Assembly (NCBI GenBank): GCA_019244185.1 | Contig: JAFATB010000026.1 | Span: forward strand, 148,175-212,174 | DNA from: Acidobacteriota bacterium | GTDB lineage: Bacteria > Acidobacteriota > Thermoanaerobaculia > Gp7-AA8 | Direction: 5' to 3' | DNA: 64,000 nt | Part shown: piece after piece, positions 1 through 64,000 of the stretch | How the letters are laid out: each line of letters starts with the position of its first letter | Numbering within the stretch: position 1 is the first letter of the stretch | Notes under the pieces: generated by a model | What the model saw: only the letters and a program-made list of their open reading frames with translations | Told to the model about the DNA's origin: nothing | Databases searched by the model: none | Made by a program: the position numbers and the translations under genes

Positions 1-451
1 TTTGTTCGGTGGAGCTGAGCTGCTCGGACGCGCTGCGCGCGAGGACGCGCGAGCGGCCGCTGATCTGATCGCTGACTTTCGCGACGTCGGCGGCGAGCTG
101 TCCGAAGCGGCGGATGGTCCGCTCGAGACTTGCGACCAGCGCGCGCATCGCAGCCGACGTGCGCGCCGACTGCGTCTCACTTTCGATGTCGCGCGCCGAC
201 AGCGAGAGGTCGCCGGTGGTCACGCGGTCGATCAGCTTGATCACGCCTTCGCGCCTCTGCAGCGCGCGCGCGAGCCAGATCTGAAACATCACGACACAGA
301 TCGCGCTGGCGAGGAGCGCCGCCGCCAGAACTTTCCACCACAGCGCCCACGTCATGTCGGGGATGAACCAGACGAAGACGGCGAACAGAATGACGCAGGT
401 AATCAGCAGGACCCAGGTCTGCTGAGCCCGTCCCAACTGTCGAAGTTTCAT
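1..451 (-). CDS. methyl-accepting chemotaxis protein-like (N-terminal part; partial, continues past left edge)
   Basis: Absent from the ORF track because it is open at the window edge. Minus-strand translation from ATG at 449-451 reads MKLRQLGRAQQTWVLLITCVILFAVFVWFIPDMTWALWWKVLAAALLASAICVVMFQIWLARALQRREGVIKLIDRVTTGDLSLSARDIE...QISGRSRVLARSASEQLSSTEQ. This gives two TM helices, a HAMP-like linker, then MCP-signalling-like heptads. Confidence 0.55.
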   Translation of the reverse strand, partial: MKLRQLGRAQQTWVLLITCVILFAVFVWFIPDMTWALWWKVLAAALLASAICVVMFQIWLARALQRREGVIKLIDRVTTGDLSLSARDIESETQSARTSAAMRALVASLERTIRRFGQLAADVAKVSDQISGRSRVLARSASEQLSSTEQ

Positions 452-497
452 AGAGTTCCCGAAATCGGATGCTAACACGGGGTACGATTCGACCGTC

Positions 498-1385
498 GTG
501 TCCGATTACTTCGCGTCGCGCCGCGCCTCGATCGACGACTACCTCGGGCACCTCGCCGGCGCGACCGGCGCTCCGCGCCCGCTCGACGCGCCACTGCGCC
601 GCGCGCTCGCGTCCGCCGGCAAACGCGTGCGCGGCATTCTCACGCTCGCGGTGGGGGAGTCGGTCGGCGGCCGCGTCGAAAAGCTCCTTCCCGCCGCCGC
701 GTCCATCGAGATGATTCACGCGTCGTCGCTCGTGCTCGACGATCTCCCCGCGATGGACGACGCGCTGCTGCGCCGCGGCGCGCCGACGCTGCATCGCGAG
801 TTCGGCGAAGACCTGGCGATCCTCTCCGCCGTCGCGCTGCTCAATCACGCTTATGGACTTGTGGCAAAAGCGCACGCGGACTGCGCGCCGCGACGCTGGC
901 CGATGCAGCAGGTGCTGCAGCGCGTCGTCGACGCCGTCGGCTGGGACGGCACGATCGCCGGCGAAGCCGTCGACCTGCACCCCGACTCGTACAAAGGCAA
1001 CGCGCCGCTCGACTTCGACACGCTCGAGTTCATTCATTCGCGCAAGACCGGCGCGCTCTTCGTCGCCGCGGCGGCGGTCGGCGGAATGCTCGGCAACATC
1101 CATCCGGCGCCGCTGCAGCGCATCGAAGTCTTCGCGAAGAACCTCGGCCTCGCGTTCCAGATCACCGACGACGTGCTCGACGTGACGTCGAAACCCGAGG
1201 TGCTCGGGAAGGACGTGGGGAAAGACGAGCAGCGGCTGACGTTCGTCAAGCTCGCAGGTGTCGACGGCGCGCGGAAGCTCAGCGAAGAGCTCGTGGAGAC
1301 GTCGCTGACGGCGATCGAGCCGCTCGGAGCGGCCGCGAAGCCGCTCCGAGAGCTGGCGCTGCTCGTGCGCGACCGCGTTCGTTGA
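498..1385 (+). CDS. polyprenyl diphosphate synthase (FPP/GGPP synthase family)
   Basis: Both Asp-rich motifs of trans-prenyltransferases are present: LVLDDLPAMDD and FQITDDVLD, followed by GKDVGKD. Confidence 0.85.
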   Translation: MSDYFASRRASIDDYLGHLAGATGAPRPLDAPLRRALASAGKRVRGILTLAVGESVGGRVEKLLPAAASIEMIHASSLVLDDLPAMDDALLRRGAPTLHREFGEDLAILSAVALLNHAYGLVAKAHADCAPRRWPMQQVLQRVVDAVGWDGTIAGEAVDLHPDSYKGNAPLDFDTLEFIHSRKTGALFVAAAAVGGMLGNIHPAPLQRIEVFAKNLGLAFQITDDVLDVTSKPEVLGKDVGKDEQRLTFVKLAGVDGARKLSEELVETSLTAIEPLGAAAKPLRELALLVRDRVR

Positions 1386-1394
1386 TCGCGACGC

Positions 1395-1910
1395 TCAGTG
1401 CACGCGCACTTGCTCGACTTCCTCGAACCAGCGCTCCTGACCTTTCGCGTACCAGCTCCAGCGCGAGCGCACGTGATCGGCGTCGACGAAGCGGAATTCG
1501 ACGGCGTCCATGTGCCCGACGTCGCGCGACTGCATGTTGGTGCCGCTCACGAAGCGGAACACGACCCGCGCGCCGCTCTCGTCGATGGTCGTCGCGGCGA
1601 GCGTCGGCTGATTGCCAGCCTCGCAATAGTGCGTCAGCAGTAGGCGATCGCCGTCGAGATAGAACGTCGTGACCATGCCGTCGTTCGCCTCGCCGTCGAA
1701 ATGCGAACGGTTGATGACCGCGGTGCCTTTCGCCGCGACTTCATAAGAGTTCGTTTCCGTCCAGCCCTTTGTACTGGCGGCGTGCCATTGTCCGGCCATC
1801 GCTTTGAAACGCGCGAAGAGTTGTTGCGCGTCCGCGGGCGTCACGGGGCGTTCGGCCGCCGCAGCACGCAAGGGAAGCAGGAGGAACAGCAGGAGCATCG
1901 TTCGTCGCAT
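1395..1910 (-). CDS. secreted hypothetical protein
   Basis: Signal-peptide-like start MRRTMLLLFLLLPLRAAAAE. AAGGAG lies 6 nt upstream of the ATG at 1908-1910 (alternative ATG at 1916). Composition is protein-like, whereas overlapping frames are Arg-rich. Confidence 0.6.
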   Translation of the reverse strand: MRRTMLLLFLLLPLRAAAAERPVTPADAQQLFARFKAMAGQWHAASTKGWTETNSYEVAAKGTAVINRSHFDGEANDGMVTTFYLDGDRLLLTHYCEAGNQPTLAATTIDESGARVVFRFVSGTNMQSRDVGHMDAVEFRFVDADHVRSRWSWYAKGQERWFEEVEQVRVH

Positions 1911-1951
1911 GGGCATCTCCTTTGGCATTGAGGGAGGCGCGCGACGGAAAA

Positions 1952-1969
1952 GGTTGCGTGGACGCAACC
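1952..1969. promoter_or_regulatory. inverted repeat GGTTGCGT-GG-ACGCAACC in divergent promoter region
   Basis: Perfect 8-bp arms read directly from the sequence. It lies between the divergent secreted-protein gene (start 1910) and the ECF sigma gene (start 2000). Confidence 0.25.
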
Positions 1970-1999
1970 GTTCGGGGCAGATTGCGCCCTCATACAACG

Positions 2000-2509
2000 A
2001 TGGATGACCAACTGCTCGTGCGCGAGCTACGCGCCGGCCGCGAGCCGGCGTTCCGGCTCCTGTACGAACGGCACAGTCCCGCGCTCTTCGCCTTTCTCCG
2101 GCACCTTCTCGGCGCCGCGCGCGAGGAGGCCGGCGACGCGCTGCAGGACGTCTGGCTGCGTGCGACGCGCGACCTGCCGCGGTTTCGCGAGCAGTCGTCG
2201 TTCCGCACGTGGCTGTTCGGCATCGCGGTGAACCGCTGCCGCGAGATCCTGCGGCTGGCCGGCCGCTACGAATCGCCTGAGGAAATCGAGGTGACCGCGC
2301 CGCCGGTGCCTCTCGTCGAGCGCCTCGACCTCGGCCGCGCGATTCCGCGGCTGCCGCACCGCTATCGCGAAGTGCTCATCCTGCACGACCTCTATGAACA
2401 CACGCACGCGGAGATTGCAGCGATGCTCGGGATCGATGAGGGCACATCGAAGAGCAATCTGTCTCGCGCGCGTGCACGACTGCGCGAGCTGATCGGAGGG
2501 CCGTCATGA
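2000..2509 (+). CDS. ECF-type RNA polymerase sigma-70 family factor
   Basis: Region 2 (DALQDVWLRA..FRTWLFGIAVNRCRE) and region 4 (YREVLILHDLYEHTHAEIAAMLGIDEGTSKSNLSRARARLRE). Start taken at MDDQLLVRELRAG; the track ORF begins upstream at 1922. Confidence 0.85.
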   Translation: MDDQLLVRELRAGREPAFRLLYERHSPALFAFLRHLLGAAREEAGDALQDVWLRATRDLPRFREQSSFRTWLFGIAVNRCREILRLAGRYESPEEIEVTAPPVPLVERLDLGRAIPRLPHRYREVLILHDLYEHTHAEIAAMLGIDEGTSKSNLSRARARLRELIGGPS

Positions 2510-3012
2510 CGGACGACCGCGTTGATTTGTCGTCGCTGGACCGCGAGACCGCACCGCCGCCGGAGCTCGAGCGTGCGCTCGTGCGCTCCTTGCGCCGCGC
2601 GGGATTCCTGCGAACAAAGCCGCTGCTGGCGCTCGGCGGCTGGGCTGCCGCCGCGGTCATGGCCGGCATTGCGCTGTTTCTGTACGTGCATCCGCCGAGC
2701 GCGGCGCGTTCGCCGTCGCCACAGTACATTCTGCTGCTCTATGAATCGCCGCAATTTCGAGGCGGCTCGCACAGTGAATACGCGGCATGGGCGCGGCGCC
2801 AGCACCCGCGCATTGTGGGCGGCGAAGAGCTTGCGCAGCCCACTGTGACTGCGATTCCCGGTGCGTCCACGCCGCTGCCGTCCGATCAGCCGCGCTTTGC
2901 CGGCTATTTCTTAATCGATGCGCCCGATGATGCCGCGGCCGTCGAGCTCGCGCGCGCGTGTCCGCATGTGCGGCATGGAGGTTCCGTCGTCTTACGCAGG
3001 ATCACGAGGTAA
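2506..3012 (+). CDS. putative anti-sigma factor (single TM, C-terminal YCII-like domain)
   Basis: ATGA overlap with the sigma gene. TM segment LLALGGWAAAAVMAGIALFLYV. The C-terminal part (YILLLYESP...FAGYFLIDAPDDAAAVELARACPHVRHGG) resembles YCII-related domains. Confidence 0.6.
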   Translation: MTDDRVDLSSLDRETAPPPELERALVRSLRRAGFLRTKPLLALGGWAAAAVMAGIALFLYVHPPSAARSPSPQYILLLYESPQFRGGSHSEYAAWARRQHPRIVGGEELAQPTVTAIPGASTPLPSDQPRFAGYFLIDAPDDAAAVELARACPHVRHGGSVVLRRITR

Positions 3013-3027
3013 CGGCGCGGTTGCGCG

Positions 3028-3459
3028 TCAGTGCACGTTCGGGCGGCGGTCGCCTGCGGCGCCGCCGGCGAGGGGATGCCCGTCGTGCAGCAGGTTCGCG
3101 CAATCGCGCACGACTTCCACGACCTGCTCGACGTCGAACGGCTTTCGCACGCAGCCGTGCACGAGCGTCGGATCGAGCTGGCGGAAGGCGGCATCGTCGA
3201 AGGCCGACATCACGAAGACGACCGGCTTGACGCGCAGCGGCAGCGCGGGCAGCGCTTCGATGAAGTCGAAGCCGCTCATCCGCGGCATCATGAGGTCGAC
3301 CAGCAGCACGGCGTACTCGCTCGACTCCATGCGTTCGAGCGCGGCCACGCCGTCGTTGGCGACATCGACGTCGAGTCCCGCGCGTTGCAGGGCCGAGACG
3401 AGCAGCGCGCGAATGGCCGGATCGTCTTCGACGACCAGGACCCGTGGCAATGTCGGCAT
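3028..3459 (-). CDS. single-domain response regulator (receiver)
   Basis: RVLVVEDDPAIR...LLVDLMMPRMSGFDF...KPF receiver motifs. Start taken at MPTLPRVLVVEDD (ATG 3457-3459). Confidence 0.8.
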   Translation of the reverse strand: MPTLPRVLVVEDDPAIRALLVSALQRAGLDVDVANDGVAALERMESSEYAVLLVDLMMPRMSGFDFIEALPALPLRVKPVVFVMSAFDDAAFRQLDPTLVHGCVRKPFDVEQVVEVVRDCANLLHDGHPLAGGAAGDRRPNVH

Positions 3460-3515
3460 GTGTAGGCAGCGTAAACGAAGCAGGCTGGAGCTGGTGACGG
3501 ACGGGTGGAAGTAAA

Positions 3516-4394
3516 ATGACGGACATGGCATATGCGATCGAGGCAGGGGAGGCATTGCCCGATGCGCTGCGGCGGATCGTCGCCGAACAGGTGCAGCACG
3601 TGCTGGCCCTGCGCGGCGACGGCGAGGTCGAAATGCGCGTGCACGAGCTGCGCAAACGGATCAAGCAACTGCGGGCGCTGCTGCGGCTCGTCCGGCCGGA
3701 GATCGGCGACGCGTTCGGCGCGTTCAATGCCCGCCTGCGCGACATTGCGCAACGACTCTCCGGGATTCGCGACGCGCACGTACTCGTCGCGGTCGTAGAC
3801 AAGCTCTCGCAAGGCGCGCACGACGCGGATCGCGACGCATTGCTCATTGTGCGCCGTTCCTTGAGCGCATCAGAGCCTGGCGATATTGAAGCCTCAATGA
3901 CACGCGCCATTGAAGACATTCGCGGCTTGCAGCCGGTGCTCGCGTCCGCGGTCTGGCCATTGGAGGATCGTTTCCGCGTCATTGGACGTGGATTCCAGCG
4001 TACCTACCGCGATGGCCGCCGCTCAATGCACAATGCCATCGAATCGCCAAGGCCCGTGAACATGCATCAGTGGCGCAAGCGGGCCAAGGACCACTGGCAT
4101 CAATTGCAGCTCTTACGAGACGTTGCGCCCGACGAATTTCACGAACGCGCCGCGCACGCCAAAGAGCTCTCCGACGTCCTCGGCGACGACCACGATCTCG
4201 CGCTGTTGTACGAGCGCGTCGCCGCCGATGCGTCGCTGACCGATGAAACGCGCGACGCCGTGCTCCGCCTCACGATCGCCGCCCAACAGCGTCTTCAGCA
4301 GCGCGCCCGCGAACTGGGGGAGGCGTTGTACGACCACTCGCCGCGTGCGTTCCGCAAGCACGCGCGCAACCGCTGGCGCGCGTGGCGCAGCTGA
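3516..4394 (+). CDS. CHAD domain-containing protein
   Basis: Helical repeats with the VHELRKRIKQLRALLRL and HQWRKRAKDHWHQLQLL signatures typical of CHAD domains. Confidence 0.7.
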   Translation: MTDMAYAIEAGEALPDALRRIVAEQVQHVLALRGDGEVEMRVHELRKRIKQLRALLRLVRPEIGDAFGAFNARLRDIAQRLSGIRDAHVLVAVVDKLSQGAHDADRDALLIVRRSLSASEPGDIEASMTRAIEDIRGLQPVLASAVWPLEDRFRVIGRGFQRTYRDGRRSMHNAIESPRPVNMHQWRKRAKDHWHQLQLLRDVAPDEFHERAAHAKELSDVLGDDHDLALLYERVAADASLTDETRDAVLRLTIAAQQRLQQRARELGEALYDHSPRAFRKHARNRWRAWRS

Positions 4395-4474
4395 GGGCGC
4401 GCGCGATCCTCTGCTAGAATGCGCCGCGAGCCGCGCCGGTCCAGCGGGCTCGGCCAAACAGAGAGAGCCCCATC

Positions 4475-6685
4475 ATGCCCAATCCCTTCAGACGCGCGGC
4501 CGTCGTCTGCTTCGCCGGAGTGCTGCTCGCGAGCTCCGGTGCGAGCGCCGAGGCGCTGCGTCGCGTGCCGCTGTACCGTATGGGCAGCGAAGTCGGATAT
4601 CTCAGTCGAGTCGTCGTTCGCAATGTCTACGGACCGGCATCCTCGCCCCCGGAGATCGTCGCGTGCAGCAACAGCGGCGGCGCGTACGCGCTGACGTATT
4701 CTGGTCCTTCGTCGTACCGCACCGTGTGGTATTCGCAGCCGGTTCTCTGCGGCGCCCTGGCCGTCGGCGATCTCGACGGCGACGGCCGGAACGAGGTCGT
4801 GATGGCCGCGACCGAATACGGCAAAATGGAAGCGCTGCAGGTGTACGACCCCGAGGGCTTCGGCGGACCGCGCGCGTCCGTCCAGATTCCCAGCGCGCTT
4901 CCCATTTTGTCCATCGCGATCGGCAATGCGGACGCCGACCCGGGACTGGAGATCGTCGTCGCCACGAGGTCGGATACGTACATCTACGATGCGGCCACCC
5001 TGTCGCTCGAATGGACGGCGACCGGCCGCGGCGGAGCCTTCGTCGCCATCGCCGATCTCGAGAACGATGGCGTGCCGGAGATCATCCTCAACGGTGCCGG
5101 CGACGGACAGGTCCTCAATGGCGTGACGCACGCGTTCAAGTGGGGCTACTCCGGCGGGTTCGGCGGCTATGTCGCGGTCGGCGACGTGGATGGCGACGGG
5201 AAAGCGGAGATCGTCGGTAGCGATGCCGGCAACATTCGGGTCTTTCAGGGCGACACGCTCACCTCGTCGTCCTTCGGTACCGACGCGTCTTCGATCGCTG
5301 CGATCGCCGTCGGCGACGCGAACGGCGACGGGCAGAGCGAGATCATCGTCAGCGACATCTACTACAGGACGCCCGTGAGCGGGTATTCGGCGACCGGCAC
5401 AAAGTTGTGGGCGATCACCAGCACCAATTCGGATGCATTGAACCTCGCTGTGGGCGATGTGGATGGCGATCGCAGCGCGGAAGTGGTCTGGTCCTCGAAT
5501 TCGTACAACCCGGCGGTGTACGTCGGCAGGCCCGCAACGAACAGTGTGGAGATGGCCGCAGCGGATGTCGTCGGTGCGTTTCAGCCGGTCATCGCCGATC
5601 TCAATGGCGACGGCCGACACGAAATGATTATGACCGTAGCGGTGAACGGCGGCCGTACGCCCAACCGTGTGGAGATTCACGATCTGGCGGGAGGAGTTTC
5701 GTGGTTCTCGACGTTCGTCAACTCGTACTCCTCAAATCCAGCGAAGGTCGCGGTCGGACAGTTGGACGCCGATCCCGCGCTCGAGATCGCCGTCCTGCAG
5801 GACTCGAGACTCTACGTCTATGATGGCGTTACGCATGCTCTGGAGTGGACCAGTGCGGCTGCGAATTTCTCGTCATCGTTTTTGATGGTGCGCAACGTCG
5901 ACAGCGATCCCATGGATGAGATCATCGTGGCGACGACCGACAATAAGGTCGAAGTGCTCGACGGCGCCTCGCCTTTCGTTCAGAACATTTCTCCCGCGTT
6001 GGACTACCCGATCACAGACGTCGCCGTGGCCGATCTCGACGGCGATCAGACGCTCGATTATGTGGTCGCGAGCTTCTACGACATTTATGTGTTCAAAGCC
6101 TCCGATTTCACGGAGCGTCTGCACATGCCGGCGCCGTACACCGATGCCGTGGCCGCCACAGAAGGGGAGTTTGCGGTCGCCTCCACCAACGGAGGAGTCA
6201 CGAGCTATTCAGGAACCACGTTGCAGCCGCAATGGACTTGTTATACCGATCCGAGGACGGTCTTGCGCTACGGGATACTAGGCGGCAAGAAGTGGCTCGC
6301 CGCCGCCGCGCCGGATAACGTGCAGCTCTTTGCCACCGGCGGCACCTCGTGCCCCGACAAGGCCGCGGCGGAATACGCGTTTCCCGGCGCGTCCATCCTT
6401 CAGCTCGCCGACATGAACGGCGACGGAGCCGCCGAGATGATCCTCGCCGGATCCAGCAGCGCCGAAGTCGATCTCATTGCGCTTGCCAGCGCCCCGCGCG
6501 GCGACGCGGACAATGACGGCGTGGTCGCGGACACGGACATGGACACGCTGGCGCGCTACTTCTTCGGCGACGGCAAAGTCCCCGCCGCGGGTGCCGACGT
6601 CAACGGCGATCTGTCGCTGCGCGCGGACGATCTGCTCTATCTCATCAATTACCGTCGCGGGACGGGAGCTGCTCCTCCACAATGA
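4475..6685 (+). CDS. secreted FG-GAP/VCBS-repeat protein with C-terminal dockerin-like module
   Basis: Signal peptide. At least 7 Ca-binding repeat cores (GDLDGDGRNEVV, GDVDGDGKAEIV, GDANGDGQSEII, GDVDGDRSAEVV, ADLNGDGRHEMI, ADLDGDQTLDYV, ADMNGDGAAEMI). The C-terminus has two dockerin-type segments: DADNDGVVADTDMDTLARYF and DVNGDLSLRADDLLYLINY. Confidence 0.8.
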   Translation: MPNPFRRAAVVCFAGVLLASSGASAEALRRVPLYRMGSEVGYLSRVVVRNVYGPASSPPEIVACSNSGGAYALTYSGPSSYRTVWYSQPVLCGALAVGDLDGDGRNEVVMAATEYGKMEALQVYDPEGFGGPRASVQIPSALPILSIAIGNADADPGLEIVVATRSDTYIYDAATLSLEWTATGRGGAFVAIADLENDGVPEIILNGAGDGQVLNGVTHAFKWGYSGGFGGYVAVGDVDGDGKAEIVGSDAGNIRVFQGDTLTSSSFGTDASSIAAIAVGDANGDGQSEIIVSDIYYRTPVSGYSATGTKLWAITSTNSDALNLAVGDVDGDRSAEVVWSSNSYNPAVYVGRPATNSVEMAAADVVGAFQPVIADLNGDGRHEMIMTVAVNGGRTPNRVEIHDLAGGVSWFSTFVNSYSSNPAKVAVGQLDADPALEIAVLQDSRLYVYDGVTHALEWTSAAANFSSSFLMVRNVDSDPMDEIIVATTDNKVEVLDGASPFVQNISPALDYPITDVAVADLDGDQTLDYVVASFYDIYVFKASDFTERLHMPAPYTDAVAATEGEFAVASTNGGVTSYSGTTLQPQWTCYTDPRTVLRYGILGGKKWLAAAAPDNVQLFATGGTSCPDKAAAEYAFPGASILQLADMNGDGAAEMILAGSSSAEVDLIALASAPRGDADNDGVVADTDMDTLARYFFGDGKVPAAGADVNGDLSLRADDLLYLINYRRGTGAAPPQ

Positions 6686-8172
6686 AAACCTTTCGTGCAG
6701 TTCTGATCCTCATGTCTCTGTGCGGCGCGCTCGCGGCGAGTGCCGCCGAGGATGTGGTCACTGTCGGCAGTCTCTCCGCGCCGAAGGGCTCCGTGCTCGT
6801 GCCGGTGTATGTGCGCGACCTCAGTGCGACGCGCCTGGGCATCGATAAGCCTTCGGGACAGCGCATTCAGTCCGTCGGGTTCCGCGTCCGTTTCTCACCC
6901 GCCGGCGCGGTGACGTCGGCGGCGTTCTCGCGTTCGGGAACGCTGCTCAAGACGCCGCTGTATGAGAAGAGCTTTCAGGGCAGCGACTGGCTCGGCTACA
7001 TCGCCTCGTTCGCGGAAGCGAACAATGCGCTGGCGTTCACGTCCAATGCGGCTGCGCCAGGAAATCTCATCGGCTATCTGCAATTGACGACCGCGTCGTC
7101 GCTCGCCGCCGGAACGGTCGTCAACGTCACCATCGATCCCACCGCGGCGCTCCTGGGCGACCAGGCGGGCGCCGTCATCGAGACGTATGCGAACGCGGGG
7201 CTCGTGCTGCAGAACGGCACGATCACGCTGACCGCGGGCACGTGCACCACTCCGGCGGTTTCCGCGAGCGTCACCGGCACCGCGGCTTCCTGCGTGCTCG
7301 GCACCGGCGGCACCGCCAGCGCGAACGTGAGCGGCGGAACGGTGGCGGCGTATCAGTGGGGCTATCGCATCACGTCGAACGGCTCCATCACCACGATCAG
7401 CGGCGCGACCAACTCGTCGTACACCATCACCGGCGCGGACTTCGGCGGCGCGGGGACGAAGTACCTCGTCGTGACCGTGACGCCGTCGTGCGGCGCGCAA
7501 GTCGTCTCGAACGAAATCGCGGTCGACATCACGACCGCGCCGGCCGTTTCGCTCGTCGCCAGCAGCACCGTCTTCGCGAATTCGCCCGACAATTACGCGT
7601 CGGTCGCGGATCAGGGGAACGGCGCCACGTACACGTGGTCGATCACCAACGGCACGATCACCAGCGGACAGGGCACGCGGCAGATCCGCTACACGTCGGG
7701 CGCGAGCGGCACGGTCGCACTCGGTATCACCGTGACGAAGAACGGTTGCAGCGATCCTGCTTCACCGACCGCGAACGTCACGATCGTCGCGCGGCCCGCG
7801 GGCGCGGTCCTGTTCTACCTGGTCACGCCGTGCCGGCTCATCGACACGCGCGGCCCGGTGGGCACTTACGGCGGTCCTGCATCGCCGAGCGGATCGTTGC
7901 GGCAGGTCCCGGTCGCCGGCGTTTGCGGGATTCCGTCCGGCGCGCGCGCCATCGCCGCCAACGTCACGGCGGTGGCTCCGCAGACGGGCGGCTATCTCGC
8001 GCTCTTCGCGTCCGACGTCGCGTGGGCCGGCACGAGCACGCTCAACTACCGTACCGGCAAGACGCGTGCGAACAACGCGGTGCTGCCGCTGTCCGCGGAC
8101 GGGCGCATCACGGTGAAGAATGAAGGCAGCACGCTGAACTTCATCATCGACGTGACGGGATACTTCAAGTAG
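6682..8172 (+). CDS. secreted protein: N-terminal cohesin-like domain, Ig-like repeats, conserved C-terminal module
   Basis: ATGA overlap with the upstream gene. Signal peptide. The N-terminal ~170 aa (VVTVGSLSAPKGSVLVPVYVRD...IQSVGFRVRFSP...IGYLQL...GTVVNVTIDP) follow the cohesin beta-sandwich pattern. The middle is Thr/Ser/Gly-rich and Ig-like. Confidence 0.7.
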   Translation: MKTFRAVLILMSLCGALAASAAEDVVTVGSLSAPKGSVLVPVYVRDLSATRLGIDKPSGQRIQSVGFRVRFSPAGAVTSAAFSRSGTLLKTPLYEKSFQGSDWLGYIASFAEANNALAFTSNAAAPGNLIGYLQLTTASSLAAGTVVNVTIDPTAALLGDQAGAVIETYANAGLVLQNGTITLTAGTCTTPAVSASVTGTAASCVLGTGGTASANVSGGTVAAYQWGYRITSNGSITTISGATNSSYTITGADFGGAGTKYLVVTVTPSCGAQVVSNEIAVDITTAPAVSLVASSTVFANSPDNYASVADQGNGATYTWSITNGTITSGQGTRQIRYTSGASGTVALGITVTKNGCSDPASPTANVTIVARPAGAVLFYLVTPCRLIDTRGPVGTYGGPASPSGSLRQVPVAGVCGIPSGARAIAANVTAVAPQTGGYLALFASDVAWAGTSTLNYRTGKTRANNAVLPLSADGRITVKNEGSTLNFIIDVTGYFK

Positions 8173-8197
8173 GCGAGAGCGCCGCCGGCGCTCTCGC
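8173..8197. terminator. hairpin between convergent genes (possible bidirectional terminator)
   Basis: GCGAGAGCGCC-GCC-GGCGCTCTCGC, a perfect 11-bp stem, lies exactly between stop codons at 8170-8172 (+) and 8198-8200 (-). There is no U-tract. Confidence 0.35.
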
Positions 8198-8518
8198 TTA
8201 CCGATTCACCCAGTCGAGGACCGGGCCGAGCTCGAGCTTCGCCGTCTTGGCGAGCTCGTTCACGCGCCGGAGGTTTCCGTCCGCGAGCGCGCGGCGAAGG
8301 TCGAGGAGCGCGTGCTTGACGTTCAACGCGTTGTCGCGAAACGCGCCGCCCTTGACGGACTTGCCGAGCGTTTCGCCGATCGGCTCGAGCTCCGCGTCGA
8401 CCTTCTTCCAGTCGTCGAGCGTCCAGCGATTGCCGTCCGCGTCACGGAGAATGCTGGACAGTCGGGTCGCTGCCTGTTTGGCAGCCGGCTTGTCGGGGCC
8501 AATCTGACGTTCGGTCAT
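8198..8518 (-). CDS. hypothetical small protein (106 aa)
   Basis: Balanced, charged, helical composition (MTERQIGPDKPAAKQAATRLSSILRDADGNRWTLDDWKK...). No recognised domain. Confidence 0.5.
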   Translation of the reverse strand: MTERQIGPDKPAAKQAATRLSSILRDADGNRWTLDDWKKVDAELEPIGETLGKSVKGGAFRDNALNVKHALLDLRRALADGNLRRVNELAKTAKLELGPVLDWVNR

Positions 8519-8640
8519 CCGATCTCCTTCTCGCCGGCTTCGCAGCCGGATCGGGTTCCTGATTGTCTGGGGGTGACCTGCGGAAGGCGGTAGTGTAGCG
8601 CTTCAGGCCGTTGCGATGGAAATCGCGAGAAGGGGAGGAT

Positions 8641-8716
<76 letters not shown>

Positions 8717-8839
8717 AACTGAGCTACCGAGGGCTGCGCTCGGAAACAGGGGTTCCGAAAAAGCGCGGCGGAAGATACCACAGCGACGTGGAGTGCAGAA
8801 TAGCTTTTCGGCGCGGGTTCATTCCAAAGAAGGGAGCGC

Positions 8840-8867
8840 TTGACAGGCGGCGGAGGGGGCGTAGACT
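8840..8867 (+). promoter_or_regulatory. sigma70-like promoter (TTGACA-N16-TAGACT)
   Basis: Perfect -35 TTGACA at 8840-8845 and a -10-like TAGACT at 8862-8867. No CDS follows for about 480 nt. Confidence 0.35.
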
Positions 8868-8873
8868 CGTCGG

Positions 8874-9074
8874 TGCCGCCCACCAGGTGGCGGCCTTGCC
8901 GCCTAATCCTCGGCGCCGAGGAGCGGGGGAACCGATCAGCGACGGCTTGCCACCGTCCGGGGTGAATCCGGCCGAAAGCCGGTAGGGCTTCCAGCCCGAA
9001 TCCGACAGCTAACCTCGTAGGCAGCCGGAAGGCAGGCCAAGCAAACGCCGCGAATCTCGCGGCGTTTGTGTTTT
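8874..9074 (+). ncRNA. candidate structured small RNA or riboswitch-like leader (unclassified)
   Basis: Bounded by the promoter above and an intrinsic terminator. It contains several GC-rich hairpins (GCCGCCCACC/GGTGGCGGC, CCTCGG/CCGAGG, CCGG-GGTGAAT-CCGG, GGGC-TTCCA-GCCC). No credible ORF is present. Confidence 0.4.
9043..9074 (+). terminator. intrinsic terminator
   Basis: AAACGCCGCGA-ATC-TCGCGGCGTTT stem-loop followed by GTGTTTT. Confidence 0.7.
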
Positions 9075-9345
9075 CAGGCGGAAATCAGGGGGTGTTCACC
9101 TTTTCCTCACATGGTGCTAGAGTACGCCGCGATTTGGCGGAAAGGCGCTGCGTGAGCCCGGATGCCGGATGGGGTTCAACGATTCAAAAGTAAGAACGCT
9201 GTGGAACGGTGATTTGAACGAATCACCTGTCTGCGCATAGCTCTTTGCAAGCCGAACTCGATGTGCAGCAACAAGTTGGCAGGATCTGGCATGAACGGCC
9301 GGAAACCTGCACAAGGGTCGCCCCGAAATCTAGAAAGGAGCCGAT

Positions 9346-12300
9346 ATGAAACGGTGCCCTACCATTTGGTCTCGTGCGGTTTGGACCGCACTGCTCGTAT
9401 CACTGATCGCCGTCGGTGCATATGCGCAGCTTCAGTCAGGTAACATCTTCGGTACAGTCACAGGAAATGATGGAGCCGCCCTCCCGGGCGTCACTGTCAC
9501 CCTCTCAGGTATCGGTGCGGCGCAAAACACCGTCACCGATTCCGCCGGCCGCTTCCGCTTCATCAACCTCTCCCCCGGAACCTACACGCTCAAGGCAGAA
9601 CTGGCCGGATACGGCACGGCGACGCGCAGCGGCGTGACGGTCAACATCGGTCGTAACGCCGAACTGGCGATGACGCTCAATCCGTCCGTGTCGCAGTCGA
9701 TCACGGTCACGGCCGAAGCGCCTCTCCTGGACGTGCGCAAGACCGGCACGGGCAACGACGTTCCGCGCGTCGAGCTCGAGAAAATCCCGTCGGCCCGCGA
9801 CCCGTGGGTCATCCTGCAGCAGACCCCGGGCGTCACCATGGACCGTAACAACGTCGGTGGTAACGAGTCGGGTCAGCAGTCGGTGTACGTTTCGAAGGGC
9901 ACGATCGGCACGCAGTCGACGTGGAACGTTGACGGTGTCAACATCACCGACTTCGCCGCCACCGGTTCTTCGCCGTCGTACTACGACTTCGACTCGTTCG
10001 AAGAAATGCAGATCACGACGGGTGGTTCGGACCCGCGCATCATGACCCCGGGCGTCCAGCTCAACATGGTCACCAAGCGCGGCACGAACGACTTCAGCGG
10101 TTCCGCGCGGTACTTCCGCACGGACGGCGCCTGGCAGGCGGATCCCCGCGTTCCGGCCGAGGCGACCGCGTATCTCCCGCGTGTCAACGAGATCAACGGC
10201 ATCAGCGATGCCGGCGGTGACATCAGCGGTCCGATCATTCGCGACAAGCTGTGGCTGTGGGCTGCCTACGGCAAGCAGAACATCAACATCCTGTCGGCCG
10301 CGATCATCGCGGGCGCTCGCTTCCAGGACAAGACGCTCCTCCGCAACGAGAACGTCAAACTGAACGCGCAGCCGTTCGCCTCGAACAGCCTCACCCTCGT
10401 CGACCAGTTCGGTGAGAAGATCAAGAAGGGCCGCAACGTCGGTCCGACGCGTCTTCCGGAAACCGCCTGGAACCAGGGCAACATCTATGACAACGGCACG
10501 GGCAGCCTGACCGACCCGACGCTGTGGAAGATCGAAGACACGCAGCTCTTCGGACCGAACTTCTACCTCACCGGCATGTACTCGAAGGTCCAGGGCGGTT
10601 TCGGCCTCATCGCCGACAACGGCCAGGGCTGCACGACGTTCGAGTGCGGCGCTGCCGGCCCGGTGGCCAAGTTCAACGAAGCGATCGGCGCGTGGCAGGA
10701 CAGCTACGTCAGCATCGACTCGCTCCGTCCGCAGACGCAGTATCGTTTGGACGGTTCGGCGTTCGCCAACACGGGCGCGATGAGCCACGAGTTCAAGTTC
10801 GGCTGGGGCTATCGCGAAGCGAAAGTCACCTCTGACTCCGTCTGGCCGGGTGGCGAATACACCGACCTGTACTCCCTCGTCGGCGGTACGGACCAGGTGC
10901 TGTTCACCCGCTTCCCGCTCCTCACGTTCTCCGCGAAGTCGACCGACGCGTACATCGGCGACACGATGCTCCTCGGCAACCTGACCCTCCAGGCCGCTCT
11001 CCGTTACGACCTGCAGAAGGGTGCCAACTCCGCCGGCGTCTCGCCTGCGAACTCCGTCGTTCCTGAAATTCTCCCGACCGTCAACTTCCCCGCGGCCAGC
11101 GGCCTGTCGTGGGACAACATCTCGCCCCGCCTCGGTCTCACCTACGCTCTCGGCGCGGATCGCCGCACGCTGCTGCGTGCCGGCTACAACCGCTACGTCA
11201 ACCAGCTCAACTCCGGTGCAGTCACCCCGACGTCCCCCGGTGCGTACTCCCGCGTTCTGTACTACTTCAATGACCTGAACCACGATCAGGTCGCGCAGCA
11301 CAACGAGATCGACTTCGACTACGGTCCGCTCTTCTTCGATGGATTCGATCCGGCGAACCCCGGTGCCGCCGGCACCGCGTTCACCCGCTGGGATCCGGAC
11401 CTGAAGGCGCCGATCACGGACGAAATCCTCCTCGGCGGCGAGCGCGAAGTGCTCACCAACTTCAGCGTCGGCCTCAACCTCACGTACCGCAAGCTGAAAG
11501 ACTTCGTCGGCACCTACAACGAGAAGCACCAGGGTCAGGGTGACTTCTACACGGCGGCCGACTACGTGCAGCGCCACACCAGCGGCACCCTGAACAACAA
11601 CGTCCCCACGTCGCCGTTCGCGGGTACGCCGTTCGACGTCACGTACTACGAACTGGCCGCCGGCGTTCCGCTCCCGGTCTACAGCGTCATCCGCAACATC
11701 CCTGACTACGAGCAGACGTACAAGGGCGCTGAGCTCAACCTCATCAAGCGCATGTCCAACCGCTGGATGATGCGCGGCAACGTGACCCTCCAGGACTGGA
11801 CGCAGGATTCCGGCGCGAACACGTCGGCTGACCCGAGCCGCGCTCGTGCGGCCAATGCGTTCACGGCCTGCCTCACCTGCAACGGCGCGGTCATCTATCA
11901 GTCGACCGGTTCGGGCAGCAAGGGCAACGTCTACATCAACTCGAAGTGGTCGACGAGCCTCACCGGCCTCTATCAGATCCCGGTCGTCGAGACCTCGCTC
12001 GGCTTCAACCTGAACTCGCGTCAGGGCTACGCCCTCCCGTACGTGTATGCGGTTCGTACTCGTGAAGGCACGAAGAACATCATCGCGACCGACGAGGTCG
12101 ACTCCGAGCGCCTCCCGAACGTCACGCAGCTCGACATGAACCTGTCGAAGGACTTCCGCTTCCGTGGCCTCGGCTTCACGGTTTCGGTCGACGCGTTCAA
12201 CGTGCTCAACAAGAACACGGTCCTGCAGCGCAACGCCGGCGCCGAGAACGCCAACGCGTTCAACAGCGCGAGTCCGACGGGCAGCGCTCTGAACACGTCC

Positions 12301-12372
12301 ACCACCACCGGTCGTGTGGTCGAAGTGCTCTCGCCGCGCGTGTTCCGCATCGGCGCCCGCTTCTCCTTCTAA
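9346..12372 (+). CDS. TonB-dependent receptor-like outer membrane protein with CarboxypepD_reg N-terminal domain (Oar-like)
   Basis: RBS AAAGGAG 6 nt upstream. Signal peptide. GNIFGTVTGNDGAALPGVTVTLSG..RFRFINLSPGTYTLKAEL is a carboxypeptidase-regulatory-like domain. A plug-like segment and a long beta-barrel follow, ending in RIGARFSF with a terminal aromatic residue. Confidence 0.85.
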   Translation: MKRCPTIWSRAVWTALLVSLIAVGAYAQLQSGNIFGTVTGNDGAALPGVTVTLSGIGAAQNTVTDSAGRFRFINLSPGTYTLKAELAGYGTATRSGVTVNIGRNAELAMTLNPSVSQSITVTAEAPLLDVRKTGTGNDVPRVELEKIPSARDPWVILQQTPGVTMDRNNVGGNESGQQSVYVSKGTIGTQSTWNVDGVNITDFAATGSSPSYYDFDSFEEMQITTGGSDPRIMTPGVQLNMVTKRGTNDFSGSARYFRTDGAWQADPRVPAEATAYLPRVNEINGISDAGGDISGPIIRDKLWLWAAYGKQNINILSAAIIAGARFQDKTLLRNENVKLNAQPFASNSLTLVDQFGEKIKKGRNVGPTRLPETAWNQGNIYDNGTGSLTDPTLWKIEDTQLFGPNFYLTGMYSKVQGGFGLIADNGQGCTTFECGAAGPVAKFNEAIGAWQDSYVSIDSLRPQTQYRLDGSAFANTGAMSHEFKFGWGYREAKVTSDSVWPGGEYTDLYSLVGGTDQVLFTRFPLLTFSAKSTDAYIGDTMLLGNLTLQAALRYDLQKGANSAGVSPANSVVPEILPTVNFPAASGLSWDNISPRLGLTYALGADRRTLLRAGYNRYVNQLNSGAVTPTSPGAYSRVLYYFNDLNHDQVAQHNEIDFDYGPLFFDGFDPANPGAAGTAFTRWDPDLKAPITDEILLGGEREVLTNFSVGLNLTYRKLKDFVGTYNEKHQGQGDFYTAADYVQRHTSGTLNNNVPTSPFAGTPFDVTYYELAAGVPLPVYSVIRNIPDYEQTYKGAELNLIKRMSNRWMMRGNVTLQDWTQDSGANTSADPSRARAANAFTACLTCNGAVIYQSTGSGSKGNVYINSKWSTSLTGLYQIPVVETSLGFNLNSRQGYALPYVYAVRTREGTKNIIATDEVDSERLPNVTQLDMNLSKDFRFRGLGFTVSVDAFNVLNKNTVLQRNAGAENANAFNSASPTGSALNTSTTTGRVVEVLSPRVFRIGARFSF

Positions 12373-12396
12373 GTCGTATCCACGCAGTCACACGAA

Positions 12397-12426
12397 CCCG
12401 CTGGGGGCAACCCCAGCGGGTTTTTT
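12397..12426 (+). terminator. intrinsic terminator
   Basis: CCCGCTGGGG-GCAA-CCCCAGCGGG followed by TTTTTT, 25 nt after the stop codon. Confidence 0.85.
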
Positions 12427-12532
12427 GTTGCTCTCGCCGCCGCGGCACGCGCTGGAAGAGACAGCCACCCCTCCGCGTTGTCAGCACGGACGCGCGCGGC
12501 TCGCGCACGACACACCAACATCAGGAGACGGC

Positions 12533-13594
12533 ATGCGGAAGCTCACTCTCATCATCACGATCGCGCTGTCGATCGTCGTCGCCGCGGTTGCGACCGCGCA
12601 GGTCCGGGGACATGGTCGCCTTCAGGGCATCGTCACCGACAAAGCCACCGGTAAACCGGTCGCCGGTGCGAAGGTCACGGTCAGCGCCGCCGATCAGGAA
12701 ACGCAGCCGATCGTCACCAAGACCGACTCGCGCGGACACTGGTCCGCCCTCGGCCTCGTCGGCGGCACCTGGAACATCGACATCGTCGCCGACGGCTACG
12801 ACACCACGCGCGGCTCCGCGAGCGTCAGCGAAATGACGATGTCGCCGCTCATCAAGACGGCCATGGCTCCCGCGGTCCAGCAGGAGCAGCAGCCCGAGAT
12901 GGCGCCCGTGGCCAACCCGATCATTCCGGAGGAAGCCGTCAACGCGATCAACGCGGGACAGGAACTGCTCAAGGTGAAAGCGGGCGACACCGTCACCGGT
13001 GCCGACAACTCGCAGCACGCCGCCACCGCCGACGAAGTCAAGGCGAACGCCGCGCAGGCCGTCACGCAGTTCGAGAAGGCCATCTCGCTGCTTCCCACCG
13101 ACAAGGAAGAAGCGCAGAAGGTGCGCCTGCAGCTGATGGGCGTCATGTCGCGTGCGTACTACAACGCCGGCGATCTGCCGAAGGCGATCTCCACGCTCGA
13201 ACAGCTCAACGCCGCCGATCCGTCCGATCCGAACGCCGGCGCGCGCAAGCTCCTCCTCGTGAACCTCTACCTCGAGAACCACGACCTCGAGAAGGGCCGC
13301 ACGCTGCTCGAGCAGGTTCCTGCCGGCACGGTCACCGATCCGACGATCTACATGAACATCGGCATTCTGTTCCTCAATCAGCAGAAGCCGGCCGACGCGC
13401 TCAAGTACTTCAGCGACGCGGTGAAGCTCGACGCGAAGAACGCGGCCGCGTACTACTACCGCGGTCTCGCGGAAGTGCAGCTGAAGAAGGTCGCCGACGC
13501 GCGGACCGACTTCCAGCAGGTGATCGCGCTCTCACCCGATTCGTCCGAGGCGCGTGATTCGAAGCAGATGCTCGACGCGCTCAGTCACAGCTGA
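12533..13594 (+). CDS. secreted CarboxypepD_reg-like domain plus TPR repeat protein
   Basis: AGGAGA RBS precedes the ATG at 12533 (the track ORF begins upstream at 12314). Signal peptide. RLQGIVTDKATGKPVAGAKVTVS...GGTWNIDIVADGY is followed by TPR-like helices (AYYNAGDLPKAISTLEQL, AAAYYYRGLAEVQLKKVADARTDFQQVIALSPD). Confidence 0.75.
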   Translation: MRKLTLIITIALSIVVAAVATAQVRGHGRLQGIVTDKATGKPVAGAKVTVSAADQETQPIVTKTDSRGHWSALGLVGGTWNIDIVADGYDTTRGSASVSEMTMSPLIKTAMAPAVQQEQQPEMAPVANPIIPEEAVNAINAGQELLKVKAGDTVTGADNSQHAATADEVKANAAQAVTQFEKAISLLPTDKEEAQKVRLQLMGVMSRAYYNAGDLPKAISTLEQLNAADPSDPNAGARKLLLVNLYLENHDLEKGRTLLEQVPAGTVTDPTIYMNIGILFLNQQKPADALKYFSDAVKLDAKNAAAYYYRGLAEVQLKKVADARTDFQQVIALSPDSSEARDSKQMLDALSHS

Positions 13595-13620
13595 CGCGCT
13601 CACGCGTCTGACTCGTGCGC

Positions 13621-15855
13621 ATGTCCTTCCAGCGGTTCCCACGCTCCATCAGGGCGGTCGTTTCCACGGCCGCCCTGATGTTCGTTACGCTCTCCTGCGG
13701 GCGCCGTGCGGCGATCCCCGCGCCGTCGCGCCAGACGCCGGTCATCCTGATCTCGATCGATACGCTGCGGTCCGATCACCTGCCTGCATACGGCTACAAG
13801 AGCGTCGAGACGCCCGCCATCGACGCGCTGCGCGCCGACTCGATCCTCTATCGCCGCGCGTACAGCCACACGCCGCTCACGTTTCCGTCGCACGTCTCGA
13901 TCCTCACCGGCATGCTGCCGGCGGACAACGGCGTGCGCGACAACGTCGGCTACCGCGTGTCTCCCTCCGCGCAGATGGTGCAGGAGGTGCTCAAGAAGAA
14001 CGGCTACGTGACGGGCGGCGCGATCTCCGCGTTCGTGCTGCGTCACGAGACGCTGCTCTCGCGCGGCTTCGACTTCTTCGACGACGCCGTGCAGCCGGTG
14101 AACGGGCAGATCGCCATCGGACGCGTGCAGCGCACCGGCGGTGAGACGCTCGCGGCCGGCAAGCCGTGGATCGACGCACATATCAACAAGCCGTTCTTCT
14201 TCTTCCTGCACCTCTACGATCCGCACACGCCGTACACGCCGCCCGAGCCGTACTTCTCGCGTTACACGAATCACTACGACGGCGAGATCGCGTACTCCGA
14301 CTCGCTCGTCGGTGAGCTGATCGCAGACCTCAAGCAGAAGGGCGTCTACGACAAGGCGCTCATCATCCTGCTTTCCGATCACGGCGAAGGTCTCAACGAG
14401 CATGGCGAGGAGGAGCACGGCTTCTTCCTCTATCGCGAGGCCATCCAGGTGCCGCTGCTCGTCAAGCTGCCGAACTCCGCGCGCGGCGGCACCAGCGTCG
14501 ACGCGCCGGTGCAGCTCGTCGACGTCTTCCCGACCATCGTCGAGCGCACCGCCAGCGCGATGCCGCCGGGCAATCATCCAGGACAGTCGCTGCTCGCGTT
14601 CCTCGACAAGAACGCGCCGTCGCGGCAGATCTACTCGGAGACGTACTACGGCCGCTTCCACTTCGGCTGGAGCGAGCTGCATTCGCTGATCAGCGGCAAC
14701 GATCACTACATCCGCGCGCCGCAGCCCGAGCTCTACGACCTCGACAAAGACCCGGGCGAGAAGCACAACGCGATCGAGGAGAACCGCCGCGCGTACGTGC
14801 GTCTGCGCGCCGCGATCGAGCCGCTCATCAAAGAGCCGGAAGCCCCGTCGAACGTCGACTCCGAAACGAAGGCGAAGCTCGCCGCGCTCGGCTACATCGG
14901 CTCGACCGTGCAGACCGCGAAAGGGCAGGCGCTGCCCGATCCGAAGACGAAGATGGGCGAGTTCCACGACGTGCGGCTCGCGTACACGTACTTCGAGAAC
15001 AACAACCCGCAGGAAGCGCTCAACATCACGCAGCGGCTGCTGAAGAACAATCCCGAGCTCGTGGACATGTGGGATCTGCAGGCCAAGATCCTCTTCAAGC
15101 TCAACCGCCGCCAGGATGCGCTCGAAACGGCGAAGGAAGGACTGCGTCATTCGCCGATGGCGATCACGCTGCTCTTCAATGTCGCGGACATCGCGCTCGC
15201 GCTCAACGATCTCGACACCGCGCAGAAGCATCTCGAGATCGCCGAGAAGATCGAGCCGGGCCAGGCGCACGAGACGCTCGCGCGCGTCTGGCTGCTGCGC
15301 GGCAACCAGCAGAAGGGCGAAGAGGAAGCGAAGCTCGCGCTGCAGACGCATCAGATCCCGACGAAAGCGCTGATGATCCTCGGCTCCATCGAGATGGACC
15401 GCCAGCATTACGAGAAGGCGCTCGAGTACTACCGGCAGGCGGGAGCGGGGGAGAAGCGCTGGACCGGGAAGCCGGTCGAGAACCTGCACGCGAACAGCGG
15501 CGACGCGCTGGCACGCCTCGGACGCAACGACGAAGCGGAGCGCGAGTTCCGCGCGGAGCTCGTCGACTTTCCGAAGAACGCGCGCGCGTACTCGTCCCTC
15601 ATCGTGCTGCTCGTGACGGAGCGCCGCACCGACGAGGCCACGCGGCTCGTCTTCGACGCGATCAAAGCCAATCCGACGCCCAACATGTACGAGGTCATCT
15701 CCGAGACGCTGAAGGCGATCGGCGATGATCGCGGCGCGATGTTCTGGGCGTATCAGGGCATCCAGAAGTTTCCGCAGGACGCCGAGCTGCGGCGGCTGCC
15801 GCAACGCCTCGAGCGCGTCACGCCGCTGCTGCGAGAGCACATGCGCACGAACTGA
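13621..15855 (+). CDS. sulfatase-like (alkaline phosphatase superfamily) enzyme fused to C-terminal TPR domain, copy 1
   Basis: ILISIDTLRSDHL metal site, SHTPLTFPSHVSILTG, LLSDHGEGLNEHGEEEHG, then TPR repeats. An alternative GTG start lies at 13615. Confidence 0.85.
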   Translation: MSFQRFPRSIRAVVSTAALMFVTLSCGRRAAIPAPSRQTPVILISIDTLRSDHLPAYGYKSVETPAIDALRADSILYRRAYSHTPLTFPSHVSILTGMLPADNGVRDNVGYRVSPSAQMVQEVLKKNGYVTGGAISAFVLRHETLLSRGFDFFDDAVQPVNGQIAIGRVQRTGGETLAAGKPWIDAHINKPFFFFLHLYDPHTPYTPPEPYFSRYTNHYDGEIAYSDSLVGELIADLKQKGVYDKALIILLSDHGEGLNEHGEEEHGFFLYREAIQVPLLVKLPNSARGGTSVDAPVQLVDVFPTIVERTASAMPPGNHPGQSLLAFLDKNAPSRQIYSETYYGRFHFGWSELHSLISGNDHYIRAPQPELYDLDKDPGEKHNAIEENRRAYVRLRAAIEPLIKEPEAPSNVDSETKAKLAALGYIGSTVQTAKGQALPDPKTKMGEFHDVRLAYTYFENNNPQEALNITQRLLKNNPELVDMWDLQAKILFKLNRRQDALETAKEGLRHSPMAITLLFNVADIALALNDLDTAQKHLEIAEKIEPGQAHETLARVWLLRGNQQKGEEEAKLALQTHQIPTKALMILGSIEMDRQHYEKALEYYRQAGAGEKRWTGKPVENLHANSGDALARLGRNDEAEREFRAELVDFPKNARAYSSLIVLLVTERRTDEATRLVFDAIKANPTPNMYEVISETLKAIGDDRGAMFWAYQGIQKFPQDAELRRLPQRLERVTPLLREHMRTN

Positions 15856-15857
15856 TC

Positions 15858-17987
15858 GTGCATCCGAAGATGGCAGCTCGCAAATCGCGCATCGTCCTCG
15901 TTTCCGTCGTCGCGGTCGTGCTCGTCGCGGCCGCGGCGGCCTGGTTCGTCGTGAAGCGTCATGCCGCGAGCGGCGGCGGTGCCGGCGCGTTCTTCGGCGG
16001 ACACAGCGGCCCCGCGCGCGACATCATCCTCGTCACCATCGACACGACGCGCGCGGACGCGCTCGGCTACGCCGGCAACACCACCGTCCGCACGCCGTTC
16101 CTCGACTCGCTCGCGGCGAAGGGCCTCGTGTTCACGAACGCGCACGCGCACAACGTGATCACGCTGCCGTCCCACATCAACATCTTGACCGGTTTGTATC
16201 CGTACCAGCACGGCGTGCGCGAGAACGCCGGCTTCACGCTCGACGCCTCGCACGCCACCGTCGCCACGATGCTGCGCAAGGCCGGCTACGCGACCGGCGC
16301 GTTCGTCGGCGCGTTTCCGCTCGACGCGCGCTTCGGACTCAATCAGGGCTTCGACGTGTACGACGACAACTACGGCAAAGGACAGGCGACCGTCGACTTC
16401 GTCGTGCAGGAGCGACCCGCGAGCGCCGTGCTCGCCGCGGCCACGGACTGGTGGCGGCGCAACGAAGGGAAGAAGCGCTTCATGTGGGTCCACTGCTACG
16501 ACCCGCACGCGCCGTATCTGCCGCCCGAGCCGTACCGCACGGAGTTCCGCGGACATCCGTATCTCGGCGAGATCTCGTACGTCGACGCGCAGCTCTCCGA
16601 GGCGCTGACGCCGATCCTCACGGCGAATCCCGACGCGCTCGTCATCGTCACCGCCGATCACGGCGAGTCGCTCGGCGAGCACGGCGAGCGCACGCACGGA
16701 CTGTTCGCCTATGAAGTCACGCTGAAGATTCCGCTGCTCCTCGCGCGCGGCGGCGTCGCGCACCGCGTCGTCTCCGACTACGTGCGCCACATCGACATCG
16801 TGCCCACGATCCTCGACTCCGCCGGCGTCGCCGCGCCGAAAGAACTGCTCGGACGCTCGCTGCTGCGGAGCGGCGCCGCGACCGACACGTACTTCGAGTC
16901 GCTGTCGACGTCGATCAACCGCGGCTGGGCGCCGCTCACCGGCGTCATCCACAGCGGCCTGAAGTACATTCAGGTGCCGATCACCGAGCTGTACGACCTG
17001 CAGTCCGATCCGCACGAGCAGACCAACGTCGCCGGCGACCGCCGTCGCGACGTCGAGGCCGCGCGAAAGATTCTGGCGTCGCTCGCGAGCAGCGCGCCCG
17101 CGCCGTCGCGCAACGTTTCGAGCGAAGAGATCGCGCGGCTGCGCAGCCTCGGCTACATCACCGGCTCCGCGGAGACGAAGGACCACTACACCGCCGCAGA
17201 CGATCCGAAGACGCTCGTGCACCTCGACTCGAAGATGCACGACGCGGTCGATGCGTTCGAGCGCGGGCAAGCCGAGCGCGGCCTCTCGCTCGCGCGCGAA
17301 GTGGTCGCCGAGCGTCCGACCATGAGCGCGGGCCGCGAGTTGCTCGCGTTCATGCTGCAGCAGAACGATCGCGTCGCCGAGGCCATCGAACAGCTCGAGG
17401 TGCTGACGCGCGATCCGCACGTGAGCGACGACGACCGCACGCAGCTCGCGTTGCTGTATTGCGAGACCGGGCAGCCGAAGAAAGCGGTCGCGCTGCTCGA
17501 GCCGCACAGCAAGACGGACAATCCCGATCTGCTCAACACGTATGGCGTCGCGCTGTCCGATGACCGCCAGGTCGAGCCCGCGCGGCAGCAGTTCGAGCGC
17601 GCGCTCGCGATCGATCCGAACAACGCGCCGGCGCTGCAGAACCTCGGCATCCTCGCGCTGCGCATGGACGACGTGCCCACCGCGCGCAACTATCTCGGCC
17701 GCGCGCTCGAGCTCAATCCGAAGCTGCCGCTCGCGCTGAACACGCTCGGCGTCGTGTACGCGCGCGAGAACGACTTCCAGCACGCCGTGGAGATGTGGCA
17801 GCGCGCCGTCGACGTCGATCCGCGCCAGTACGACGCGCTCTACAACATCGGCATGGTGGCCGTGCAGGCGCGCAACGCGCCGGCCGCGCGTCAGGCGCTC
17901 ACGCGCTTCGTCAACACCGCGCCGCCGTCGCAATACGCGAACGACATCGCCTCCGCGCGTCGCATCCTCGCGACGATGCCGCACTGA
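15858..17987 (+). CDS. sulfatase-like enzyme fused to C-terminal TPR domain, copy 2 (paralog)
   Basis: ILVTIDTTRADAL, AHNVITLPSHINILTG, VTADHGESLGEHGERTHG, then TPR repeats. It starts 2 nt after the copy 1 stop (alternative ATG at 15870). Confidence 0.85.
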   Translation: MHPKMAARKSRIVLVSVVAVVLVAAAAAWFVVKRHAASGGGAGAFFGGHSGPARDIILVTIDTTRADALGYAGNTTVRTPFLDSLAAKGLVFTNAHAHNVITLPSHINILTGLYPYQHGVRENAGFTLDASHATVATMLRKAGYATGAFVGAFPLDARFGLNQGFDVYDDNYGKGQATVDFVVQERPASAVLAAATDWWRRNEGKKRFMWVHCYDPHAPYLPPEPYRTEFRGHPYLGEISYVDAQLSEALTPILTANPDALVIVTADHGESLGEHGERTHGLFAYEVTLKIPLLLARGGVAHRVVSDYVRHIDIVPTILDSAGVAAPKELLGRSLLRSGAATDTYFESLSTSINRGWAPLTGVIHSGLKYIQVPITELYDLQSDPHEQTNVAGDRRRDVEAARKILASLASSAPAPSRNVSSEEIARLRSLGYITGSAETKDHYTAADDPKTLVHLDSKMHDAVDAFERGQAERGLSLAREVVAERPTMSAGRELLAFMLQQNDRVAEAIEQLEVLTRDPHVSDDDRTQLALLYCETGQPKKAVALLEPHSKTDNPDLLNTYGVALSDDRQVEPARQQFERALAIDPNNAPALQNLGILALRMDDVPTARNYLGRALELNPKLPLALNTLGVVYARENDFQHAVEMWQRAVDVDPRQYDALYNIGMVAVQARNAPAARQALTRFVNTAPPSQYANDIASARRILATMPH

Positions 17988-18089
17988 GACAAACCGTTTC
18001 AGCAGTGTGACCACCGTGTCGCGCGAGCGCGATAACGTAAGCGGCACCGCGTTCCCCGAAGTGCAACGCCTGTTTTGCGAAGGAGGATC

Positions 18090-20195
18090 ATGCGCGCGAA
18101 CTCTCGTCTCACATCATTGCTGCTCACGCTCGCGCTGCACGGCACCGTGCTGGTGCCGGCGCAGGCGCAGGCGATCCGTGCCGACGAGTCCGTGCAGGTC
18201 AACCTCGTGGAAGTGCCCGTCACCGTGCTCACGTCCGACGGGCAGCCGGTGCGCGATCTCACCAAAGACAACTTCGAGGTCTACGACCAGGGCCACAGGA
18301 AAGAGATCACGAACTTCGAGATGATCGACGTCGCGGCGCGTGTACACGAGCCGGCGCTCGAGCATGCCGAGATCAGCAGCGCGGCCGCGCGCAACTTCCT
18401 GATCCTCTTCGACCTCGGCAACTCCGAGCCGGCATCGCTCATCCGCGCGCGCGGCGCCGCGCACGAGTTCGTGAACCGGCAGGTGGTGCCGCGCGACCGC
18501 GTCGCCGTCGCCACCATCGCACCGCAGCAGGGCTTTCGCATCGTCGCGAATTTCTCCACCGATCGAAAGCTCGCGTCGTCGGCCATCGACGCGCTCGGCC
18601 TTCCGCAACTGCAGATGGCGGGCGATCCGCTGCTCATCACGGTCAAAGACCTCGGCCTCTGGCGCGACAACGCTCCCGCGCCGCCGAGCGATGGACGCCG
18701 CGTGAACCCCGAAGCGGAGGCGGAGGCGATCCTCAAGGAGACCGCGCAGCTGTCCCGCCATCAAGCCGATCAGGCGCAGCGTGAGTACGTGAAGCGGGAG
18801 CTCGAAGAGTTCTCCGCGATGGGCGCGGCGCTCGACCGCATTCCCGGCCGCAAGCAGGTCATCCTGCTCAGCGAAGGCTTCGATCCGAAAGTGCTGCAGG
18901 GACACGCGAACGCGCCGTCCGAGGAGACGCGCGCGGAGCAGGATGCCGCGGAGTCGGGCGAGATCTGGAAGATCGACAACGACGCGCGCTTCGGCAGCAG
19001 CTCGAGCCGCGGCGACCTCGGCGCGATGGTCGATGCGCTCCGCCGCTCCGACGTCGTGCTCAGTGCCATTGATATCAAAGGATTGCGCGGCAACACCGAC
19101 GCCACGGCCGTGAATCAGGGCAGCGTCACGAAGAGCAACGACGCGCTCTACCTCCTCACGAACGACACCGGCGGCATCGTCTTCCGCAACACGAACGATC
19201 TCGCAGGCAACTTCAGCCAGTGGCTGAAGTCGCAGGAAGTCACGTACGTGCTCGCGTTCAACGGCGCGACGACGCAGCCCGGCGCGTTCCACAACCTGCG
19301 CGTGAAGCTCGTCAACGCGCCGAAAGCGCGCGTGAGCTATCGCCCCGGCTACTACGAGCCGCGTCCGGTGACGTCGGACGTCGACCGCATGCTCACCGCG
19401 GGCGAGATCATCATGAACGCCATTCCGGTCGCCGACGTCAGCGTGCGCGCGCTGGCCGCGCCGATTCCGCGCAACGAACGCGCGGAAGTGCCGATCGTGG
19501 TCGAGACGGACGGCAACAGTCTGCTCGCGGGCGTCACCGGGCCGGCGGTGTTCGAAGAGTTCTACGTTTACGCGTTCGACGCCAAGGAGATCATCGCCGA
19601 CTACGCGCATCAGCGCATGAGTCTCGAGCTCGCGAAAGTGCGCGATCGCGTCGCGGCCGCGGGCGTGAAGCTCTACGCGACGCTCGACCTGCCACCCGGC
19701 GACTACAACGTGCGCGTGCTCGTCGTCGCGAACGGCTCGCGCAACGGCTTCACGAGCATCCCCGTGCATGTGCCGCGCGCGGACGAGCCGTATGCCGTCG
19801 GCGCGATCAACGATCCGCGCCCGTGGGTGATGGTGAAGGCGGCGGACAAGCAGCAGAACCGCGCGTATCCGTTCGCGCTCGGCGACAAGACGCTCGTCCC
19901 CGCGGCGCAGCCGTCGCTCGCGCGCGGCGCCACGTACGACGTCGAAGTCGTGACGCACGGCCTGAGCGCCGAGGGGTTGCAGGTCGAGGCGCACGTCGAG
20001 GATGCGGCGGGCAACGCGTCGCCGGCGACGCTGACGCTCGCCGGACGCACGAATCCCGACGAACAGGGGAACGTGAAGCTGTTGTTCAGGTTCGCGCCGC
20101 AACTGGCGAGCGGCCGGTACTCGCTCACGATCGCGCTGCACGGCGGCGCGAGCGCCGCGGCCGCGCACGTCCAATTGCCGTTCACCGTTCAGTAG
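18090..20195 (+). CDS. secreted VWA-domain protein, acidobacterial VWFA-related family, paralog 1
   Basis: AGGAGG RBS and signal peptide. N-terminal VQVNLVEVPVTVLTSDGQPVRDLTKDNFEVYDQGHRKEITNFE. VWA-like core FLILFDLGNS...VILLSEGFD...VVLSAIDIKG. Confidence 0.85.
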   Translation: MRANSRLTSLLLTLALHGTVLVPAQAQAIRADESVQVNLVEVPVTVLTSDGQPVRDLTKDNFEVYDQGHRKEITNFEMIDVAARVHEPALEHAEISSAAARNFLILFDLGNSEPASLIRARGAAHEFVNRQVVPRDRVAVATIAPQQGFRIVANFSTDRKLASSAIDALGLPQLQMAGDPLLITVKDLGLWRDNAPAPPSDGRRVNPEAEAEAILKETAQLSRHQADQAQREYVKRELEEFSAMGAALDRIPGRKQVILLSEGFDPKVLQGHANAPSEETRAEQDAAESGEIWKIDNDARFGSSSSRGDLGAMVDALRRSDVVLSAIDIKGLRGNTDATAVNQGSVTKSNDALYLLTNDTGGIVFRNTNDLAGNFSQWLKSQEVTYVLAFNGATTQPGAFHNLRVKLVNAPKARVSYRPGYYEPRPVTSDVDRMLTAGEIIMNAIPVADVSVRALAAPIPRNERAEVPIVVETDGNSLLAGVTGPAVFEEFYVYAFDAKEIIADYAHQRMSLELAKVRDRVAAAGVKLYATLDLPPGDYNVRVLVVANGSRNGFTSIPVHVPRADEPYAVGAINDPRPWVMVKAADKQQNRAYPFALGDKTLVPAAQPSLARGATYDVEVVTHGLSAEGLQVEAHVEDAAGNASPATLTLAGRTNPDEQGNVKLLFRFAPQLASGRYSLTIALHGGASAAAAHVQLPFTVQ

Positions 20196-20204
20196 GAGGA
20201 ATCG

Positions 20205-22337
20205 ATGCGAATCCAGTCACGCTGTTTCGCAGTCGCGTTGATCGCAGCAGTCGCTGTTGGAGCGCACGCGCAATCGTCGCATTCGACGGCGTCGGTCGAC
20301 GTGAACCTCGTGGAAGTGCCGGTCACGGTCACGACCGGTGACGGCCAGCCGGTGCGCGGCCTCACGAAGCGCAACTTCGAGGTCTACGACCAGGGGCATA
20401 AGAAAGAGATCACGAACTTCGAAGTCGTCGACGTCGCCTCCGTCGAGCCGGCGGTGCAGCAGGCCGGCGGCGCCGCGCGGCCCGCGGCCGGCGCGCGCAA
20501 CTTCATGCTGCTGTTCGACCTCGGCAACTCGCTGCCGTCATCGCTCGTGCGCGCGCGCACGGCGGCGCTGAACTTCATTCAGCATCAGCTGCTGCCCGGC
20601 GATCGCATCGCCGTCGCGACGATCGCTCCGCTGCAGGGCTTCCGGCTGCAGGCGAATTTCTCGACCGACCGCCAGCTCGCCGAGATCGCCATCCAGACGC
20701 TCGGCTCCGCGCAGTCGGGACATTCCGGCGATCCTCTGCTCCTGACGCGCGCCGACATCGCCGACCTCGCACCGGTCAACGGACGCAACGGCGCGAGCGA
20801 GCTGCCGACCAGCCGGACTGGACACAACGTCAAAACGCCCGACGTCGACATGGGCGCGCTCGCGGAAGAGAGCATCGTCGCGACGTCGCACATGACGCGC
20901 ACGGCGAGCGATCAGGCGCAGCGGCAGTACGTGCAGCGCCAGTTGCACGACTTCACGGCCATGGGCGACGCGCTCGACCGCGTGCAAGGCCGCAAGCAGG
21001 TGATCCTGCTCAGCGAAGGCTTCGATCCGAAAGCGCTGCAGGGACACGCGACCGGGACGGTGAATTCCGAGGAGGCGCAGGCGGAGCAGTCGGCGGCGGA
21101 GTCGGGCGAAATCTGGCGGATCGACAATGACGCGCGCTTCGGCAGCAGCTCGTCGCGCAGCGACCTCGGCGCCATGGTCGACGCGCTGCGGCGCGCTGAC
21201 GTCGTGCTCAACGCGATCGACATTCGCGGCCTGCGCGGCAACCTCGACGCGACCGCCGACGCGACGGTCGCTGGCGCGAACAACGACTCGCTCTTCCTGC
21301 TCACGAACGACACCGGCGGCGTCGTGTACCGCAACTCGAACGACCTGCAGTCGAACTTCGCGCAGCTCCTCAAGTCGCAGGAAGTCACGTACGTGCTCGC
21401 GTTCAACGGCGCGACGTCGGAGCCGGGCGCATTTCACAACCTGAAGGTCAAGCTCGTGAATGCGCCGAAAGCGCGCGTGAACTACCGCGTCGGCTACTAC
21501 GAGCCGCGTCCCGTGCTGTCGGACATGGACCGCCTGCTCTCCGCGAGCGAGATCCTCATGAACAGCGTGCCGATGCACGACGTCGACGTGCGCGCGCTGG
21601 CGACGGTCATCCCCGGCAGCGGGCCGCGCGCCGAGGTGCCGGTCGTCATCGAGACCGACGGCAAGGACCTGCTGTCGAACGCCGGCACGTCGGTCTTCGA
21701 AGAGATCTACGTCTACGCCTTCAATCAGGATCAGCTCATCTCCGACTACGCGCACCAGCGCATGAGCCTCGATCTCGCGAAAGTGCGCGACCGCATCGCC
21801 GCGGCGGGCGTGAAGCTCTACGCGACGCTCGACCTCGCGCCGGGCGACTATGACATCCGCGTGCTCGTCGTCGCCGACGGCACGCGCAACGGCTTCACCA
21901 GCACGCCGCTGCACGTGCCGCAGCCGAACGAGCCGTACGCGCTGGCCGCGATCAACGATCCGCGTCCGTGGCTGATGGTGAAAGCGGCCGACAAGCAGCA
22001 GGATCGCCCGTATCCGTTCGCGCTCGGCGAGAAGATGATCGTGCCCGCGGCACGGCCGTCGCTGTCGCGCGGCGCGCACGAGATCGCGCTGCTCGCGCAC
22101 GGCTTCGGCGTCGAGCCGCTGCAGGTCGACGCCGTCGTCGAAGACGCGTCGGGGAACCACATCCCGGTGACGCTGTCGCTCGTCGGCCGCACCGATCCCG
22201 ACGCGCAGGGGAACGTCAAGCTGCTTTACTCGTTCGCACCGCAGGTCGCGAACGGCCAGTACTCACTCGTCGCCACCTTGCGCAGCAGCGCCCATCCCGC
22301 GCCGCTGCGCGTCACGATGCCGTTCACGATGGAGTAG
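20205..22337 (+). CDS. secreted VWA-domain protein, paralog 2
   Basis: AGGAGGA RBS; starts 9 nt after paralog 1. Same architecture: VDVNLVEVPVTVTTGDGQPVRGLTKRNFEVYDQGHKKEITNFE; FMLLFDLGNS; VILLSEGFD. Confidence 0.85.
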   Translation: MRIQSRCFAVALIAAVAVGAHAQSSHSTASVDVNLVEVPVTVTTGDGQPVRGLTKRNFEVYDQGHKKEITNFEVVDVASVEPAVQQAGGAARPAAGARNFMLLFDLGNSLPSSLVRARTAALNFIQHQLLPGDRIAVATIAPLQGFRLQANFSTDRQLAEIAIQTLGSAQSGHSGDPLLLTRADIADLAPVNGRNGASELPTSRTGHNVKTPDVDMGALAEESIVATSHMTRTASDQAQRQYVQRQLHDFTAMGDALDRVQGRKQVILLSEGFDPKALQGHATGTVNSEEAQAEQSAAESGEIWRIDNDARFGSSSSRSDLGAMVDALRRADVVLNAIDIRGLRGNLDATADATVAGANNDSLFLLTNDTGGVVYRNSNDLQSNFAQLLKSQEVTYVLAFNGATSEPGAFHNLKVKLVNAPKARVNYRVGYYEPRPVLSDMDRLLSASEILMNSVPMHDVDVRALATVIPGSGPRAEVPVVIETDGKDLLSNAGTSVFEEIYVYAFNQDQLISDYAHQRMSLDLAKVRDRIAAAGVKLYATLDLAPGDYDIRVLVVADGTRNGFTSTPLHVPQPNEPYALAAINDPRPWLMVKAADKQQDRPYPFALGEKMIVPAARPSLSRGAHEIALLAHGFGVEPLQVDAVVEDASGNHIPVTLSLVGRTDPDAQGNVKLLYSFAPQVANGQYSLVATLRSSAHPAPLRVTMPFTME

Positions 22338-22345
22338 GACCGACC

Positions 22346-24427
22346 ATGAGAAAAAAGATCATCAGTGTCTCCACCGCGCTTCTTCTCACCGCAGTGACGT
22401 TGCCCGTGCAGCCGCAGGCAACGCGTTCCGATGCATCGATTCAGGTCAACCTCGTCGAGCTGCCGGTCACGGTCACGTCGACCAACGGCGATCCGGTGCG
22501 CGGCCTCACGAAGGAGAACTTCGAGATCTACGATCAGGGCCGCAAGCAGGACATCACGAACTTCGAGATGATCGACTTCGCCGACAGCGCGCAGCAGCAG
22601 CCGTCCGCGGCGACGGCCGAAGCCGCGCGCCCCGCGGCGGCGCGCAACTTCCTGTTGCTCTTCGACCTCGGCAACTCCAGTCCCACCGCGCTCGTGCGCG
22701 CGCGCAGCGCGGCGAGCGACTTCGTGAACAAGCAGGTGCTGCCGCACGACCGCGTCGCCGTGGCCACGATCGCACCGCAGCAGGGCTTTCAGCTGCACGC
22801 GAATTTCTCGACCGACCGCAAGCTCGCCACGTCGGCCATCGACACGCTCGGCCTCCCGCAACTGCAGCAGACCGGCGATCCGCTGCTCGTGACGATGAAG
22901 GAGCTCGGCGTCACCGACATCGTCCCCGCCGTGGGCGCCAACCAGAAAGAGGCGGTTGCGCTCGAAACGCTGCAGGGAATCTCGCTCGCGTCGCGCCGCG
23001 CCAATGATGCCGCGCAGCGCGAGTACGTCGACCGGCAGCTGCATGAATTCGCCTCGATGGGTGCGATGCTCGATCGCGTTCCGGGACGCAAGCAGGTCAT
23101 TCTGCTCAGCGAAGGGTTCGATCCGAAGGTGCTGCAGGGACACGGCAATGCGCCGTCCGAGGAAACGCGCGCGGAACAGGACGCCTCCGAGCGCGGCGAG
23201 ATCTGGAACATCAACAGCGAGGCGCGCTTCGGCAGCAGCTCGTCGCGTTCGAACCTCGGCGCGATGGTCGATTCACTGCGCCGCTCCGACGTCGTGCTCA
23301 ACGCGATCGACATCCAGGGACTGCGCGGCGGCACCGACGCGAAGTCGATCGGCACGTCGCAGGCGACCAGCAACGACTCGCTCTTCCTGCTCACGAACGA
23401 CACCGGCGGCACGGTGTTCCGCAACACGAACAATCTCGCCGGCAACTTCTCGCAGCTGCTCCGCACGCAGGAAGTCACGTATCTGCTCGCGTTCAACGGC
23501 GCGAGCACGAAGCCGGGGACGTTTCACAACCTGAAGGTGAAGCTCGTGAACGCGCCGAAAGCGCGCGTGAACTATCGCGTCGGCTACTACGAGCCGCACC
23601 CGATCGCGTCGGACATGGATCGCCTGCTCTCGGCCGGCGAGATCATGATGAACAGCATCCCGGTGGCGGACGTGAAGATGCACGTGCTCGCGACGCCGAT
23701 CCCGGCCGCGGACAAGGCGGAAGTCCCCGTCGTCGTCGAGACCGAGGGGTCGAGCCTGCTCGCGAACGTCACGACGCCGTCGGTGGCGGAGGAGTTCTAC
23801 GTCTACGCGTTCGACCCGAAAGGCACCATCGTCGACTTCGCGCATCAGCGCATGAACCTCGACCTCGCGAAAGTGCGCGACCGCATCGCCGCGAACGGCG
23901 TGAAGCTCTTCTCGACGCTCGACCTCCCGCCGGGCGACTACGACCTGCGCGTGCTCGTCATCGCCGCCGGCACGCGCAACAGCTTCCAGAGCGTGCCGCT
24001 GCATGTACCGGCCGCCACGGACGCATACGCGACCGCCGCGATCGCCGACCCGCAGCCGTGGCTCATGGTGCGCGCCGTCGACAAGAATCCGAATCGCGCG
24101 TATCCGTTCGCATTCGGCGAGAAAGTGCTCGTCCCCGCCGCGCGCGCATCGCTCGCGAACGGCCCGCACGATCTCGCCGTCGTCACGCACGGCTTCGGCG
24201 CCGATCCGGTGCGCGTGGACGCCCACGTCGAAGACGCGAACGGCAAGCAGAGCGCGGCCGCGCTGTCGCTCGTCGGACGGACGAGCGCCGACGAAGCGGG
24301 CAACGTGAAGCTGCTCTTCTCGTTCGCGCCGGACCTGCCGCACGGCGACTACGCGCTGGTGATGACGCTGCACGGCGACGCGCGCCCCGACGAGGCGCAC
24401 GTGCGGCTGCCGTTCAGCGTGGAGTAG
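22346..24427 (+). CDS. secreted VWA-domain protein, paralog 3
   Basis: ATG at 22346 lies 8 nt after paralog 2 (the track ORF 21968 begins inside paralog 2). MRKKIISVSTALLLTAVTLPVQPQA signal peptide. Same architecture as paralogs 1 and 2. Confidence 0.85.
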   Translation: MRKKIISVSTALLLTAVTLPVQPQATRSDASIQVNLVELPVTVTSTNGDPVRGLTKENFEIYDQGRKQDITNFEMIDFADSAQQQPSAATAEAARPAAARNFLLLFDLGNSSPTALVRARSAASDFVNKQVLPHDRVAVATIAPQQGFQLHANFSTDRKLATSAIDTLGLPQLQQTGDPLLVTMKELGVTDIVPAVGANQKEAVALETLQGISLASRRANDAAQREYVDRQLHEFASMGAMLDRVPGRKQVILLSEGFDPKVLQGHGNAPSEETRAEQDASERGEIWNINSEARFGSSSSRSNLGAMVDSLRRSDVVLNAIDIQGLRGGTDAKSIGTSQATSNDSLFLLTNDTGGTVFRNTNNLAGNFSQLLRTQEVTYLLAFNGASTKPGTFHNLKVKLVNAPKARVNYRVGYYEPHPIASDMDRLLSAGEIMMNSIPVADVKMHVLATPIPAADKAEVPVVVETEGSSLLANVTTPSVAEEFYVYAFDPKGTIVDFAHQRMNLDLAKVRDRIAANGVKLFSTLDLPPGDYDLRVLVIAAGTRNSFQSVPLHVPAATDAYATAAIADPQPWLMVRAVDKNPNRAYPFAFGEKVLVPAARASLANGPHDLAVVTHGFGADPVRVDAHVEDANGKQSAAALSLVGRTSADEAGNVKLLFSFAPDLPHGDYALVMTLHGDARPDEAHVRLPFSVE

Positions 24428-26092
24428 TCAGCGCAGAAATCCGCGCTCGCGCAACAGCGACACGATCCGCCGCGCGTTCTCCTCGGGACGCGCGCGGACC
24501 GTGTCGAGCGTGAGCTCCGGCGCGAGCGGCGGCTCGTACGGATCGTCGATCCCGGTAAAGTTCTTGACCAATCCGGCACGCGCCTGCGCGTACATCCCTT
24601 TGATGTCGCGCGACTCGCACACGTCGAGCGGCGTGTCGACGAAGATCTCGATGAAGCGATGCGCGCCGGCCAGCTCGCGCACGCGGTCGCGCGTCGCGCG
24701 GTACGGGCTCACCGCCGCGCAGACCGCGACGCCGCCGTGGCGCACCACTTCGCTCGCCACGTAGCCGATGCGCAGGATGTTCGTGTCGCGATCCTCTTTC
24801 GAGAAGCCGAGGCCTTTCGAGAGATGCGTGCGCACGACGTCGCCGTCGAGCACCGTCGCTTGTCGCCCGTGCTCGAGGAGCAGCGTGACGACGATGTCCG
24901 CCGTCGTCGACTTGCCCGCGCCGCTCAGCCCCGTGAACCAGAGGCAGAAGCCTTCGCGATATCGCGGCGGGTGTGCCTCCGCGAGAATCGCCGCGACCTC
25001 GGGACGCGTGAACCATTCCGGCAGCGGCTTGCCGGCGGCAAGGTAGTCCTCGCGCACCTGCGTTCCCGACAGCGACAGCGACGGCTTGTCCGACTGCTCC
25101 TCGTAGTGGCCGTCGACGTAGACGAGCTGGCGGAACGGCACCATCTTCACGCCGATCTCGGCTTCGTATTGGGCGACGAGCTGCTGCGCGTCGTACGGAC
25201 CGTAGAACGGCCCGGGACTGGCGTGATCGCGGCCGACGATGAAGTGGTTCGCGCCGAAGTTGCGGCGGATGATCGCGTGCCACAGCGCCTCGCGCGGTCC
25301 GGCCATGCGCATCGCCAGCGGCAGCAGCGAGAGCAGCACGCGATCGGGCTCGTAGTAGTGCTCGACGAGCGCCTTGTACGTGCGGACGCGCGTGTAGTGA
25401 TCGATGTCGCCCGGCTTCGTGAGCCCGACCACGGGATGCAGCAGCAGCACGCCGTCGGTCGCTTCAATCGCGCGATGCGTGAGCTCCTCGTGCGCGCGAT
25501 GCAGCGGATTCCGCGTCTGGAACGCGACGACGTTTTCGCGTCCACGTTCGGCGAGCAGCGCGCGCACGTCCGCAGGCGTGCGGCGCAGTTCGACGAAGTC
25601 GTAATGCGACGGCAGCCGCAACACGCGCAACGGTCCGCTGATCTGCAGCCGTCCCCAGCGATCCATCTCCGCCACGAGCGGATGTTTGCGATCGGTCGTG
25701 CCGAAGACTTTCTGCGCCGTCTCGTCGACGTCCCAGCCGTAGATCTCGTCGACGGTCATCACCGCGAGCAGTTCCTGCCGCGGGCTGCGCAGCGCGACGT
25801 CGTGATGCAGTGCGACCGGCGCGCTCGCGTCGACCGGCAGTGTCACCGGAATCGGGAACAGCGCGCCGCCGGCGAGACGCATCTCGTCGAGCACGCGTTG
25901 AAAGTCGGCCTGGCCGAGGAAGCGATCGAGCGGGGAGAAGGCGCCGGTGGCAAGGAGCTCGAGGTCGCACGTCGAACGTTCGCTGAGCTGCACCGACGGC
26001 AACGTCGCGGCATAACGCGCGAGCTCGGCGGCGGTCTCGGGCGGCTCGAGCAGGTTCACGAGAGTGCCGCCGTACGGAGAGATCAGTTCCAT
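24428..26092 (-). CDS. sat-cysC: bifunctional sulfate adenylyltransferase / adenylylsulfate kinase
   Basis: The N-terminal ATP-sulfurylase has the QTRNPLHRAHEELT and GANHFIVGRDHA motifs. The C-terminal APS kinase has the P-loop GLSGAGKST and LDGDVVR. Confidence 0.9.
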   Translation of the reverse strand: MELISPYGGTLVNLLEPPETAAELARYAATLPSVQLSERSTCDLELLATGAFSPLDRFLGQADFQRVLDEMRLAGGALFPIPVTLPVDASAPVALHHDVALRSPRQELLAVMTVDEIYGWDVDETAQKVFGTTDRKHPLVAEMDRWGRLQISGPLRVLRLPSHYDFVELRRTPADVRALLAERGRENVVAFQTRNPLHRAHEELTHRAIEATDGVLLLHPVVGLTKPGDIDHYTRVRTYKALVEHYYEPDRVLLSLLPLAMRMAGPREALWHAIIRRNFGANHFIVGRDHASPGPFYGPYDAQQLVAQYEAEIGVKMVPFRQLVYVDGHYEEQSDKPSLSLSGTQVREDYLAAGKPLPEWFTRPEVAAILAEAHPPRYREGFCLWFTGLSGAGKSTTADIVVTLLLEHGRQATVLDGDVVRTHLSKGLGFSKEDRDTNILRIGYVASEVVRHGGVAVCAAVSPYRATRDRVRELAGAHRFIEIFVDTPLDVCESRDIKGMYAQARAGLVKNFTGIDDPYEPPLAPELTLDTVRARPEENARRIVSLLRERGFLR

Positions 26093-26140
26093 GCGGCGCG
26101 CATTCTACGGTCTCGCGGCACCGCTTATACTCGCCCTCGC

Positions 26141-26839
26141 GTGGAATCGGATTTCGAGCAGCGACTCGGCTACACCTTTCAGCAGCGCGAGCTGCTGCGC
26201 CGCGCGCTGACGCACAAGTCGTATTCGCACGAAGCCAAAGACGACGCCGTGCGGCACAACGAGACCTTCGAGTTCCTCGGCGACTCCGTGCTCGGCTTCA
26301 TAGTCGGCGACCTGCTCTTCCATCAGTTCCCGGATCTCGACGAGGGCGCGCTCTCGAAGATGAAGGCGTTCCTCGTCAGCGCGCCGAGTCTCGCGAAGAA
26401 AGCGCGCGGCTACGGGATGGGCGAGGTCATGCTCCTCGGCGTCGGCGAGGAGAAGACCGGCGGCCGCAAGAAAGACTCGCTGCTCGCGAATCTCTTCGAG
26501 GCGATCGTCGCCGGGATCTACCTCGACGGCGGCATCGAGCCCGCGCGGCAGCTCATCGAGCGCTCGTTCCTCGACGACATCCGCTCCATCGACGAACAGG
26601 ACCTGCTCTTTCAGGACTACAAGACCGCGCTGCAGGAGCTCGCGCAGGGCAACGGCTTGCAGCTGCCGGAGTACAACGTCGTCGCCGAAGTCGGTCCCGA
26701 TCACGACAAGACGTTCGTCATCGAAGTGAAGGTCGGCAGCTTGACCGCGCGCGGCGAAGGCTCGTCGAAGAAAGAAGCGCAGCAGCAGGCGGCGCGGCTC
26801 GCGATGCGCGAATACGACGCGCGCCATTCCTCATCGTGA
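26141..26839 (+). CDS. rnc: ribonuclease III
   Basis: NETFEFLGDSVLG signature, FEAIVAGIYLDGG, and a C-terminal dsRBD (GPDHDKTFVIEV...GSSKKEAQQQAA). GTG start at 26141. Only the last third of track ORF 24659..26839 is real. Confidence 0.9.
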   Translation: MESDFEQRLGYTFQQRELLRRALTHKSYSHEAKDDAVRHNETFEFLGDSVLGFIVGDLLFHQFPDLDEGALSKMKAFLVSAPSLAKKARGYGMGEVMLLGVGEEKTGGRKKDSLLANLFEAIVAGIYLDGGIEPARQLIERSFLDDIRSIDEQDLLFQDYKTALQELAQGNGLQLPEYNVVAEVGPDHDKTFVIEVKVGSLTARGEGSSKKEAQQQAARLAMREYDARHSSS

Positions 26840-27954
26840 CGAAACGGCTCGCGGTCGCGCTCGCGGTGATGCTGCTGATGACCAGCGCGCACGCGCAGCG
26901 GAACGATCTCGAGCGCATCCGCGGCGAGATCACGCGTCTCCGCCAGCGTCTCGAAGACGTGCGGCGCGAGGCGGAGTCGGCGGCGCGCGAGCTCGAAGAA
27001 GCGGACCTGCAACTCGGCATCCGCACGCGCGAGCTCGAGCTGGCCGCGGCGGCGGAGGCGCAGCTCGACGCGCAGCAGCACGCCATCGAGACGCAGGTCG
27101 CCGAGCTCGTGCCGCGCATTGCGAAACAGAAAGCGGATCTGCGCCAGCGTCTCGTCGCGCTCTATCGCCTCGGCGGCCTCAGTTACCTGCGCATGCTCCT
27201 CGCGCTCGACGACGAGCGCAATCCGATCGAGGCGATGTCCATGCTCAGCTATCTCGTCTCGCGCGACGCGCGCTCCGTGTCGCGCTTTCAGGCGACCGGC
27301 GTGCAGCTCGCGGCGCAGAAGACGGCGCTCGCGGACAAGCAGAAGCGCCTGCACGAGACGCGCGTCCTCGTCGAGGAGCGGCGGCGCGCGGTGGCCGTCG
27401 CGGTGCAGCAGAAAGAGTCGGTGCTCGCGAAACTGCGCAGCGAGGAATCGGGCGCGCAGCAGCAGCTCGCGGTGCTCGAAGAGAAAGCGCGACGGCTGCA
27501 GCGGCTCGTCGACACGCTCGCGCAGCAGAAGCCCGGCATGCCGCCGTCGTTCGACATCCGCAGCGTGCAGGGCGCGCTCGCGTGGCCGGTCGACGGCACC
27601 GTCATCGAGCGCTTCGGACGGCAACGTAACCCGAAGTTTTCAACCTACACGATCAACAACGGCCTCAAGATTCAGGCGGCGCCCGGCACCGCCGTGCGCG
27701 CGGTTTTCCAGGGAACAGTTCTATTTACGCAGTGGTTCAAGGGATACGGAAACTTGATCATTCTCGATCACGGCAATCGCATCTTTTCGCTCTATGGAAA
27801 CCTCAAGGCGCCGATGGTTGCGGTGGGCGACCGGATCGCAACCGGCCAGCCGATTGCAGGAGTGGGCGAGAGTGAAGATGCCGGCGCCGGTTACCTGTAC
27901 TTCGAAATCCGGCAGGACAATCACCCTCAGGATCCTCAGAAGTGGCTGCGCTGA
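26836..27954 (+). CDS. M23 peptidase / murein hydrolase activator (EnvC-like, coiled coil plus LytM domain)
   Basis: GTGA overlap with rnc. Signal peptide and a long coiled coil. C-terminal GYGNLIILDHGNRIFSLYGNL...GYLYFEIR matches the M23/LytM fold. Confidence 0.8.
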   Translation: MTKRLAVALAVMLLMTSAHAQRNDLERIRGEITRLRQRLEDVRREAESAARELEEADLQLGIRTRELELAAAAEAQLDAQQHAIETQVAELVPRIAKQKADLRQRLVALYRLGGLSYLRMLLALDDERNPIEAMSMLSYLVSRDARSVSRFQATGVQLAAQKTALADKQKRLHETRVLVEERRRAVAVAVQQKESVLAKLRSEESGAQQQLAVLEEKARRLQRLVDTLAQQKPGMPPSFDIRSVQGALAWPVDGTVIERFGRQRNPKFSTYTINNGLKIQAAPGTAVRAVFQGTVLFTQWFKGYGNLIILDHGNRIFSLYGNLKAPMVAVGDRIATGQPIAGVGESEDAGAGYLYFEIRQDNHPQDPQKWLR

Positions 27955-29150
27955 TGATGACTAAGAAAAAGATCGCCTTCCTCTCCTTGTCCGTCGCGTT
28001 GATGCTCGTGCTGCTGGCCGGTGCGGTGTTCGGCCAGGCCACGCCGAAGAACAGCGTGTATCGCTACCTCAGCATCTTCTCCGAGGTCTTCGATCTCACG
28101 CGCAACAACTACGTCGACGAAGTGTCGAGCGAGCAGCTGATGGACGGCGCGTTCTCCGGCGTCACCGACGCCGTCGACGAGTTCAGCTACTACGTGCCGC
28201 CCGCGCAGATGGCCGCGTACAAAGGCTTCGAGGACGTCGAGGACAACGGCATCGGCCTCATCGTCACCAAACGTTTCGGCTACGCGTACGTCATCGCCGC
28301 GACGCCCGGCTCGCCCGCGGAAAAGGCGGGACTCGAGCGCGGCGACTTCGTCGAGAAGATCGACGGCCAGTCGCTGCAGAAGACGCCCATCTGGCAGATC
28401 CGCACGATGCTCCGCGCGAACCATCCCATCAAGCTGCAGGTCCTGCACGGCGGCGAGACGAAGCGCGACCAGGTCACCGTGCAGCACGCGAGCTTCCATC
28501 CGATCGCACTCGATACCGACAACCTCTCCGGCATCGCGTACATCCGCATCCCGTACTTCGAGCAGGGCACCGCGCAGCAGTTCCGTGCCGCGCTCGACAA
28601 CGTGCGCAAGAGCGGCGCGCGCAAGCTGATCGTCGACGTCCGCGGCAACGCCGGCGGCTCGGTCGACGACGCCATCGCCGCGGCCGACGAGCTGCTCACG
28701 AGCGGTCTCATCACCGCGCTCGAAGGCCGCAAGCTGCAGTCGAAGCGCTGGCAGGCCGACCGCAACACGTCGTTCGACGGCGAGGTCGAAGTGCTCGCCG
28801 ACATGTCCACCGCAGCCGGCGGCGAAGTCTTCGCGGCCGCCATCCGCGGCAACAACCGCGGCAAGGTCGTCGGCGTGACGACGTACGGCAAGTCCATCGT
28901 GCAGAAGTTCATCCCGCTCCCGAGCGGCGGCGGCGTGCAGATGACCGTCGGTCATTACACGACACCCGACCTCAAGCCGATCACCGAGACCGGCGTGAAG
29001 CCCGACGTGCTCGTCGACCTCACCGCGCAGGCGCTCGAACAGCAGGAAGACAAGAAGACCGGCCGCAAGACCGCCGAAGAGGACCTGATCCTCGAGAAGG
29101 CGCTGCAGCTCTTCGGCGCGCCCGCGACGGCGGCGAAGAAAGCCGCCTAG
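27954..29150 (+). CDS. S41 carboxy-terminal processing peptidase
   Basis: PDZ segment (GSPAEKAGLERGDFVEKIDGQS) and catalytic region LIVDVRGNAGGS...TYGKSIVQ. Confidence 0.85.
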   Translation: MMTKKKIAFLSLSVALMLVLLAGAVFGQATPKNSVYRYLSIFSEVFDLTRNNYVDEVSSEQLMDGAFSGVTDAVDEFSYYVPPAQMAAYKGFEDVEDNGIGLIVTKRFGYAYVIAATPGSPAEKAGLERGDFVEKIDGQSLQKTPIWQIRTMLRANHPIKLQVLHGGETKRDQVTVQHASFHPIALDTDNLSGIAYIRIPYFEQGTAQQFRAALDNVRKSGARKLIVDVRGNAGGSVDDAIAAADELLTSGLITALEGRKLQSKRWQADRNTSFDGEVEVLADMSTAAGGEVFAAAIRGNNRGKVVGVTTYGKSIVQKFIPLPSGGGVQMTVGHYTTPDLKPITETGVKPDVLVDLTAQALEQQEDKKTGRKTAEEDLILEKALQLFGAPATAAKKAA

Positions 29151-29674
29151 TTCTTCTCGTCTTTCTCGCTTTTTCCGCGCGTGGCGATGTAGACAGCGGC
29201 ATCCCACGCGTTGTGGATGCCGATGAACAGCAACGCCAGCGCGAGGGCGGCTGTCCAGTACAGCGCGCCGAGGATGTGGCGCCACGCGAGCGTGCCGGTG
29301 ATGAGCGCGACACCGTACGTGCCAATGGGGAAGCCGACGTGCCACAGCCAGTCCTCGAGCACCGGCGCGTAGCCGCTCTGGCGCCGCGCGCGGATCGCTG
29401 TGATGACGCCGTAGAACACGCCGAACGCGCCGATCGTCGCCAGGCAGAAGCCGAAGCTCGTCGGTGAATGGCGCGGCACGCAGGCGATCGCGGCGATCGT
29501 CAGCACGGAGCAGAAGTGCACGACCGTCGGCGTGCCGAACGCCTCGACCTGCTCCACGCTCCCGATGTGCGTCTCCGCACCGAGAGCCATGACGACGAAC
29601 TGCAGACCGGTCAGCGCGGCCGCGGCCGAGCCGACGATCACGTAGAACGTTTCCCACTCGTGCAGAGCCTGCAT
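29147..29674 (-). CDS. hypothetical integral membrane protein
   Basis: Five or six hydrophobic helices from MQALHEWETFYVIVGSAAAALTGLQFVV. Start taken at ATG 29672-29674 (the track ORF begins upstream, extending to 29848). Confidence 0.55.
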   Translation of the reverse strand: MQALHEWETFYVIVGSAAAALTGLQFVVMALGAETHIGSVEQVEAFGTPTVVHFCSVLTIAAIACVPRHSPTSFGFCLATIGAFGVFYGVITAIRARRQSGYAPVLEDWLWHVGFPIGTYGVALITGTLAWRHILGALYWTAALALALLFIGIHNAWDAAVYIATRGKSEKDEKN

Positions 29675-29723
29675 GCCGCGAGCGTAGCGTGCGCCGCGGC
29701 ACAAGACAACGCTACAATTCCGG

Positions 29724-30650
29724 TTGCGCATGCACGGACGGGACGGGGACGGGCGCGGTTCTTTTTCGACGATCGCGAAGCTGACGGCGATTCCACTGGC
29801 CGGGCTCGCGATGTTCTTTTTGTGGAACTGGATGCACGGCGGCATCACGCCGCCCGAAGCCGCGCGCGAAGTGCGCGCCTCGACCGCGTCGCTCGTCCCG
29901 CATCACAACGCCCCACCGACCGCACCGCCCGAAGAAGCGCTTCCGCGCGTGCAGGCGAAGCATCACGAGACGTCGCGCACGCGCGCATCGGGCCACGGCG
30001 GCTCCATCGTCCTCATCATCGACGACCTCGGCTTCGAAGGGCAGCCGCTCGATCGCCTCATGTCGCTCGACCCGAACGTCAACTGCGCGATCCTGCCGAA
30101 CGGCACGCGCGTCGACGAGTTCGCGCACGAGCTGCACGCGCGCGGCTTCGAGATCCTCTGCCATCTGCCGATGGAGCCGCAGGGACACGCCGCGCCGGGA
30201 CGCAACGCCATCCTCACGTCGATGTCCGACGACGAGATCGCGCGCGCCACCCGCGAGAACATCGAGGCCGTGCCGTTCGCGCGCGGCGTGAACAACCACA
30301 TGGGCTCGCGCGCGACGATGGACCGGCGCGTGATGACGAGCGTCATCGGCGCGATCCCGAACGGGATGTACTTCATCGACTCGCGGACGATCCCCGGCAG
30401 CATCGCCGCGAACGTCGCGCGCGAGCTGCATGTGCGCACCGCCGCGCGCAATGTCTTTCTCGACGACGTCGCCACCGACGCCGCCGTGCGGCGGCAGGTC
30501 GCGGAAGTCGCGCATCTCGCCGAAGAACACGGCGTCGCGATCGCAATCGGCCATCCGCATCCCGCCACGATGCGCGTGCTCGCGGAAGAGTTGCCGGCGC
30601 TGCGCGCGCGCGGCTTTCATCTGATCCGCGCGAGCGAAGTGGTTCGCTGA
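29724..30650 (+). CDS. divergent polysaccharide deacetylase family protein (YibQ-like)
   Basis: VLIIDDLGF...AILP...HLPMEP...NNHMGS...FIDSRT...IGHPH motifs typical of the YibQ/DUF610 family. Confidence 0.8.
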   Translation: MRMHGRDGDGRGSFSTIAKLTAIPLAGLAMFFLWNWMHGGITPPEAAREVRASTASLVPHHNAPPTAPPEEALPRVQAKHHETSRTRASGHGGSIVLIIDDLGFEGQPLDRLMSLDPNVNCAILPNGTRVDEFAHELHARGFEILCHLPMEPQGHAAPGRNAILTSMSDDEIARATRENIEAVPFARGVNNHMGSRATMDRRVMTSVIGAIPNGMYFIDSRTIPGSIAANVARELHVRTAARNVFLDDVATDAAVRRQVAEVAHLAEEHGVAIAIGHPHPATMRVLAEELPALRARGFHLIRASEVVR

Positions 30651-31384
30651 TGCTGCTCGCGTTGTTTCTCGTCGACGCCGCGGCCGGGCTCTATCTCTTC
30701 CTGCCACTCGTCGGACGCCGCAACGCCGGCGTGAAGTTCTACCGCCTCATTCTCCTCACCGGCGCGTCGCTCGCCCTCGGCGCCGCGATCGCGCACGCGA
30801 TGGCCGCGCATCGCGAGCTCGCGTACGCGGACGTCGCCATCGTCGCGCTGACGCTCGTCGTCTGGTTCGTGCTCCGCTATCCGAAGCGCCTCATCTACCG
30901 CGCCGCGTCCGTGCTCCTCGGCATCGCGTACCTCGTCGCCGCCGTGCTCGCGTATCACGCCGCCGTGCGTCCGCCGCATCTCGCATGGAGCATCGCCGGC
31001 GCGCTCGCGTCGCTCGCGCTTCTCGGCAGCGTCAATCTCGCCATGCTCCTCGGGCACTGGTATCTCGTCGTGCGCGGCATGTCGATCGATCCGCTGAAGC
31101 GCCTCACGATCGCGACGCTCGTCACCGCGTGCGTCAAGATCGCGCTCGTCGCCGTCGTGGTCGTGGTGTCGTGGCCCGGCGCGTTCGTGAAGGACATCTT
31201 CTTCTGGATGCGCGCGCTGTGGGGTCTCCTCGGCCCGCTCGCGCTGTATCCGATGGTGTGGGGCACCGTGCGCACGCGCTCGACGATGGCCGCGACCGGC
31301 ATCCTCTACGTCGACGTCGTGGCCGTCGTCATCGGCGAAGTGCTGGGTGGCTGGCTCTCGGCTCTGACGCATCTGCCGCTGTGA
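30650..31384 (+). CDS. hypothetical integral membrane protein (about 7 TM)
   Basis: TGATG overlap with the upstream gene. Hydrophobic helices run throughout (MLLALFLVDAAAGLYLFLPLVG...). Only the last 245 aa of track ORF 29468..31384 are real. Confidence 0.6.
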   Translation: MLLALFLVDAAAGLYLFLPLVGRRNAGVKFYRLILLTGASLALGAAIAHAMAAHRELAYADVAIVALTLVVWFVLRYPKRLIYRAASVLLGIAYLVAAVLAYHAAVRPPHLAWSIAGALASLALLGSVNLAMLLGHWYLVVRGMSIDPLKRLTIATLVTACVKIALVAVVVVVSWPGAFVKDIFFWMRALWGLLGPLALYPMVWGTVRTRSTMAATGILYVDVVAVVIGEVLGGWLSALTHLPL

Positions 31385-32660
31385 GCAGCGCGCGCACTGC
31401 AGCGGGAAGCCGCGACGTGTCGCCGACGTCGAGATAGCGCGCGAGCAATGCATCGACGTCGATCGGCGGTAGCGCGTCCGCCAATCGTTGCGCGACCTCG
31501 CCGCCGAGTCCCTTGCGGCGGCAGAGCGCAAACGCGAGCCGCGCCTCGTCCGCATCGCCGACGCATTCGAACGGCTTGTGCGCGTCGATGCCGAGGAGCT
31601 CGCGGAACCAGCGCTCGTTCTCCGGCATTGCCAGGATGTCGCGCGCGAACATGCCGTCGACATCGAGAAACGCGTTCAGCTGCAGAAACACGTACGCGCA
31701 TTTTGCGCAGCGCAGGCACCACGGCTTCGCAACGTTGCACGAATGCGTCTTGCGCACGGCCTCTTCCGCGCCGCGCAGGATGCGCACGATCGCGGCGTCG
31801 TACAGCGGCTTGAGGATGGAAACATACGCGCCGTCGGCGATCAGCTCGTCGCGCAGATACGCGTCGAGCAGCACTTCCGCCTCCGTCGACTTGCCCCATT
31901 GATGGTTGACCGGCTCGCCGTTCCAGACGAGGTTCGGCGCGTCGGCGCTGCGCTCGTTGCCGAGGATGAGCGTGCGGTGGCCGTGCTGCAGCATCAGTGG
32001 AAGCGCGTAGAAGAGCGAGATCGGCGTCTCCGCGCAGACGAGCGCCGCGCGCTCGTCGAAGTCATCCTCCGCGCGCATGCGATGGCGCCGCGCGACGTGC
32101 GCCGCGTCGAGCAGCGAGTCGATGAGCGCATGCTGCATCGCAGGATCGCCGTAGTCCGCGTGCGAGTAGGCGAAGGTGGCAAACGGCATCCGCGCGCGCT
32201 GCAGCAGCGTGATCGCCGCGAGCGAGTCTTTGCCGCCGCCGCAGAACGCCAGCGCATCGCCGCCGTCGCCGATGTGAATCGGCGTTGCCTCGCGCGGTGA
32301 GCCGCTGACAATCACGCGCGGCGCATATCCCGCGCGATCGTGCTCGTACCGCCACTGCCCGCCCACGCCCTCCCACACCCGCCGCCACAACGCCGCGAAG
32401 CGCGGCGTAAAGTACGCCGACGCCTCGCGCAGCTCCACGACCTCCGGCGCGAGCCCGAAGAACGGAATCGCCTCCATCATCGCCAGTTGTGCCGTGATGC
32501 GTTCGAGCAACGCCGCGCCGTAACGCGCCTCGAGCTCGAGAAAGTCGACGTCGTCGTAACGGCAGACGCGCGTGACCACGCGCGCATCGAGCGCGTACAC
32601 CATCGAGATCGCATTGCGCGTGCGCGACCAGCGGAGGAGGGCGACGCTACGCACGGCCAT
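31329..32660 (-). CDS. PP-loop (adenine nucleotide alpha-hydrolase) superfamily protein with C-terminal Cys cluster
   Basis: ALAFCGGGKDSLAAITLL is an SGGxDS-like PP-loop. HSCNVAKPWCLRCAKCAYVF is a Cys cluster. It overlaps the upstream gene by 14 nt. Confidence 0.7.
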   Translation of the reverse strand: MAVRSVALLRWSRTRNAISMVYALDARVVTRVCRYDDVDFLELEARYGAALLERITAQLAMMEAIPFFGLAPEVVELREASAYFTPRFAALWRRVWEGVGGQWRYEHDRAGYAPRVIVSGSPREATPIHIGDGGDALAFCGGGKDSLAAITLLQRARMPFATFAYSHADYGDPAMQHALIDSLLDAAHVARRHRMRAEDDFDERAALVCAETPISLFYALPLMLQHGHRTLILGNERSADAPNLVWNGEPVNHQWGKSTEAEVLLDAYLRDELIADGAYVSILKPLYDAAIVRILRGAEEAVRKTHSCNVAKPWCLRCAKCAYVFLQLNAFLDVDGMFARDILAMPENERWFRELLGIDAHKPFECVGDADEARLAFALCRRKGLGGEVAQRLADALPPIDVDALLARYLDVGDTSRLPAAVRALLTAADASEPRASHPALRR

Positions 32661-33267
32661 GCGCGCGATCCTCCAGGTGCTGCCACAGGTCGTCCTTCAA
32701 CGACGGCGGCGTCTGCGTTCCCGGCACGCCGCCGTTCCAAGCCTTCCAGTCCGCGCGCGTGATCCGCGGCGGCTCGCGCAGCTCGCGGAAATCCGCGCGG
32801 CAAACGAGCATCGCGTTGCAGATGGCCGCGCGGCGCCGGTACGAACCCTCCCAAACGCGGAGATCTTTCTGCGTCAGATCGGTGAAGTCGAGCGGCAACG
32901 GCGGATTGCGATCGACCATGCAGTTCCGCGGCAGCGCCAGTCCGCGCGCGCGATGCCATTCCGCGGCGCCGGCGTGCGACTCGAAACGCTCCAGCACGGT
33001 GAGCAGCGCCGTCAGCCGCCAATGCGCCTCGCGCTCGTCGTACCGGCCGAGCTTCGTCATGTACGCGACGCGATCGCATTTCTGCAGACGCGGCGCGAAG
33101 CGTTTCACGCGGCAGAGCGCGGAGATCGTCGGGAACTTCGCTTCGAGATCGGGCTCGCGCTGGCACGAGCCATCGATGAACGGCAGCAGGCCGTGCCGCG
33201 CGCTCGCTTCTCGTCCCGCGCGCGCGCCGCAGAGCGGCCGGTACGTCGACAGGAACGCTCTGCTCAT
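32647..33267 (-). CDS. hypothetical protein (206 aa, no recognised domain)
   Basis: It is the only frame here with protein-like composition (W/F/Y/K/D/E rich). It overlaps both flanking genes, by 4 nt and 14 nt. Confidence 0.55.
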   Translation of the reverse strand: MSRAFLSTYRPLCGARAGREASARHGLLPFIDGSCQREPDLEAKFPTISALCRVKRFAPRLQKCDRVAYMTKLGRYDEREAHWRLTALLTVLERFESHAGAAEWHRARGLALPRNCMVDRNPPLPLDFTDLTQKDLRVWEGSYRRRAAICNAMLVCRADFRELREPPRITRADWKAWNGGVPGTQTPPSLKDDLWQHLEDRAHGRA

Positions 33268-33971
33268 CCGCGGTAGTTCGGATCAAAGTCCGGCGTCGCC
33301 GTCTTCGAGTAGAGATACGGGTCGAGATTCTCTTCCGCGCGGAAGCGGGCGCCGGGCGTGTCGAAGGTCATGATCACGTTGATGCGCTCTTCGATCCCCG
33401 TCACGCGGCGGACGCTGTGGAGGCAGCGGTCGCCGCGCATGACGATCATGCGGCCGGGCGCGGGCGCGACGACGAGCGGCGCGGTGAAGCGCGTGAAGAA
33501 ACGCCAGATGCGGTCGAGGGCGCGCTGCGCCAAGGTGTCTTTCGCGCGGCCGAGGCGGAGGCGGTGGTTCGCGTACATCTCCGTCTCGCCGCCGCCGACG
33601 GAGTTGAGAAAGAGAATCGCGGTGACGGCGTTCCGGTCGTAGTGCCAGCGGTACTCGCCGCCGGGCGGGGTGAGGTTCACGTTCACGCTCGCGGTGCGGT
33701 TCGGCAGCGGGATGAGCGTCGCATCCGATGCGCGCACGAGCGCGCCGACGCGTTCGTACAGCGCGACGAGCGACGGCAAGTCTTCATGAATCGCATCGCC
33801 ATCGATGACCTTGTAGCGCAACGCCCGCTCGCCGTCTTCGCGCACGATGAGCGGCAGCTCGTGCCTCGCGGCGTACGCGTGGATCTCGTCGAGCAGTGCC
33901 GTGCAGGCCGCGTCGTCGAGATACGTTTCGACGATTGCGACCCCGTCGCGACGCAGCGTCAGCGCGCGCAT
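33264..33971 (-). CDS. 2OG-Fe(II) oxygenase (prolyl-4-hydroxylase-like)
   Basis: HxD...H facial triad candidates WHYDRN and CLHSV, plus the basic residue context ERINVIMTF. Start is ATG at 33969-33971 (the track ORF begins upstream, extending to 34673). Confidence 0.75.
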   Translation of the reverse strand: MRALTLRRDGVAIVETYLDDAACTALLDEIHAYAARHELPLIVREDGERALRYKVIDGDAIHEDLPSLVALYERVGALVRASDATLIPLPNRTASVNVNLTPPGGEYRWHYDRNAVTAILFLNSVGGGETEMYANHRLRLGRAKDTLAQRALDRIWRFFTRFTAPLVVAPAPGRMIVMRGDRCLHSVRRVTGIEERINVIMTFDTPGARFRAEENLDPYLYSKTATPDFDPNYRG

Positions 33972-34993
33972 GCGCTCTCCGCGGCCGTCTCGAGCAGCGT
34001 CGCGCGGAAGACGTCCCACGACTGACGTTCGTGCGCGACGGCGAGCAATGCGCCGCGGCGGGCGCGCCACGTGTCGTCGCTCCACGCGAGCATCGTCGCG
34101 ATGGCGTCGCGGTGCGCGTCGACGTCGCCCGGCTCGACCACGATGCAATGCTCGAGCACCGCGTCGTCGAGTCCCGACGCGCGCGTGGTGATCGGCACGC
34201 AGCCGGAGAAGATCGCCTCGAGCGCGGTGCCCATCTGTCCTTCGACGACGGTGGGGATGTACGCGAAGCGGCAGGAGCGGAGGAGGTCGCGATAGGGCGC
34301 CGAGCGGGAGTCGAGGTAACCGTGGTGCACGATGCTCCCATTGTTGCGCGAGTCGAGCCTCGCACGCCACGCCGGCTCCAGCTGACCGACCGCGTGCAGC
34401 CGCGTCACGCGCGCATCGATGCCGCTCCACGTCTCGAGCACGTCGTAAAAGCCCTTGCGCAGTCCGCAGTGCGTCGCCGGATAACAGAACTCTCGCCGCG
34501 CGTCCGCCGCCGGATGAAAGAGCGTCGCGTCGACGGAGTAGTTGAGCAGGCGGATCTTCGATCGCCAGCGCGGCGCAAACGTCGCGCGCGTGAACGAGTT
34601 GCCGACGAGCAGCACGACGTCCGCGCGCTCCATCGTCTCGTCGTGATCGAAATGCGGCGGCGGCGCATCCCACGCCGGCTCGCCGAGGCCGGTCGCCTCG
34701 ACGATCGGCGCGAGCGCACGCGCGCGATAGCCGGGGTCCGCGATCGCGTAGAGCACGACGTTGCGCGCGAAGCGGTTCGCACGCGCGGTGCGCGCGAACG
34801 ACCAGAAGTGTCCGACGAAGAACTCCGCCGTCAGACCGCGCGGCTGCGCGTCCGCGTCGAGATAGCAGACCGTTCCCAACTCGCGCAGCGCCGCGTAGAG
34901 ATGTTGTGCAATTTGTCCCGCCGAACAGTTGCCGCGCGGCGCGTCACCGTCCGGCGAGAAATAGGCCCGGAAGTACGAAAGGACGGAATGCAC
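33959..34993 (-). CDS. GT-B fold glycosyltransferase (GT4-like)
   Basis: E-x7-E motif in VVEGQMGTALEAIFSGCVPI and a Rossmann-like C-terminal half. Confidence 0.7.
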   Translation of the reverse strand: MHSVLSYFRAYFSPDGDAPRGNCSAGQIAQHLYAALRELGTVCYLDADAQPRGLTAEFFVGHFWSFARTARANRFARNVVLYAIADPGYRARALAPIVEATGLGEPAWDAPPPHFDHDETMERADVVLLVGNSFTRATFAPRWRSKIRLLNYSVDATLFHPAADARREFCYPATHCGLRKGFYDVLETWSGIDARVTRLHAVGQLEPAWRARLDSRNNGSIVHHGYLDSRSAPYRDLLRSCRFAYIPTVVEGQMGTALEAIFSGCVPITTRASGLDDAVLEHCIVVEPGDVDAHRDAIATMLAWSDDTWRARRGALLAVAHERQSWDVFRATLLETAAESACAR

Positions 34994-35043
34994 GCGTCCG
35001 GTTGTACATTAGTTCCTGCCTTGCGGCAATTACTTCTCGTGCG

Positions 35044-35478
35044 TCACTTCTCTTCCGCTCCCGGCGGCGCGGCGCCGTAGACGTGGCGGTCGTGCGTCGC
35101 CAGATCGAACGGCGGAATGGCCGGATTCGGGGCGTAGCCGCGATGCACCGCCTGACATTCGTAGCAGACGATGACGTCTTTCACCACGCGCCAGACGATG
35201 TAGTCGAGCACCGTCACGGCGAGGAGCGAGAGTCCCCACGTCCACGGCACGAAGACCGCGCCGACGGCGACGAGCGCGATGCCGGTCGTGCGGTTGAAGT
35301 CCTTCTGCACATACAGCTCGGCGTGGCCGCACGCGGCGCATTGACCGATTACGGCGTCTTCCGCCGGCGCCACCACGTTCGTCTGCGCGCCGCAGAAATC
35401 GCACGCGCGCGCCGGCTCGCCCGCGACGCGCGCCAGCCGCGCCTCGCATTGCGGGCAGAGATAGTGGACGCTGGCCAT
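35044..35478 (-). CDS. zinc-ribbon membrane protein (hypothetical)
   Basis: CPQC...CDFC and CAAC...CYEC pairs flank two TM helices. Start at MASVHYLCPQC (ATG 35476-35478). Confidence 0.6.
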   Translation of the reverse strand: MASVHYLCPQCEARLARVAGEPARACDFCGAQTNVVAPAEDAVIGQCAACGHAELYVQKDFNRTTGIALVAVGAVFVPWTWGLSLLAVTVLDYIVWRVVKDVIVCYECQAVHRGYAPNPAIPPFDLATHDRHVYGAAPPGAEEK

Positions 35479-35534
35479 CTTAGTGTTCGCTGTCGAACTG
35501 ACGCGTGCTCGCCTGTTACCTATTCTGCACGCGC

Positions 35535-35732
35535 ATGGCGCGGTATGGCATCGACGAAGTCGCTCAGTTGCTCGTTCACGTCGCCGGCAGTGTGCGGGAG
35601 TTGCGCGCGGAGCTCGCCGCACTCGCGCTCGCGCCCACCGAGAAGCTGTACTTCACATGCATTCTGAACGCGATCGAATCGAGCGCGGCGTCGCTCTCGG
35701 AGTCGGTGCTGCACTCCGAGCACGAGCACTGA
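35535..35732 (+). CDS. hypothetical small protein (65 aa)
   Basis: Strong GC3 bias in this frame; sequence MARYGIDEVAQLLVHVAGSVRELRAELAALA.... It is convergent with efp, and the two stops form TGATCA. Confidence 0.4.
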   Translation: MARYGIDEVAQLLVHVAGSVRELRAELAALALAPTEKLYFTCILNAIESSAASLSESVLHSEHEH

Positions 35733-36290
35733 TCAGCGCGCGCGCTCGATGTAGCGGTTGTCGCTCGGGTCGACGATGATCTCTTCGCCCTCGGTGACGA
35801 ACGGCGGGACCTGCACGACGACGCCGTTCTCCAGCGTGGCCGGCTTGTACGACGACGACTGCGTCGCGCCTTTGACCATCGGCTGCGTCTCGGCGATCTT
35901 CACCTTCATCGTCTTCGGCAGCTCGACGCCGATCGGCCGCGACTCGTGGAACTGCACCTGGATCTTCAGGCCGGGCTGGAGCCACGACGCCGCGTCGCCG
36001 AGGTCCTCCTCGCTGATCTCCACCTGCTCGTAGTTCTCCGTGTTCATGAAGTGGTGCGCGTGGCCGTCCGAGTAGAGGTACTCCATCTCGTGCTGGGAGA
36101 TGTACGCCTGCTCGATGTCGTCGTTCGAGCGGAAGCGGTGCTCGAACTGGTTGCCGGTGCGCAGGTTGCGCAGCTTGGCCTGCACCATCGCGCGGAGGTT
36201 GCCGGGCGTGTGGTGGCGGAAGTCCATCACCTTGCAGAGGTCTCCCTCGAACATGATGACGATCCCTTTACGAATGTCGTTGGCCTGCAT
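35733..36290 (-). CDS. efp: elongation factor P
   Basis: Gap-free alignment by eye to E. coli EF-P across the N-terminal domain; OB-fold domains II and III present (KGATQSSSYKPATLENGVVVQVPPFV). Start at MQANDIRKG (ATG 36288-36290). Confidence 0.9.
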   Translation of the reverse strand: MQANDIRKGIVIMFEGDLCKVMDFRHHTPGNLRAMVQAKLRNLRTGNQFEHRFRSNDDIEQAYISQHEMEYLYSDGHAHHFMNTENYEQVEISEEDLGDAASWLQPGLKIQVQFHESRPIGVELPKTMKVKIAETQPMVKGATQSSSYKPATLENGVVVQVPPFVTEGEEIIVDPSDNRYIERAR

Positions 36291-36361
36291 TTGAATCCTT
36301 TCGACGGGGTATAAACTCGCGGAGCCGCGGCATTGTAGCCGCACGTGGAGAGACGAACATC

Positions 36362-37504
36362 GTGAAAACTGCTCGAATCGTTTGTGCAGCCGCGCTGCTG
36401 ATCGCGGCCTGCCGCCCCGGCCGCGAAGCCCAAACGGCGGCCCCGACAGGGGATATTCCAGTGGGCGTCTTCGCTGCGCTCACCGGTTCCGAAGCCTCGT
36501 TCGGCAACGCCACCGTGTCCGGCGTGAAGCTCGCCGCCGACGAGATCAACGCCTCCGGCGGCATCCTCGGACGCAAGATTCGCCTCGTCGTCGAAGACGA
36601 TCAGGGGAAGGCGGAAGAAGCGGCGTCGGTGGTCACGAAGCTCATCACGAGCGACGACGTCGTGGCGCTGATCGGCGAGAACTCGTCGAACCAGTCGCTC
36701 GCGGCCGCGCCGATCGCGCAGTCGAGCCGCGTGCCGATGATCTCGCCGTCGTCGACGAATCCCGCGGTCACGCAGAAGGGCGACTACATCTTCCGCGTTT
36801 GCTTCACGGATCCCTATCAGGGGAAGGCGCTCGCGGCGTTCGTGCGCAACAACCTGAAGCTCGAGAACGCGGCGGTGCTGCTCGACAAGAAGAACGACTA
36901 CTCCGTCGGCCTCGCGGAGTTCTTCACCAAGGAATTCGTGGCAATGGGCGGCAAGATCGTCGCGACGCAGAGCTACACCGGCGGCGATACGGAGTTCCGC
37001 CCGCAGCTCACCGCCATCAAGCAGGCAAACCCGCAAGTGCTCTTCATCCCCGGCTTCTACACGGAAGTCGGACAGATCGCGATCCAGGCCCGCGACCTCG
37101 GCATCAACGTGCCGCTCGTCGGCGGCGACGGCTGGGACTCACCGTCCGTCGTGCAGATCGGCGGCAAGTCGATCGACGGCTCGTACTTTTCCGATCACTA
37201 CTTCGTCGGCGACCCGCGCCCCGCGGTGCAGACGTTCGTGCAGAAGATCCGCGCGCGCACCGGCAAGAACCCCGAGGCGAATGCCGCCCTCGGATACGAC
37301 GCGCTGCAGATGTTCGCGCTCGCGGCGAAACACGCCGGCTCGCTCGACCGCAAAGCCGTGCGCGACCAGCTCGCCGCGATGAAGGGATATCCAGGCATCT
37401 CCGGCACGATCACGATGGGAGCCGATCGGAATCCCATCAAGCCGGTGGCGATCATCAAGATCGACAACGGACAGATGACGTTCGCGGGGTGGGTGAGTCC
37501 GTAG
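36362..37504 (+). CDS. ABC transporter substrate-binding lipoprotein (branched-chain amino acid / LivK-like family)
   Basis: Lipobox LLIAAC, then IPVGVFAALTGSEASFGNATVSGVKLAADEINASGGILGRKIRLVVEDDQGK, typical of type I periplasmic binding proteins. Confidence 0.85.
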   Translation: MKTARIVCAAALLIAACRPGREAQTAAPTGDIPVGVFAALTGSEASFGNATVSGVKLAADEINASGGILGRKIRLVVEDDQGKAEEAASVVTKLITSDDVVALIGENSSNQSLAAAPIAQSSRVPMISPSSTNPAVTQKGDYIFRVCFTDPYQGKALAAFVRNNLKLENAAVLLDKKNDYSVGLAEFFTKEFVAMGGKIVATQSYTGGDTEFRPQLTAIKQANPQVLFIPGFYTEVGQIAIQARDLGINVPLVGGDGWDSPSVVQIGGKSIDGSYFSDHYFVGDPRPAVQTFVQKIRARTGKNPEANAALGYDALQMFALAAKHAGSLDRKAVRDQLAAMKGYPGISGTITMGADRNPIKPVAIIKIDNGQMTFAGWVSP

Positions 37505-37520
37505 CGCCTATACTCTCCGC

Positions 37521-37931
37521 ATGCGCAAATCGCTCGTCGTCCTCGCGTCGCTCGCGACTCTCGCCTTGCCGCTTTTCGCCGCCAGTCCGCAGAAGCACGG
37601 CAAGTGGCAGATCACGACGCAGGTCGAGATGCCGGGCGTGCCCGTGCAGGCGCCGCCGGTGACGCAGACGGTCTGTCTCACCGCCGCCGACGTCGAGAAT
37701 CCGCAAAAGTCGGTGCCGGCGGATGCGAATCACGACTGCAAAGTCAGCGACTACAAGATCGACGGCAACACGATCAGCTGGACGGTCAGCTGCCCGAAGA
37801 TGCAGGCCCTCGGTAGCGGCAAGATCACCTTCGCCGGCGACTCGTACAGCGGCGCGATGAAGCTGATGGTCCACGAGCACGAGATGTCGATGAAGTACAG
37901 CGGCAAGCGGCTCGGCGACTGCGACAAGTAG
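37521..37931 (+). CDS. small secreted protein, DUF3617-like
   Basis: Signal peptide, then GKWQITTQVEMPG...QTVCLT...DCKVSDYKIDGNTISWTVSC pattern. Confidence 0.65.
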   Translation: MRKSLVVLASLATLALPLFAASPQKHGKWQITTQVEMPGVPVQAPPVTQTVCLTAADVENPQKSVPADANHDCKVSDYKIDGNTISWTVSCPKMQALGSGKITFAGDSYSGAMKLMVHEHEMSMKYSGKRLGDCDK

Positions 37932-37953
37932 AGGCTGCCGTCAGCAGCGACGC

Positions 37954-40900
37954 TCACGGCATCCAGAAATCCCGCGGCCACAAACGCACGAGCTGCGTCT
38001 CCGCGCCGTCTGCCTTTTTCAGATATGACTCCCACGCGTCGAGCTGCTTGTCGGGGCCGATCGTGAAGTACACCGCGCCGGCGACGTCGGCGCCTTTCAC
38101 GTTGTAGCCCGGCAGCGCGCGGCCGTAGACGGCGTCCTTGCGATCGAAGAGCGTGTCGCCGAGGGCGGGGTCGTTGCGCAGGGCGAGAATCGAGGCGCGG
38201 AACTTCTTCACCTGCTCGGGCGGCTGATTGTCCGCGAGATCGTTGGCGATGCCTTCCGCGCGCGACTCGTACGTCGCGGCGGCGCGGCTCTCGCCGAACA
38301 CCTGCGCGACGGCGTAGTCGGCGAGGCGCGGGTCGCGCTGCGCGTTCTTCAGCGTGTCGACGACGAACTTCACCGTCTGCGGGATCTCCGGCGTGCGCTC
38401 GGCGTAGTAGCCGGCGCGTCCCGACTGCACGGTCGCGCGCAGGCCGTTGCTGTACGCGAGGCCGTTCGCCAGCGTCTTGAGGAAGATGCCGTGCGCGCCG
38501 TAGCCGGCGAAGAGGCGCGAGGCGAGGTAGTCAAGCTGTTTACCTTTGTCGTCGTAGTCGGAAAAGTGCGCCGACGGCACGGACGTGATGATCACGCCGC
38601 CTTTCATGTTCGGCGCGAGCAGGCCGATGTACGTGAACTTCGCGTTCGCGTCGCGGCCGAGGACGCGCGCGTCGACGAGACGCGTGCCGTCTGCCGCGAT
38701 CGGATTCGAGGGGCCGTTGCCGAGCGATGCCGTCAACAACTCGAGCGACGGGGCGAGCTGCTTGCCGAGGGACGTCGACGTGACGAGCCACATCCGCGCG
38801 CCGCTCTTCGCGAGGAGCTGCTTGCGCGCGGCGTCGAGGGCGGCGAGCGCCTGCGCCGGCGGCGTGAGCAGATCGTCACGCATCGCGGTAACGAGATACG
38901 TCCAGTCGGCGGCGAGGCTGCTGTCGGGAACATCGGTGAGCGTCAGCTCGAGATCCTTGCGCGCGTCCTGCGCAATCGGCTGCGCCGACGCGGAGAGCGC
39001 GCTCACGTTCTGCGCCGCGGCGAGCAGCGCCGCGCGGTCGCCTTTCTGCTGCGCGAGGTTCGTGAACCACTGCTGCAGCGCGTCGCGATCGGCGGCCGGC
39101 GCTTCCTTCAGCAGCCAGCGCAGGCGCAGCGCGTTGTGCGCGCGCGTGAGGAACGAGTCCGCCGCGAGAAACGCGGGGCTCGACTGCATCCGATACGCCG
39201 CCGCGGGGTTCTGCACCCACGACTCTTCCGAGCCCTGCATCGTGTTGCGCAGCGCGCTCAGCGACTGATCGACGACGTCGCGGATGCGCGCGAGATTCTC
39301 CGGCCGCCAGTCGGGATGCTGGAGGACGAGCGACATCCACTCGACCGCGCGCTTCGCCTCGCCGATGCCGATGCCGGAGCCCGACACGACGAGCTCGACG
39401 CGGTTCGTGCGCGGGTTCGTCGAGAAGCGCGCGTCGAGATCGAGGATCTCCTTGCGCAGCCGCTCCGACATCTCGTCGTACGACACCGGCTTGCCGTTCT
39501 CGATCACGCCGACTCGCGTCAAAAGAGCAGGCATGAGCGAGAGATAACGAAGCTGCTCGCGCGAGAGCGTGTCCGCGCGCAGGACTAGCGCGGCCGTCGC
39601 GCTGGACATGTTGTCGAACGTCGACGTGACCATCGGCACGCCGCTGCCGAGCTTCGACTGCGCGTAGTGCAGCGGATCGTCGAGCGTCATCGGCGGGTTC
39701 TTGATGAAGGCCGGCGGCGCGATCGACTTCGCCTCCTCTTCGATGTGCGCGGACTCCGCTTCCTGCTCGCCCTGATAGCGCTTCAGCGCGGCCTGCACGT
39801 CCGTCATCGAGTACTGCTTCGCGAGCCGCTGCGCCTCGGCCTCGGCGCGCGCGGTGCGCTCGCTCTCCTCGCGCTGCAGCAGGGCGGGACTCGGCTTCGC
39901 GGCGACGCCGTACGGCGTGACGTCGGTGAGCTGCCATTCGGCGAGCTTCGTCCGCCAGAGGTTCTTCCCCGACGCGAGCTGTTTGCGGATCGCGTCGAGC
40001 TGCGGCGCGAGCGTCACCGACTTGCGCGCGTCCGGCACGCGCTCGAGCAGCAGCAGCTGATCCATCCACGACGAGCGCGTGTTGCGGAAGCCGAACGACG
40101 GCGGCGTGTTGACGAAGTTCGCGAGCTGGCGCCGCGTGTCGATGAGCCGGTTCAGCACGCGCTCGTTGAATTCCTTCAGCTCCGGCGAGTCATCGCCGAA
40201 CGCGGCCACGCGCGCGAGCTCGTCCTGCACGCGCTTGCGCACCTCGGCGATCTTGTCGCTGGTCAGACTCGCGACCGCGACGTTGTCGAGGATGAGCGAG
40301 AACTGCTCCCCCTGATCGCGCTCCACATTGTTGAAGACGCCGGTCGCGCCGGTCTCCATCACGCGCGTCTTGCTGTCGACGAAGAGCTTGTAGAGGTTCG
40401 TCGTCGCGTCGCCGGCGAAGCTGTCGGCGAAGAGCTCGAGCAGGATCGCGTCCTGCGCGGAGAGATTGACGCGCGTCGCCGGCCAGACCAGTGCGAGAGG
40501 GCTCGGCTGCTGGTCGTTGCGGAACGGATACTCGTCGATGCGGATCGTGCCCGTCGCCGCGGCTTGCGGCGCGGGGAGTGGCTTCGCTGTCGTCGACGGC
40601 CGCGACTGCGGCTCCGTCTCGACTTTGGTCAAGATGTTGTCCGTCCGGCTGAGGATCTCGGAAATGGGAACGCTCTTCGGGAAGGCGACGATGGTGCCCA
40701 TGTTGCCGAGGTAGTAGTTCGCGGCGTGGAAGGCCCGGATGTCGGACGGCTGCATCGTGCGGATGCCGGACGGCTCGCCGCCGGAGTTGTACGCGAGCGG
40801 ATGCTGCGCGCCGTAGGTGAGCAGGCCCGCCTCGCGGAAGAGAACGCGGTAGCGGTTCGCGCTGGAGCTGGTCATCTCGTTGTAGACCGAGCCCTTTTCC

Positions 40901-41439
40901 TCGAGCCGCAGCGTGCCGTCGGGATTCGACGTGACGCCGAAGTTGCGCACCTCGCGGCGGATCTCGACGTCGGTGTAGTTGGGATGCAGGAGCGCGTTGA
41001 GCTGCGCGCCGAAGAGATCGAAGAAGACGTCTTTGCCGGCGGTGGTGTTGAAGTGATAGCTCGTGCGCCACTGCTGCGTGAACGCGTTCGAGCCGGAGAG
41101 CCACATCGTGTCGAGCCCCGCGAACGCGCGGCCGGTCGTGCCCTTGCCGAGGAGGAGATGCTCCTGCGTGTGCGGCTCGCCCTGATCGCCGACCGGAATC
41201 GAGTTCACCCACGTGTAGCCCTGCGGCACCGACTCGATCTGCAGATAGTCGAGCGTGAAGCCGCTGCGCTTGTGGATGAAGCGCGCGCCGAGCGGCTGCC
41301 CCGCGTCGTCGAGGTACACCGCCTCGACGCGGAACCCGTCCGCGACGTCGCCTTTCTTCAGCTTGTCGAGCGAGAGATCGGCCGCGAATGCGGACAGCGT
41401 GACGAGAGCGGAGGCGAGCAGAAGAGCGGACATGCGCAT
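37954..41439 (-). CDS. large M16-family (insulinase/PreP-like) zinc metallopeptidase
   Basis: Signal peptide, an HxxEH zinc motif (HTQEHLLLGKGT), and 1161 aa of repeated M16-like halves. Confidence 0.85.
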   Translation of the reverse strand: MRMSALLLASALVTLSAFAADLSLDKLKKGDVADGFRVEAVYLDDAGQPLGARFIHKRSGFTLDYLQIESVPQGYTWVNSIPVGDQGEPHTQEHLLLGKGTTGRAFAGLDTMWLSGSNAFTQQWRTSYHFNTTAGKDVFFDLFGAQLNALLHPNYTDVEIRREVRNFGVTSNPDGTLRLEEKGSVYNEMTSSSANRYRVLFREAGLLTYGAQHPLAYNSGGEPSGIRTMQPSDIRAFHAANYYLGNMGTIVAFPKSVPISEILSRTDNILTKVETEPQSRPSTTAKPLPAPQAAATGTIRIDEYPFRNDQQPSPLALVWPATRVNLSAQDAILLELFADSFAGDATTNLYKLFVDSKTRVMETGATGVFNNVERDQGEQFSLILDNVAVASLTSDKIAEVRKRVQDELARVAAFGDDSPELKEFNERVLNRLIDTRRQLANFVNTPPSFGFRNTRSSWMDQLLLLERVPDARKSVTLAPQLDAIRKQLASGKNLWRTKLAEWQLTDVTPYGVAAKPSPALLQREESERTARAEAEAQRLAKQYSMTDVQAALKRYQGEQEAESAHIEEEAKSIAPPAFIKNPPMTLDDPLHYAQSKLGSGVPMVTSTFDNMSSATAALVLRADTLSREQLRYLSLMPALLTRVGVIENGKPVSYDEMSERLRKEILDLDARFSTNPRTNRVELVVSGSGIGIGEAKRAVEWMSLVLQHPDWRPENLARIRDVVDQSLSALRNTMQGSEESWVQNPAAAYRMQSSPAFLAADSFLTRAHNALRLRWLLKEAPAADRDALQQWFTNLAQQKGDRAALLAAAQNVSALSASAQPIAQDARKDLELTLTDVPDSSLAADWTYLVTAMRDDLLTPPAQALAALDAARKQLLAKSGARMWLVTSTSLGKQLAPSLELLTASLGNGPSNPIAADGTRLVDARVLGRDANAKFTYIGLLAPNMKGGVIITSVPSAHFSDYDDKGKQLDYLASRLFAGYGAHGIFLKTLANGLAYSNGLRATVQSGRAGYYAERTPEIPQTVKFVVDTLKNAQRDPRLADYAVAQVFGESRAAATYESRAEGIANDLADNQPPEQVKKFRASILALRNDPALGDTLFDRKDAVYGRALPGYNVKGADVAGAVYFTIGPDKQLDAWESYLKKADGAETQLVRLWPRDFWMP

Positions 41440-41499
41440 GGCGGCCGGAGTGTACTCCGCGCGCAGATGTGGGTTAGGTGAATTCAGGAAGACATGAGA

Positions 41500-42336
41500 T
41501 CACTTCCCCTTCGCCCCCTCCACCCGCGGCAACAGCACATCCCGCACATACTGCCAATCCGGCACGAGCCGCAGCGCCTCGCGCGCCTCGGCGCGCGCGG
41601 CGGGGAGATCGGGCGGGGTGGCGTTGACGTGCGCGTACGCGAGCGCCATGAGCGACTCCGGTTTGCCCCAGTCGGGGAGGGGGGAGTGGGAGGGCGGGGG
41701 CGCGAGCTGCACGGCGCGTTGATAGAGCTCGATCGCTTTCGGTACATCGCCGCCGATCGAGGCGGGCTTGAAGAGGAGGTCGCCGCCGGCGACCCAGAGG
41801 ACGCGGGGGTTGTCGGGCTCCAGCTCGCGGGCGCGGGCGAGGAGGCGGGCGGCGCGGGTGAAGCGCTCGCGCATCACCGCCGGGTCGTCGCGCAGGAGGT
41901 TGCCGAGCCAGCCGTTGACCGATGACGCGGCGGCGTAGGCATCGGCGAAGTCGGTGCGCTGGAGCATTGCGGCTTCGAACTCCGCGTCCGCTTCGATGAG
42001 GCGCGTCTGCAGGTCGCGGACGCTCATGTGGTGATTGGCGCCGTTGATCGCCGCGCGCCAGCTCGCGTAGCCGGACCAGTAGTGCGCGAGGTAGCCGAGC
42101 TCGGGATCGTCGACGAGCGGCGCGAGCTCGCGGCGGAGGCGCAGCAGGCCGGCGATGTCGGCGCGATAGTCGGCGCGCATGGCGCGCTCCTTCACGGTCA
42201 TGAGACGCGCGCGTACGGCGGCCGCGTTCGACGACGCCGTGGCCGCGGGTGCGAACGCGCAGCTGGTCAGCTTCGCGACGAACCGCGGGTCTTCGAAGAT
42301 GAGCAGCAGCATGACGGCGCACGCGACCGATCTCAT
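41500..42336 (-). CDS. secreted helical-repeat (TPR-like) hypothetical protein
   Basis: Signal peptide and a helical Ala/Leu/Arg-rich sequence. 4-nt overlap with the upstream VOC gene. Confidence 0.55.
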   Translation of the reverse strand: MRSVACAVMLLLIFEDPRFVAKLTSCAFAPAATASSNAAAVRARLMTVKERAMRADYRADIAGLLRLRRELAPLVDDPELGYLAHYWSGYASWRAAINGANHHMSVRDLQTRLIEADAEFEAAMLQRTDFADAYAAASSVNGWLGNLLRDDPAVMRERFTRAARLLARARELEPDNPRVLWVAGGDLLFKPASIGGDVPKAIELYQRAVQLAPPPSHSPLPDWGKPESLMALAYAHVNATPPDLPAARAEAREALRLVPDWQYVRDVLLPRVEGAKGK

Positions 42337-42698
42337 TGCGCGCCTCCGCGCTGCCAGATGCCGAAGACGCGGCGGTCGGGATCCTCGAACAGCGCCAGCG
42401 CGCCCATGTTCGGGATCTCCATGCGCGGCACGAGCGTCGTCCCGCCGGCCGCCTCGATCTTCGCGCGATACGCGTCGAGATCATCGACGTCGATGTACAG
42501 CGCGAGGTTGCCGGGCCACGGCCCGTCCTGCGGCGTGGTAATGCCGCCGTTGATGCCGTTCTCCGCGCGCGTGTCGACGAGGCGGTAGTTCAGCGCCTCG
42601 ATGAACGTCACTTCCCAGTCGAAGACGTCCGCGTAAAAGCGTCCGACCTTCTCCGGATCCTTGGACCATAGTTCCCAATGCACGACCGGTTTGCCCAC
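42333..42698 (-). CDS. VOC / glyoxalase-family protein
   Basis: VVHWELWSKDPEKVGRFYADVFDWEV...GNLALYIDVDDLDAYRAKIEAAGG...ALFEDPDRRVFGIWQ. GTG start at 42696-42698 with AAAGGAG upstream. Confidence 0.75.
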   Translation of the reverse strand: MGKPVVHWELWSKDPEKVGRFYADVFDWEVTFIEALNYRLVDTRAENGINGGITTPQDGPWPGNLALYIDVDDLDAYRAKIEAAGGTTLVPRMEIPNMGALALFEDPDRRVFGIWQRGGAQ

Positions 42699-42834
42699 GT
42701 CTGCTCCTTTCGATTTCGCGCAAACGGTGAGGCCGCGGCGGACGTCCGCCAACGACTTTTCGGCGGACGCGCGCGACGGCTCGGCGAATCGACCGGAGCG
42801 CCTGCACGTGGCGAGCTACCATGAGCCAGCGCTC

Positions 42835-43896
42835 ATGCTCGTCCGCACGCTGCTTCGAAATCTCGCACTGCTCGTCGCCGCGTGGCTGCCGTTTTTCTCG
42901 TTGTGGGTCTTCTTCGCGGCCGCGTACGGGCATCAATCGGTCGGCGCGGCGTCGTATCTCGCCTTCTACACGATCGGCAGCGCCGCCTTTCTCGGCCTCG
43001 GCGTCTGGTACTACTGCGCGGCTTACCGCTGGCCGCAAGAGGTGCGCATCGGCTTCTACGCGCGTCACCTGGCCATGGCGTCGCTGTACTCCGCGTTGTG
43101 GATCCTGGCCACGTACTGGATCGGCAGTCTCCGCTTTCACGAATCGCTGTGGCATTCCATCGTCACCTCGCAGATCCTCGGCTGGCAGTTCGTGATGGGC
43201 GTGTGGCTCTACGGCCTCGTCGCCGGCGTGACCTACGCGATGCAGACGCGCGAGTGGGCGACGCGCGCGGAGATCCGCGCCGCGCGCGCGGAGGCGGCGC
43301 TGCACGAGGCGCGGCTCGAGGCGCTGCGCAACCGCCTGCATCCGCACTTTCTGTTCAACGCGCTGCACACCGTCGCCGCGCTCGTGCGCGAAGACGCCAC
43401 GCGCGCCGAGAACGCGGTTGACAAGCTCGGCGAGCTGCTGCGCTACACGCTCAGCGAAGAGCGCGACGTCGTGCCGCTGCGCGAGGAGTGGGAGCTGACG
43501 CGGCGCTATCTCGAGTTCGAGCAGCTGCGTTACGAGGAGCTCCTGCGCGTGAAGGCGGAGATCCAGTTGGAATCGCTCGCCTGCGCCGTGCCGTCGTTCG
43601 CCGTGCAGACGCTGGTCGAGAACGCGGTGCGGCACTCGATCGCCACGCGCACGACCGGAGGCCACGTCGAGGTCTCCGCGATCGTGAGCGACGGACGCCT
43701 GCGCGTCATCGTGCGCGACGACGGCTCCGGCGCCGGCGGCGACGCCGGCATGCGCTCCGGCTTGCGCACGCTGCGCGAACGCCTCGCCGCCGTTCACGGC
43801 AACGACGCGCAGGTGACGTCGCGCACGGCGGCGGGGGAGTACGAGGCCGGCTTCTCGATCCCGTGCGCGCGCGCCGCGGAGCCGGTCGATGACTGA
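42835..43896 (+). CDS. LytS/YehU-type sensor histidine kinase
   Basis: Multi-TM N-terminus, then LHPHFLFNALHTVAALV (His_kinase/PF06580-type H box) and an HATPase region (VQTLVENAVRHS...DDGSG). Confidence 0.8.
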   Translation: MLVRTLLRNLALLVAAWLPFFSLWVFFAAAYGHQSVGAASYLAFYTIGSAAFLGLGVWYYCAAYRWPQEVRIGFYARHLAMASLYSALWILATYWIGSLRFHESLWHSIVTSQILGWQFVMGVWLYGLVAGVTYAMQTREWATRAEIRAARAEAALHEARLEALRNRLHPHFLFNALHTVAALVREDATRAENAVDKLGELLRYTLSEERDVVPLREEWELTRRYLEFEQLRYEELLRVKAEIQLESLACAVPSFAVQTLVENAVRHSIATRTTGGHVEVSAIVSDGRLRVIVRDDGSGAGGDAGMRSGLRTLRERLAAVHGNDAQVTSRTAAGEYEAGFSIPCARAAEPVDD

Positions 43897-44647
43897 CGCG
43901 GTACGCGTCGTTATCGCTGACGACGAGCCGCTCGCGCGGCGCGCGTTGCGCGAGCACCTGCGCCACGTCGACTGGGTCGGTCGCGTCGACGAAGCGGCGG
44001 ACGGCTTGTCCGCCGTGCGCCTCGTCGACGAGCTGCGCCCCGATCTCGTCTTCCTCGACGTCGTGATGCCGGGGCTCTCCGGCGTCGAAGCGGCGGAGCA
44101 GTTCGCGCACCGGCCGCACATCATCTTCACCACCGCGTACGACCGCTACGCCGTGACCGCGTTCGAGCTCGGCGCGCTCGACTATCTCCTCAAGCCGTTC
44201 GGACGCGAGCGCGTTCTCGGCGTGCTCGATCGCGCGCGCGTCGCCCTGCAGCACGGCGTCCCGCGCATCGCCGCGCGCGCCAGTCAGGTGCTGCGGCAGT
44301 CGATGCCCGTGTCGTCGATCTACGTCAAGGAACGCGGGCGGCTCCTGCGCATCCCAGCCGATCGCGTGCAGCGGCTCGAGGCGTGCGACGACTACGTCGC
44401 GGTGCACGCCGACGGGAAGCGCCACCTCATGAACGCGCGCCTCGGCGATCTGCACGCGCGGCTCGATCCCGCGCGTTTCGTGCGCGTGCATCGCTCGCAC
44501 GTCATCAACGTCGACTTCATCGACGCCGTCGAAACCGGCAACGGCTCGCGGCTCGTGGTCGTGCTGCGCGACGCCACGTGCGTCACCGCGAGCCGCAGCG
44601 GCTCCGCGCAACTGCGCTCGCTCGTCGTGGCGGGTGTCGAACGATAA
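43889..44647 (+). CDS. LytTR-family response regulator
   Basis: Receiver domain (VVIADDEPLAR...LDVVMPGLSG...KPF) plus a LytTR DNA-binding domain (YVAVHADGKRHLMNARLGDLHARLDPARFVRVHRSHVIN). 8-nt overlap with the kinase gene. Confidence 0.9.
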   Translation: MTDAVRVVIADDEPLARRALREHLRHVDWVGRVDEAADGLSAVRLVDELRPDLVFLDVVMPGLSGVEAAEQFAHRPHIIFTTAYDRYAVTAFELGALDYLLKPFGRERVLGVLDRARVALQHGVPRIAARASQVLRQSMPVSSIYVKERGRLLRIPADRVQRLEACDDYVAVHADGKRHLMNARLGDLHARLDPARFVRVHRSHVINVDFIDAVETGNGSRLVVVLRDATCVTASRSGSAQLRSLVVAGVER

Positions 44648-44680
44648 AGAAACGCGATCGAGGAAACGACCGCGACCGCG

Positions 44681-45163
44681 CTACGGCGTCGGCGTCCGCC
44701 GCGCGCGATCCGCCAGCGCGAGCTGCGCGACCATCAGCAGCATGCCGGTGTCGCGGAAGAGCACAAAGCGCATGTCGGCGAGGCGTTCCTCGTACGTGCG
44801 GCCGGCGGCGGAGACGTCGAAGCAGCCGCAGTCGATGGCGTTGCCACGGGCGAGGTTGATCGTGATGGCGACCATGAAGGTGACGAGGAGCGCGGTGATG
44901 ATCCAGCGCGCGGCGCGCGTCCAGACGCCGAGGATGAGGGCGAGGCCGGCGAAGAGCTCGACCCACGGCATCGTGATCGCGGCGAGGTTGATGAAGCCGC
45001 CGGGAAGGATGCGGTAGTTGTAGATCATGTGGGCGAACGCGGGCGGGTCGGCGATCTTCGGCAGCGCGGCGACGACGAAGATCGCGCCGAGGGCGAGCTG
45101 CACGCGGATGGTGAGCCAGGGATGCGTGAGGCGTTCACGCCAGGTCAGCTCTCGAAACCCCAT
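44681..45163 (-). CDS. MauE/DoxX-family membrane protein
   Basis: Four TM helices, KIADPPAFAHMIYNYRILP and a CGCF motif. Start at MGFRELT (ATG 45161-45163). Confidence 0.7.
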   Translation of the reverse strand: MGFRELTWRERLTHPWLTIRVQLALGAIFVVAALPKIADPPAFAHMIYNYRILPGGFINLAAITMPWVELFAGLALILGVWTRAARWIITALLVTFMVAITINLARGNAIDCGCFDVSAAGRTYEERLADMRFVLFRDTGMLLMVAQLALADRARRTPTP

Positions 45164-45981
45164 CAGGGCTGCGCTCCCGTGTGCACCGGAAGGCCGCGCT
45201 TCTGCCAGTCCGGAAAGCCGTCCTTGTAGACGTACACGTTGTTGAACTGGATGCCCCACAGCTTCTCGGCGAGCATGTGCGAGTCCTCGCATACGCCGCC
45301 GGAGCAGTAGACGACGATGGGAAGGTTCTGCTCGCGCGGATCGCTGCGCTCGTTGAAGAGCGCGTTGACCTTCTCGTCGATGTCGGACTCCCACACCGAA
45401 TACGAGCGTGCGCCGGGGATGTGGCCGTCGGCGAAGACGGAGGAGCGGCGCGCGTCGAGGAACAGCACGCCTTTGTCGTGGAGGAGCGCGGCTTCGTCGC
45501 CGCCGATCTCGACGTACGCATTCGACGGATGCGGCGCGTACTTCGCGAGCGCGTCGGCGGCGGGCGGGGCGGGGGCGGACTTGGATGCGGGCGGTGTCGA
45601 CGACTTTGGTGCAGTGGTCGTCGTCGCCGGCGGCGCGGTGGTGGTGGGCGGAGTCGGAGTCGTGCGCGCGATGGTGGTTGTCGCGACAGTCGTCGTCGTT
45701 GTCGTCAGCGGCGCGGTGGTCGTCGTCGATGGCGCGTCGCTCGTCGTCAGCGGCGCACCGGTGGTCGTCGTTGCCGAAGTCGTCGCGATCGTCGCGGTGG
45801 TCTGCACCGGCGTCGACGGCGGTGTCGCCGCCTCGTGCGGCGGCACGCGCAGCGCGCCGGGGTAGTAGCCGGGCAGCATCAGCTTCCGCGTGCGCGAGGC
45901 GAAACCGTTCGCGACGATGGCGAAGACGAGCGCGGCGGCGATGAGGGCGACGGCCTGCAGCAGTGGATGGCGGATCGGCAT
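45163..45981 (-). CDS. membrane-anchored rhodanese-domain protein with Thr/Pro-rich linker
   Basis: N-terminal TM, roughly 100 aa of T/P/A low complexity, then a rhodanese fold (FLDARRSSVFADGHIPGARS...VVYCSGGVCEDSH). Confidence 0.8.
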   Translation of the reverse strand: MPIRHPLLQAVALIAAALVFAIVANGFASRTRKLMLPGYYPGALRVPPHEAATPPSTPVQTTATIATTSATTTTGAPLTTSDAPSTTTTAPLTTTTTTVATTTIARTTPTPPTTTAPPATTTTAPKSSTPPASKSAPAPPAADALAKYAPHPSNAYVEIGGDEAALLHDKGVLFLDARRSSVFADGHIPGARSYSVWESDIDEKVNALFNERSDPREQNLPIVVYCSGGVCEDSHMLAEKLWGIQFNNVYVYKDGFPDWQKRGLPVHTGAQP

Positions 45982-46047
45982 TCGAGGTCTAGGACGCGCG
46001 TGGCGGTGCGCGCGTTTCGCATCCTAGCGGGTTCCGTCCGCGACGCG

Positions 46048-46768
46048 CTACTTCCCCTGCAGCCGCCGCACCGCCGCCTGCTTGAGCGCCATGTTCGTGC
46101 CGCCGCGCGCGATCGCGCGCACCTCCGATTCCGGCAGCGTCGGCAGGATGCGCAGCGCGAACGCCTGCGGCGTCTTCGGGTTGTGAATGAGCGCCAGGCG
46201 CACGTCGAGACTCGACATCCACTGCGCCGCGTTCATGATGGCCTCGGCGATTTGAAAGGTGAGGAACGACGACTTCGCGGCGCGCACCACTTCGTCGACC
46301 GTGATGCGCGGATTGCGCAGCAGCGACAGCAGCACGCGCGGATCGTTGTCCTGCAGCAGCAGCGCGCGCTCGGAACGATCCGCCTTGACCGCGAGCAGCA
46401 GCTTCTCCATCTGCGAGAGCGCGCGGATGCGATCCCACGCGTTGACGTTCTTGTCCGGCGTTGTTTCCGCCGCTGTCTCCGCCGCCGTTTCCTCGCGCGC
46501 GAGGAGCCGCTCGAGGAGATCGCCGGTGTTGCTCTCGATCGCGAGCGCGATTCCGTCGGGCAGTTCCGCGACGACTCGCGCGCGCGAACGCCTCGCCGCC
46601 CCACGGCCCGCGCAGCGTCACCAGCAGCAGCGCGTGCAGCGGCGCGCGTTCGGCGGTCACGAGGCGCAGCGCGCCCTGCGAGAGGTTCACGCGATGCTCC
46701 TCGCGGACTTCCTCTTCGCTCGCGAACTCCGCGGTGAACGCCGCGTCGGAGACGCGCCGCACGTTCAT
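46048..46768 (-). pseudogene. PilZ-domain / helical-repeat protein interrupted by a frameshift
   Basis: Frame A (from ATG 46766-46768) gives a PilZ-like N-terminus: MNVRRVSDAAFTAEF...RVNLSQGALRLV...LLLVTLRGPWGGEAFARA. Coding continues in a different frame (RVVAELPDGIALAIESNTGDLLERLL...MEKLLLAVKADRSERALLLQDNDPRVLLSLLRNPRITVDEV...) down to the stop at 46048. The switch occurs at the (CG)5 run at 46577-46586. Confidence 0.55.
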
Positions 46769-46791
46769 GCGGCGATTCTACGCGCGCGGCG

Positions 46792-48903
46792 TCACTCGAC
46801 GCGGCGCAGCACGATCAGCGAATGCGACTGCACCTGCACCTCGTCGCCCGCGTTCAACAGGTCGTGCTCGCGCAGGTCGGGCACCGGCTCGTTCGTGTCG
46901 ATGACCTTCTCCCACCGGTCCCCCCACGGGCATGTCGGCAGCTTGAACGGGAGCGCATCGCTGTGCGCGTTGAAGAGGAGATAGAAGCTGTCGTCGACGA
47001 TCGTCTGGCCGCGCTCGTCGGGCGTCGGAATCGCTTCGCCGTTGAGGAACACGCCGACCGTGCGCGCGTAGCCGGCCTGCCAGTCCTCGTCCGTCATCGG
47101 CTCGCCGTCCGGCTTGAACCAGCCGATGTCGCTGACGTCGGTGCCGCGCAGCGGACGTCCGTGGAACCAGCCGCGGCGCTGGAACACGGGATGGTCTTTG
47201 CGGAACTGGATGACGCGCGCGACGAACGCGCGCAGGCCGTCGTCCATGTGCTCCCAGTCGAACCACGAGATCTCGTTGTCCTGGCAGTACGCGTTGTTGT
47301 TCCCGTGCTGCGTGCGCCCGAACTCGTCGCCGCCGAGCATCATCGGCACGCCCTGCGAGAGGAAGAGCGTGGTGAGGAAGTTGCGCTGCTGCCGCGCGCG
47401 CAGCGCGTTCACCGCGGGATCGTCGGTCTCGCCCTCGGCGCCGCAGTTCCACGAGCGGTTGTCGTCGGCGCCGTCGTGGTTGTTCTCGCCGTTCGCCTCG
47501 TTGTGCTTCCCGTTGTACGAGACGAGGTCGCGCAGCGGGAAGCCGTCGTGCGCGGTGATGAAGTTGATGCTCGCCGACGGCGCGCGGCCCGTCGTCGCGT
47601 AGAGATCGGAGCTGCCGGTGAGGCGCGTGGCGAAGTCGTCGAGCGTCTGATCGGTGCCGCGCCAGAAGTCGCGCACGACGTCGCGGTACTTGCCGTTCCA
47701 CTCCGACCACAGCGGCGGGAAGTTGCCGACCTGATAGCCGCCTTCGCCGACGTCCCACGGCTCGGCGATGAGCTTCACCTGCGAGATGAACGGGTCCTGC
47801 TGGATGACGTCGAAGAACGCGGAGAGGCGATCGACGTCGTGCAGCTCGCGCGCGAGCGTCGCCGCGAGATCGAAGCGGAAGCCGTCCACGTGCATCTCGA
47901 GATGCCAGTAGCGCAGCGAGTCCATGATCAGCTGCAGCACGTGCGGGTGCCGCATGTTCAAGCTGTTGCCGGTGCCCGTGTAGTCCATGTAGTAGCGCGG
48001 GTCGTCGGCGACGGTGCGGTAGTACGCGCTGTTGTCGATGCCTTTCATCGAGAGCATCGGCCCGAGGTGATTCCCCTCGGAGGTATGGTTGTAGACGACG
48101 TCGAGGATCACTTCGATGCCCTCGTCGTGCAGCGCCTTCACCATCTGCTTGAACTCCATCACCTGATTCCCGCGCTGGCCGCTCGACGCGTACTCGTTGT
48201 GCGGCGCGAGGAAGGAGATCGAGTCGTAGCCCCAGTAGTTGCGCAGCCCGCGCTCGAGCAGCTGGTTCGCGTGGATGAACTGATGCACGGGCAGCACTTC
48301 GACGGCCGTGACGCCGAGCTGCCTGAGGTAGCGGATCGCGGCGGGATGCGCGAGCCCCGCGTACGAGCCGCGGAGATTTTCCGGGATGCCCGGATGGCGC
48401 ATCGTGAAGCCTTTGACGTGCGTCTCGTAGATGATCGTCTGGTGCCACGGCGTGCAGAGGCGCCGGTCGCCGGACCAGTCGAAGAATGGATTGATGACCA
48501 CGGACCGCGGCATGAACGGCGCGCTGTCGTCCTCGTTCTTCGAGTGTTCGGGATCGTTGAAGTGATACGGGAACACGGCCTCGTTCCACTTCACTTCACC
48601 TTCGACCGCTTTGCCGTACGGATCGAGAAGGAGCTTGGCGGGATTGCAGCGATGTCCGTGCTCCGGCTCCCACGGTCCATGCACGCGATAGCCGTAGCGC
48701 TGGCCGGGACCGGCGTTGGGCAGATAGCCGTGCCAGATGAAGGCGGTGCTCTCCGGCAGATCGACGCGCGTCTCGTTGCCGGCGTCGTCATACAAACAAA
48801 GCTCGACGCGCGTGGCCACTTCGGAGAAGAGGGAGAAGTTGGTGCCGACGCCATCCCACGTGGCGCCGAGGGGATATGGCTTGCCCGGCCAGAGTTTGAT
48901 CAC
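46792..48903 (-). CDS. glgX: glycogen debranching enzyme
   Basis: N-terminal GKPYPLGATWDGVGTNFSLFS, GH13 catalytic motifs (ILDVVYNHT, GFRFDLA, EPWD, FITAHDGF). Confidence 0.9.
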   Translation of the reverse strand: MIKLWPGKPYPLGATWDGVGTNFSLFSEVATRVELCLYDDAGNETRVDLPESTAFIWHGYLPNAGPGQRYGYRVHGPWEPEHGHRCNPAKLLLDPYGKAVEGEVKWNEAVFPYHFNDPEHSKNEDDSAPFMPRSVVINPFFDWSGDRRLCTPWHQTIIYETHVKGFTMRHPGIPENLRGSYAGLAHPAAIRYLRQLGVTAVEVLPVHQFIHANQLLERGLRNYWGYDSISFLAPHNEYASSGQRGNQVMEFKQMVKALHDEGIEVILDVVYNHTSEGNHLGPMLSMKGIDNSAYYRTVADDPRYYMDYTGTGNSLNMRHPHVLQLIMDSLRYWHLEMHVDGFRFDLAATLARELHDVDRLSAFFDVIQQDPFISQVKLIAEPWDVGEGGYQVGNFPPLWSEWNGKYRDVVRDFWRGTDQTLDDFATRLTGSSDLYATTGRAPSASINFITAHDGFPLRDLVSYNGKHNEANGENNHDGADDNRSWNCGAEGETDDPAVNALRARQQRNFLTTLFLSQGVPMMLGGDEFGRTQHGNNNAYCQDNEISWFDWEHMDDGLRAFVARVIQFRKDHPVFQRRGWFHGRPLRGTDVSDIGWFKPDGEPMTDEDWQAGYARTVGVFLNGEAIPTPDERGQTIVDDSFYLLFNAHSDALPFKLPTCPWGDRWEKVIDTNEPVPDLREHDLLNAGDEVQVQSHSLIVLRRVE

Positions 48904-48958
48904 GACGCCGGGACAGCAAGTCCACTGCCATGGATTGCTGACAATTTGGTCTTCGCTG

Positions 48959-49975
48959 ATGGCACGCGCCTCGCTGTTATTCGCGATCGCGATGCGAAAC
49001 AGAAACGCTGCCGAACGCTGCTGCAGTTACGTCGCGATCCTCGAACATGCGGCGGCTTCCGGCAGCGAGCTGCGCGACCTCGCCACCTATCTCTCCACCC
49101 TCGGCGTCGCGAACTGTGACGTGATCATTCTCGACGCGTCGCCGCGTCTGCAGTTCGAGCTGAACGGCCGCATCCTGCGCTGGGTCGGCCGGCACGTCGC
49201 GGTGCGTCCGGAGTTCCGCACGCCGGGCGGCGCGACCGACATCACGCGCGCGGCGGCGGCACTCGCCGCGTGCGAGAAAGTGATCGTCGCGGCGGATGAC
49301 GTGCGCTACACGCCGGAAGCGATCGGGCAGCTCTGCGATCTCCTCGACGCGCACGAAGTGGTCGAGCCGCAGGACTATCTCGAGCCGCTGCCGTGGTGGG
49401 GCGGCATCGACGCGGGGCGCATCCTCGTGCATCGCGGGATCGAGCCGCAGCCGGACCACGGCGCGACGTACGCGTTTCGCCGCAGCACGGTGCGCGCGAT
49501 GCGCGCGCTTGGATCGTCGGAGGTGTACGACGATCAGGTGAGGCGCCTCGCGGCGGTCGGTGCGGAGGTGCACGCGGCGACAGACGTCTTCGTGCGGCGC
49601 CAGCCGGCGCCGCTCGGCGACTGGCTGTCCGCGCGGCCGCGGCTCGCCGGCGACGACTTCGCGCTGCCGATGAAGACCGCGTTCTTCTTCTCGCTGATGC
49701 CGATGCTGCTCCTGCTCGCGGCCGCGGGCGGACTGCGCCTCGCCGGCGGCTACGCGGGCGTGATCGCGATGGCCACGATCGGACTCGCGCTGCGCGGCCG
49801 CGCCGGCGCCGCGGCGTTCTTCCCGCTGCGCGCCGCGCTCTTCGCGCCGCTGTGGGTCTTCGAGCGGAGCGTGAGCGTCTACTGGGCGCTGTACCGGAAG
49901 CTGTGCGGCGTCGAGGCCGATCCGCTGCGCGTGGCGATTCCGGACGCGCGCGAACGCGTGGCGAGCGGGGAGTAG
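48959..49975 (+). CDS. GT-A-like glycosyltransferase with C-terminal TM segments (tentative)
   Basis: VAILEHAAASG...CDVIILDASP...VIVAADDVRY has a DxD-like motif. Hydrophobic C-terminus. Start uncertain (the track ORF begins at 48737, inside glgX). Confidence 0.5.
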   Translation: MARASLLFAIAMRNRNAAERCCSYVAILEHAAASGSELRDLATYLSTLGVANCDVIILDASPRLQFELNGRILRWVGRHVAVRPEFRTPGGATDITRAAAALAACEKVIVAADDVRYTPEAIGQLCDLLDAHEVVEPQDYLEPLPWWGGIDAGRILVHRGIEPQPDHGATYAFRRSTVRAMRALGSSEVYDDQVRRLAAVGAEVHAATDVFVRRQPAPLGDWLSARPRLAGDDFALPMKTAFFFSLMPMLLLLAAAGGLRLAGGYAGVIAMATIGLALRGRAGAAAFFPLRAALFAPLWVFERSVSVYWALYRKLCGVEADPLRVAIPDARERVASGE

Positions 49976-50037
49976 GCGACGGCGATTTCGTGTAGGATGG
50001 CGCCGGTCCGTAAATCCTGATCCCGGAGAGCCCCCCT

Positions 50038-50706
50038 ATGTCCGACTCGCTGCAGTTCGGCCGTGCCGAGTTTGCGCAAGCCGCGCCCGAGCGCGTGGTC
50101 TGCGCCGCCTGCCAGCAACCCGTCATCCAGAGTTACTACGAAATCGCGGGACGCGTTTTCTGCGCGACGTGCCGCGGAGCGTTCGACGCGCCGCGCGAAG
50201 GCTCGGGGCTCGTGCGCTTCGTGCGCGCAACGGTCGCGGGCCTCGGCGCCGCGATCGCCGGCGCCGCGGTGTGGTACGGCGTGCGCGTCCTCGTCGAGCT
50301 CGAGCTCGCGCTGATCGCCATCGGCATCGCCGTCGCCGTCGGCAAGGCCGTGCGATGGGGCTCGCGCGGCGTCGGCGGTCCGCTGTATCAGCTGCTCGCC
50401 GTCGCGCTCACGTACACCGGCATCGCCTTCAACTATCTCCCCGACCTGCTCAAAACCTTCCTCGGCGCGACGACGACCAACGCGCCGCGCGTGCTGCTCG
50501 TGCCGATCGCGATCGCCTACTCGTACGCGCTTCCGTTCCTCATGGGGCCGGAGAACTTTCTCGGCTGGATCATCATCGCCATCGGTCTGTGGCAGGCGTG
50601 GAAGAGCAACGCGCGCGTGAAGCTGACCATCAACGGCCCGTACTCGGTCGCGCCTTCTGCGCCGATGCTCGTTCCCGCGTTGGATCAAGTCCCGGCGAAT
50701 GTCTGA
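50038..50706 (+). CDS. zinc-ribbon plus multi-TM hypothetical membrane protein
   Basis: CAACQQPV...CATC N-terminus followed by about five hydrophobic helices. Confidence 0.6.
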   Translation: MSDSLQFGRAEFAQAAPERVVCAACQQPVIQSYYEIAGRVFCATCRGAFDAPREGSGLVRFVRATVAGLGAAIAGAAVWYGVRVLVELELALIAIGIAVAVGKAVRWGSRGVGGPLYQLLAVALTYTGIAFNYLPDLLKTFLGATTTNAPRVLLVPIAIAYSYALPFLMGPENFLGWIIIAIGLWQAWKSNARVKLTINGPYSVAPSAPMLVPALDQVPANV

Positions 50707-51754
50707 GCTCGCGCTCGCGATCGCACCCTCGCCGCAGCCACCGATGCCGTCGCGCTGCGACGCGTGCGCGACCGAGCTCGCGCCGGCGCTGCTCGTCTGT
50801 CCGTCGTGTCACGCGCTCGTGCATCGCGCGCGGCTCGAAGAGCTCGCGCGCGAGGCCGGTGACGCGGCGGCGGTGAAGGAGTTCACGCGCGCGGGCGCAT
50901 TGTGGCGCAGCGCGCTGGCGCTGCTGCCGGAAGGCTCGACGCAGGCGAGCATCGTCGCGCAACGCGTCGACGCGATGAACGCGGCAGCGTCGGGCAAGAC
51001 GCTCGAGGAGATGCGGCAGGGTCCGCCCGCGGGAAGCATCTGGGCGAAGATCCTCGGACCCTTCGGCGCGGCGGGGCTGCTCGTCTGGAAGCTGAAGTTC
51101 CTCATCGTCGCGCTGCTGACGAAAGGGAAGCTGCTGCTGCTCGGCCTCACGAAGCTCTCCACGATCGCGTCGATGTTCGTCTCGTTCGGCGTGTACTGGC
51201 GCGCGTGGGGCTGGCAGTTCGCGGCGGTGATCATCCTCGCCATCTACATCCACGAGATGGGACACGTCGCCGAGCTGCGGCGTCGCGGACTGCCGGCGAG
51301 CGCGCCGATGTTCGTCCCCGCGTTCGGCGCGTTCGTGCGCATGCACGAGCATCCGACCTCGCCGCGTGAAGACGCGCGCGTCGGCCTCGCGGGACCGCTG
51401 TGGGGACTCGGCGCGGCCGTCGCGACGCTCGTCGTCGCGCTCATCACGAAATCGGCATTCTGGTTCGCGGCGACGCATCTCACGGCCGTCATCAACCTCT
51501 TCAATCTGACGCCGGTGTGGCAGCTCGACGGCAGCCGCGGCGTACATCCGCTCTCGCGTCTGCAGCGCGTGCTGCTCGTCGGAGTGATCGCGGCGGCGTG
51601 GGGCTTCTCACGCGAGAAGATGCTCGTGCTCGTGGCGCTCGTGCTGATCTGGCGTGCGGCGGAGAAGCAGAGCGCGACCGCGCACGACTGGCCGGTGTTC
51701 ACCCGCTACGCGATGCTGATCGTCGCGTTCGCGGCGCTCGCGCTGGCGCATTGA
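50699..51754 (+). CDS. M50 (site-2 protease family) membrane metalloprotease with N-terminal zinc ribbon
   Basis: HEMGH zinc motif within a TM helix, NLTPVWQLDG second motif, N-terminal CDAC...CPSC. 8-nt overlap with the upstream gene. Confidence 0.8.
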   Translation: MSELALAIAPSPQPPMPSRCDACATELAPALLVCPSCHALVHRARLEELAREAGDAAAVKEFTRAGALWRSALALLPEGSTQASIVAQRVDAMNAAASGKTLEEMRQGPPAGSIWAKILGPFGAAGLLVWKLKFLIVALLTKGKLLLLGLTKLSTIASMFVSFGVYWRAWGWQFAAVIILAIYIHEMGHVAELRRRGLPASAPMFVPAFGAFVRMHEHPTSPREDARVGLAGPLWGLGAAVATLVVALITKSAFWFAATHLTAVINLFNLTPVWQLDGSRGVHPLSRLQRVLLVGVIAAAWGFSREKMLVLVALVLIWRAAEKQSATAHDWPVFTRYAMLIVAFAALALAH

Positions 51755-51776
51755 GATTCCGCGCGCGCGCCGCGGG

Positions 51777-52121
51777 TCAGGCCTTCTGGAACGCCTTCAT
51801 CGCCTCGTCCTCGCTGTCGTAGACCGTGAACATCGGCAGGAGGTTGGTGAGGCGGAGCGTCTTCGTCACGCGGTCCTGCGGCTTGAGCAGGCGCAACGAC
51901 GCGCCGGTGCGTTGCGACTCGCGGTAGGCCTGCACGAGCTCGCCGAGGCCGTTGCTGTCGATGTAATCCATCTCCGAGAGGTTGAGGAGGATCTTGCGTC
52001 CGCCCTCGGAGAGGATCTCGTGAATGACTCGCGGAAGAATGGTCTCGCTGACGCCGATGGCCATCCTTCCCTTGAAATCGACGACGGTCACGTCGCCCTG
52101 TTTGCGCACCGCGATATCCAT
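51777..52121 (-). CDS. STAS-domain anti-sigma-factor antagonist (SpoIIAA-like)
   Basis: KILLNLSEMDYIDSNGLGELV contains the conserved phosphorylatable-Ser context. Confidence 0.85.
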   Translation of the reverse strand: MDIAVRKQGDVTVVDFKGRMAIGVSETILPRVIHEILSEGGRKILLNLSEMDYIDSNGLGELVQAYRESQRTGASLRLLKPQDRVTKTLRLTNLLPMFTVYDSEDEAMKAFQKA

Positions 52122-52215
52122 GCGACGCGGATGATAGTCGACTTCGCCGCCGCTTCACATCCCGCGCGTGTGCCGACATCGATTGGCGCGACGTGGCCGT
52201 CCTCGCCGGCCCGGC

Positions 52216-52245
52216 ATTCGTCACGCGCGACGGCGGATTCGTCAC
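52216..52245 (+). promoter_or_regulatory. direct repeat ATTCGTCAC-N12-ATTCGTCAC (LytTR-box-like geometry)
   Basis: Perfect 9-mers at 52216-52224 and 52237-52245 with a 12-nt spacer. They sit in the divergent intergenic region between the STAS gene (start 52121) and the LytS-type kinase gene (start 52325). Confidence 0.4.
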
Positions 52246-52324
52246 ACGTTTCGGTGAACTCGTCCCATCGCCTTACCGCGGCGAAGGCCTCGGCCCTACA
52301 CTTCGATGTTCCTTCTTTCGGCAG

Positions 52325-53464
52325 ATGGAGAATCCAACCGTCGCCTCGCACGATTCGCGTCTCTCCAGAAGGGTGCGCTGGTTCGGTCAGGTGCTCGCCG
52401 GCTGCGCCCTGGTCGGCCTCTTCCGCGCCAGTCACGAGTGGATGTTCAGCGCGTTTTCCGACGCGCACATCCCGCTGCAGCAGCTCGTGGTGCCGTATCT
52501 CCTCATCAGCGTCTCGTGGGCGGTCCTGACCGCGGTCGTCTTCGGCGTCGTCTACCGCATTCCGATGGGCCGGCTCGACTCGTGGCGGACGCTCCTCACG
52601 ATCTTCGTGCCGATGATCGTCATGGTCGCCGCCACCGCCGTCGTCGGCGAGCATCTCTCGTATCAGATCTCGCAGTCGACGCGCGCCGCGCTCACGAGCC
52701 GCTTCTTCATGCACGAGTTTCATCCCGCGCTCTTCGACGCCTTCATCATCCTCGGCATCGCCTGCGCGATCCGCATCCGCGACGACGCGGCCGAGCGCGC
52801 GCTGCGCACCGAGCGGCTCGAGTCGCAGCTGGGCCAGGCGCAGATCCGCGCGCTGCGCTCGCAGCTGCAGCCGCACTTCCTCTTCAACGCCCTGCACTCG
52901 ATCTCCGCGGTCGTCTACGACGCGCCGGAAAAAGCGGAGGTGATGATCGCGCGCCTCGCCGACCTGCTGCGCATGTCGATCGACTCCGCGCACGACCAGT
53001 TCGTGCCGCTGCGCAGCGAGATCGCCTTCGTCAGCCGCTATCTCGACGTACAGCAGGCGCGCTTCGGCGAGCAGCTGCGCGTCTGCTGGAACCTCGACGT
53101 CACGACGCTCGGCCTGCCGGTGCCGAACTTCATCCTGCAGCCGCTGCTCGAGAACTGCTTCAAGCACGGCATCGGGCAGTCGCCCGGCCCGTACACGATC
53201 CGCCTCGTCACCGCGCTCGAAGACGCGTCGCTCGTCCTGCGCATCGAAGAAGAGCACGGCGCCGGCGGCGCCTTGCCGGCCGGACCGGTCGGCGACGGCG
53301 TCGGCCTCGCGAATCTCCGCGCGCGGCTGCACGCGCTCTACGGCGGCAGCGCGTCGCTCGACGTGCGCATCCGCCACGAGAACGGCGGGGGTAGCGTCGC
53401 CATCGTGCGTCTGCCGCCCGGCGCGCTCGCCGTCGCGGACGATCCGCACAGCAGCGCCGCGTGA
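52325..53464 (+). CDS. LytS/YehU-type sensor histidine kinase (second copy)
   Basis: Multi-TM N-terminus, LQPHFLFNALHSISAVV H box and an HATPase region (LQPLLENCFKHG). Start at MENPTVASH (ATG 52325). Confidence 0.8.
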   Translation: MENPTVASHDSRLSRRVRWFGQVLAGCALVGLFRASHEWMFSAFSDAHIPLQQLVVPYLLISVSWAVLTAVVFGVVYRIPMGRLDSWRTLLTIFVPMIVMVAATAVVGEHLSYQISQSTRAALTSRFFMHEFHPALFDAFIILGIACAIRIRDDAAERALRTERLESQLGQAQIRALRSQLQPHFLFNALHSISAVVYDAPEKAEVMIARLADLLRMSIDSAHDQFVPLRSEIAFVSRYLDVQQARFGEQLRVCWNLDVTTLGLPVPNFILQPLLENCFKHGIGQSPGPYTIRLVTALEDASLVLRIEEEHGAGGALPAGPVGDGVGLANLRARLHALYGGSASLDVRIRHENGGGSVAIVRLPPGALAVADDPHSSAA

Positions 53465-53477
53465 TGCGGGGCGCGCG

Positions 53478-54254
53478 TCAGACGCCGATAATCGCGCGCT
53501 CGAGACGCGCGCGATACGTGGCCGACAACCGCAGCTGCTTGCCGTCGCGCAGCACGACGATGAGGTCGCGATGAAACGCGCTGTGCAGCGCCGCGATGCG
53601 GTCGACGTTGACGATCGTCGAGCGGTGGATGCGGATGAACGACGCGGGATCGACGCTCTGCTCGAACTCGGCGATGGTGACGCGGTGCAGATGCGACTCA
53701 CGGCCACAGTGCAGCCGCACGTAGTTGCCTTCCGCGCTGATGTAGTCGACGTCCTGCATCCGCAGCACGATCGAACGCTTCCCCGAGCGCACCGCCAGAC
53801 GGTCGATGTGCTTCAGCGTCTCCTCGGCGGCGCTCTCTTCCTGCGCGGCGGACGCCCGCGCGTAACGGCGACGGCGCACGCGATCGAGCGCGCGCGCGAA
53901 ACGCTCGCGGTCGAACGGCTTGAGCAGATAGTCGGTCGCGCGCGTATCGAAGGCGCGCACCGCGTAGTCGGCGAACGCGGTGACGAAGATGATCTCCGGC
54001 TCGTAGTCGCCGTGCGTGGCGAGCTCGCCGACGATGTCGAAGCCGCTCAGCTGCGGCATCTCGACGTCCATGAAGATGAGGTCGGGCCGGCTCTCGCTCA
54101 GCTCGTCCGCGACATGCGCGCCGCCCGGATACTCGTCGACGACGGTGATGTCGCTCTCGTGCAGGAGCAGGTCGCGGATCCGCTTGCGCGAAAACGGCTC
54201 GTCGTCCACCACGGCCGCGCGGATCAACGCGCCCTCGCCCGTCAGCGTCTGCAT
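53478..54254 (-). CDS. LytTR-family response regulator (second copy)
   Basis: Receiver domain (AAVVDDEPFSRKRI...MDVEMPQLSG...KPF) plus LytTR domain (YISAEGNYVRLHCGRESHLHRVTIAEFEQSVDPASFIRIHRSTIVN). Confidence 0.9.
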   Translation of the reverse strand: MQTLTGEGALIRAAVVDDEPFSRKRIRDLLLHESDITVVDEYPGGAHVADELSESRPDLIFMDVEMPQLSGFDIVGELATHGDYEPEIIFVTAFADYAVRAFDTRATDYLLKPFDRERFARALDRVRRRRYARASAAQEESAAEETLKHIDRLAVRSGKRSIVLRMQDVDYISAEGNYVRLHCGRESHLHRVTIAEFEQSVDPASFIRIHRSTIVNVDRIAALHSAFHRDLIVVLRDGKQLRLSATYRARLERAIIGV

Positions 54255-54430
54255 CGTTTAAGTTCCCGCGAAGCCGTCATTCTGGCTGCAAAATAAGTAG
54301 GGGATGTGAGCTTTTGGTGACGAACCAGACTCGGCGGCATGCCCAGTGATACGGGCCGCCCGCGGCGATCATCCACCCGCCGCTCCGCCGTCTGCGCCTA
54401 TGATCCACGCGCCGCTTCGGCCGCGCATCC

Positions 54431-55138
54431 ATGAACCTCCTCCTCCTCTTCGACGACGACTTCGTGGACGCGCATCGCGTGCGGCTGACGGGACGCCGGC
54501 GCGAGCACGTGATGCATGTGCACCGCGCGGGGGTCGGGGACGCGCTCGTGGTTGGGCGCGCGGGCGGGCGGGTGGGGGAGGGGACGATCGTGCGGCTCGA
54601 CGACGACGCGCTGGAGCTCGACGTCGTGCTCGATCGCGAGCCGCCGCCGGCGCTGCCGCTCACGTTGGTACTCGCGCTGCCGCGGCCGAAGGTGCTGAAC
54701 CGCGTCCTCGCGGGCGCGACGTCGATGGGGGTCAAGCGCATCGTGCTCGTCAACGCGTGGCGCGTCGAGAAGAGCTACTGGAAGTCGCCGCGGATGTCGG
54801 TGGAGAACCTCCTCCTGCAGCGCGTGCTCGGGCTCGAGCAGGCGCGCGACACGATCCTGCCCTCGATCGACGTGCAGCGCTTCTTCCGTCCGTTCGTCGA
54901 GCGCGAGCTGCCGGAGCTCGCGCGCGGCTCGCTCGCGGTCGTCGCGCATCCCGGCGCGCGCGACGAATGTCCGCGTAACGTCGGGCAGCCGGTGACGCTC
55001 GTCATCGGTCCCGAAGGCGGGTTCATCGACGAGGAGATCGCGTCGCTGGAGAAGGCCGGCTTCGCGCCGGTGAGTCTCGGCGAACGCGTGCTGCGCGTCG
55101 AGACGGCGGTCGCCGCGCTCCTCGGAAGACTCTTCTGA
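54431..55138 (+). CDS. rsmE: 16S rRNA (uracil1498-N3)-methyltransferase
   Basis: PUA-like N-terminus (HRVRLTGRRREHVMHVHR) and a SPOUT C-terminus (VIGPEGGFIDEEI...LGERVLRVETA). Confidence 0.85.
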   Translation: MNLLLLFDDDFVDAHRVRLTGRRREHVMHVHRAGVGDALVVGRAGGRVGEGTIVRLDDDALELDVVLDREPPPALPLTLVLALPRPKVLNRVLAGATSMGVKRIVLVNAWRVEKSYWKSPRMSVENLLLQRVLGLEQARDTILPSIDVQRFFRPFVERELPELARGSLAVVAHPGARDECPRNVGQPVTLVIGPEGGFIDEEIASLEKAGFAPVSLGERVLRVETAVAALLGRLF

Positions 55139-55165
55139 GGTGCGGTGTTACCATGCGCCGTTCCC

Positions 55166-55669
55166 ATGCAGCGCAATCAGGTCCTCTTCCTCGTCAAATT
55201 CTTTCTGATCCTCGTCGCGGCGTACCTGCTCATCGCCTGGACGCCGGTCAACGACCGCGTGATCGTGCCGTTCACGCACGGCGTGGCCGCGGCGTCGGGC
55301 GCGCTGCTCAACGGCATCGGCCAGCACGTCGCCGTCGACGGCACGGTCATCCGCTCGCCGCGCTTCGGCGTGAACATCAACAACGGCTGCAACGGCGTCG
55401 AGGCGATGCTGATCCTGCTCGCGTCGATCGTGGCCTTCCCCGCGTCGCCGAAGCAGCGCGCGATCGGGCTGTTGCTCGGCGCGATCGCCGTGCAGGCGCT
55501 CAACGCGATCCGCATCGTGACGCTCTATCTCCTCGGCGCGTATCAGCCGCGCCTCTTCGACATCTTCCACACCGCCGTCTGGCAGATCGCGATCATCCTC
55601 GCGGCCATCGGATTCTTCCTCGCATGGAGTGCACGGGTTGCCCCGACTCGACTGGCGAACCGCGCTTAA
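55166..55669 (+). CDS. short exosortase-family transpeptidase (XrtH-like)
   Basis: About 170 aa, multi-TM, with candidate catalytic Cys (NNGCNGVEAML), Asn/Arg (LNAIRIV) and His (IFHTAVWQ) in exosortase order. An alternative GTG start lies at 55145. Confidence 0.7.
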   Translation: MQRNQVLFLVKFFLILVAAYLLIAWTPVNDRVIVPFTHGVAAASGALLNGIGQHVAVDGTVIRSPRFGVNINNGCNGVEAMLILLASIVAFPASPKQRAIGLLLGAIAVQALNAIRIVTLYLLGAYQPRLFDIFHTAVWQIAIILAAIGFFLAWSARVAPTRLANRA

Positions 55670-56213
55670 GGCTCTCGCCGGCTTTCTCACCGGCCTCGCG
55701 CTGTGGGTCGTGCTCACGCCGCTCTACGACCGCGTCATCGGCGCGGGCGCGGAAGCGACGCTGCGCGCGTTCGAGAGCCCGTCCGTGACGCGCCTCCATC
55801 GTGAGGCCGACGGCTACACGACCGTCGACCGCAGCGACTTCGACCCGCGCTCGAAACAGCGGCCGACCGTCGCCATCAAAGACCTCACCTTCAACTTCGT
55901 GCTGCTCGCCGCGCTCTTCGCGATCGCGAAGCGGCCGTTCTCCGATCGCAACATCGGCGGCTTTCTCGCGGCCTCGGCCGCGCTCGCGGTCACGCACGTC
56001 GGCGCGACGATCGCGGAAGTCATGTCGATCTACGTCGCGAAGCTCGGCATCTGGAGCACCGTGCATTACGGCGAGACGGCGCGCAACATCTGGGGCGTCA
56101 CCGCCACGTTCTACCGCGTCGTGCTGATGTACGCGATCGTCTTCGCGCTCTGGTTCGTCTTCCGCGATCCCGGCGCCGCGCCGGTGCCGAAGAAAAAGAA
56201 GCGAGCGCGCTGA
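55629..56213 (+). CDS. exosortase-associated hypothetical membrane protein
   Basis: Four hydrophobic helices and a Lys-rich tail (PKKKKRAR). The GTG start overlaps the exosortase gene by 41 nt; the true start may be later. Confidence 0.55.
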   Translation: MHGLPRLDWRTALKALAGFLTGLALWVVLTPLYDRVIGAGAEATLRAFESPSVTRLHREADGYTTVDRSDFDPRSKQRPTVAIKDLTFNFVLLAALFAIAKRPFSDRNIGGFLAASAALAVTHVGATIAEVMSIYVAKLGIWSTVHYGETARNIWGVTATFYRVVLMYAIVFALWFVFRDPGAAPVPKKKKRAR

Positions 56214-56220
56214 AGCGTCC

Positions 56221-56290
56221 CGCAGTTGCGGACGCGAAACGGCGCGCGCAGTTGCGGACGCCAAACGGCGCGCGCAGTTGCGCGCGTCCG
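56221..56290. repeat. 26-bp tandem direct repeat, about 2.4 copies
   Basis: CGCAGTTGCGGACGCGAAACGGCGCG (56221-56246), then CGCAGTTGCGGACGCCAAACGGCGCG (56247-56272), then the partial copy CGCAGTTGCGCGCGTCCGCC. Confidence 0.85.
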
Positions 56291-56330
56291 CCGCGCGAGG
56301 TAAAACAGACGCTTCCGGAGGATTGCTGCG

Positions 56331-57236
56331 ATGCGTCTGGTCACGCGTGGTGACCTCGACGGCCTCACGAGCGCCGTCATCATCACGATGAAGGAGCCGG
56401 TGGACGAGCTCCTGCTCGTGCATCCGCAGGACATCACCGACCAGCGCGTCGACATCCGCTCCGACGACATCCTCACGAACCTGCCGTACGACCCGCGCTG
56501 CGGCATGTGGTTCGATCACCATCTCCTCACCGACAGCAACCAGCGTCCCTCCGGCGCGTTCCGCGGCCGCTACGACATCGCGCCGTCGGCGGCGCGGCTC
56601 GTGTACGACTACTACCTCGAACAGGCACCCGACGATCCCGCGCTGCTGCGCCTCGCGCCGCTCGTCGACGAGACCGACCGCCTCGACGCCGCGCTCCTCA
56701 CGCCCACCGACGTCGAGTCGCCACGCGACTACATCCTCCTCGGCTACACGATGGACAGCCGCACCGGCCTCGGCGCGTTCGACGATTACTTCCGCAAGCT
56801 CGTCGCCTGGCTCAAGACGATGTCCATCGACGAGGTGCTCGCGCAGCCGGATGTCCGCGAACGCGTGGAACGCATCCGCGCCGATCAGGCGGACTTCAAG
56901 CGCCTCCTCGTGCGCAACAGCTTCCTGCTGAACAACGTCGTCGTCACCGACCTGCGCGAGATCGACCGGCTCCCCGCCGGCAACCGCTTCCTCGTCTACT
57001 CGCTCTTCCCGCAGGCGAACGTCTCGCTGCGCGTGCACTGGGGACCGCGCGAGAACAGCGTCATCGCCGCGGTCGGCCACAGCATCTTCAACCGCACGTG
57101 CAAGACATCGGTGGGCGAGCTGATGTCGCGCTTCGGCGGCGGCGGCCACCGCGGCGCCGGCACGTGCGTCCTCCCCGTGGAGCGCGCGGCCGACGCCATC
57201 GATGAGATCCTCTACGAACTGCAGGCGAACGGATGA
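56331..57236 (+). CDS. DHH/DHHA1-family phosphoesterase
   Basis: GDLDG (DxD), WFDHH (DHH) and C-terminal GGGGHRGAG (DHHA1 GGGH) motifs. GGAGG RBS. Confidence 0.75.
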   Translation: MRLVTRGDLDGLTSAVIITMKEPVDELLLVHPQDITDQRVDIRSDDILTNLPYDPRCGMWFDHHLLTDSNQRPSGAFRGRYDIAPSAARLVYDYYLEQAPDDPALLRLAPLVDETDRLDAALLTPTDVESPRDYILLGYTMDSRTGLGAFDDYFRKLVAWLKTMSIDEVLAQPDVRERVERIRADQADFKRLLVRNSFLLNNVVVTDLREIDRLPAGNRFLVYSLFPQANVSLRVHWGPRENSVIAAVGHSIFNRTCKTSVGELMSRFGGGGHRGAGTCVLPVERAADAIDEILYELQANG

Positions 57237-59521
57237 AACTACGCACCGCGCTCCTCCTGGTCCTCGCGCTTGCCGCGCCCGCGTTCGCGGCGTCGAATCA
57301 GAACGTCGTCGAAGGCAACAGCGGCCTCACCATCGTGCGCGTCACGTTCACGATTCCGGCGCCGGTGAATCTGCCGGTCACCGGGCATTACGAGACGGTG
57401 GACGGCACGGCCACCGCGGCCGACAACGACTACCAGCCCGTGAGCGGCGACTTCGTCATTCCGTCGGGCCAGACGTCGAGCGAGCCGGTCGACATCCCGA
57501 TCGTCGGCGACACGAAAGTGGAGTCCGACGAGACGTTCCAGCTCGTCCTCAGCAACATCCAGAACGGCGCCGAGCTCGATCCCGGTCCGTACTCCTTCAC
57601 GATCGTCAACGACGACGCGCCGGTCATCAGCGTCACCGGCACCTCCGTGCGCGAAGGCAACTCTGGCACGACCGCGCTGCCGTTCGACATCGTGCTCGGC
57701 GCGCCGGCGGCGACGCCGCTGCAGATCGCATACACCACGATCCCCGGCACGGCGACGGCGGGCGAGGACTACGTCCCCGCGAACGCCACCGTGACGTTCG
57801 CGCCGGGCGAGGTGCGCAAGACCGTGAACGTCACGGTGATCGGCGACACGCGATTCGAGCCCGACGAGACGCTCACGCTCGTCGCCGCGCAGTCCGGCCT
57901 GCCGCCGTCCGCACCCGCGAGCGCCGTCGGCACGATCATCAACGACGACACGCGCCCGGCCGCGAGCCTCACCATCGTCAGCGGCAACAACCAGAGCGGG
58001 CGGCTCGGCCAACCACTCGCGCAGCCGCTGGTCGTGCAGGTCAACGACGCTGCGGGCGCGCCCGTCGCCGGCGCAACCGTGCAGTGGAGCGTGACGCGCG
58101 GCGCCGCGCAGCTCGATCCCGCCACGAGCACGACCAACGCGGAAGGACGCGCGTCGACGATCGTGACGCCGAACAGCGTCGGCGCCATCGACATCCGCGC
58201 GAGCTCCGGCGATCTGCCGCCGGTCACGTTCACGATCGCCGCGCAGACGACGCTCGAAGCGCGCGCGAACGGCCCGGTCGCGAAACCGATCGCGCACGTG
58301 CTCGACGGCGTCTGCGCGCGCAACGAAGAGCCGTTCACGCTCGTCTGCCGCGCGCTCGAACGCCTGCCCGACACCGACCTCACGCCCGCCCTCGAGCGCA
58401 TCGCGCCGCAGCAGGCGGGCGCGCAGTCGAAGATCGCCGGCGAGATCATCGCGAACATCACCGCGAGCCTCAGCGCGCGCCTCGCCGAACGCCGCGCCGG
58501 CGCGCGCTTCTCGCTGCAGCACGCGTCGCTCTCGATCGGCGGACAGCCCGTGCCCGTGGCCATCGTCGCGAACGCGCTCCTCGAACAGACCGGCACCGGC
58601 GCCGCGACGGGCGACGCGAACGGCGACGACTACAACGGCTGGTCCGCGTTCGTCAGCGGCAATCTCGGCACCGGCGAGCGTCGCGCGAGCTCCGGCGCGC
58701 TCGGCTTCGATCTCGATACAAGCGGCGTGATGGTGGGCGTCGATCGGCAGTTCGGCGAGAACATCTTCGGCCTCTCCGCGAACGCCGGCTGGCTCGACGC
58801 GACGCTCAGCGCCGGCACCGGCACCGTCGACACGACGAACTACGCGCTCTCGCTCTACGGCAGCCGCGGCGGTCTCTTCGCCGGCAGCGCCGCGCCGTCC
58901 ACCGGCACGTCGATGCATTACGACGGCGTGCATCTCGAAGGCAGCCTCACCGCCGGACGCAGCCAGTTCGACGCCACGCACATCGTGAGCGTGCCGCTCC
59001 TGCCGTCGTCGACCGCGCACAGCTCGAACGATGCGACGCTCTTCGCGCTCACCGCGGGGGGCGGCGTCGACGCGCATCGCGGCCGCACCGACTTCGACTT
59101 CGCGCTCTCCGGCACGTGGTCGCGCACGCGGATCGACGACCTCGCCGAAAGCGACGCCGGTCCGCTGGTGCTCTTCGTCGATGGACACGACATCGAGTCG
59201 CTCGTCGCCAACGCGGGACTCGACGTCCGCTCCGCGATCGCGGTGCCGTTCGGCACGCTGATGCCGACGTTCCGCGGTGAGCTCGTGCACGAGTTCCGCA
59301 GCGCGGCGCGCCTCGTCACCGCGCACTTCCTGCACGACCATCTCGGCACCGGCTTCACGATTCCGGTCGATCAGCCGGACGCGAACTACGGCAAGCTGTC
59401 GGCGGGCCTGCAGGCGGTCTTCCCGCGCGGCGTCTCCGCGTTCGTCGAGGTGACGCAGGACGTGGCGCGCTCCGACTTGCGCTTCCGTACGCTGCAGTTC
59501 AATCTGTCGAAGTCGTTCTGA
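57233..59521 (+). CDS. autotransporter with two Calx-beta domains and an Ig-like (Big_1-type) domain
   Basis: Signal peptide. Calx-beta signatures (VGDTKVESDETFQLVLS, IGDTRFEPDETLTLVA). Ig-like LTIVSGNNQSG...VVQVNDAAGAPVAGATVQWSV. C-terminal beta-barrel ending LQFNLSKSF. Confidence 0.8.
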   Translation: MKLRTALLLVLALAAPAFAASNQNVVEGNSGLTIVRVTFTIPAPVNLPVTGHYETVDGTATAADNDYQPVSGDFVIPSGQTSSEPVDIPIVGDTKVESDETFQLVLSNIQNGAELDPGPYSFTIVNDDAPVISVTGTSVREGNSGTTALPFDIVLGAPAATPLQIAYTTIPGTATAGEDYVPANATVTFAPGEVRKTVNVTVIGDTRFEPDETLTLVAAQSGLPPSAPASAVGTIINDDTRPAASLTIVSGNNQSGRLGQPLAQPLVVQVNDAAGAPVAGATVQWSVTRGAAQLDPATSTTNAEGRASTIVTPNSVGAIDIRASSGDLPPVTFTIAAQTTLEARANGPVAKPIAHVLDGVCARNEEPFTLVCRALERLPDTDLTPALERIAPQQAGAQSKIAGEIIANITASLSARLAERRAGARFSLQHASLSIGGQPVPVAIVANALLEQTGTGAATGDANGDDYNGWSAFVSGNLGTGERRASSGALGFDLDTSGVMVGVDRQFGENIFGLSANAGWLDATLSAGTGTVDTTNYALSLYGSRGGLFAGSAAPSTGTSMHYDGVHLEGSLTAGRSQFDATHIVSVPLLPSSTAHSSNDATLFALTAGGGVDAHRGRTDFDFALSGTWSRTRIDDLAESDAGPLVLFVDGHDIESLVANAGLDVRSAIAVPFGTLMPTFRGELVHEFRSAARLVTAHFLHDHLGTGFTIPVDQPDANYGKLSAGLQAVFPRGVSAFVEVTQDVARSDLRFRTLQFNLSKSF

Positions 59522-59526
59522 TCCGC

Positions 59527-61011
59527 ATGCGCTCCGCCGCCGCGCTCTTGTTGCTGCTCGCTGTCTTCGCGCCGATCCTGCGCGCGCAGAACGCCGACGA
59601 TCTCGTGCTCGTCGACTGCCGCCTGCCGCCGAAGATGAAACGCATCGGCGGGCGCACGTATCCGGTCGCTGCGCGTCCGATCCGCACGACCGCGCTCGAC
59701 TGCCGCATTCGCGGCGGCGAGTACACGGTGTACGACCGCGCGAACTACGCAACGTCGCTCAAGATCTGGCTCGACGCCGCGGAGAAAGGCGATCGCGACG
59801 CGCAGTACTACGTCGGCAAGCTCTACGAAGGCGGCCTCGGCACGCCGCCCGATTTCGCCGCCGCCGCGCGCTGGTACGCGAAGGCCGCCGACGCGGGCCT
59901 CAGCGCCGCGCAGTTCAGCCTCGGGACGCTCTACGAAAAGGGCCTCGGCGTTCCCGCCGATCCGGCCAAAGCGTTCGCGCTCTATCGCCGCGCCTCGGGA
60001 CTGCCGGACAACGTCGTGCTCGTCGAGAGCGCGAAGTACGAGGAGCTCGAGCGCGCCGCGAACGACCTCGCCGCGCGCGAGCAGGAGATCGACGAGCTGC
60101 AACGCCAGCTCGACGACGCGCGCAAACAGCACAAGCTCGATCATCAGCGCGAGCGCGAGCTCACGCAGCAACTCGACGCCGCGAAACAAAAGGCGGACAC
60201 GCAGCGCAAAGACGTCGCCAGCAAACGCAACGCGGTGCACGTCGCCGCGACGAATGCCGCGCCGCTGCCGTCCGCGAAGCGCGGGACGCTCGGACGCTAC
60301 GTCGCGCTCGTCATCGGCAACGCGACGTACGACCATCTGCCGCCGATGCCGTCGGCCGAAACGAACGCGCGCGCCGTGGCCGCGCTGCTGCGCGACGCGT
60401 ACGGCTTCGACGTCACGCTGCTCCTCAACGCGCGCAACGACGCCATCCTCGCCAGCCTCTACAAACTGAGCCAGACGCTCGGCGAGAACGACAATCTCGT
60501 CGTCTACTACGCCGGCCACGGCCGCCGCGACCTGCGCAACCGGCGCGGCTGGTGGCTGCCTGCCGACGCGGATGCCGACGCCGCCGCGAAGACGAACTGG
60601 CTGCCGAATCAGGACGTCAGCGACCGGCTCGCGCTCGTGCCCGCGCGGCACATCCTCGTCCTCGCCGACGCGTCGTACGTCGGCGACATCACCCGCGGCG
60701 CGCCGCAGCCCGCGCCTTCGAACCTCACCGCCGCGCAGTGGTCGAAGTATCTCGAGACGACGAAGAGCCGCCGCGCGCGGCTCGCGCTCTCGTCCGGCGC
60801 GGACGAGCCGTCCGCCACCGGCTCGCGCTTCACGGCCGCGCTGCTCGAAGTGCTGCAAAAGCAGAAGGGCGTCGTGCCCGCGTCGCGCATCCACCAGGAG
60901 GTGGTCAACGTGTTGACCGCCGACGAGCGAGTGACCTCCGCCGTGCCGATCTTCGCGCCGCTGCAGTCGGCGTTTCACGACGGCGTCGACTTCCTCTTCG
61001 AGCGCCGATGA
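59527..61011 (+). CDS. secreted Sel1-repeat / coiled-coil / caspase-like (C14 fold) protein with Ser at the catalytic Cys position
   Basis: Signal peptide. Sel1 repeats (AQYYVGKLYEGGLGTPPDFAAAARWYAKAADAG, AQFSLGTLYEKGLGVPADPAKAFALYRRAS). Coiled coil. YVALVIGNATY...VVYYAGHG...ILVLADASYVG. Confidence 0.8.
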   Translation: MRSAAALLLLLAVFAPILRAQNADDLVLVDCRLPPKMKRIGGRTYPVAARPIRTTALDCRIRGGEYTVYDRANYATSLKIWLDAAEKGDRDAQYYVGKLYEGGLGTPPDFAAAARWYAKAADAGLSAAQFSLGTLYEKGLGVPADPAKAFALYRRASGLPDNVVLVESAKYEELERAANDLAAREQEIDELQRQLDDARKQHKLDHQRERELTQQLDAAKQKADTQRKDVASKRNAVHVAATNAAPLPSAKRGTLGRYVALVIGNATYDHLPPMPSAETNARAVAALLRDAYGFDVTLLLNARNDAILASLYKLSQTLGENDNLVVYYAGHGRRDLRNRRGWWLPADADADAAAKTNWLPNQDVSDRLALVPARHILVLADASYVGDITRGAPQPAPSNLTAAQWSKYLETTKSRRARLALSSGADEPSATGSRFTAALLEVLQKQKGVVPASRIHQEVVNVLTADERVTSAVPIFAPLQSAFHDGVDFLFERR

Positions 61012-62798
61012 GCACCGTTCTCGACGAGATCGCGGAGCGCTTCGACGTCCTCGCCAAGCTCGGCGAGGGCGGCATGGGCTGCGTCTACAAGGTCCGCCAC
61101 CGCGACCTCGACGAAGTGCAGATCGTGAAGACGCTGCAGGCGCACCTCAGCACGAACGAAGGGCTGCGCACGCGCTTCATCAATGAGGCGCGCCGAGGAA
61201 TGAGGTTGAGGCATCCGCACATCGCGGGAGTGCATGATTTTCACGTCTGCGCGGACGGCACCGGCTACATCGTGATGGAGTACGTGCACGGCCTCAATTT
61301 GCGCGACCTCGTCAGCGCGCGCGGGCCGCTGCGCGTGCCGCTCGTCGGCGCGATCGCCTTGCAGACGCTCGACGCGCTCGGCTACCTGCACAGCCAGAAG
61401 TTCGTTCACCGCGACATCTCGCCCGACAACCTGATCCTCACGCAGACCGCCGACGGCCACCCGTTCGTCAAGCTCATCGACCTCGGCATCTCGAAGTCGC
61501 TCGACGAAGGCAACACCATGACCCAGACCGGCCAGTTCCTCGGCAAGGTTGCGTACGCGTCGCCCGAGCAGTTCGGCGGCCACGTGGACGGCCGCAGCGA
61601 TCTCTATTCGTTCGGCGTCGTGCTCTACAAGCTACTGACGAACGAGGAGCCGTTTGCCGGCGAGAACTACCGCGAGATCATCAGCGCGCATCTCTTCCAG
61701 AAGCCGCGGCCGTTCCCGCCGGAGCTCGAGATTCCGGACGCCGTCCAGCAGGTCGTGTTCCGCGCGCTCGAGAACGAGCCGGCACATCGCTACGCCGACG
61801 CCCACGAGTTCGCGGATGCCGTCGAGGAAGCGTTCGGCGTGCAGCGCGAGCGGACGACGCGTCCCGCGCTCGAACGCATCTCGCGCGCCGAAGACGCGAC
61901 GCTCGTCGACGGCGAGACGACGGCGATCGACACCACCGTCGCGGAGACGTCGTTCGCCGCGGCACCGACCATCGGCGAAACGGTCGTCGCGCGTCCGCGC
62001 GCGTCGCGGCGCTGGCCGTTACTCGCAGCTATCGTCCTCGTGCTGCTCGTCGCCGGCGCGCTCGTCTGGCAGCGGATGCACGCGGCCGCGCTCGCGCGCT
62101 ACGGCAACTTCTACGCGGTCGTCATCGGCGAAGGGGAGTACCGCAAGTTCGAAGCGCTGCCCACCGCCGTCGACGACGCGCGCGCCGTCGCGCAGTTGCT
62201 CGAGTCGCGATACGGCTTTCACGTAACGCGGCTCGAGAACGCGAAGCAGCAGGAGATCCTCGCCGCGCTGAACGCCGTCGGCAAGCAGCTCACGCCCGCC
62301 GACAACCTGCTCGTCTTCTACGCCGGCCACGGCTCGCTGCTCAACGGCAAGGGCTACTGGCAGCCGGTCGACGCCGGCTTCGACATGACGAACTGGATCT
62401 CGCCCGCGCTCGTGAAAGACGCGCTGCTCGATCATCCCGCGCGCCGTGCGCTCGTCATCGCCGACACGTGCTATTCCGGCGCGCTCGTGCACGGCGCGCT
62501 CGCGACGTTGCCGCCCGATGAGCGCTTGACGAAACGCGCGCGTCTCGTCCTCAGCTCCGGCGGCACCGCGCCGGTGATCGACTCCGCCGACGGCCGTCAC
62601 TCGATCTTCACGCGCGCACTCCTCGACGTCCTCGGCGAGCGCGGACGCGGCGTCACCGACGTGCAGTCGATCTTCACGCCGATTGAGGCGCGCGTCATCG
62701 ACGCCGCCCGGCGCGACGGCCACGAGCAGAAGCCGGAGCTCGCCGCGATGGCCGAGGTGGGGGATGAGGGCGGGACGTTCTACTTCGTCAGGCGCTGA
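61008..62798 (+). CDS. Hanks-type Ser/Thr protein kinase, single TM, extracytoplasmic caspase-like (C14) domain
   Basis: ATGA overlap with the upstream gene. Kinase motifs GEGGMGCVY, IVK, HRDISPDNL, DLG, SPE. TM segment WPLLAAIVLVLLVAGALVW. Caspase-like YAVVIGEGEY...LVFYAGHG...LVIADTCYSG. Confidence 0.85.
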   Translation: MSTVLDEIAERFDVLAKLGEGGMGCVYKVRHRDLDEVQIVKTLQAHLSTNEGLRTRFINEARRGMRLRHPHIAGVHDFHVCADGTGYIVMEYVHGLNLRDLVSARGPLRVPLVGAIALQTLDALGYLHSQKFVHRDISPDNLILTQTADGHPFVKLIDLGISKSLDEGNTMTQTGQFLGKVAYASPEQFGGHVDGRSDLYSFGVVLYKLLTNEEPFAGENYREIISAHLFQKPRPFPPELEIPDAVQQVVFRALENEPAHRYADAHEFADAVEEAFGVQRERTTRPALERISRAEDATLVDGETTAIDTTVAETSFAAAPTIGETVVARPRASRRWPLLAAIVLVLLVAGALVWQRMHAAALARYGNFYAVVIGEGEYRKFEALPTAVDDARAVAQLLESRYGFHVTRLENAKQQEILAALNAVGKQLTPADNLLVFYAGHGSLLNGKGYWQPVDAGFDMTNWISPALVKDALLDHPARRALVIADTCYSGALVHGALATLPPDERLTKRARLVLSSGGTAPVIDSADGRHSIFTRALLDVLGERGRGVTDVQSIFTPIEARVIDAARRDGHEQKPELAAMAEVGDEGGTFYFVRR

Positions 62799-62812
62799 TC
62801 TTCAGACGCCGA

Positions 62813-64000
62813 TCAGATATCCGGCCAGTGCCGCAGCAGCGACGGCGTCGAGTGCGCGAGGTACAGCACCGCGTCGAACTTCGCGCCGAAGTCCGCCGGC
62901 AGATCGAGCGTCGCCGCATCGGGTGACGGCACGGCCGAGCCGGCGATGCGCATGCGGTGCGTGCCCGCGAGCCACGGCGGCAGCGGCGCGTGCAGCGGGA
63001 CGATCATCGCGTCGAGCCGCGCTTGTGCGAGAAGCCGCGCGAAGTCGTCGGGCGACGGCGCCGTCATCTGCTGCGCGCCGATGAAGCCGTCGAAGGTGCC
63101 GGGCAGATACTCGACGGCGAGGAACGTGCCGTCGAGCAGCGCGGAGCCGAGGGCGAAGTAATCGTTGCCGAACGTCGCGGCGAGCGATGAGCCGGCGCTG
63201 CGGATCGGACGCGGATCCTGCAGCACGTAGTCGGTGCGTCCCCAATGCTCGTTGTGCCCGAGGACGACGACGCGGTCGCGTTGCGCGAGCCAGGTGAGGT
63301 TCTCCGCCATCGCCGCGTCGCGCGCGTTGCGGTCGCCGGCGGCGACGCGCTCGCTCTGTTCGACGATGCGCGCGGCGTGGAGCACTTCATCGAGCTCGGG
63401 CGACGGCGGATGTGACGCGAGCGACGTGCGCACGCCGGCGATGAGAGAACGGCAGCGCTCATCGCCGCGATACGACGCGCCCATGCACGCGTAGTTCGCC
63501 TGCGCTTCCTCGGCCGCGGCGGGATCGATGCGACCGAGGTAGTCGACGACGACGCGCATGGCACCGGCGGTGGGATCGACGCCGGCGATGCGGATCGGCG
63601 GCGTGAGCCCGGCGGCGTTCTGCGCGCGCGCCCACATGAGGAGGTCGAAGACTTCCTGCGCGTCCCAGAACCAGTAGCGCGCGAGTGCGAGCGCGGCCGC
63701 GGGATCGCCGCTGCCGTGCACGATGTAGTCGTCGAGTTGCGCGTACTCCGCGTACGGCGCCTCGAACGCGATCGTGCGGAAGCCGGCATCGACGAGCGCC
63801 GGCACGAGCTGCTGCTTCGACGCGAAGAGCTCGTGCGTGCCGTGCGTGGCGTCGCCGAGGGCGACGATGCGGGCGTTCGAGACGAGGCGCAGGAAGGGTG
63901 AGAGGGTGCCGTCGATGCGGATCGCGCGCTGCCGCAGCCACGCGGCGGGCGTGTCGACGTCGCCGGAGCGCACCGCGCGCACGCGTGCGGCGAGCGGCAG
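62813..64000 (-). CDS. erythromycin esterase-family protein (partial; reading frame still open at right edge)
   Basis: IVALGDATHGTHELF...AFEAPYAEY...VVLGHNEHW motifs. The frame is open upstream of the GTG at 63982 to the window end. Confidence 0.8.
   Translation of the reverse strand: MPLAARVRAVRSGDVDTPAAWLRQRAIRIDGTLSPFLRLVSNARIVALGDATHGTHELFASKQQLVPALVDAGFRTIAFEAPYAEYAQLDDYIVHGSGDPAAALALARYWFWDAQEVFDLLMWARAQNAAGLTPPIRIAGVDPTAGAMRVVVDYLGRIDPAAAEEAQANYACMGASYRGDERCRSLIAGVRTSLASHPPSPELDEVLHAARIVEQSERVAAGDRNARDAAMAENLTWLAQRDRVVVLGHNEHWGRTDYVLQDPRPIRSAGSSLAATFGNDYFALGSALLDGTFLAVEYLPGTFDGFIGAQQMTAPSPDDFARLLAQARLDAMIVPLHAPLPPWLAGTHRMRIAGSAVPSPDAATLDLPADFGAKFDAVLYLAHSTPSLLRHWPDI

Follow-up and report, generated by a model that had tools for sequence, protein, structure and literature searches.

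A Ser/Thr kinase with a caspase-fold ectodomain and a secreted pseudo-orthocaspase partner: a conserved Thermoanaerobaculia module that points to envelope signalling

A 596-aa protein joining a cytoplasmic Hanks-type Ser/Thr kinase, a single transmembrane (TM) helix and an apparently active caspase-like (C14) domain at the periplasmic side of the membrane is encoded in the window, the 64,000-nucleotide stretch of DNA analysed here, and together with the pseudo-C14 protein encoded directly upstream it suggests an as yet uncharacterised module for signalling in the envelope, not a defence system. The source organism is a soil/sediment Acidobacteriota bacterium, and all sequences compared are metagenome- or MAG-derived. 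The original prediction missed that three genes form a self-contained conserved module, which is seen in 9/9 Thermoanaerobaculia loci. The features discussed are the following:

57233..59521, + strand: type Va autotransporter, 762 aa, with signal peptide, two Calx-beta domains, Big_1 and C-terminal beta-barrel; first gene of the module
59527..61011, + strand: secreted pseudo-C14 partner, 494 aa, with signal peptide, small beta domain, Sel1, coiled coil and pseudo-Peptidase_C14
61008..62798, + strand: kinase-TM-C14 protein, 596 aa, with Hanks kinase, TM helix and C14 domain
61044..61796, + strand: Hanks-type Ser/Thr kinase domain, cytoplasmic (Pfam Pkinase, residues 13-263)
61059-61085, + strand: kinase motif, G-loop LGEGGMGCV
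61407-61430, + strand: kinase motif HRDISPDN
61476-61487, + strand: kinase motif IDLG
61557-61568, + strand: kinase motif ASPE
62013..62069, + strand: single TM helix WPLLAAIVLVLLVAGALVW (residues 336-354), with RPRASRR just before it
62112..62747, + strand: Peptidase_C14 (orthocaspase/paracaspase-like), periplasmic, residues 369-580, the fold continuing to the C-terminus at 596
62316-62333, + strand: FYAGHG, with catalytic His441 (codon 62328-62330)
62460-62480, + strand: ADTCYSG, with catalytic Cys488 (codon 62469-62471)

The kinase-C14 gene (61008-62798, + strand) is a stop-free open reading frame (ORF), and its start codon and the stop codon of the gene before it share the ATGA at 61008-61011. 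Since N-terminus and length match the ortholog consensus, 61008 is considered the real start, and the mechanically assigned GTG start at 60552 was ruled out on the same grounds. An artefact of gene fusion or of gene calling was likewise dismissed, because about 200 independent clusters keep the uninterrupted architecture together with the same start. Scanning 55500-63100 for promoters revealed no sigma-70-like promoter, the model being uninformative for a high-GC acidobacterium, and the terminator scan of the same interval, also uninformative for this organism, returned a single terminator-like site, intragenic and on the wrong strand.

The architecture first proposed for this ORF, namely a complete Ser/Thr kinase, one TM helix and a C14 domain, is borne out by Pfam and the hydropathy scan, which agree, and all the motifs quoted for it (G-loop, HRD, DLG, SPE, YAGHG and ADTCYSG) are found at the positions claimed. 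Both Pkinase and Peptidase_C14 score above their Pfam cutoffs on the 596-aa product. Pkinase matches residues 13-263 (E 9.8e-42, 143.6 bits against a cutoff of 31.7), and as the alignment spans profile positions 2-253 of 263, the whole catalytic domain of PF00069 is present. The Hanks catalytic set is complete, comprising GEGGMG, the beta3 Lys of IVK41, the alphaC Glu of NEARRG, HRDISPDN, DLG and SPE. Across 120 orthologs of 63-86% identity, invariance reaches at least 98% for His441, for Cys488, for Thr172 and Thr174 (TQT) of the activation loop and for all kinase catalytic motifs except the Ser of SPE, which falls into the 80-98% level. Judged from these alignments, the conservation of both catalytic halves is far beyond chance, and both enzymatic halves are under purifying selection. 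The top NCBIfam match is PknB_PASTA_kin (NF033483; residues 8-355), but assignment to the PknB/Stk1 PASTA kinases was rejected, since the score of 253.6 bits lies below the cutoff of 450, the match ends at residue 355 and Pfam finds no PASTA repeats in the 596-aa protein.

With respect to topology, which is based on a hydropathy scan and on counts of flanking charges, the Kyte-Doolittle mean of 19-residue windows rises above 1.5 in a single stretch of the protein, with window starts at 332-344 and a peak of 2.5 at 336. One hydrophobic segment is present in 120/120 orthologs and in 81/82 distant relatives, and the N-terminal flank of the helix is the one richer in K+R in 66 orthologs (versus 23) and in 72 distant relatives (versus 2). 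This family-wide positive-inside bias sustains the proposed arrangement of kinase inside and C14 domain outside. The protease fold is thus extracytoplasmic as predicted, but the “cell surface” to which it had been assigned is imprecise: the TM helix is followed after only ~14 residues by the strand with which the C14 fold begins, which places the domain right at the inner membrane, on its periplasmic side. That this C14 subtype works in the periplasm is also suggested by the neighbouring paralog, because its signal peptide looks cleavable and it has a conserved pair of Cys residues.

The ectodomain matches Peptidase_C14 over residues 369-580 (E 1.2e-24, 87.8 bits against a cutoff of 21.4). Both catalytic signatures that had been recognised in it hold up: the His441/Cys488 dyad is intact, aligns with the dyads of GSU0716 and AtMC4 and is kept in orthologs and distant relatives, with YAGHG and ADSC[YF]xG present in 14 kinase-bearing representatives and in five distant kinase copies. 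A fold search was needed because sequence searches of the PDB with the ectodomain gave marginal matches (E 0.009-0.6). Its AF2 model (pLDDT 89.1, pTM 0.90) was matched best by MALT1 in Foldseek (E about 1e-11, TMq 0.66-0.71), followed by metacaspases, GSU0716 and caspases, with a Foldseek probability of 1.00 for MALT1, Yca1, AtMC9, caspases 1, 3, 6 and 7, and CED-3; at the level of the predicted structure, the caspase-hemoglobinase fold is therefore confirmed. The domain is compact (~228 aa), and MALT1 ranked above all metacaspases. Candidate residues for an acidic pocket are Asp390, Asp486 and Asp525/Asp528, which are invariant or nearly so. In TbMC2, the S1 pocket is formed with Asp95 and Asp211 (PMC6426788), and their equivalents in the ectodomain, Asp390 (AVxD motif) and Asp486 (DxC), are conserved, so that a basic P1 residue, and hence a protease with Arg/Lys specificity, is predicted. 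Classification as an EACC1-associated caspase (NF047832) was discarded, with 84.4 bits against a cutoff of 140 and no EACC-like neighbour.

The upstream gene had already been noted as a paralog, which its own Peptidase_C14 match supports (E 7.8e-18, 65.4 bits against a cutoff of 21.4), but not as what its active site makes it. YAGHG is kept, whilst the second signature reads LADASYVG, with Ser383 in place of the catalytic Cys; in 120 orthologs this position is S in 116, A in 4 and C in none, whilst at the position of the His 116 have H and 4 have R. Distant partners carry L, V, A or H at the nucleophile position. By its sequence, the partner is thus a pseudo-orthocaspase, that is, a C14 fold with substituted nucleophile, and it mostly retains both pocket Asp residues. 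It comprises a signal peptide (residues 1-20), a beta domain with conserved Cys31/Cys59, Sel1 repeats (Pfam, E 2.3e-18), a helical/coiled-coil region at about 168-242 and the pseudo-C14 domain from 259 to 464 or beyond. Given the moderate confidence of its AF2 model (mean pLDDT 71, pTM 0.45, active-site loops disordered), the model was left out of arguments on pocket and interface.

The gene preceding this pair (57233-59521) encodes a signal peptide, a passenger with Calx-beta (E 3.3e-29) and Big_1 (E 1.3e-11) and a C-terminal beta-domain matching Pfam Autotransporter (E 2.6e-29, 103.2 bits against a cutoff of 26, residues 473-740), the combination that characterises a type Va autotransporter. 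All three genes occur together in each of nine Thermoanaerobaculia loci, the flanks of which all differ, and in all nine the autotransporter gene directly precedes that of the pseudo-C14 protein, with a hydrolase gene inserted in one. Among seven distant loci, the autotransporter is directly upstream of the pseudo-C14 gene in two and missing beside the remaining five kinase-C14 homologs; the partner adjoins the kinase-C14 gene in four, in divergent, convergent and permuted orders, and in three neither is adjacent, so that the kinase presumably works without a neighbouring copy of its partner. Neither the XrtH genes nor the 301-aa gene at 56331-57236, in overlap with the start of the autotransporter gene, were counted as part of the module, as they are not conserved beside it elsewhere.

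The kinase-TM-C14 architecture is represented by at least about 200 sequence clusters, and all of those bearing an organism name belong to Acidobacteriota. A contig scan returned 6 full-length species representatives besides many unrelated kinases, a count that reflects patterns fitted to the window protein alone and is no phylum-wide census. In a neighbour-joining (NJ) tree built without support values, kinase-fused C14 domains form one clade and those of pseudo-partners another, which suggests that the pairing of active and pseudo-enzyme is old. The closest sequence relatives are secreted Sel1-C14 proteins. Among the closest relatives there are also secreted tandem double-C14 proteins in which one domain is often degenerate, a Rosetta-stone hint that active and pseudo-C14 domains act together.

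A full-text literature search found no described Pkinase-TM-C14 protein, in agreement with the earlier statement that no characterised example was known. The PknB/Stk1 PASTA kinases resemble it in their cytoplasmic N-terminal kinase, juxtamembrane linker, one TM helix, C-terminal extracytoplasmic sensor and TQT motif; in contrast, the ectodomain here is a protease fold with intact dyad instead of PASTA repeats, and a dedicated secreted pseudo-enzyme and an autotransporter are co-encoded. The paracaspase MALT1, the top structural match, shares a compact caspase fold; MALT1 itself lacks the metacaspase-type p10, owes its Arg specificity to an acidic pocket and combines scaffold and protease in signalling. 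However, identity amounts to only 17-20%, the homology is confined to the protease fold, and MALT1 is a cytosolic protein of eukaryotes that also contains death, Ig and other domains. Orthocaspases such as Microcystis MaOC1 have in common the p20-type C14 domain, the sequence contexts of the HC dyad, (Y/F)AGHG and D-x-C-x-SG, and the acidic pocket Asp residues, from which Arg/Lys specificity is predicted. According to C14 reviews, extra domains mostly lie C-terminal to p20, whereas here it is the C14 domain that comes last, after a kinase and a TM helix. Bacterial C14 proteases commonly occur in extracytoplasmic and Sel1-fused forms, and Sel1-C14 and iTMHo-C14 architectures appear in the 2012 census of Asplund-Samuelsson (PMC3501461), in which only a reverse-order, TM-less C14/Pkinase protein of Frankia EuI1c and operons joining C14 proteins with a Pkinase/TM/FGE-sulfatase kinase were found. 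Cyanobacterial pseudo-orthocaspases (YS/YN, PMC6426788) likewise have a substituted nucleophile, a largely kept pocket and extracytoplasmic export; the partner described here differs in being H-S (rarely R-A) and not Y-S, in its Sel1 repeats and coiled coil, in its acidobacterial origin and in its genetic coupling to an active C14-kinase. Finally, FLIP(L), a caspase-8 paralog without the catalytic Cys, pairs with the active enzyme (PMC7586951), and here too an active caspase-fold enzyme and a pseudo-enzyme are encoded by linked paralogs. Since dimerisation is not known to be required in characterised orthocaspases and metacaspases (PMC5756287), a heterodimer of this kind is hypothetical and the likeness an analogy only, and the two systems further differ in location (periplasm), in Sel1/coiled coil versus DED, in the Ser/Thr kinase output and in their independent origin.

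The reading that we favour, and hold with about even confidence, is that of a PknB-like receptor kinase for which the periplasmic active/pseudo caspase-fold pair serves as sensor. A catalytically competent caspase-fold domain would replace the usual extracytoplasmic sensor (e.g., PASTA), and the kinase would act jointly with the secreted pseudo-C14 protein and, in this lineage, with the outer-membrane Calx-beta autotransporter. An envelope or surface cue may recruit or release the partner, which would bind the C14 domain of the kinase, be it side by side in the manner of caspases, as a substrate or as an adaptor that presents one; a shift in the oligomeric state of the ectodomain would then alter the trans-autophosphorylation of the cytoplasmic kinase on the invariant TQT threonines, and the active C14 domain might cut the partner or another periplasmic protein after Arg/Lys, thereby rendering the switch irreversible or resetting it. 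Whilst the data establish the domain make-up, the conservation of the catalytic residues, the logic of the topology, the loss of the nucleophile in the partner and the gene linkage, we infer the partner interaction, the direction of the signal, the substrate and the physiological input. More tentative is a complete trans-envelope pathway, running from the surface Calx-beta autotransporter through the periplasmic pseudo-caspase to the inner-membrane kinase, in which an active/pseudo C14 heterodimer and Arg/Lys cleavage would gate phosphorylation.

The signal might also run the other way, with the C14 domain as output and the kinase, or its state of phosphorylation and dimerisation as set by cytoplasmic cues, tethering and gating a periplasmic processing protease. 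Such a protease would mature or shed envelope proteins, for instance the Sel1 partner or, during its transit, the passenger of the autotransporter. The strict conservation of dyad and acidic pocket, as expected of a working protease, the tight linkage of a gene for a secreted protein (the autotransporter) and the activation by proximity that is normal for initiator caspases and for MALT1, the best structural matches, all speak for such an inside-out device. Nevertheless, we regard it as doubtful: no cytoplasmic sensor domain is recognisable in the protein, residues 264-335 being a linker poorly conserved among the 120 orthologs, and regulation or sensing fits better than simple substrate processing because the obligate neighbour is a dead paralog. 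In addition, the autotransporter is missing beside 5/7 distant homologs. Alternatively, the ectodomain could be a peptide-binding sensor, for instance for Arg/Lys periplasmic or cell-wall peptides, with the dyad serving binding or covalent trapping and signalling proceeding without proteolysis. PknB-type kinases do sense peptide-containing ligands via their ectodomains, and a precedent for the pocket exists in pseudo-orthocaspases, which keep it acidic, as the partner mostly does, and for which binding of basic peptides has been proposed (PMC6426788). Yet the Cys has been lost from the partner, whilst His and Cys are kept in the kinase copies (at least 98% of 120 orthologs; 19/19 distant ones), a contrast that would be difficult to understand if catalysis were of no importance in the kinase copy, and this makes a purely binding role unlikely.

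The suggestion that the gene belongs to a conflict module fared worst, and a programmed-cell-death system with a caspase-like death effector and a kinase, acting against phage or by abortive infection, appears very unlikely. It is true that the kinase domain matches the PD-T4-6, mad6 and PglW profiles (E 1e-20 to 1e-75), that several bacterial conflict systems use caspase-like proteases as effectors (the NCBIfam match to caspase_w_EACC1 being sub-threshold), and that one distant homolog (L088) lies near AbiEii, BrnT and a transposase and another (L093) near a phage integrase. However, the PADLOC matches are confined to the generic kinase domain, some extending to about residue 358 and none into the C14 domain, and the NCBIfam scores fall far under their cutoffs (MAD6, 141.6 against 460; PglW, 69.7 against 990). 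Assignment to the anti-phage defence kinases (PD-T4-6, MADS MAD6, BREX PglW) was rejected for this reason and because their system partner genes are absent nearby: no methylase, BREX or MADS genes were found in the neighbourhood of the window locus, and no defence-island context at the loci examined. Furthermore, the protease is placed in the periplasm, the gene is conserved class-wide at 63-86% identity, and its neighbourhoods are ordinary and varying, without NTPase, STAND or EACC partners.

To our knowledge, only a handful of sensor ectodomains are known for bacterial receptor-type Hanks kinases, and an ectodomain with a caspase fold and intact catalytic residues would contribute a mechanistically different type of input, namely proteolysis or peptide capture. 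The role of bacterial caspase homologs has long been debated, mainly with cell death in mind; a periplasmic active/pseudo pair that is coupled to a kinase and vertically conserved throughout the lineage supports a role in signalling and homeostasis over one in cell death, and three genes with clear point mutants offer a compact genetic system for testing such a signalling role. The module is a defining feature of Thermoanaerobaculia, a little-studied but environmentally abundant class, and its pairing of an active caspase fold with a dead paralog has an origin independent of that in animals. Should the pathway from autotransporter via pseudo-caspase to kinase prove true, it would be a proteolysis-coupled receptor kinase without characterised bacterial precedent, and the active/pseudo C14 heterodimer would represent a bacterial counterpart of the caspase-8/FLIP logic.

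The kinase-C14 gene closes a tightly packed group of four genes (56331-62798), in which neighbours overlap by 4 bp or lie 5 bp apart. The features of this region are:

55145-56213: exosortase XrtH (PF09721) and XrtH-associated protein, directly upstream of the group
56331-57236: 301-aa ORF, overlapping the autotransporter start by 4 bp
57233-59521, + strand: autotransporter with Calx-beta and Big_1 domains
59527-61011, + strand: partner, 494 aa, with signal peptide, small Cys-pair beta domain, Sel1 repeats, long helical/coiled-coil segment and C14 domain
61008-62798, + strand: kinase-C14 gene, a single unbroken frame of 596 codons
62813-63982, - strand: erythromycin-esterase-family gene (PF05139, E 1.6e-50)

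The ATG of the kinase-C14 gene overlaps the upstream stop codon (ATGA). In the mechanical ORF list the frame reaches back to a GTG at 60552; the start is placed at 61008 because the consensus of the orthologs opens with the Met encoded there and is equally long. Pfam confirmed both domains in the 596-aa product, far over the gathering thresholds: Pkinase at residues 13-263 (E 9.8e-42) and Peptidase_C14 at residues 369-580 (E 1.2e-24). Together with a hydrophobic segment between them, this bears out the original prediction of a kinase, a transmembrane (TM) helix and a C14 domain in one ORF, and all the motifs quoted there are found at the expected coordinates. The kinase half is PknB-like; the top NCBIfam match is PknB_PASTA_kin (residues 8-355), with a score under the cutoff, and the protein has no PASTA repeats. 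More than 120 orthologs share 63-86% identity with the window protein and all carry Pkinase and Peptidase_C14, those with names coming from Thermoanaerobaculia or other Acidobacteriota MAGs. Across an alignment of 120 of them, the G-loop, Lys41, the alphaC Glu, HRDISPDN, DLG and the activation-loop Thr172/Thr174 (PknB-like TQT) are each invariant in at least 98%, as are YAGHG (His441) and AD(S/T)CYSG (Cys488), unlike the cytoplasmic linker (264-335) and the TM segment, which are poorly conserved. In databases, kinase-C14 proteins are named merely “protein kinase”, “caspase family protein” or “Bud32”.

The membrane topology was deduced from hydropathy, charge bias and the logic of the paralog. 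Only one stretch qualifies as a TM candidate, the 19 hydrophobic residues 336-354 (Kyte-Doolittle mean 2.5), and a signal sequence is missing from the N-terminus. Since the kinase requires cytoplasmic ATP, the absence of a signal sequence and the presence of exactly one TM helix predict that the C14 domain lies across the membrane from the kinase. Lys and Arg are more abundant in the 15 residues preceding the helix than in the 15 following it in 66 orthologs, versus 23 with the opposite bias, and the same excess is seen in the distant relatives (72 vs 2). In the partner, a signal peptide of typical form (MRSAAALLLLLAVFAPILRA|QN) and a conserved pair of cysteines, Cys31/Cys59, argue that this C14 subtype folds and functions in the periplasm. 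Thus, as far as these criteria go, the kinase must be inside and the C14 domain outside the inner membrane. The protease-outside, kinase-inside arrangement originally proposed is thereby upheld, but its location at the cell surface is not: the first beta-strand of the C14 fold begins only ~14 residues after the helix, which would keep the domain close against the inner membrane, on its outer side.

This C14 half is, by its motifs and predicted location, intact and periplasmic. The metacaspase S1-pocket residues Asp95 and Asp211 (TbMC2 numbering; PMC6426788) have conserved equivalents in Asp390 (AVxD motif) and Asp486 (DxC), from which a P1 preference for Arg/Lys is predicted, as in metacaspases, orthocaspases and MALT1, and not for Asp. 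AlphaFold2 modelled residues 357-596 with confidence (pLDDT 89.1, pTM 0.90). Searched with Foldseek against the PDB, the model retrieves the MALT1 paracaspase first (E ~1e-11, TMq ~0.7), followed by yeast and plant metacaspases, Geobacter GSU0716 and animal caspases, all with probability 1.00; a PDB search with the ectodomain sequence alone gave marginal matches.

The C14 domain of the partner tells a different story. An adjacent C14 relative had been recognised from the outset, but it had escaped notice that this relative is catalytically dead: its “catalytic” motif reads LADASYVG, and of 120 orthologs 116 have Ser and 4 have Ala at the Cys position, none has Cys, and 4 have Arg in place of the His. 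The partners of distant kinase-C14 genes have Leu, Val, Ala or His at the Cys position and have sometimes lost the His too, whereas neither His nor Cys is ever lost in the kinase copy. The pocket Asp residues are mostly kept in the partner, Asp381 being invariant; at position 280 (window 60352-60372) at least 90% of orthologs have Asp and the window copy has Asn, the dead pocket having decayed further or been retuned in this strain. With a substituted nucleophile and a retained pocket Asp, the partner is a pseudo-orthocaspase that could bind basic peptides. Lys and Arg are very abundant in its coiled coil.

The C14 subtype of the ectodomain is very common: used by itself as the query of a full HMMER scan, the ectodomain matched 30,592 representative clusters at E <= 1e-3, of which 1,658 reached E <= 1e-30. 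Among the best 150 representatives, ~67 are Sel1-like-repeat-C14 proteins, a known and common architecture (PMC3501461). Another 7 (P0243, P0244, P0245, P0249, P0253, P0262 and P0312), which rank with the ectodomain's nearest relatives, contain two C14 domains in tandem, and the N-terminus of most of them resembles a signal peptide. Several have one domain that has degenerated (Cys to Val or Ser, His to Gln), which hints, in the manner of a Rosetta stone, that an active and a dead C14 domain may act together. In 14 of the 150 (2 of them fragments) a kinase lies N-terminal to C14, with the dyad intact in 14/14 and a hydrophobic segment between the domains in 13/14, the remaining one, P0287, having been scanned with a mis-set window. 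A second profile, built from ten distant kinase-C14 proteins, added ~80 further 90%-identity clusters with both domains, some with TPR insertions (1,000-1,176 aa), and some genomes hold two copies. All named members of these clusters are Acidobacteriota (Thermoanaerobaculia, Holophagales or unclassified), a range drawn from the name-bearing subset of matches, with all sequences coming from metagenomes or MAGs. In a neighbour-joining tree of C14 domains, computed without support values, kinase-fused, pseudo-partner and active Sel1-C14 domains form three separate clades, which suggests that duplication and inactivation happened once, long ago, and that the pair has been co-inherited since.

The order autotransporter, Sel1-pseudo-C14 partner, kinase-C14 is found in 9/9 distinct Thermoanaerobaculia loci (the window, six GTDB species representatives and more long contigs, one of the latter being the same contig as a GTDB representative), with an alpha/beta-hydrolase gene between autotransporter and partner in one of them (L086). 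The flanks of the module differ at each locus; the window's XrtH genes, 301-aa gene and erythromycin-esterase-like gene are not kept with it at the loci compared. Beside distant kinase-C14 genes (~40-50% identity) the partner adjoins in 4/7, in convergent, divergent, upstream or permuted autotransporter/kinase/partner arrangements, and the autotransporter is found at 2/7. Linkage that outlasts rearrangement is good evidence that the genes cooperate.

Regarding the neighbours, the 301-aa ORF has no Pfam or PADLOC match and looks co-transcribed with the autotransporter, and it is missing from the module at all other loci examined. In the intergenic gap between it and the XrtH-associated gene, a 26-nt unit, CGCAGTTGCGGACGC(G/C)AAACGGCGCG, is repeated 2.4 times in tandem at 56221-56282; its core CGCAGTTGCG occurs three times at 26-nt spacing, with overlapping GC-rich palindromes, and the repeats possibly serve as an operator or form a structured element. 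The erythromycin-esterase-family gene (408 aa in the JGI call vs 389 aa in the mechanical ORF) is convergent with the kinase-C14 gene, their stop codons being 14 bp apart. Homologous alpha/beta-hydrolases of ~240-270 aa, 44-52% identical and lipoprotein-like at the N-terminus in 2/3, recur near kinase-C14 genes (L086 7654-8427; L091 10064-10783; L093 9980-10792), directly downstream of a partner-less kinase in L091 and L093; the window has none of this kind, and they may be an alternative or extra module component. Two partner-less distant copies share a single 5.2-Mb contig, by mobile/toxin-like genes: transposase, AbiEii and BrnT toxin at L088 3400-7400, and a prophage-like phage integrase plus a series of small ORFs with Amidase_3 at L093 11000-17900. 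Elsewhere, the window encodes two tandem paralogous Sulfatase-TPR proteins (13615-17987, + strand; 746 and 709 aa) and a 726-aa mechanical ORF (24659-26839) with RNase III and dsRBD confined to its C-terminal third (~500-720), where the true start is probably much later, or else the N-terminal extension is unusual.

A dead paralog with protein-interaction modules thus appears to be the obligate companion of kinase-C14 in close loci, an outer-membrane autotransporter is often linked to it, and we infer that the active/pseudo C14 pair is a sensory unit. In Hanks receptor kinases such as PknB, ectodomain-driven oligomerisation and activation-loop trans-autophosphorylation constitute the switch, and in MALT1 and caspases it is dimerisation. 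Animal caspase-8 is controlled by the pseudo-caspase FLIP(L) (PMC7586951). On these precedents, the Sel1/coiled-coil pseudo-C14 protein, possibly dimeric via its coiled coil and possibly responsive to the autotransporter or another envelope cue, would bind the kinase ectodomain and set kinase activity, with cleavage after Arg/Lys providing irreversibility or reset.

The main rival to this partner-binding switch reverses the direction, the kinase gating a periplasmic processing protease. That the ectodomain is a peptide binder only is less likely, because selection retains the dyad solely in the kinase copy. A role in defence or cell death, related to the conflict module once suggested, is poorly supported: the matches to defence profiles are generic kinase matches under the cutoffs, the protease is predicted to be periplasmic, the module is vertically inherited in ordinary neighbourhoods, and mobile or toxin genes lie near only two distant copies, both partner-less.

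The components, namely Hanks kinase, orthocaspase, pseudo-orthocaspase, Sel1-C14 and autotransporter, are all of known kinds, and reviews and censuses of prokaryotic caspase homologs have catalogued Sel1-C14, TM-C14 and numerous other fusions. Nothing related to kinase-C14 was found in the 2012 census supplement (Asplund-Samuelsson 2012, PMC3501461) beyond a Frankia C14-Pkinase protein, in reverse order and without TM, and Rhizobium operons combining C14 proteins with a Pkinase-TM-FGE-sulfatase kinase. As originally supposed, no characterised example, that is, no description of a Pkinase-TM-C14 receptor or of its pairing with a pseudo-C14 protein, was found in the searchable literature. The new element is a receptor Hanks kinase with a predicted enzymatic ectodomain and a dedicated pseudo-enzyme partner.
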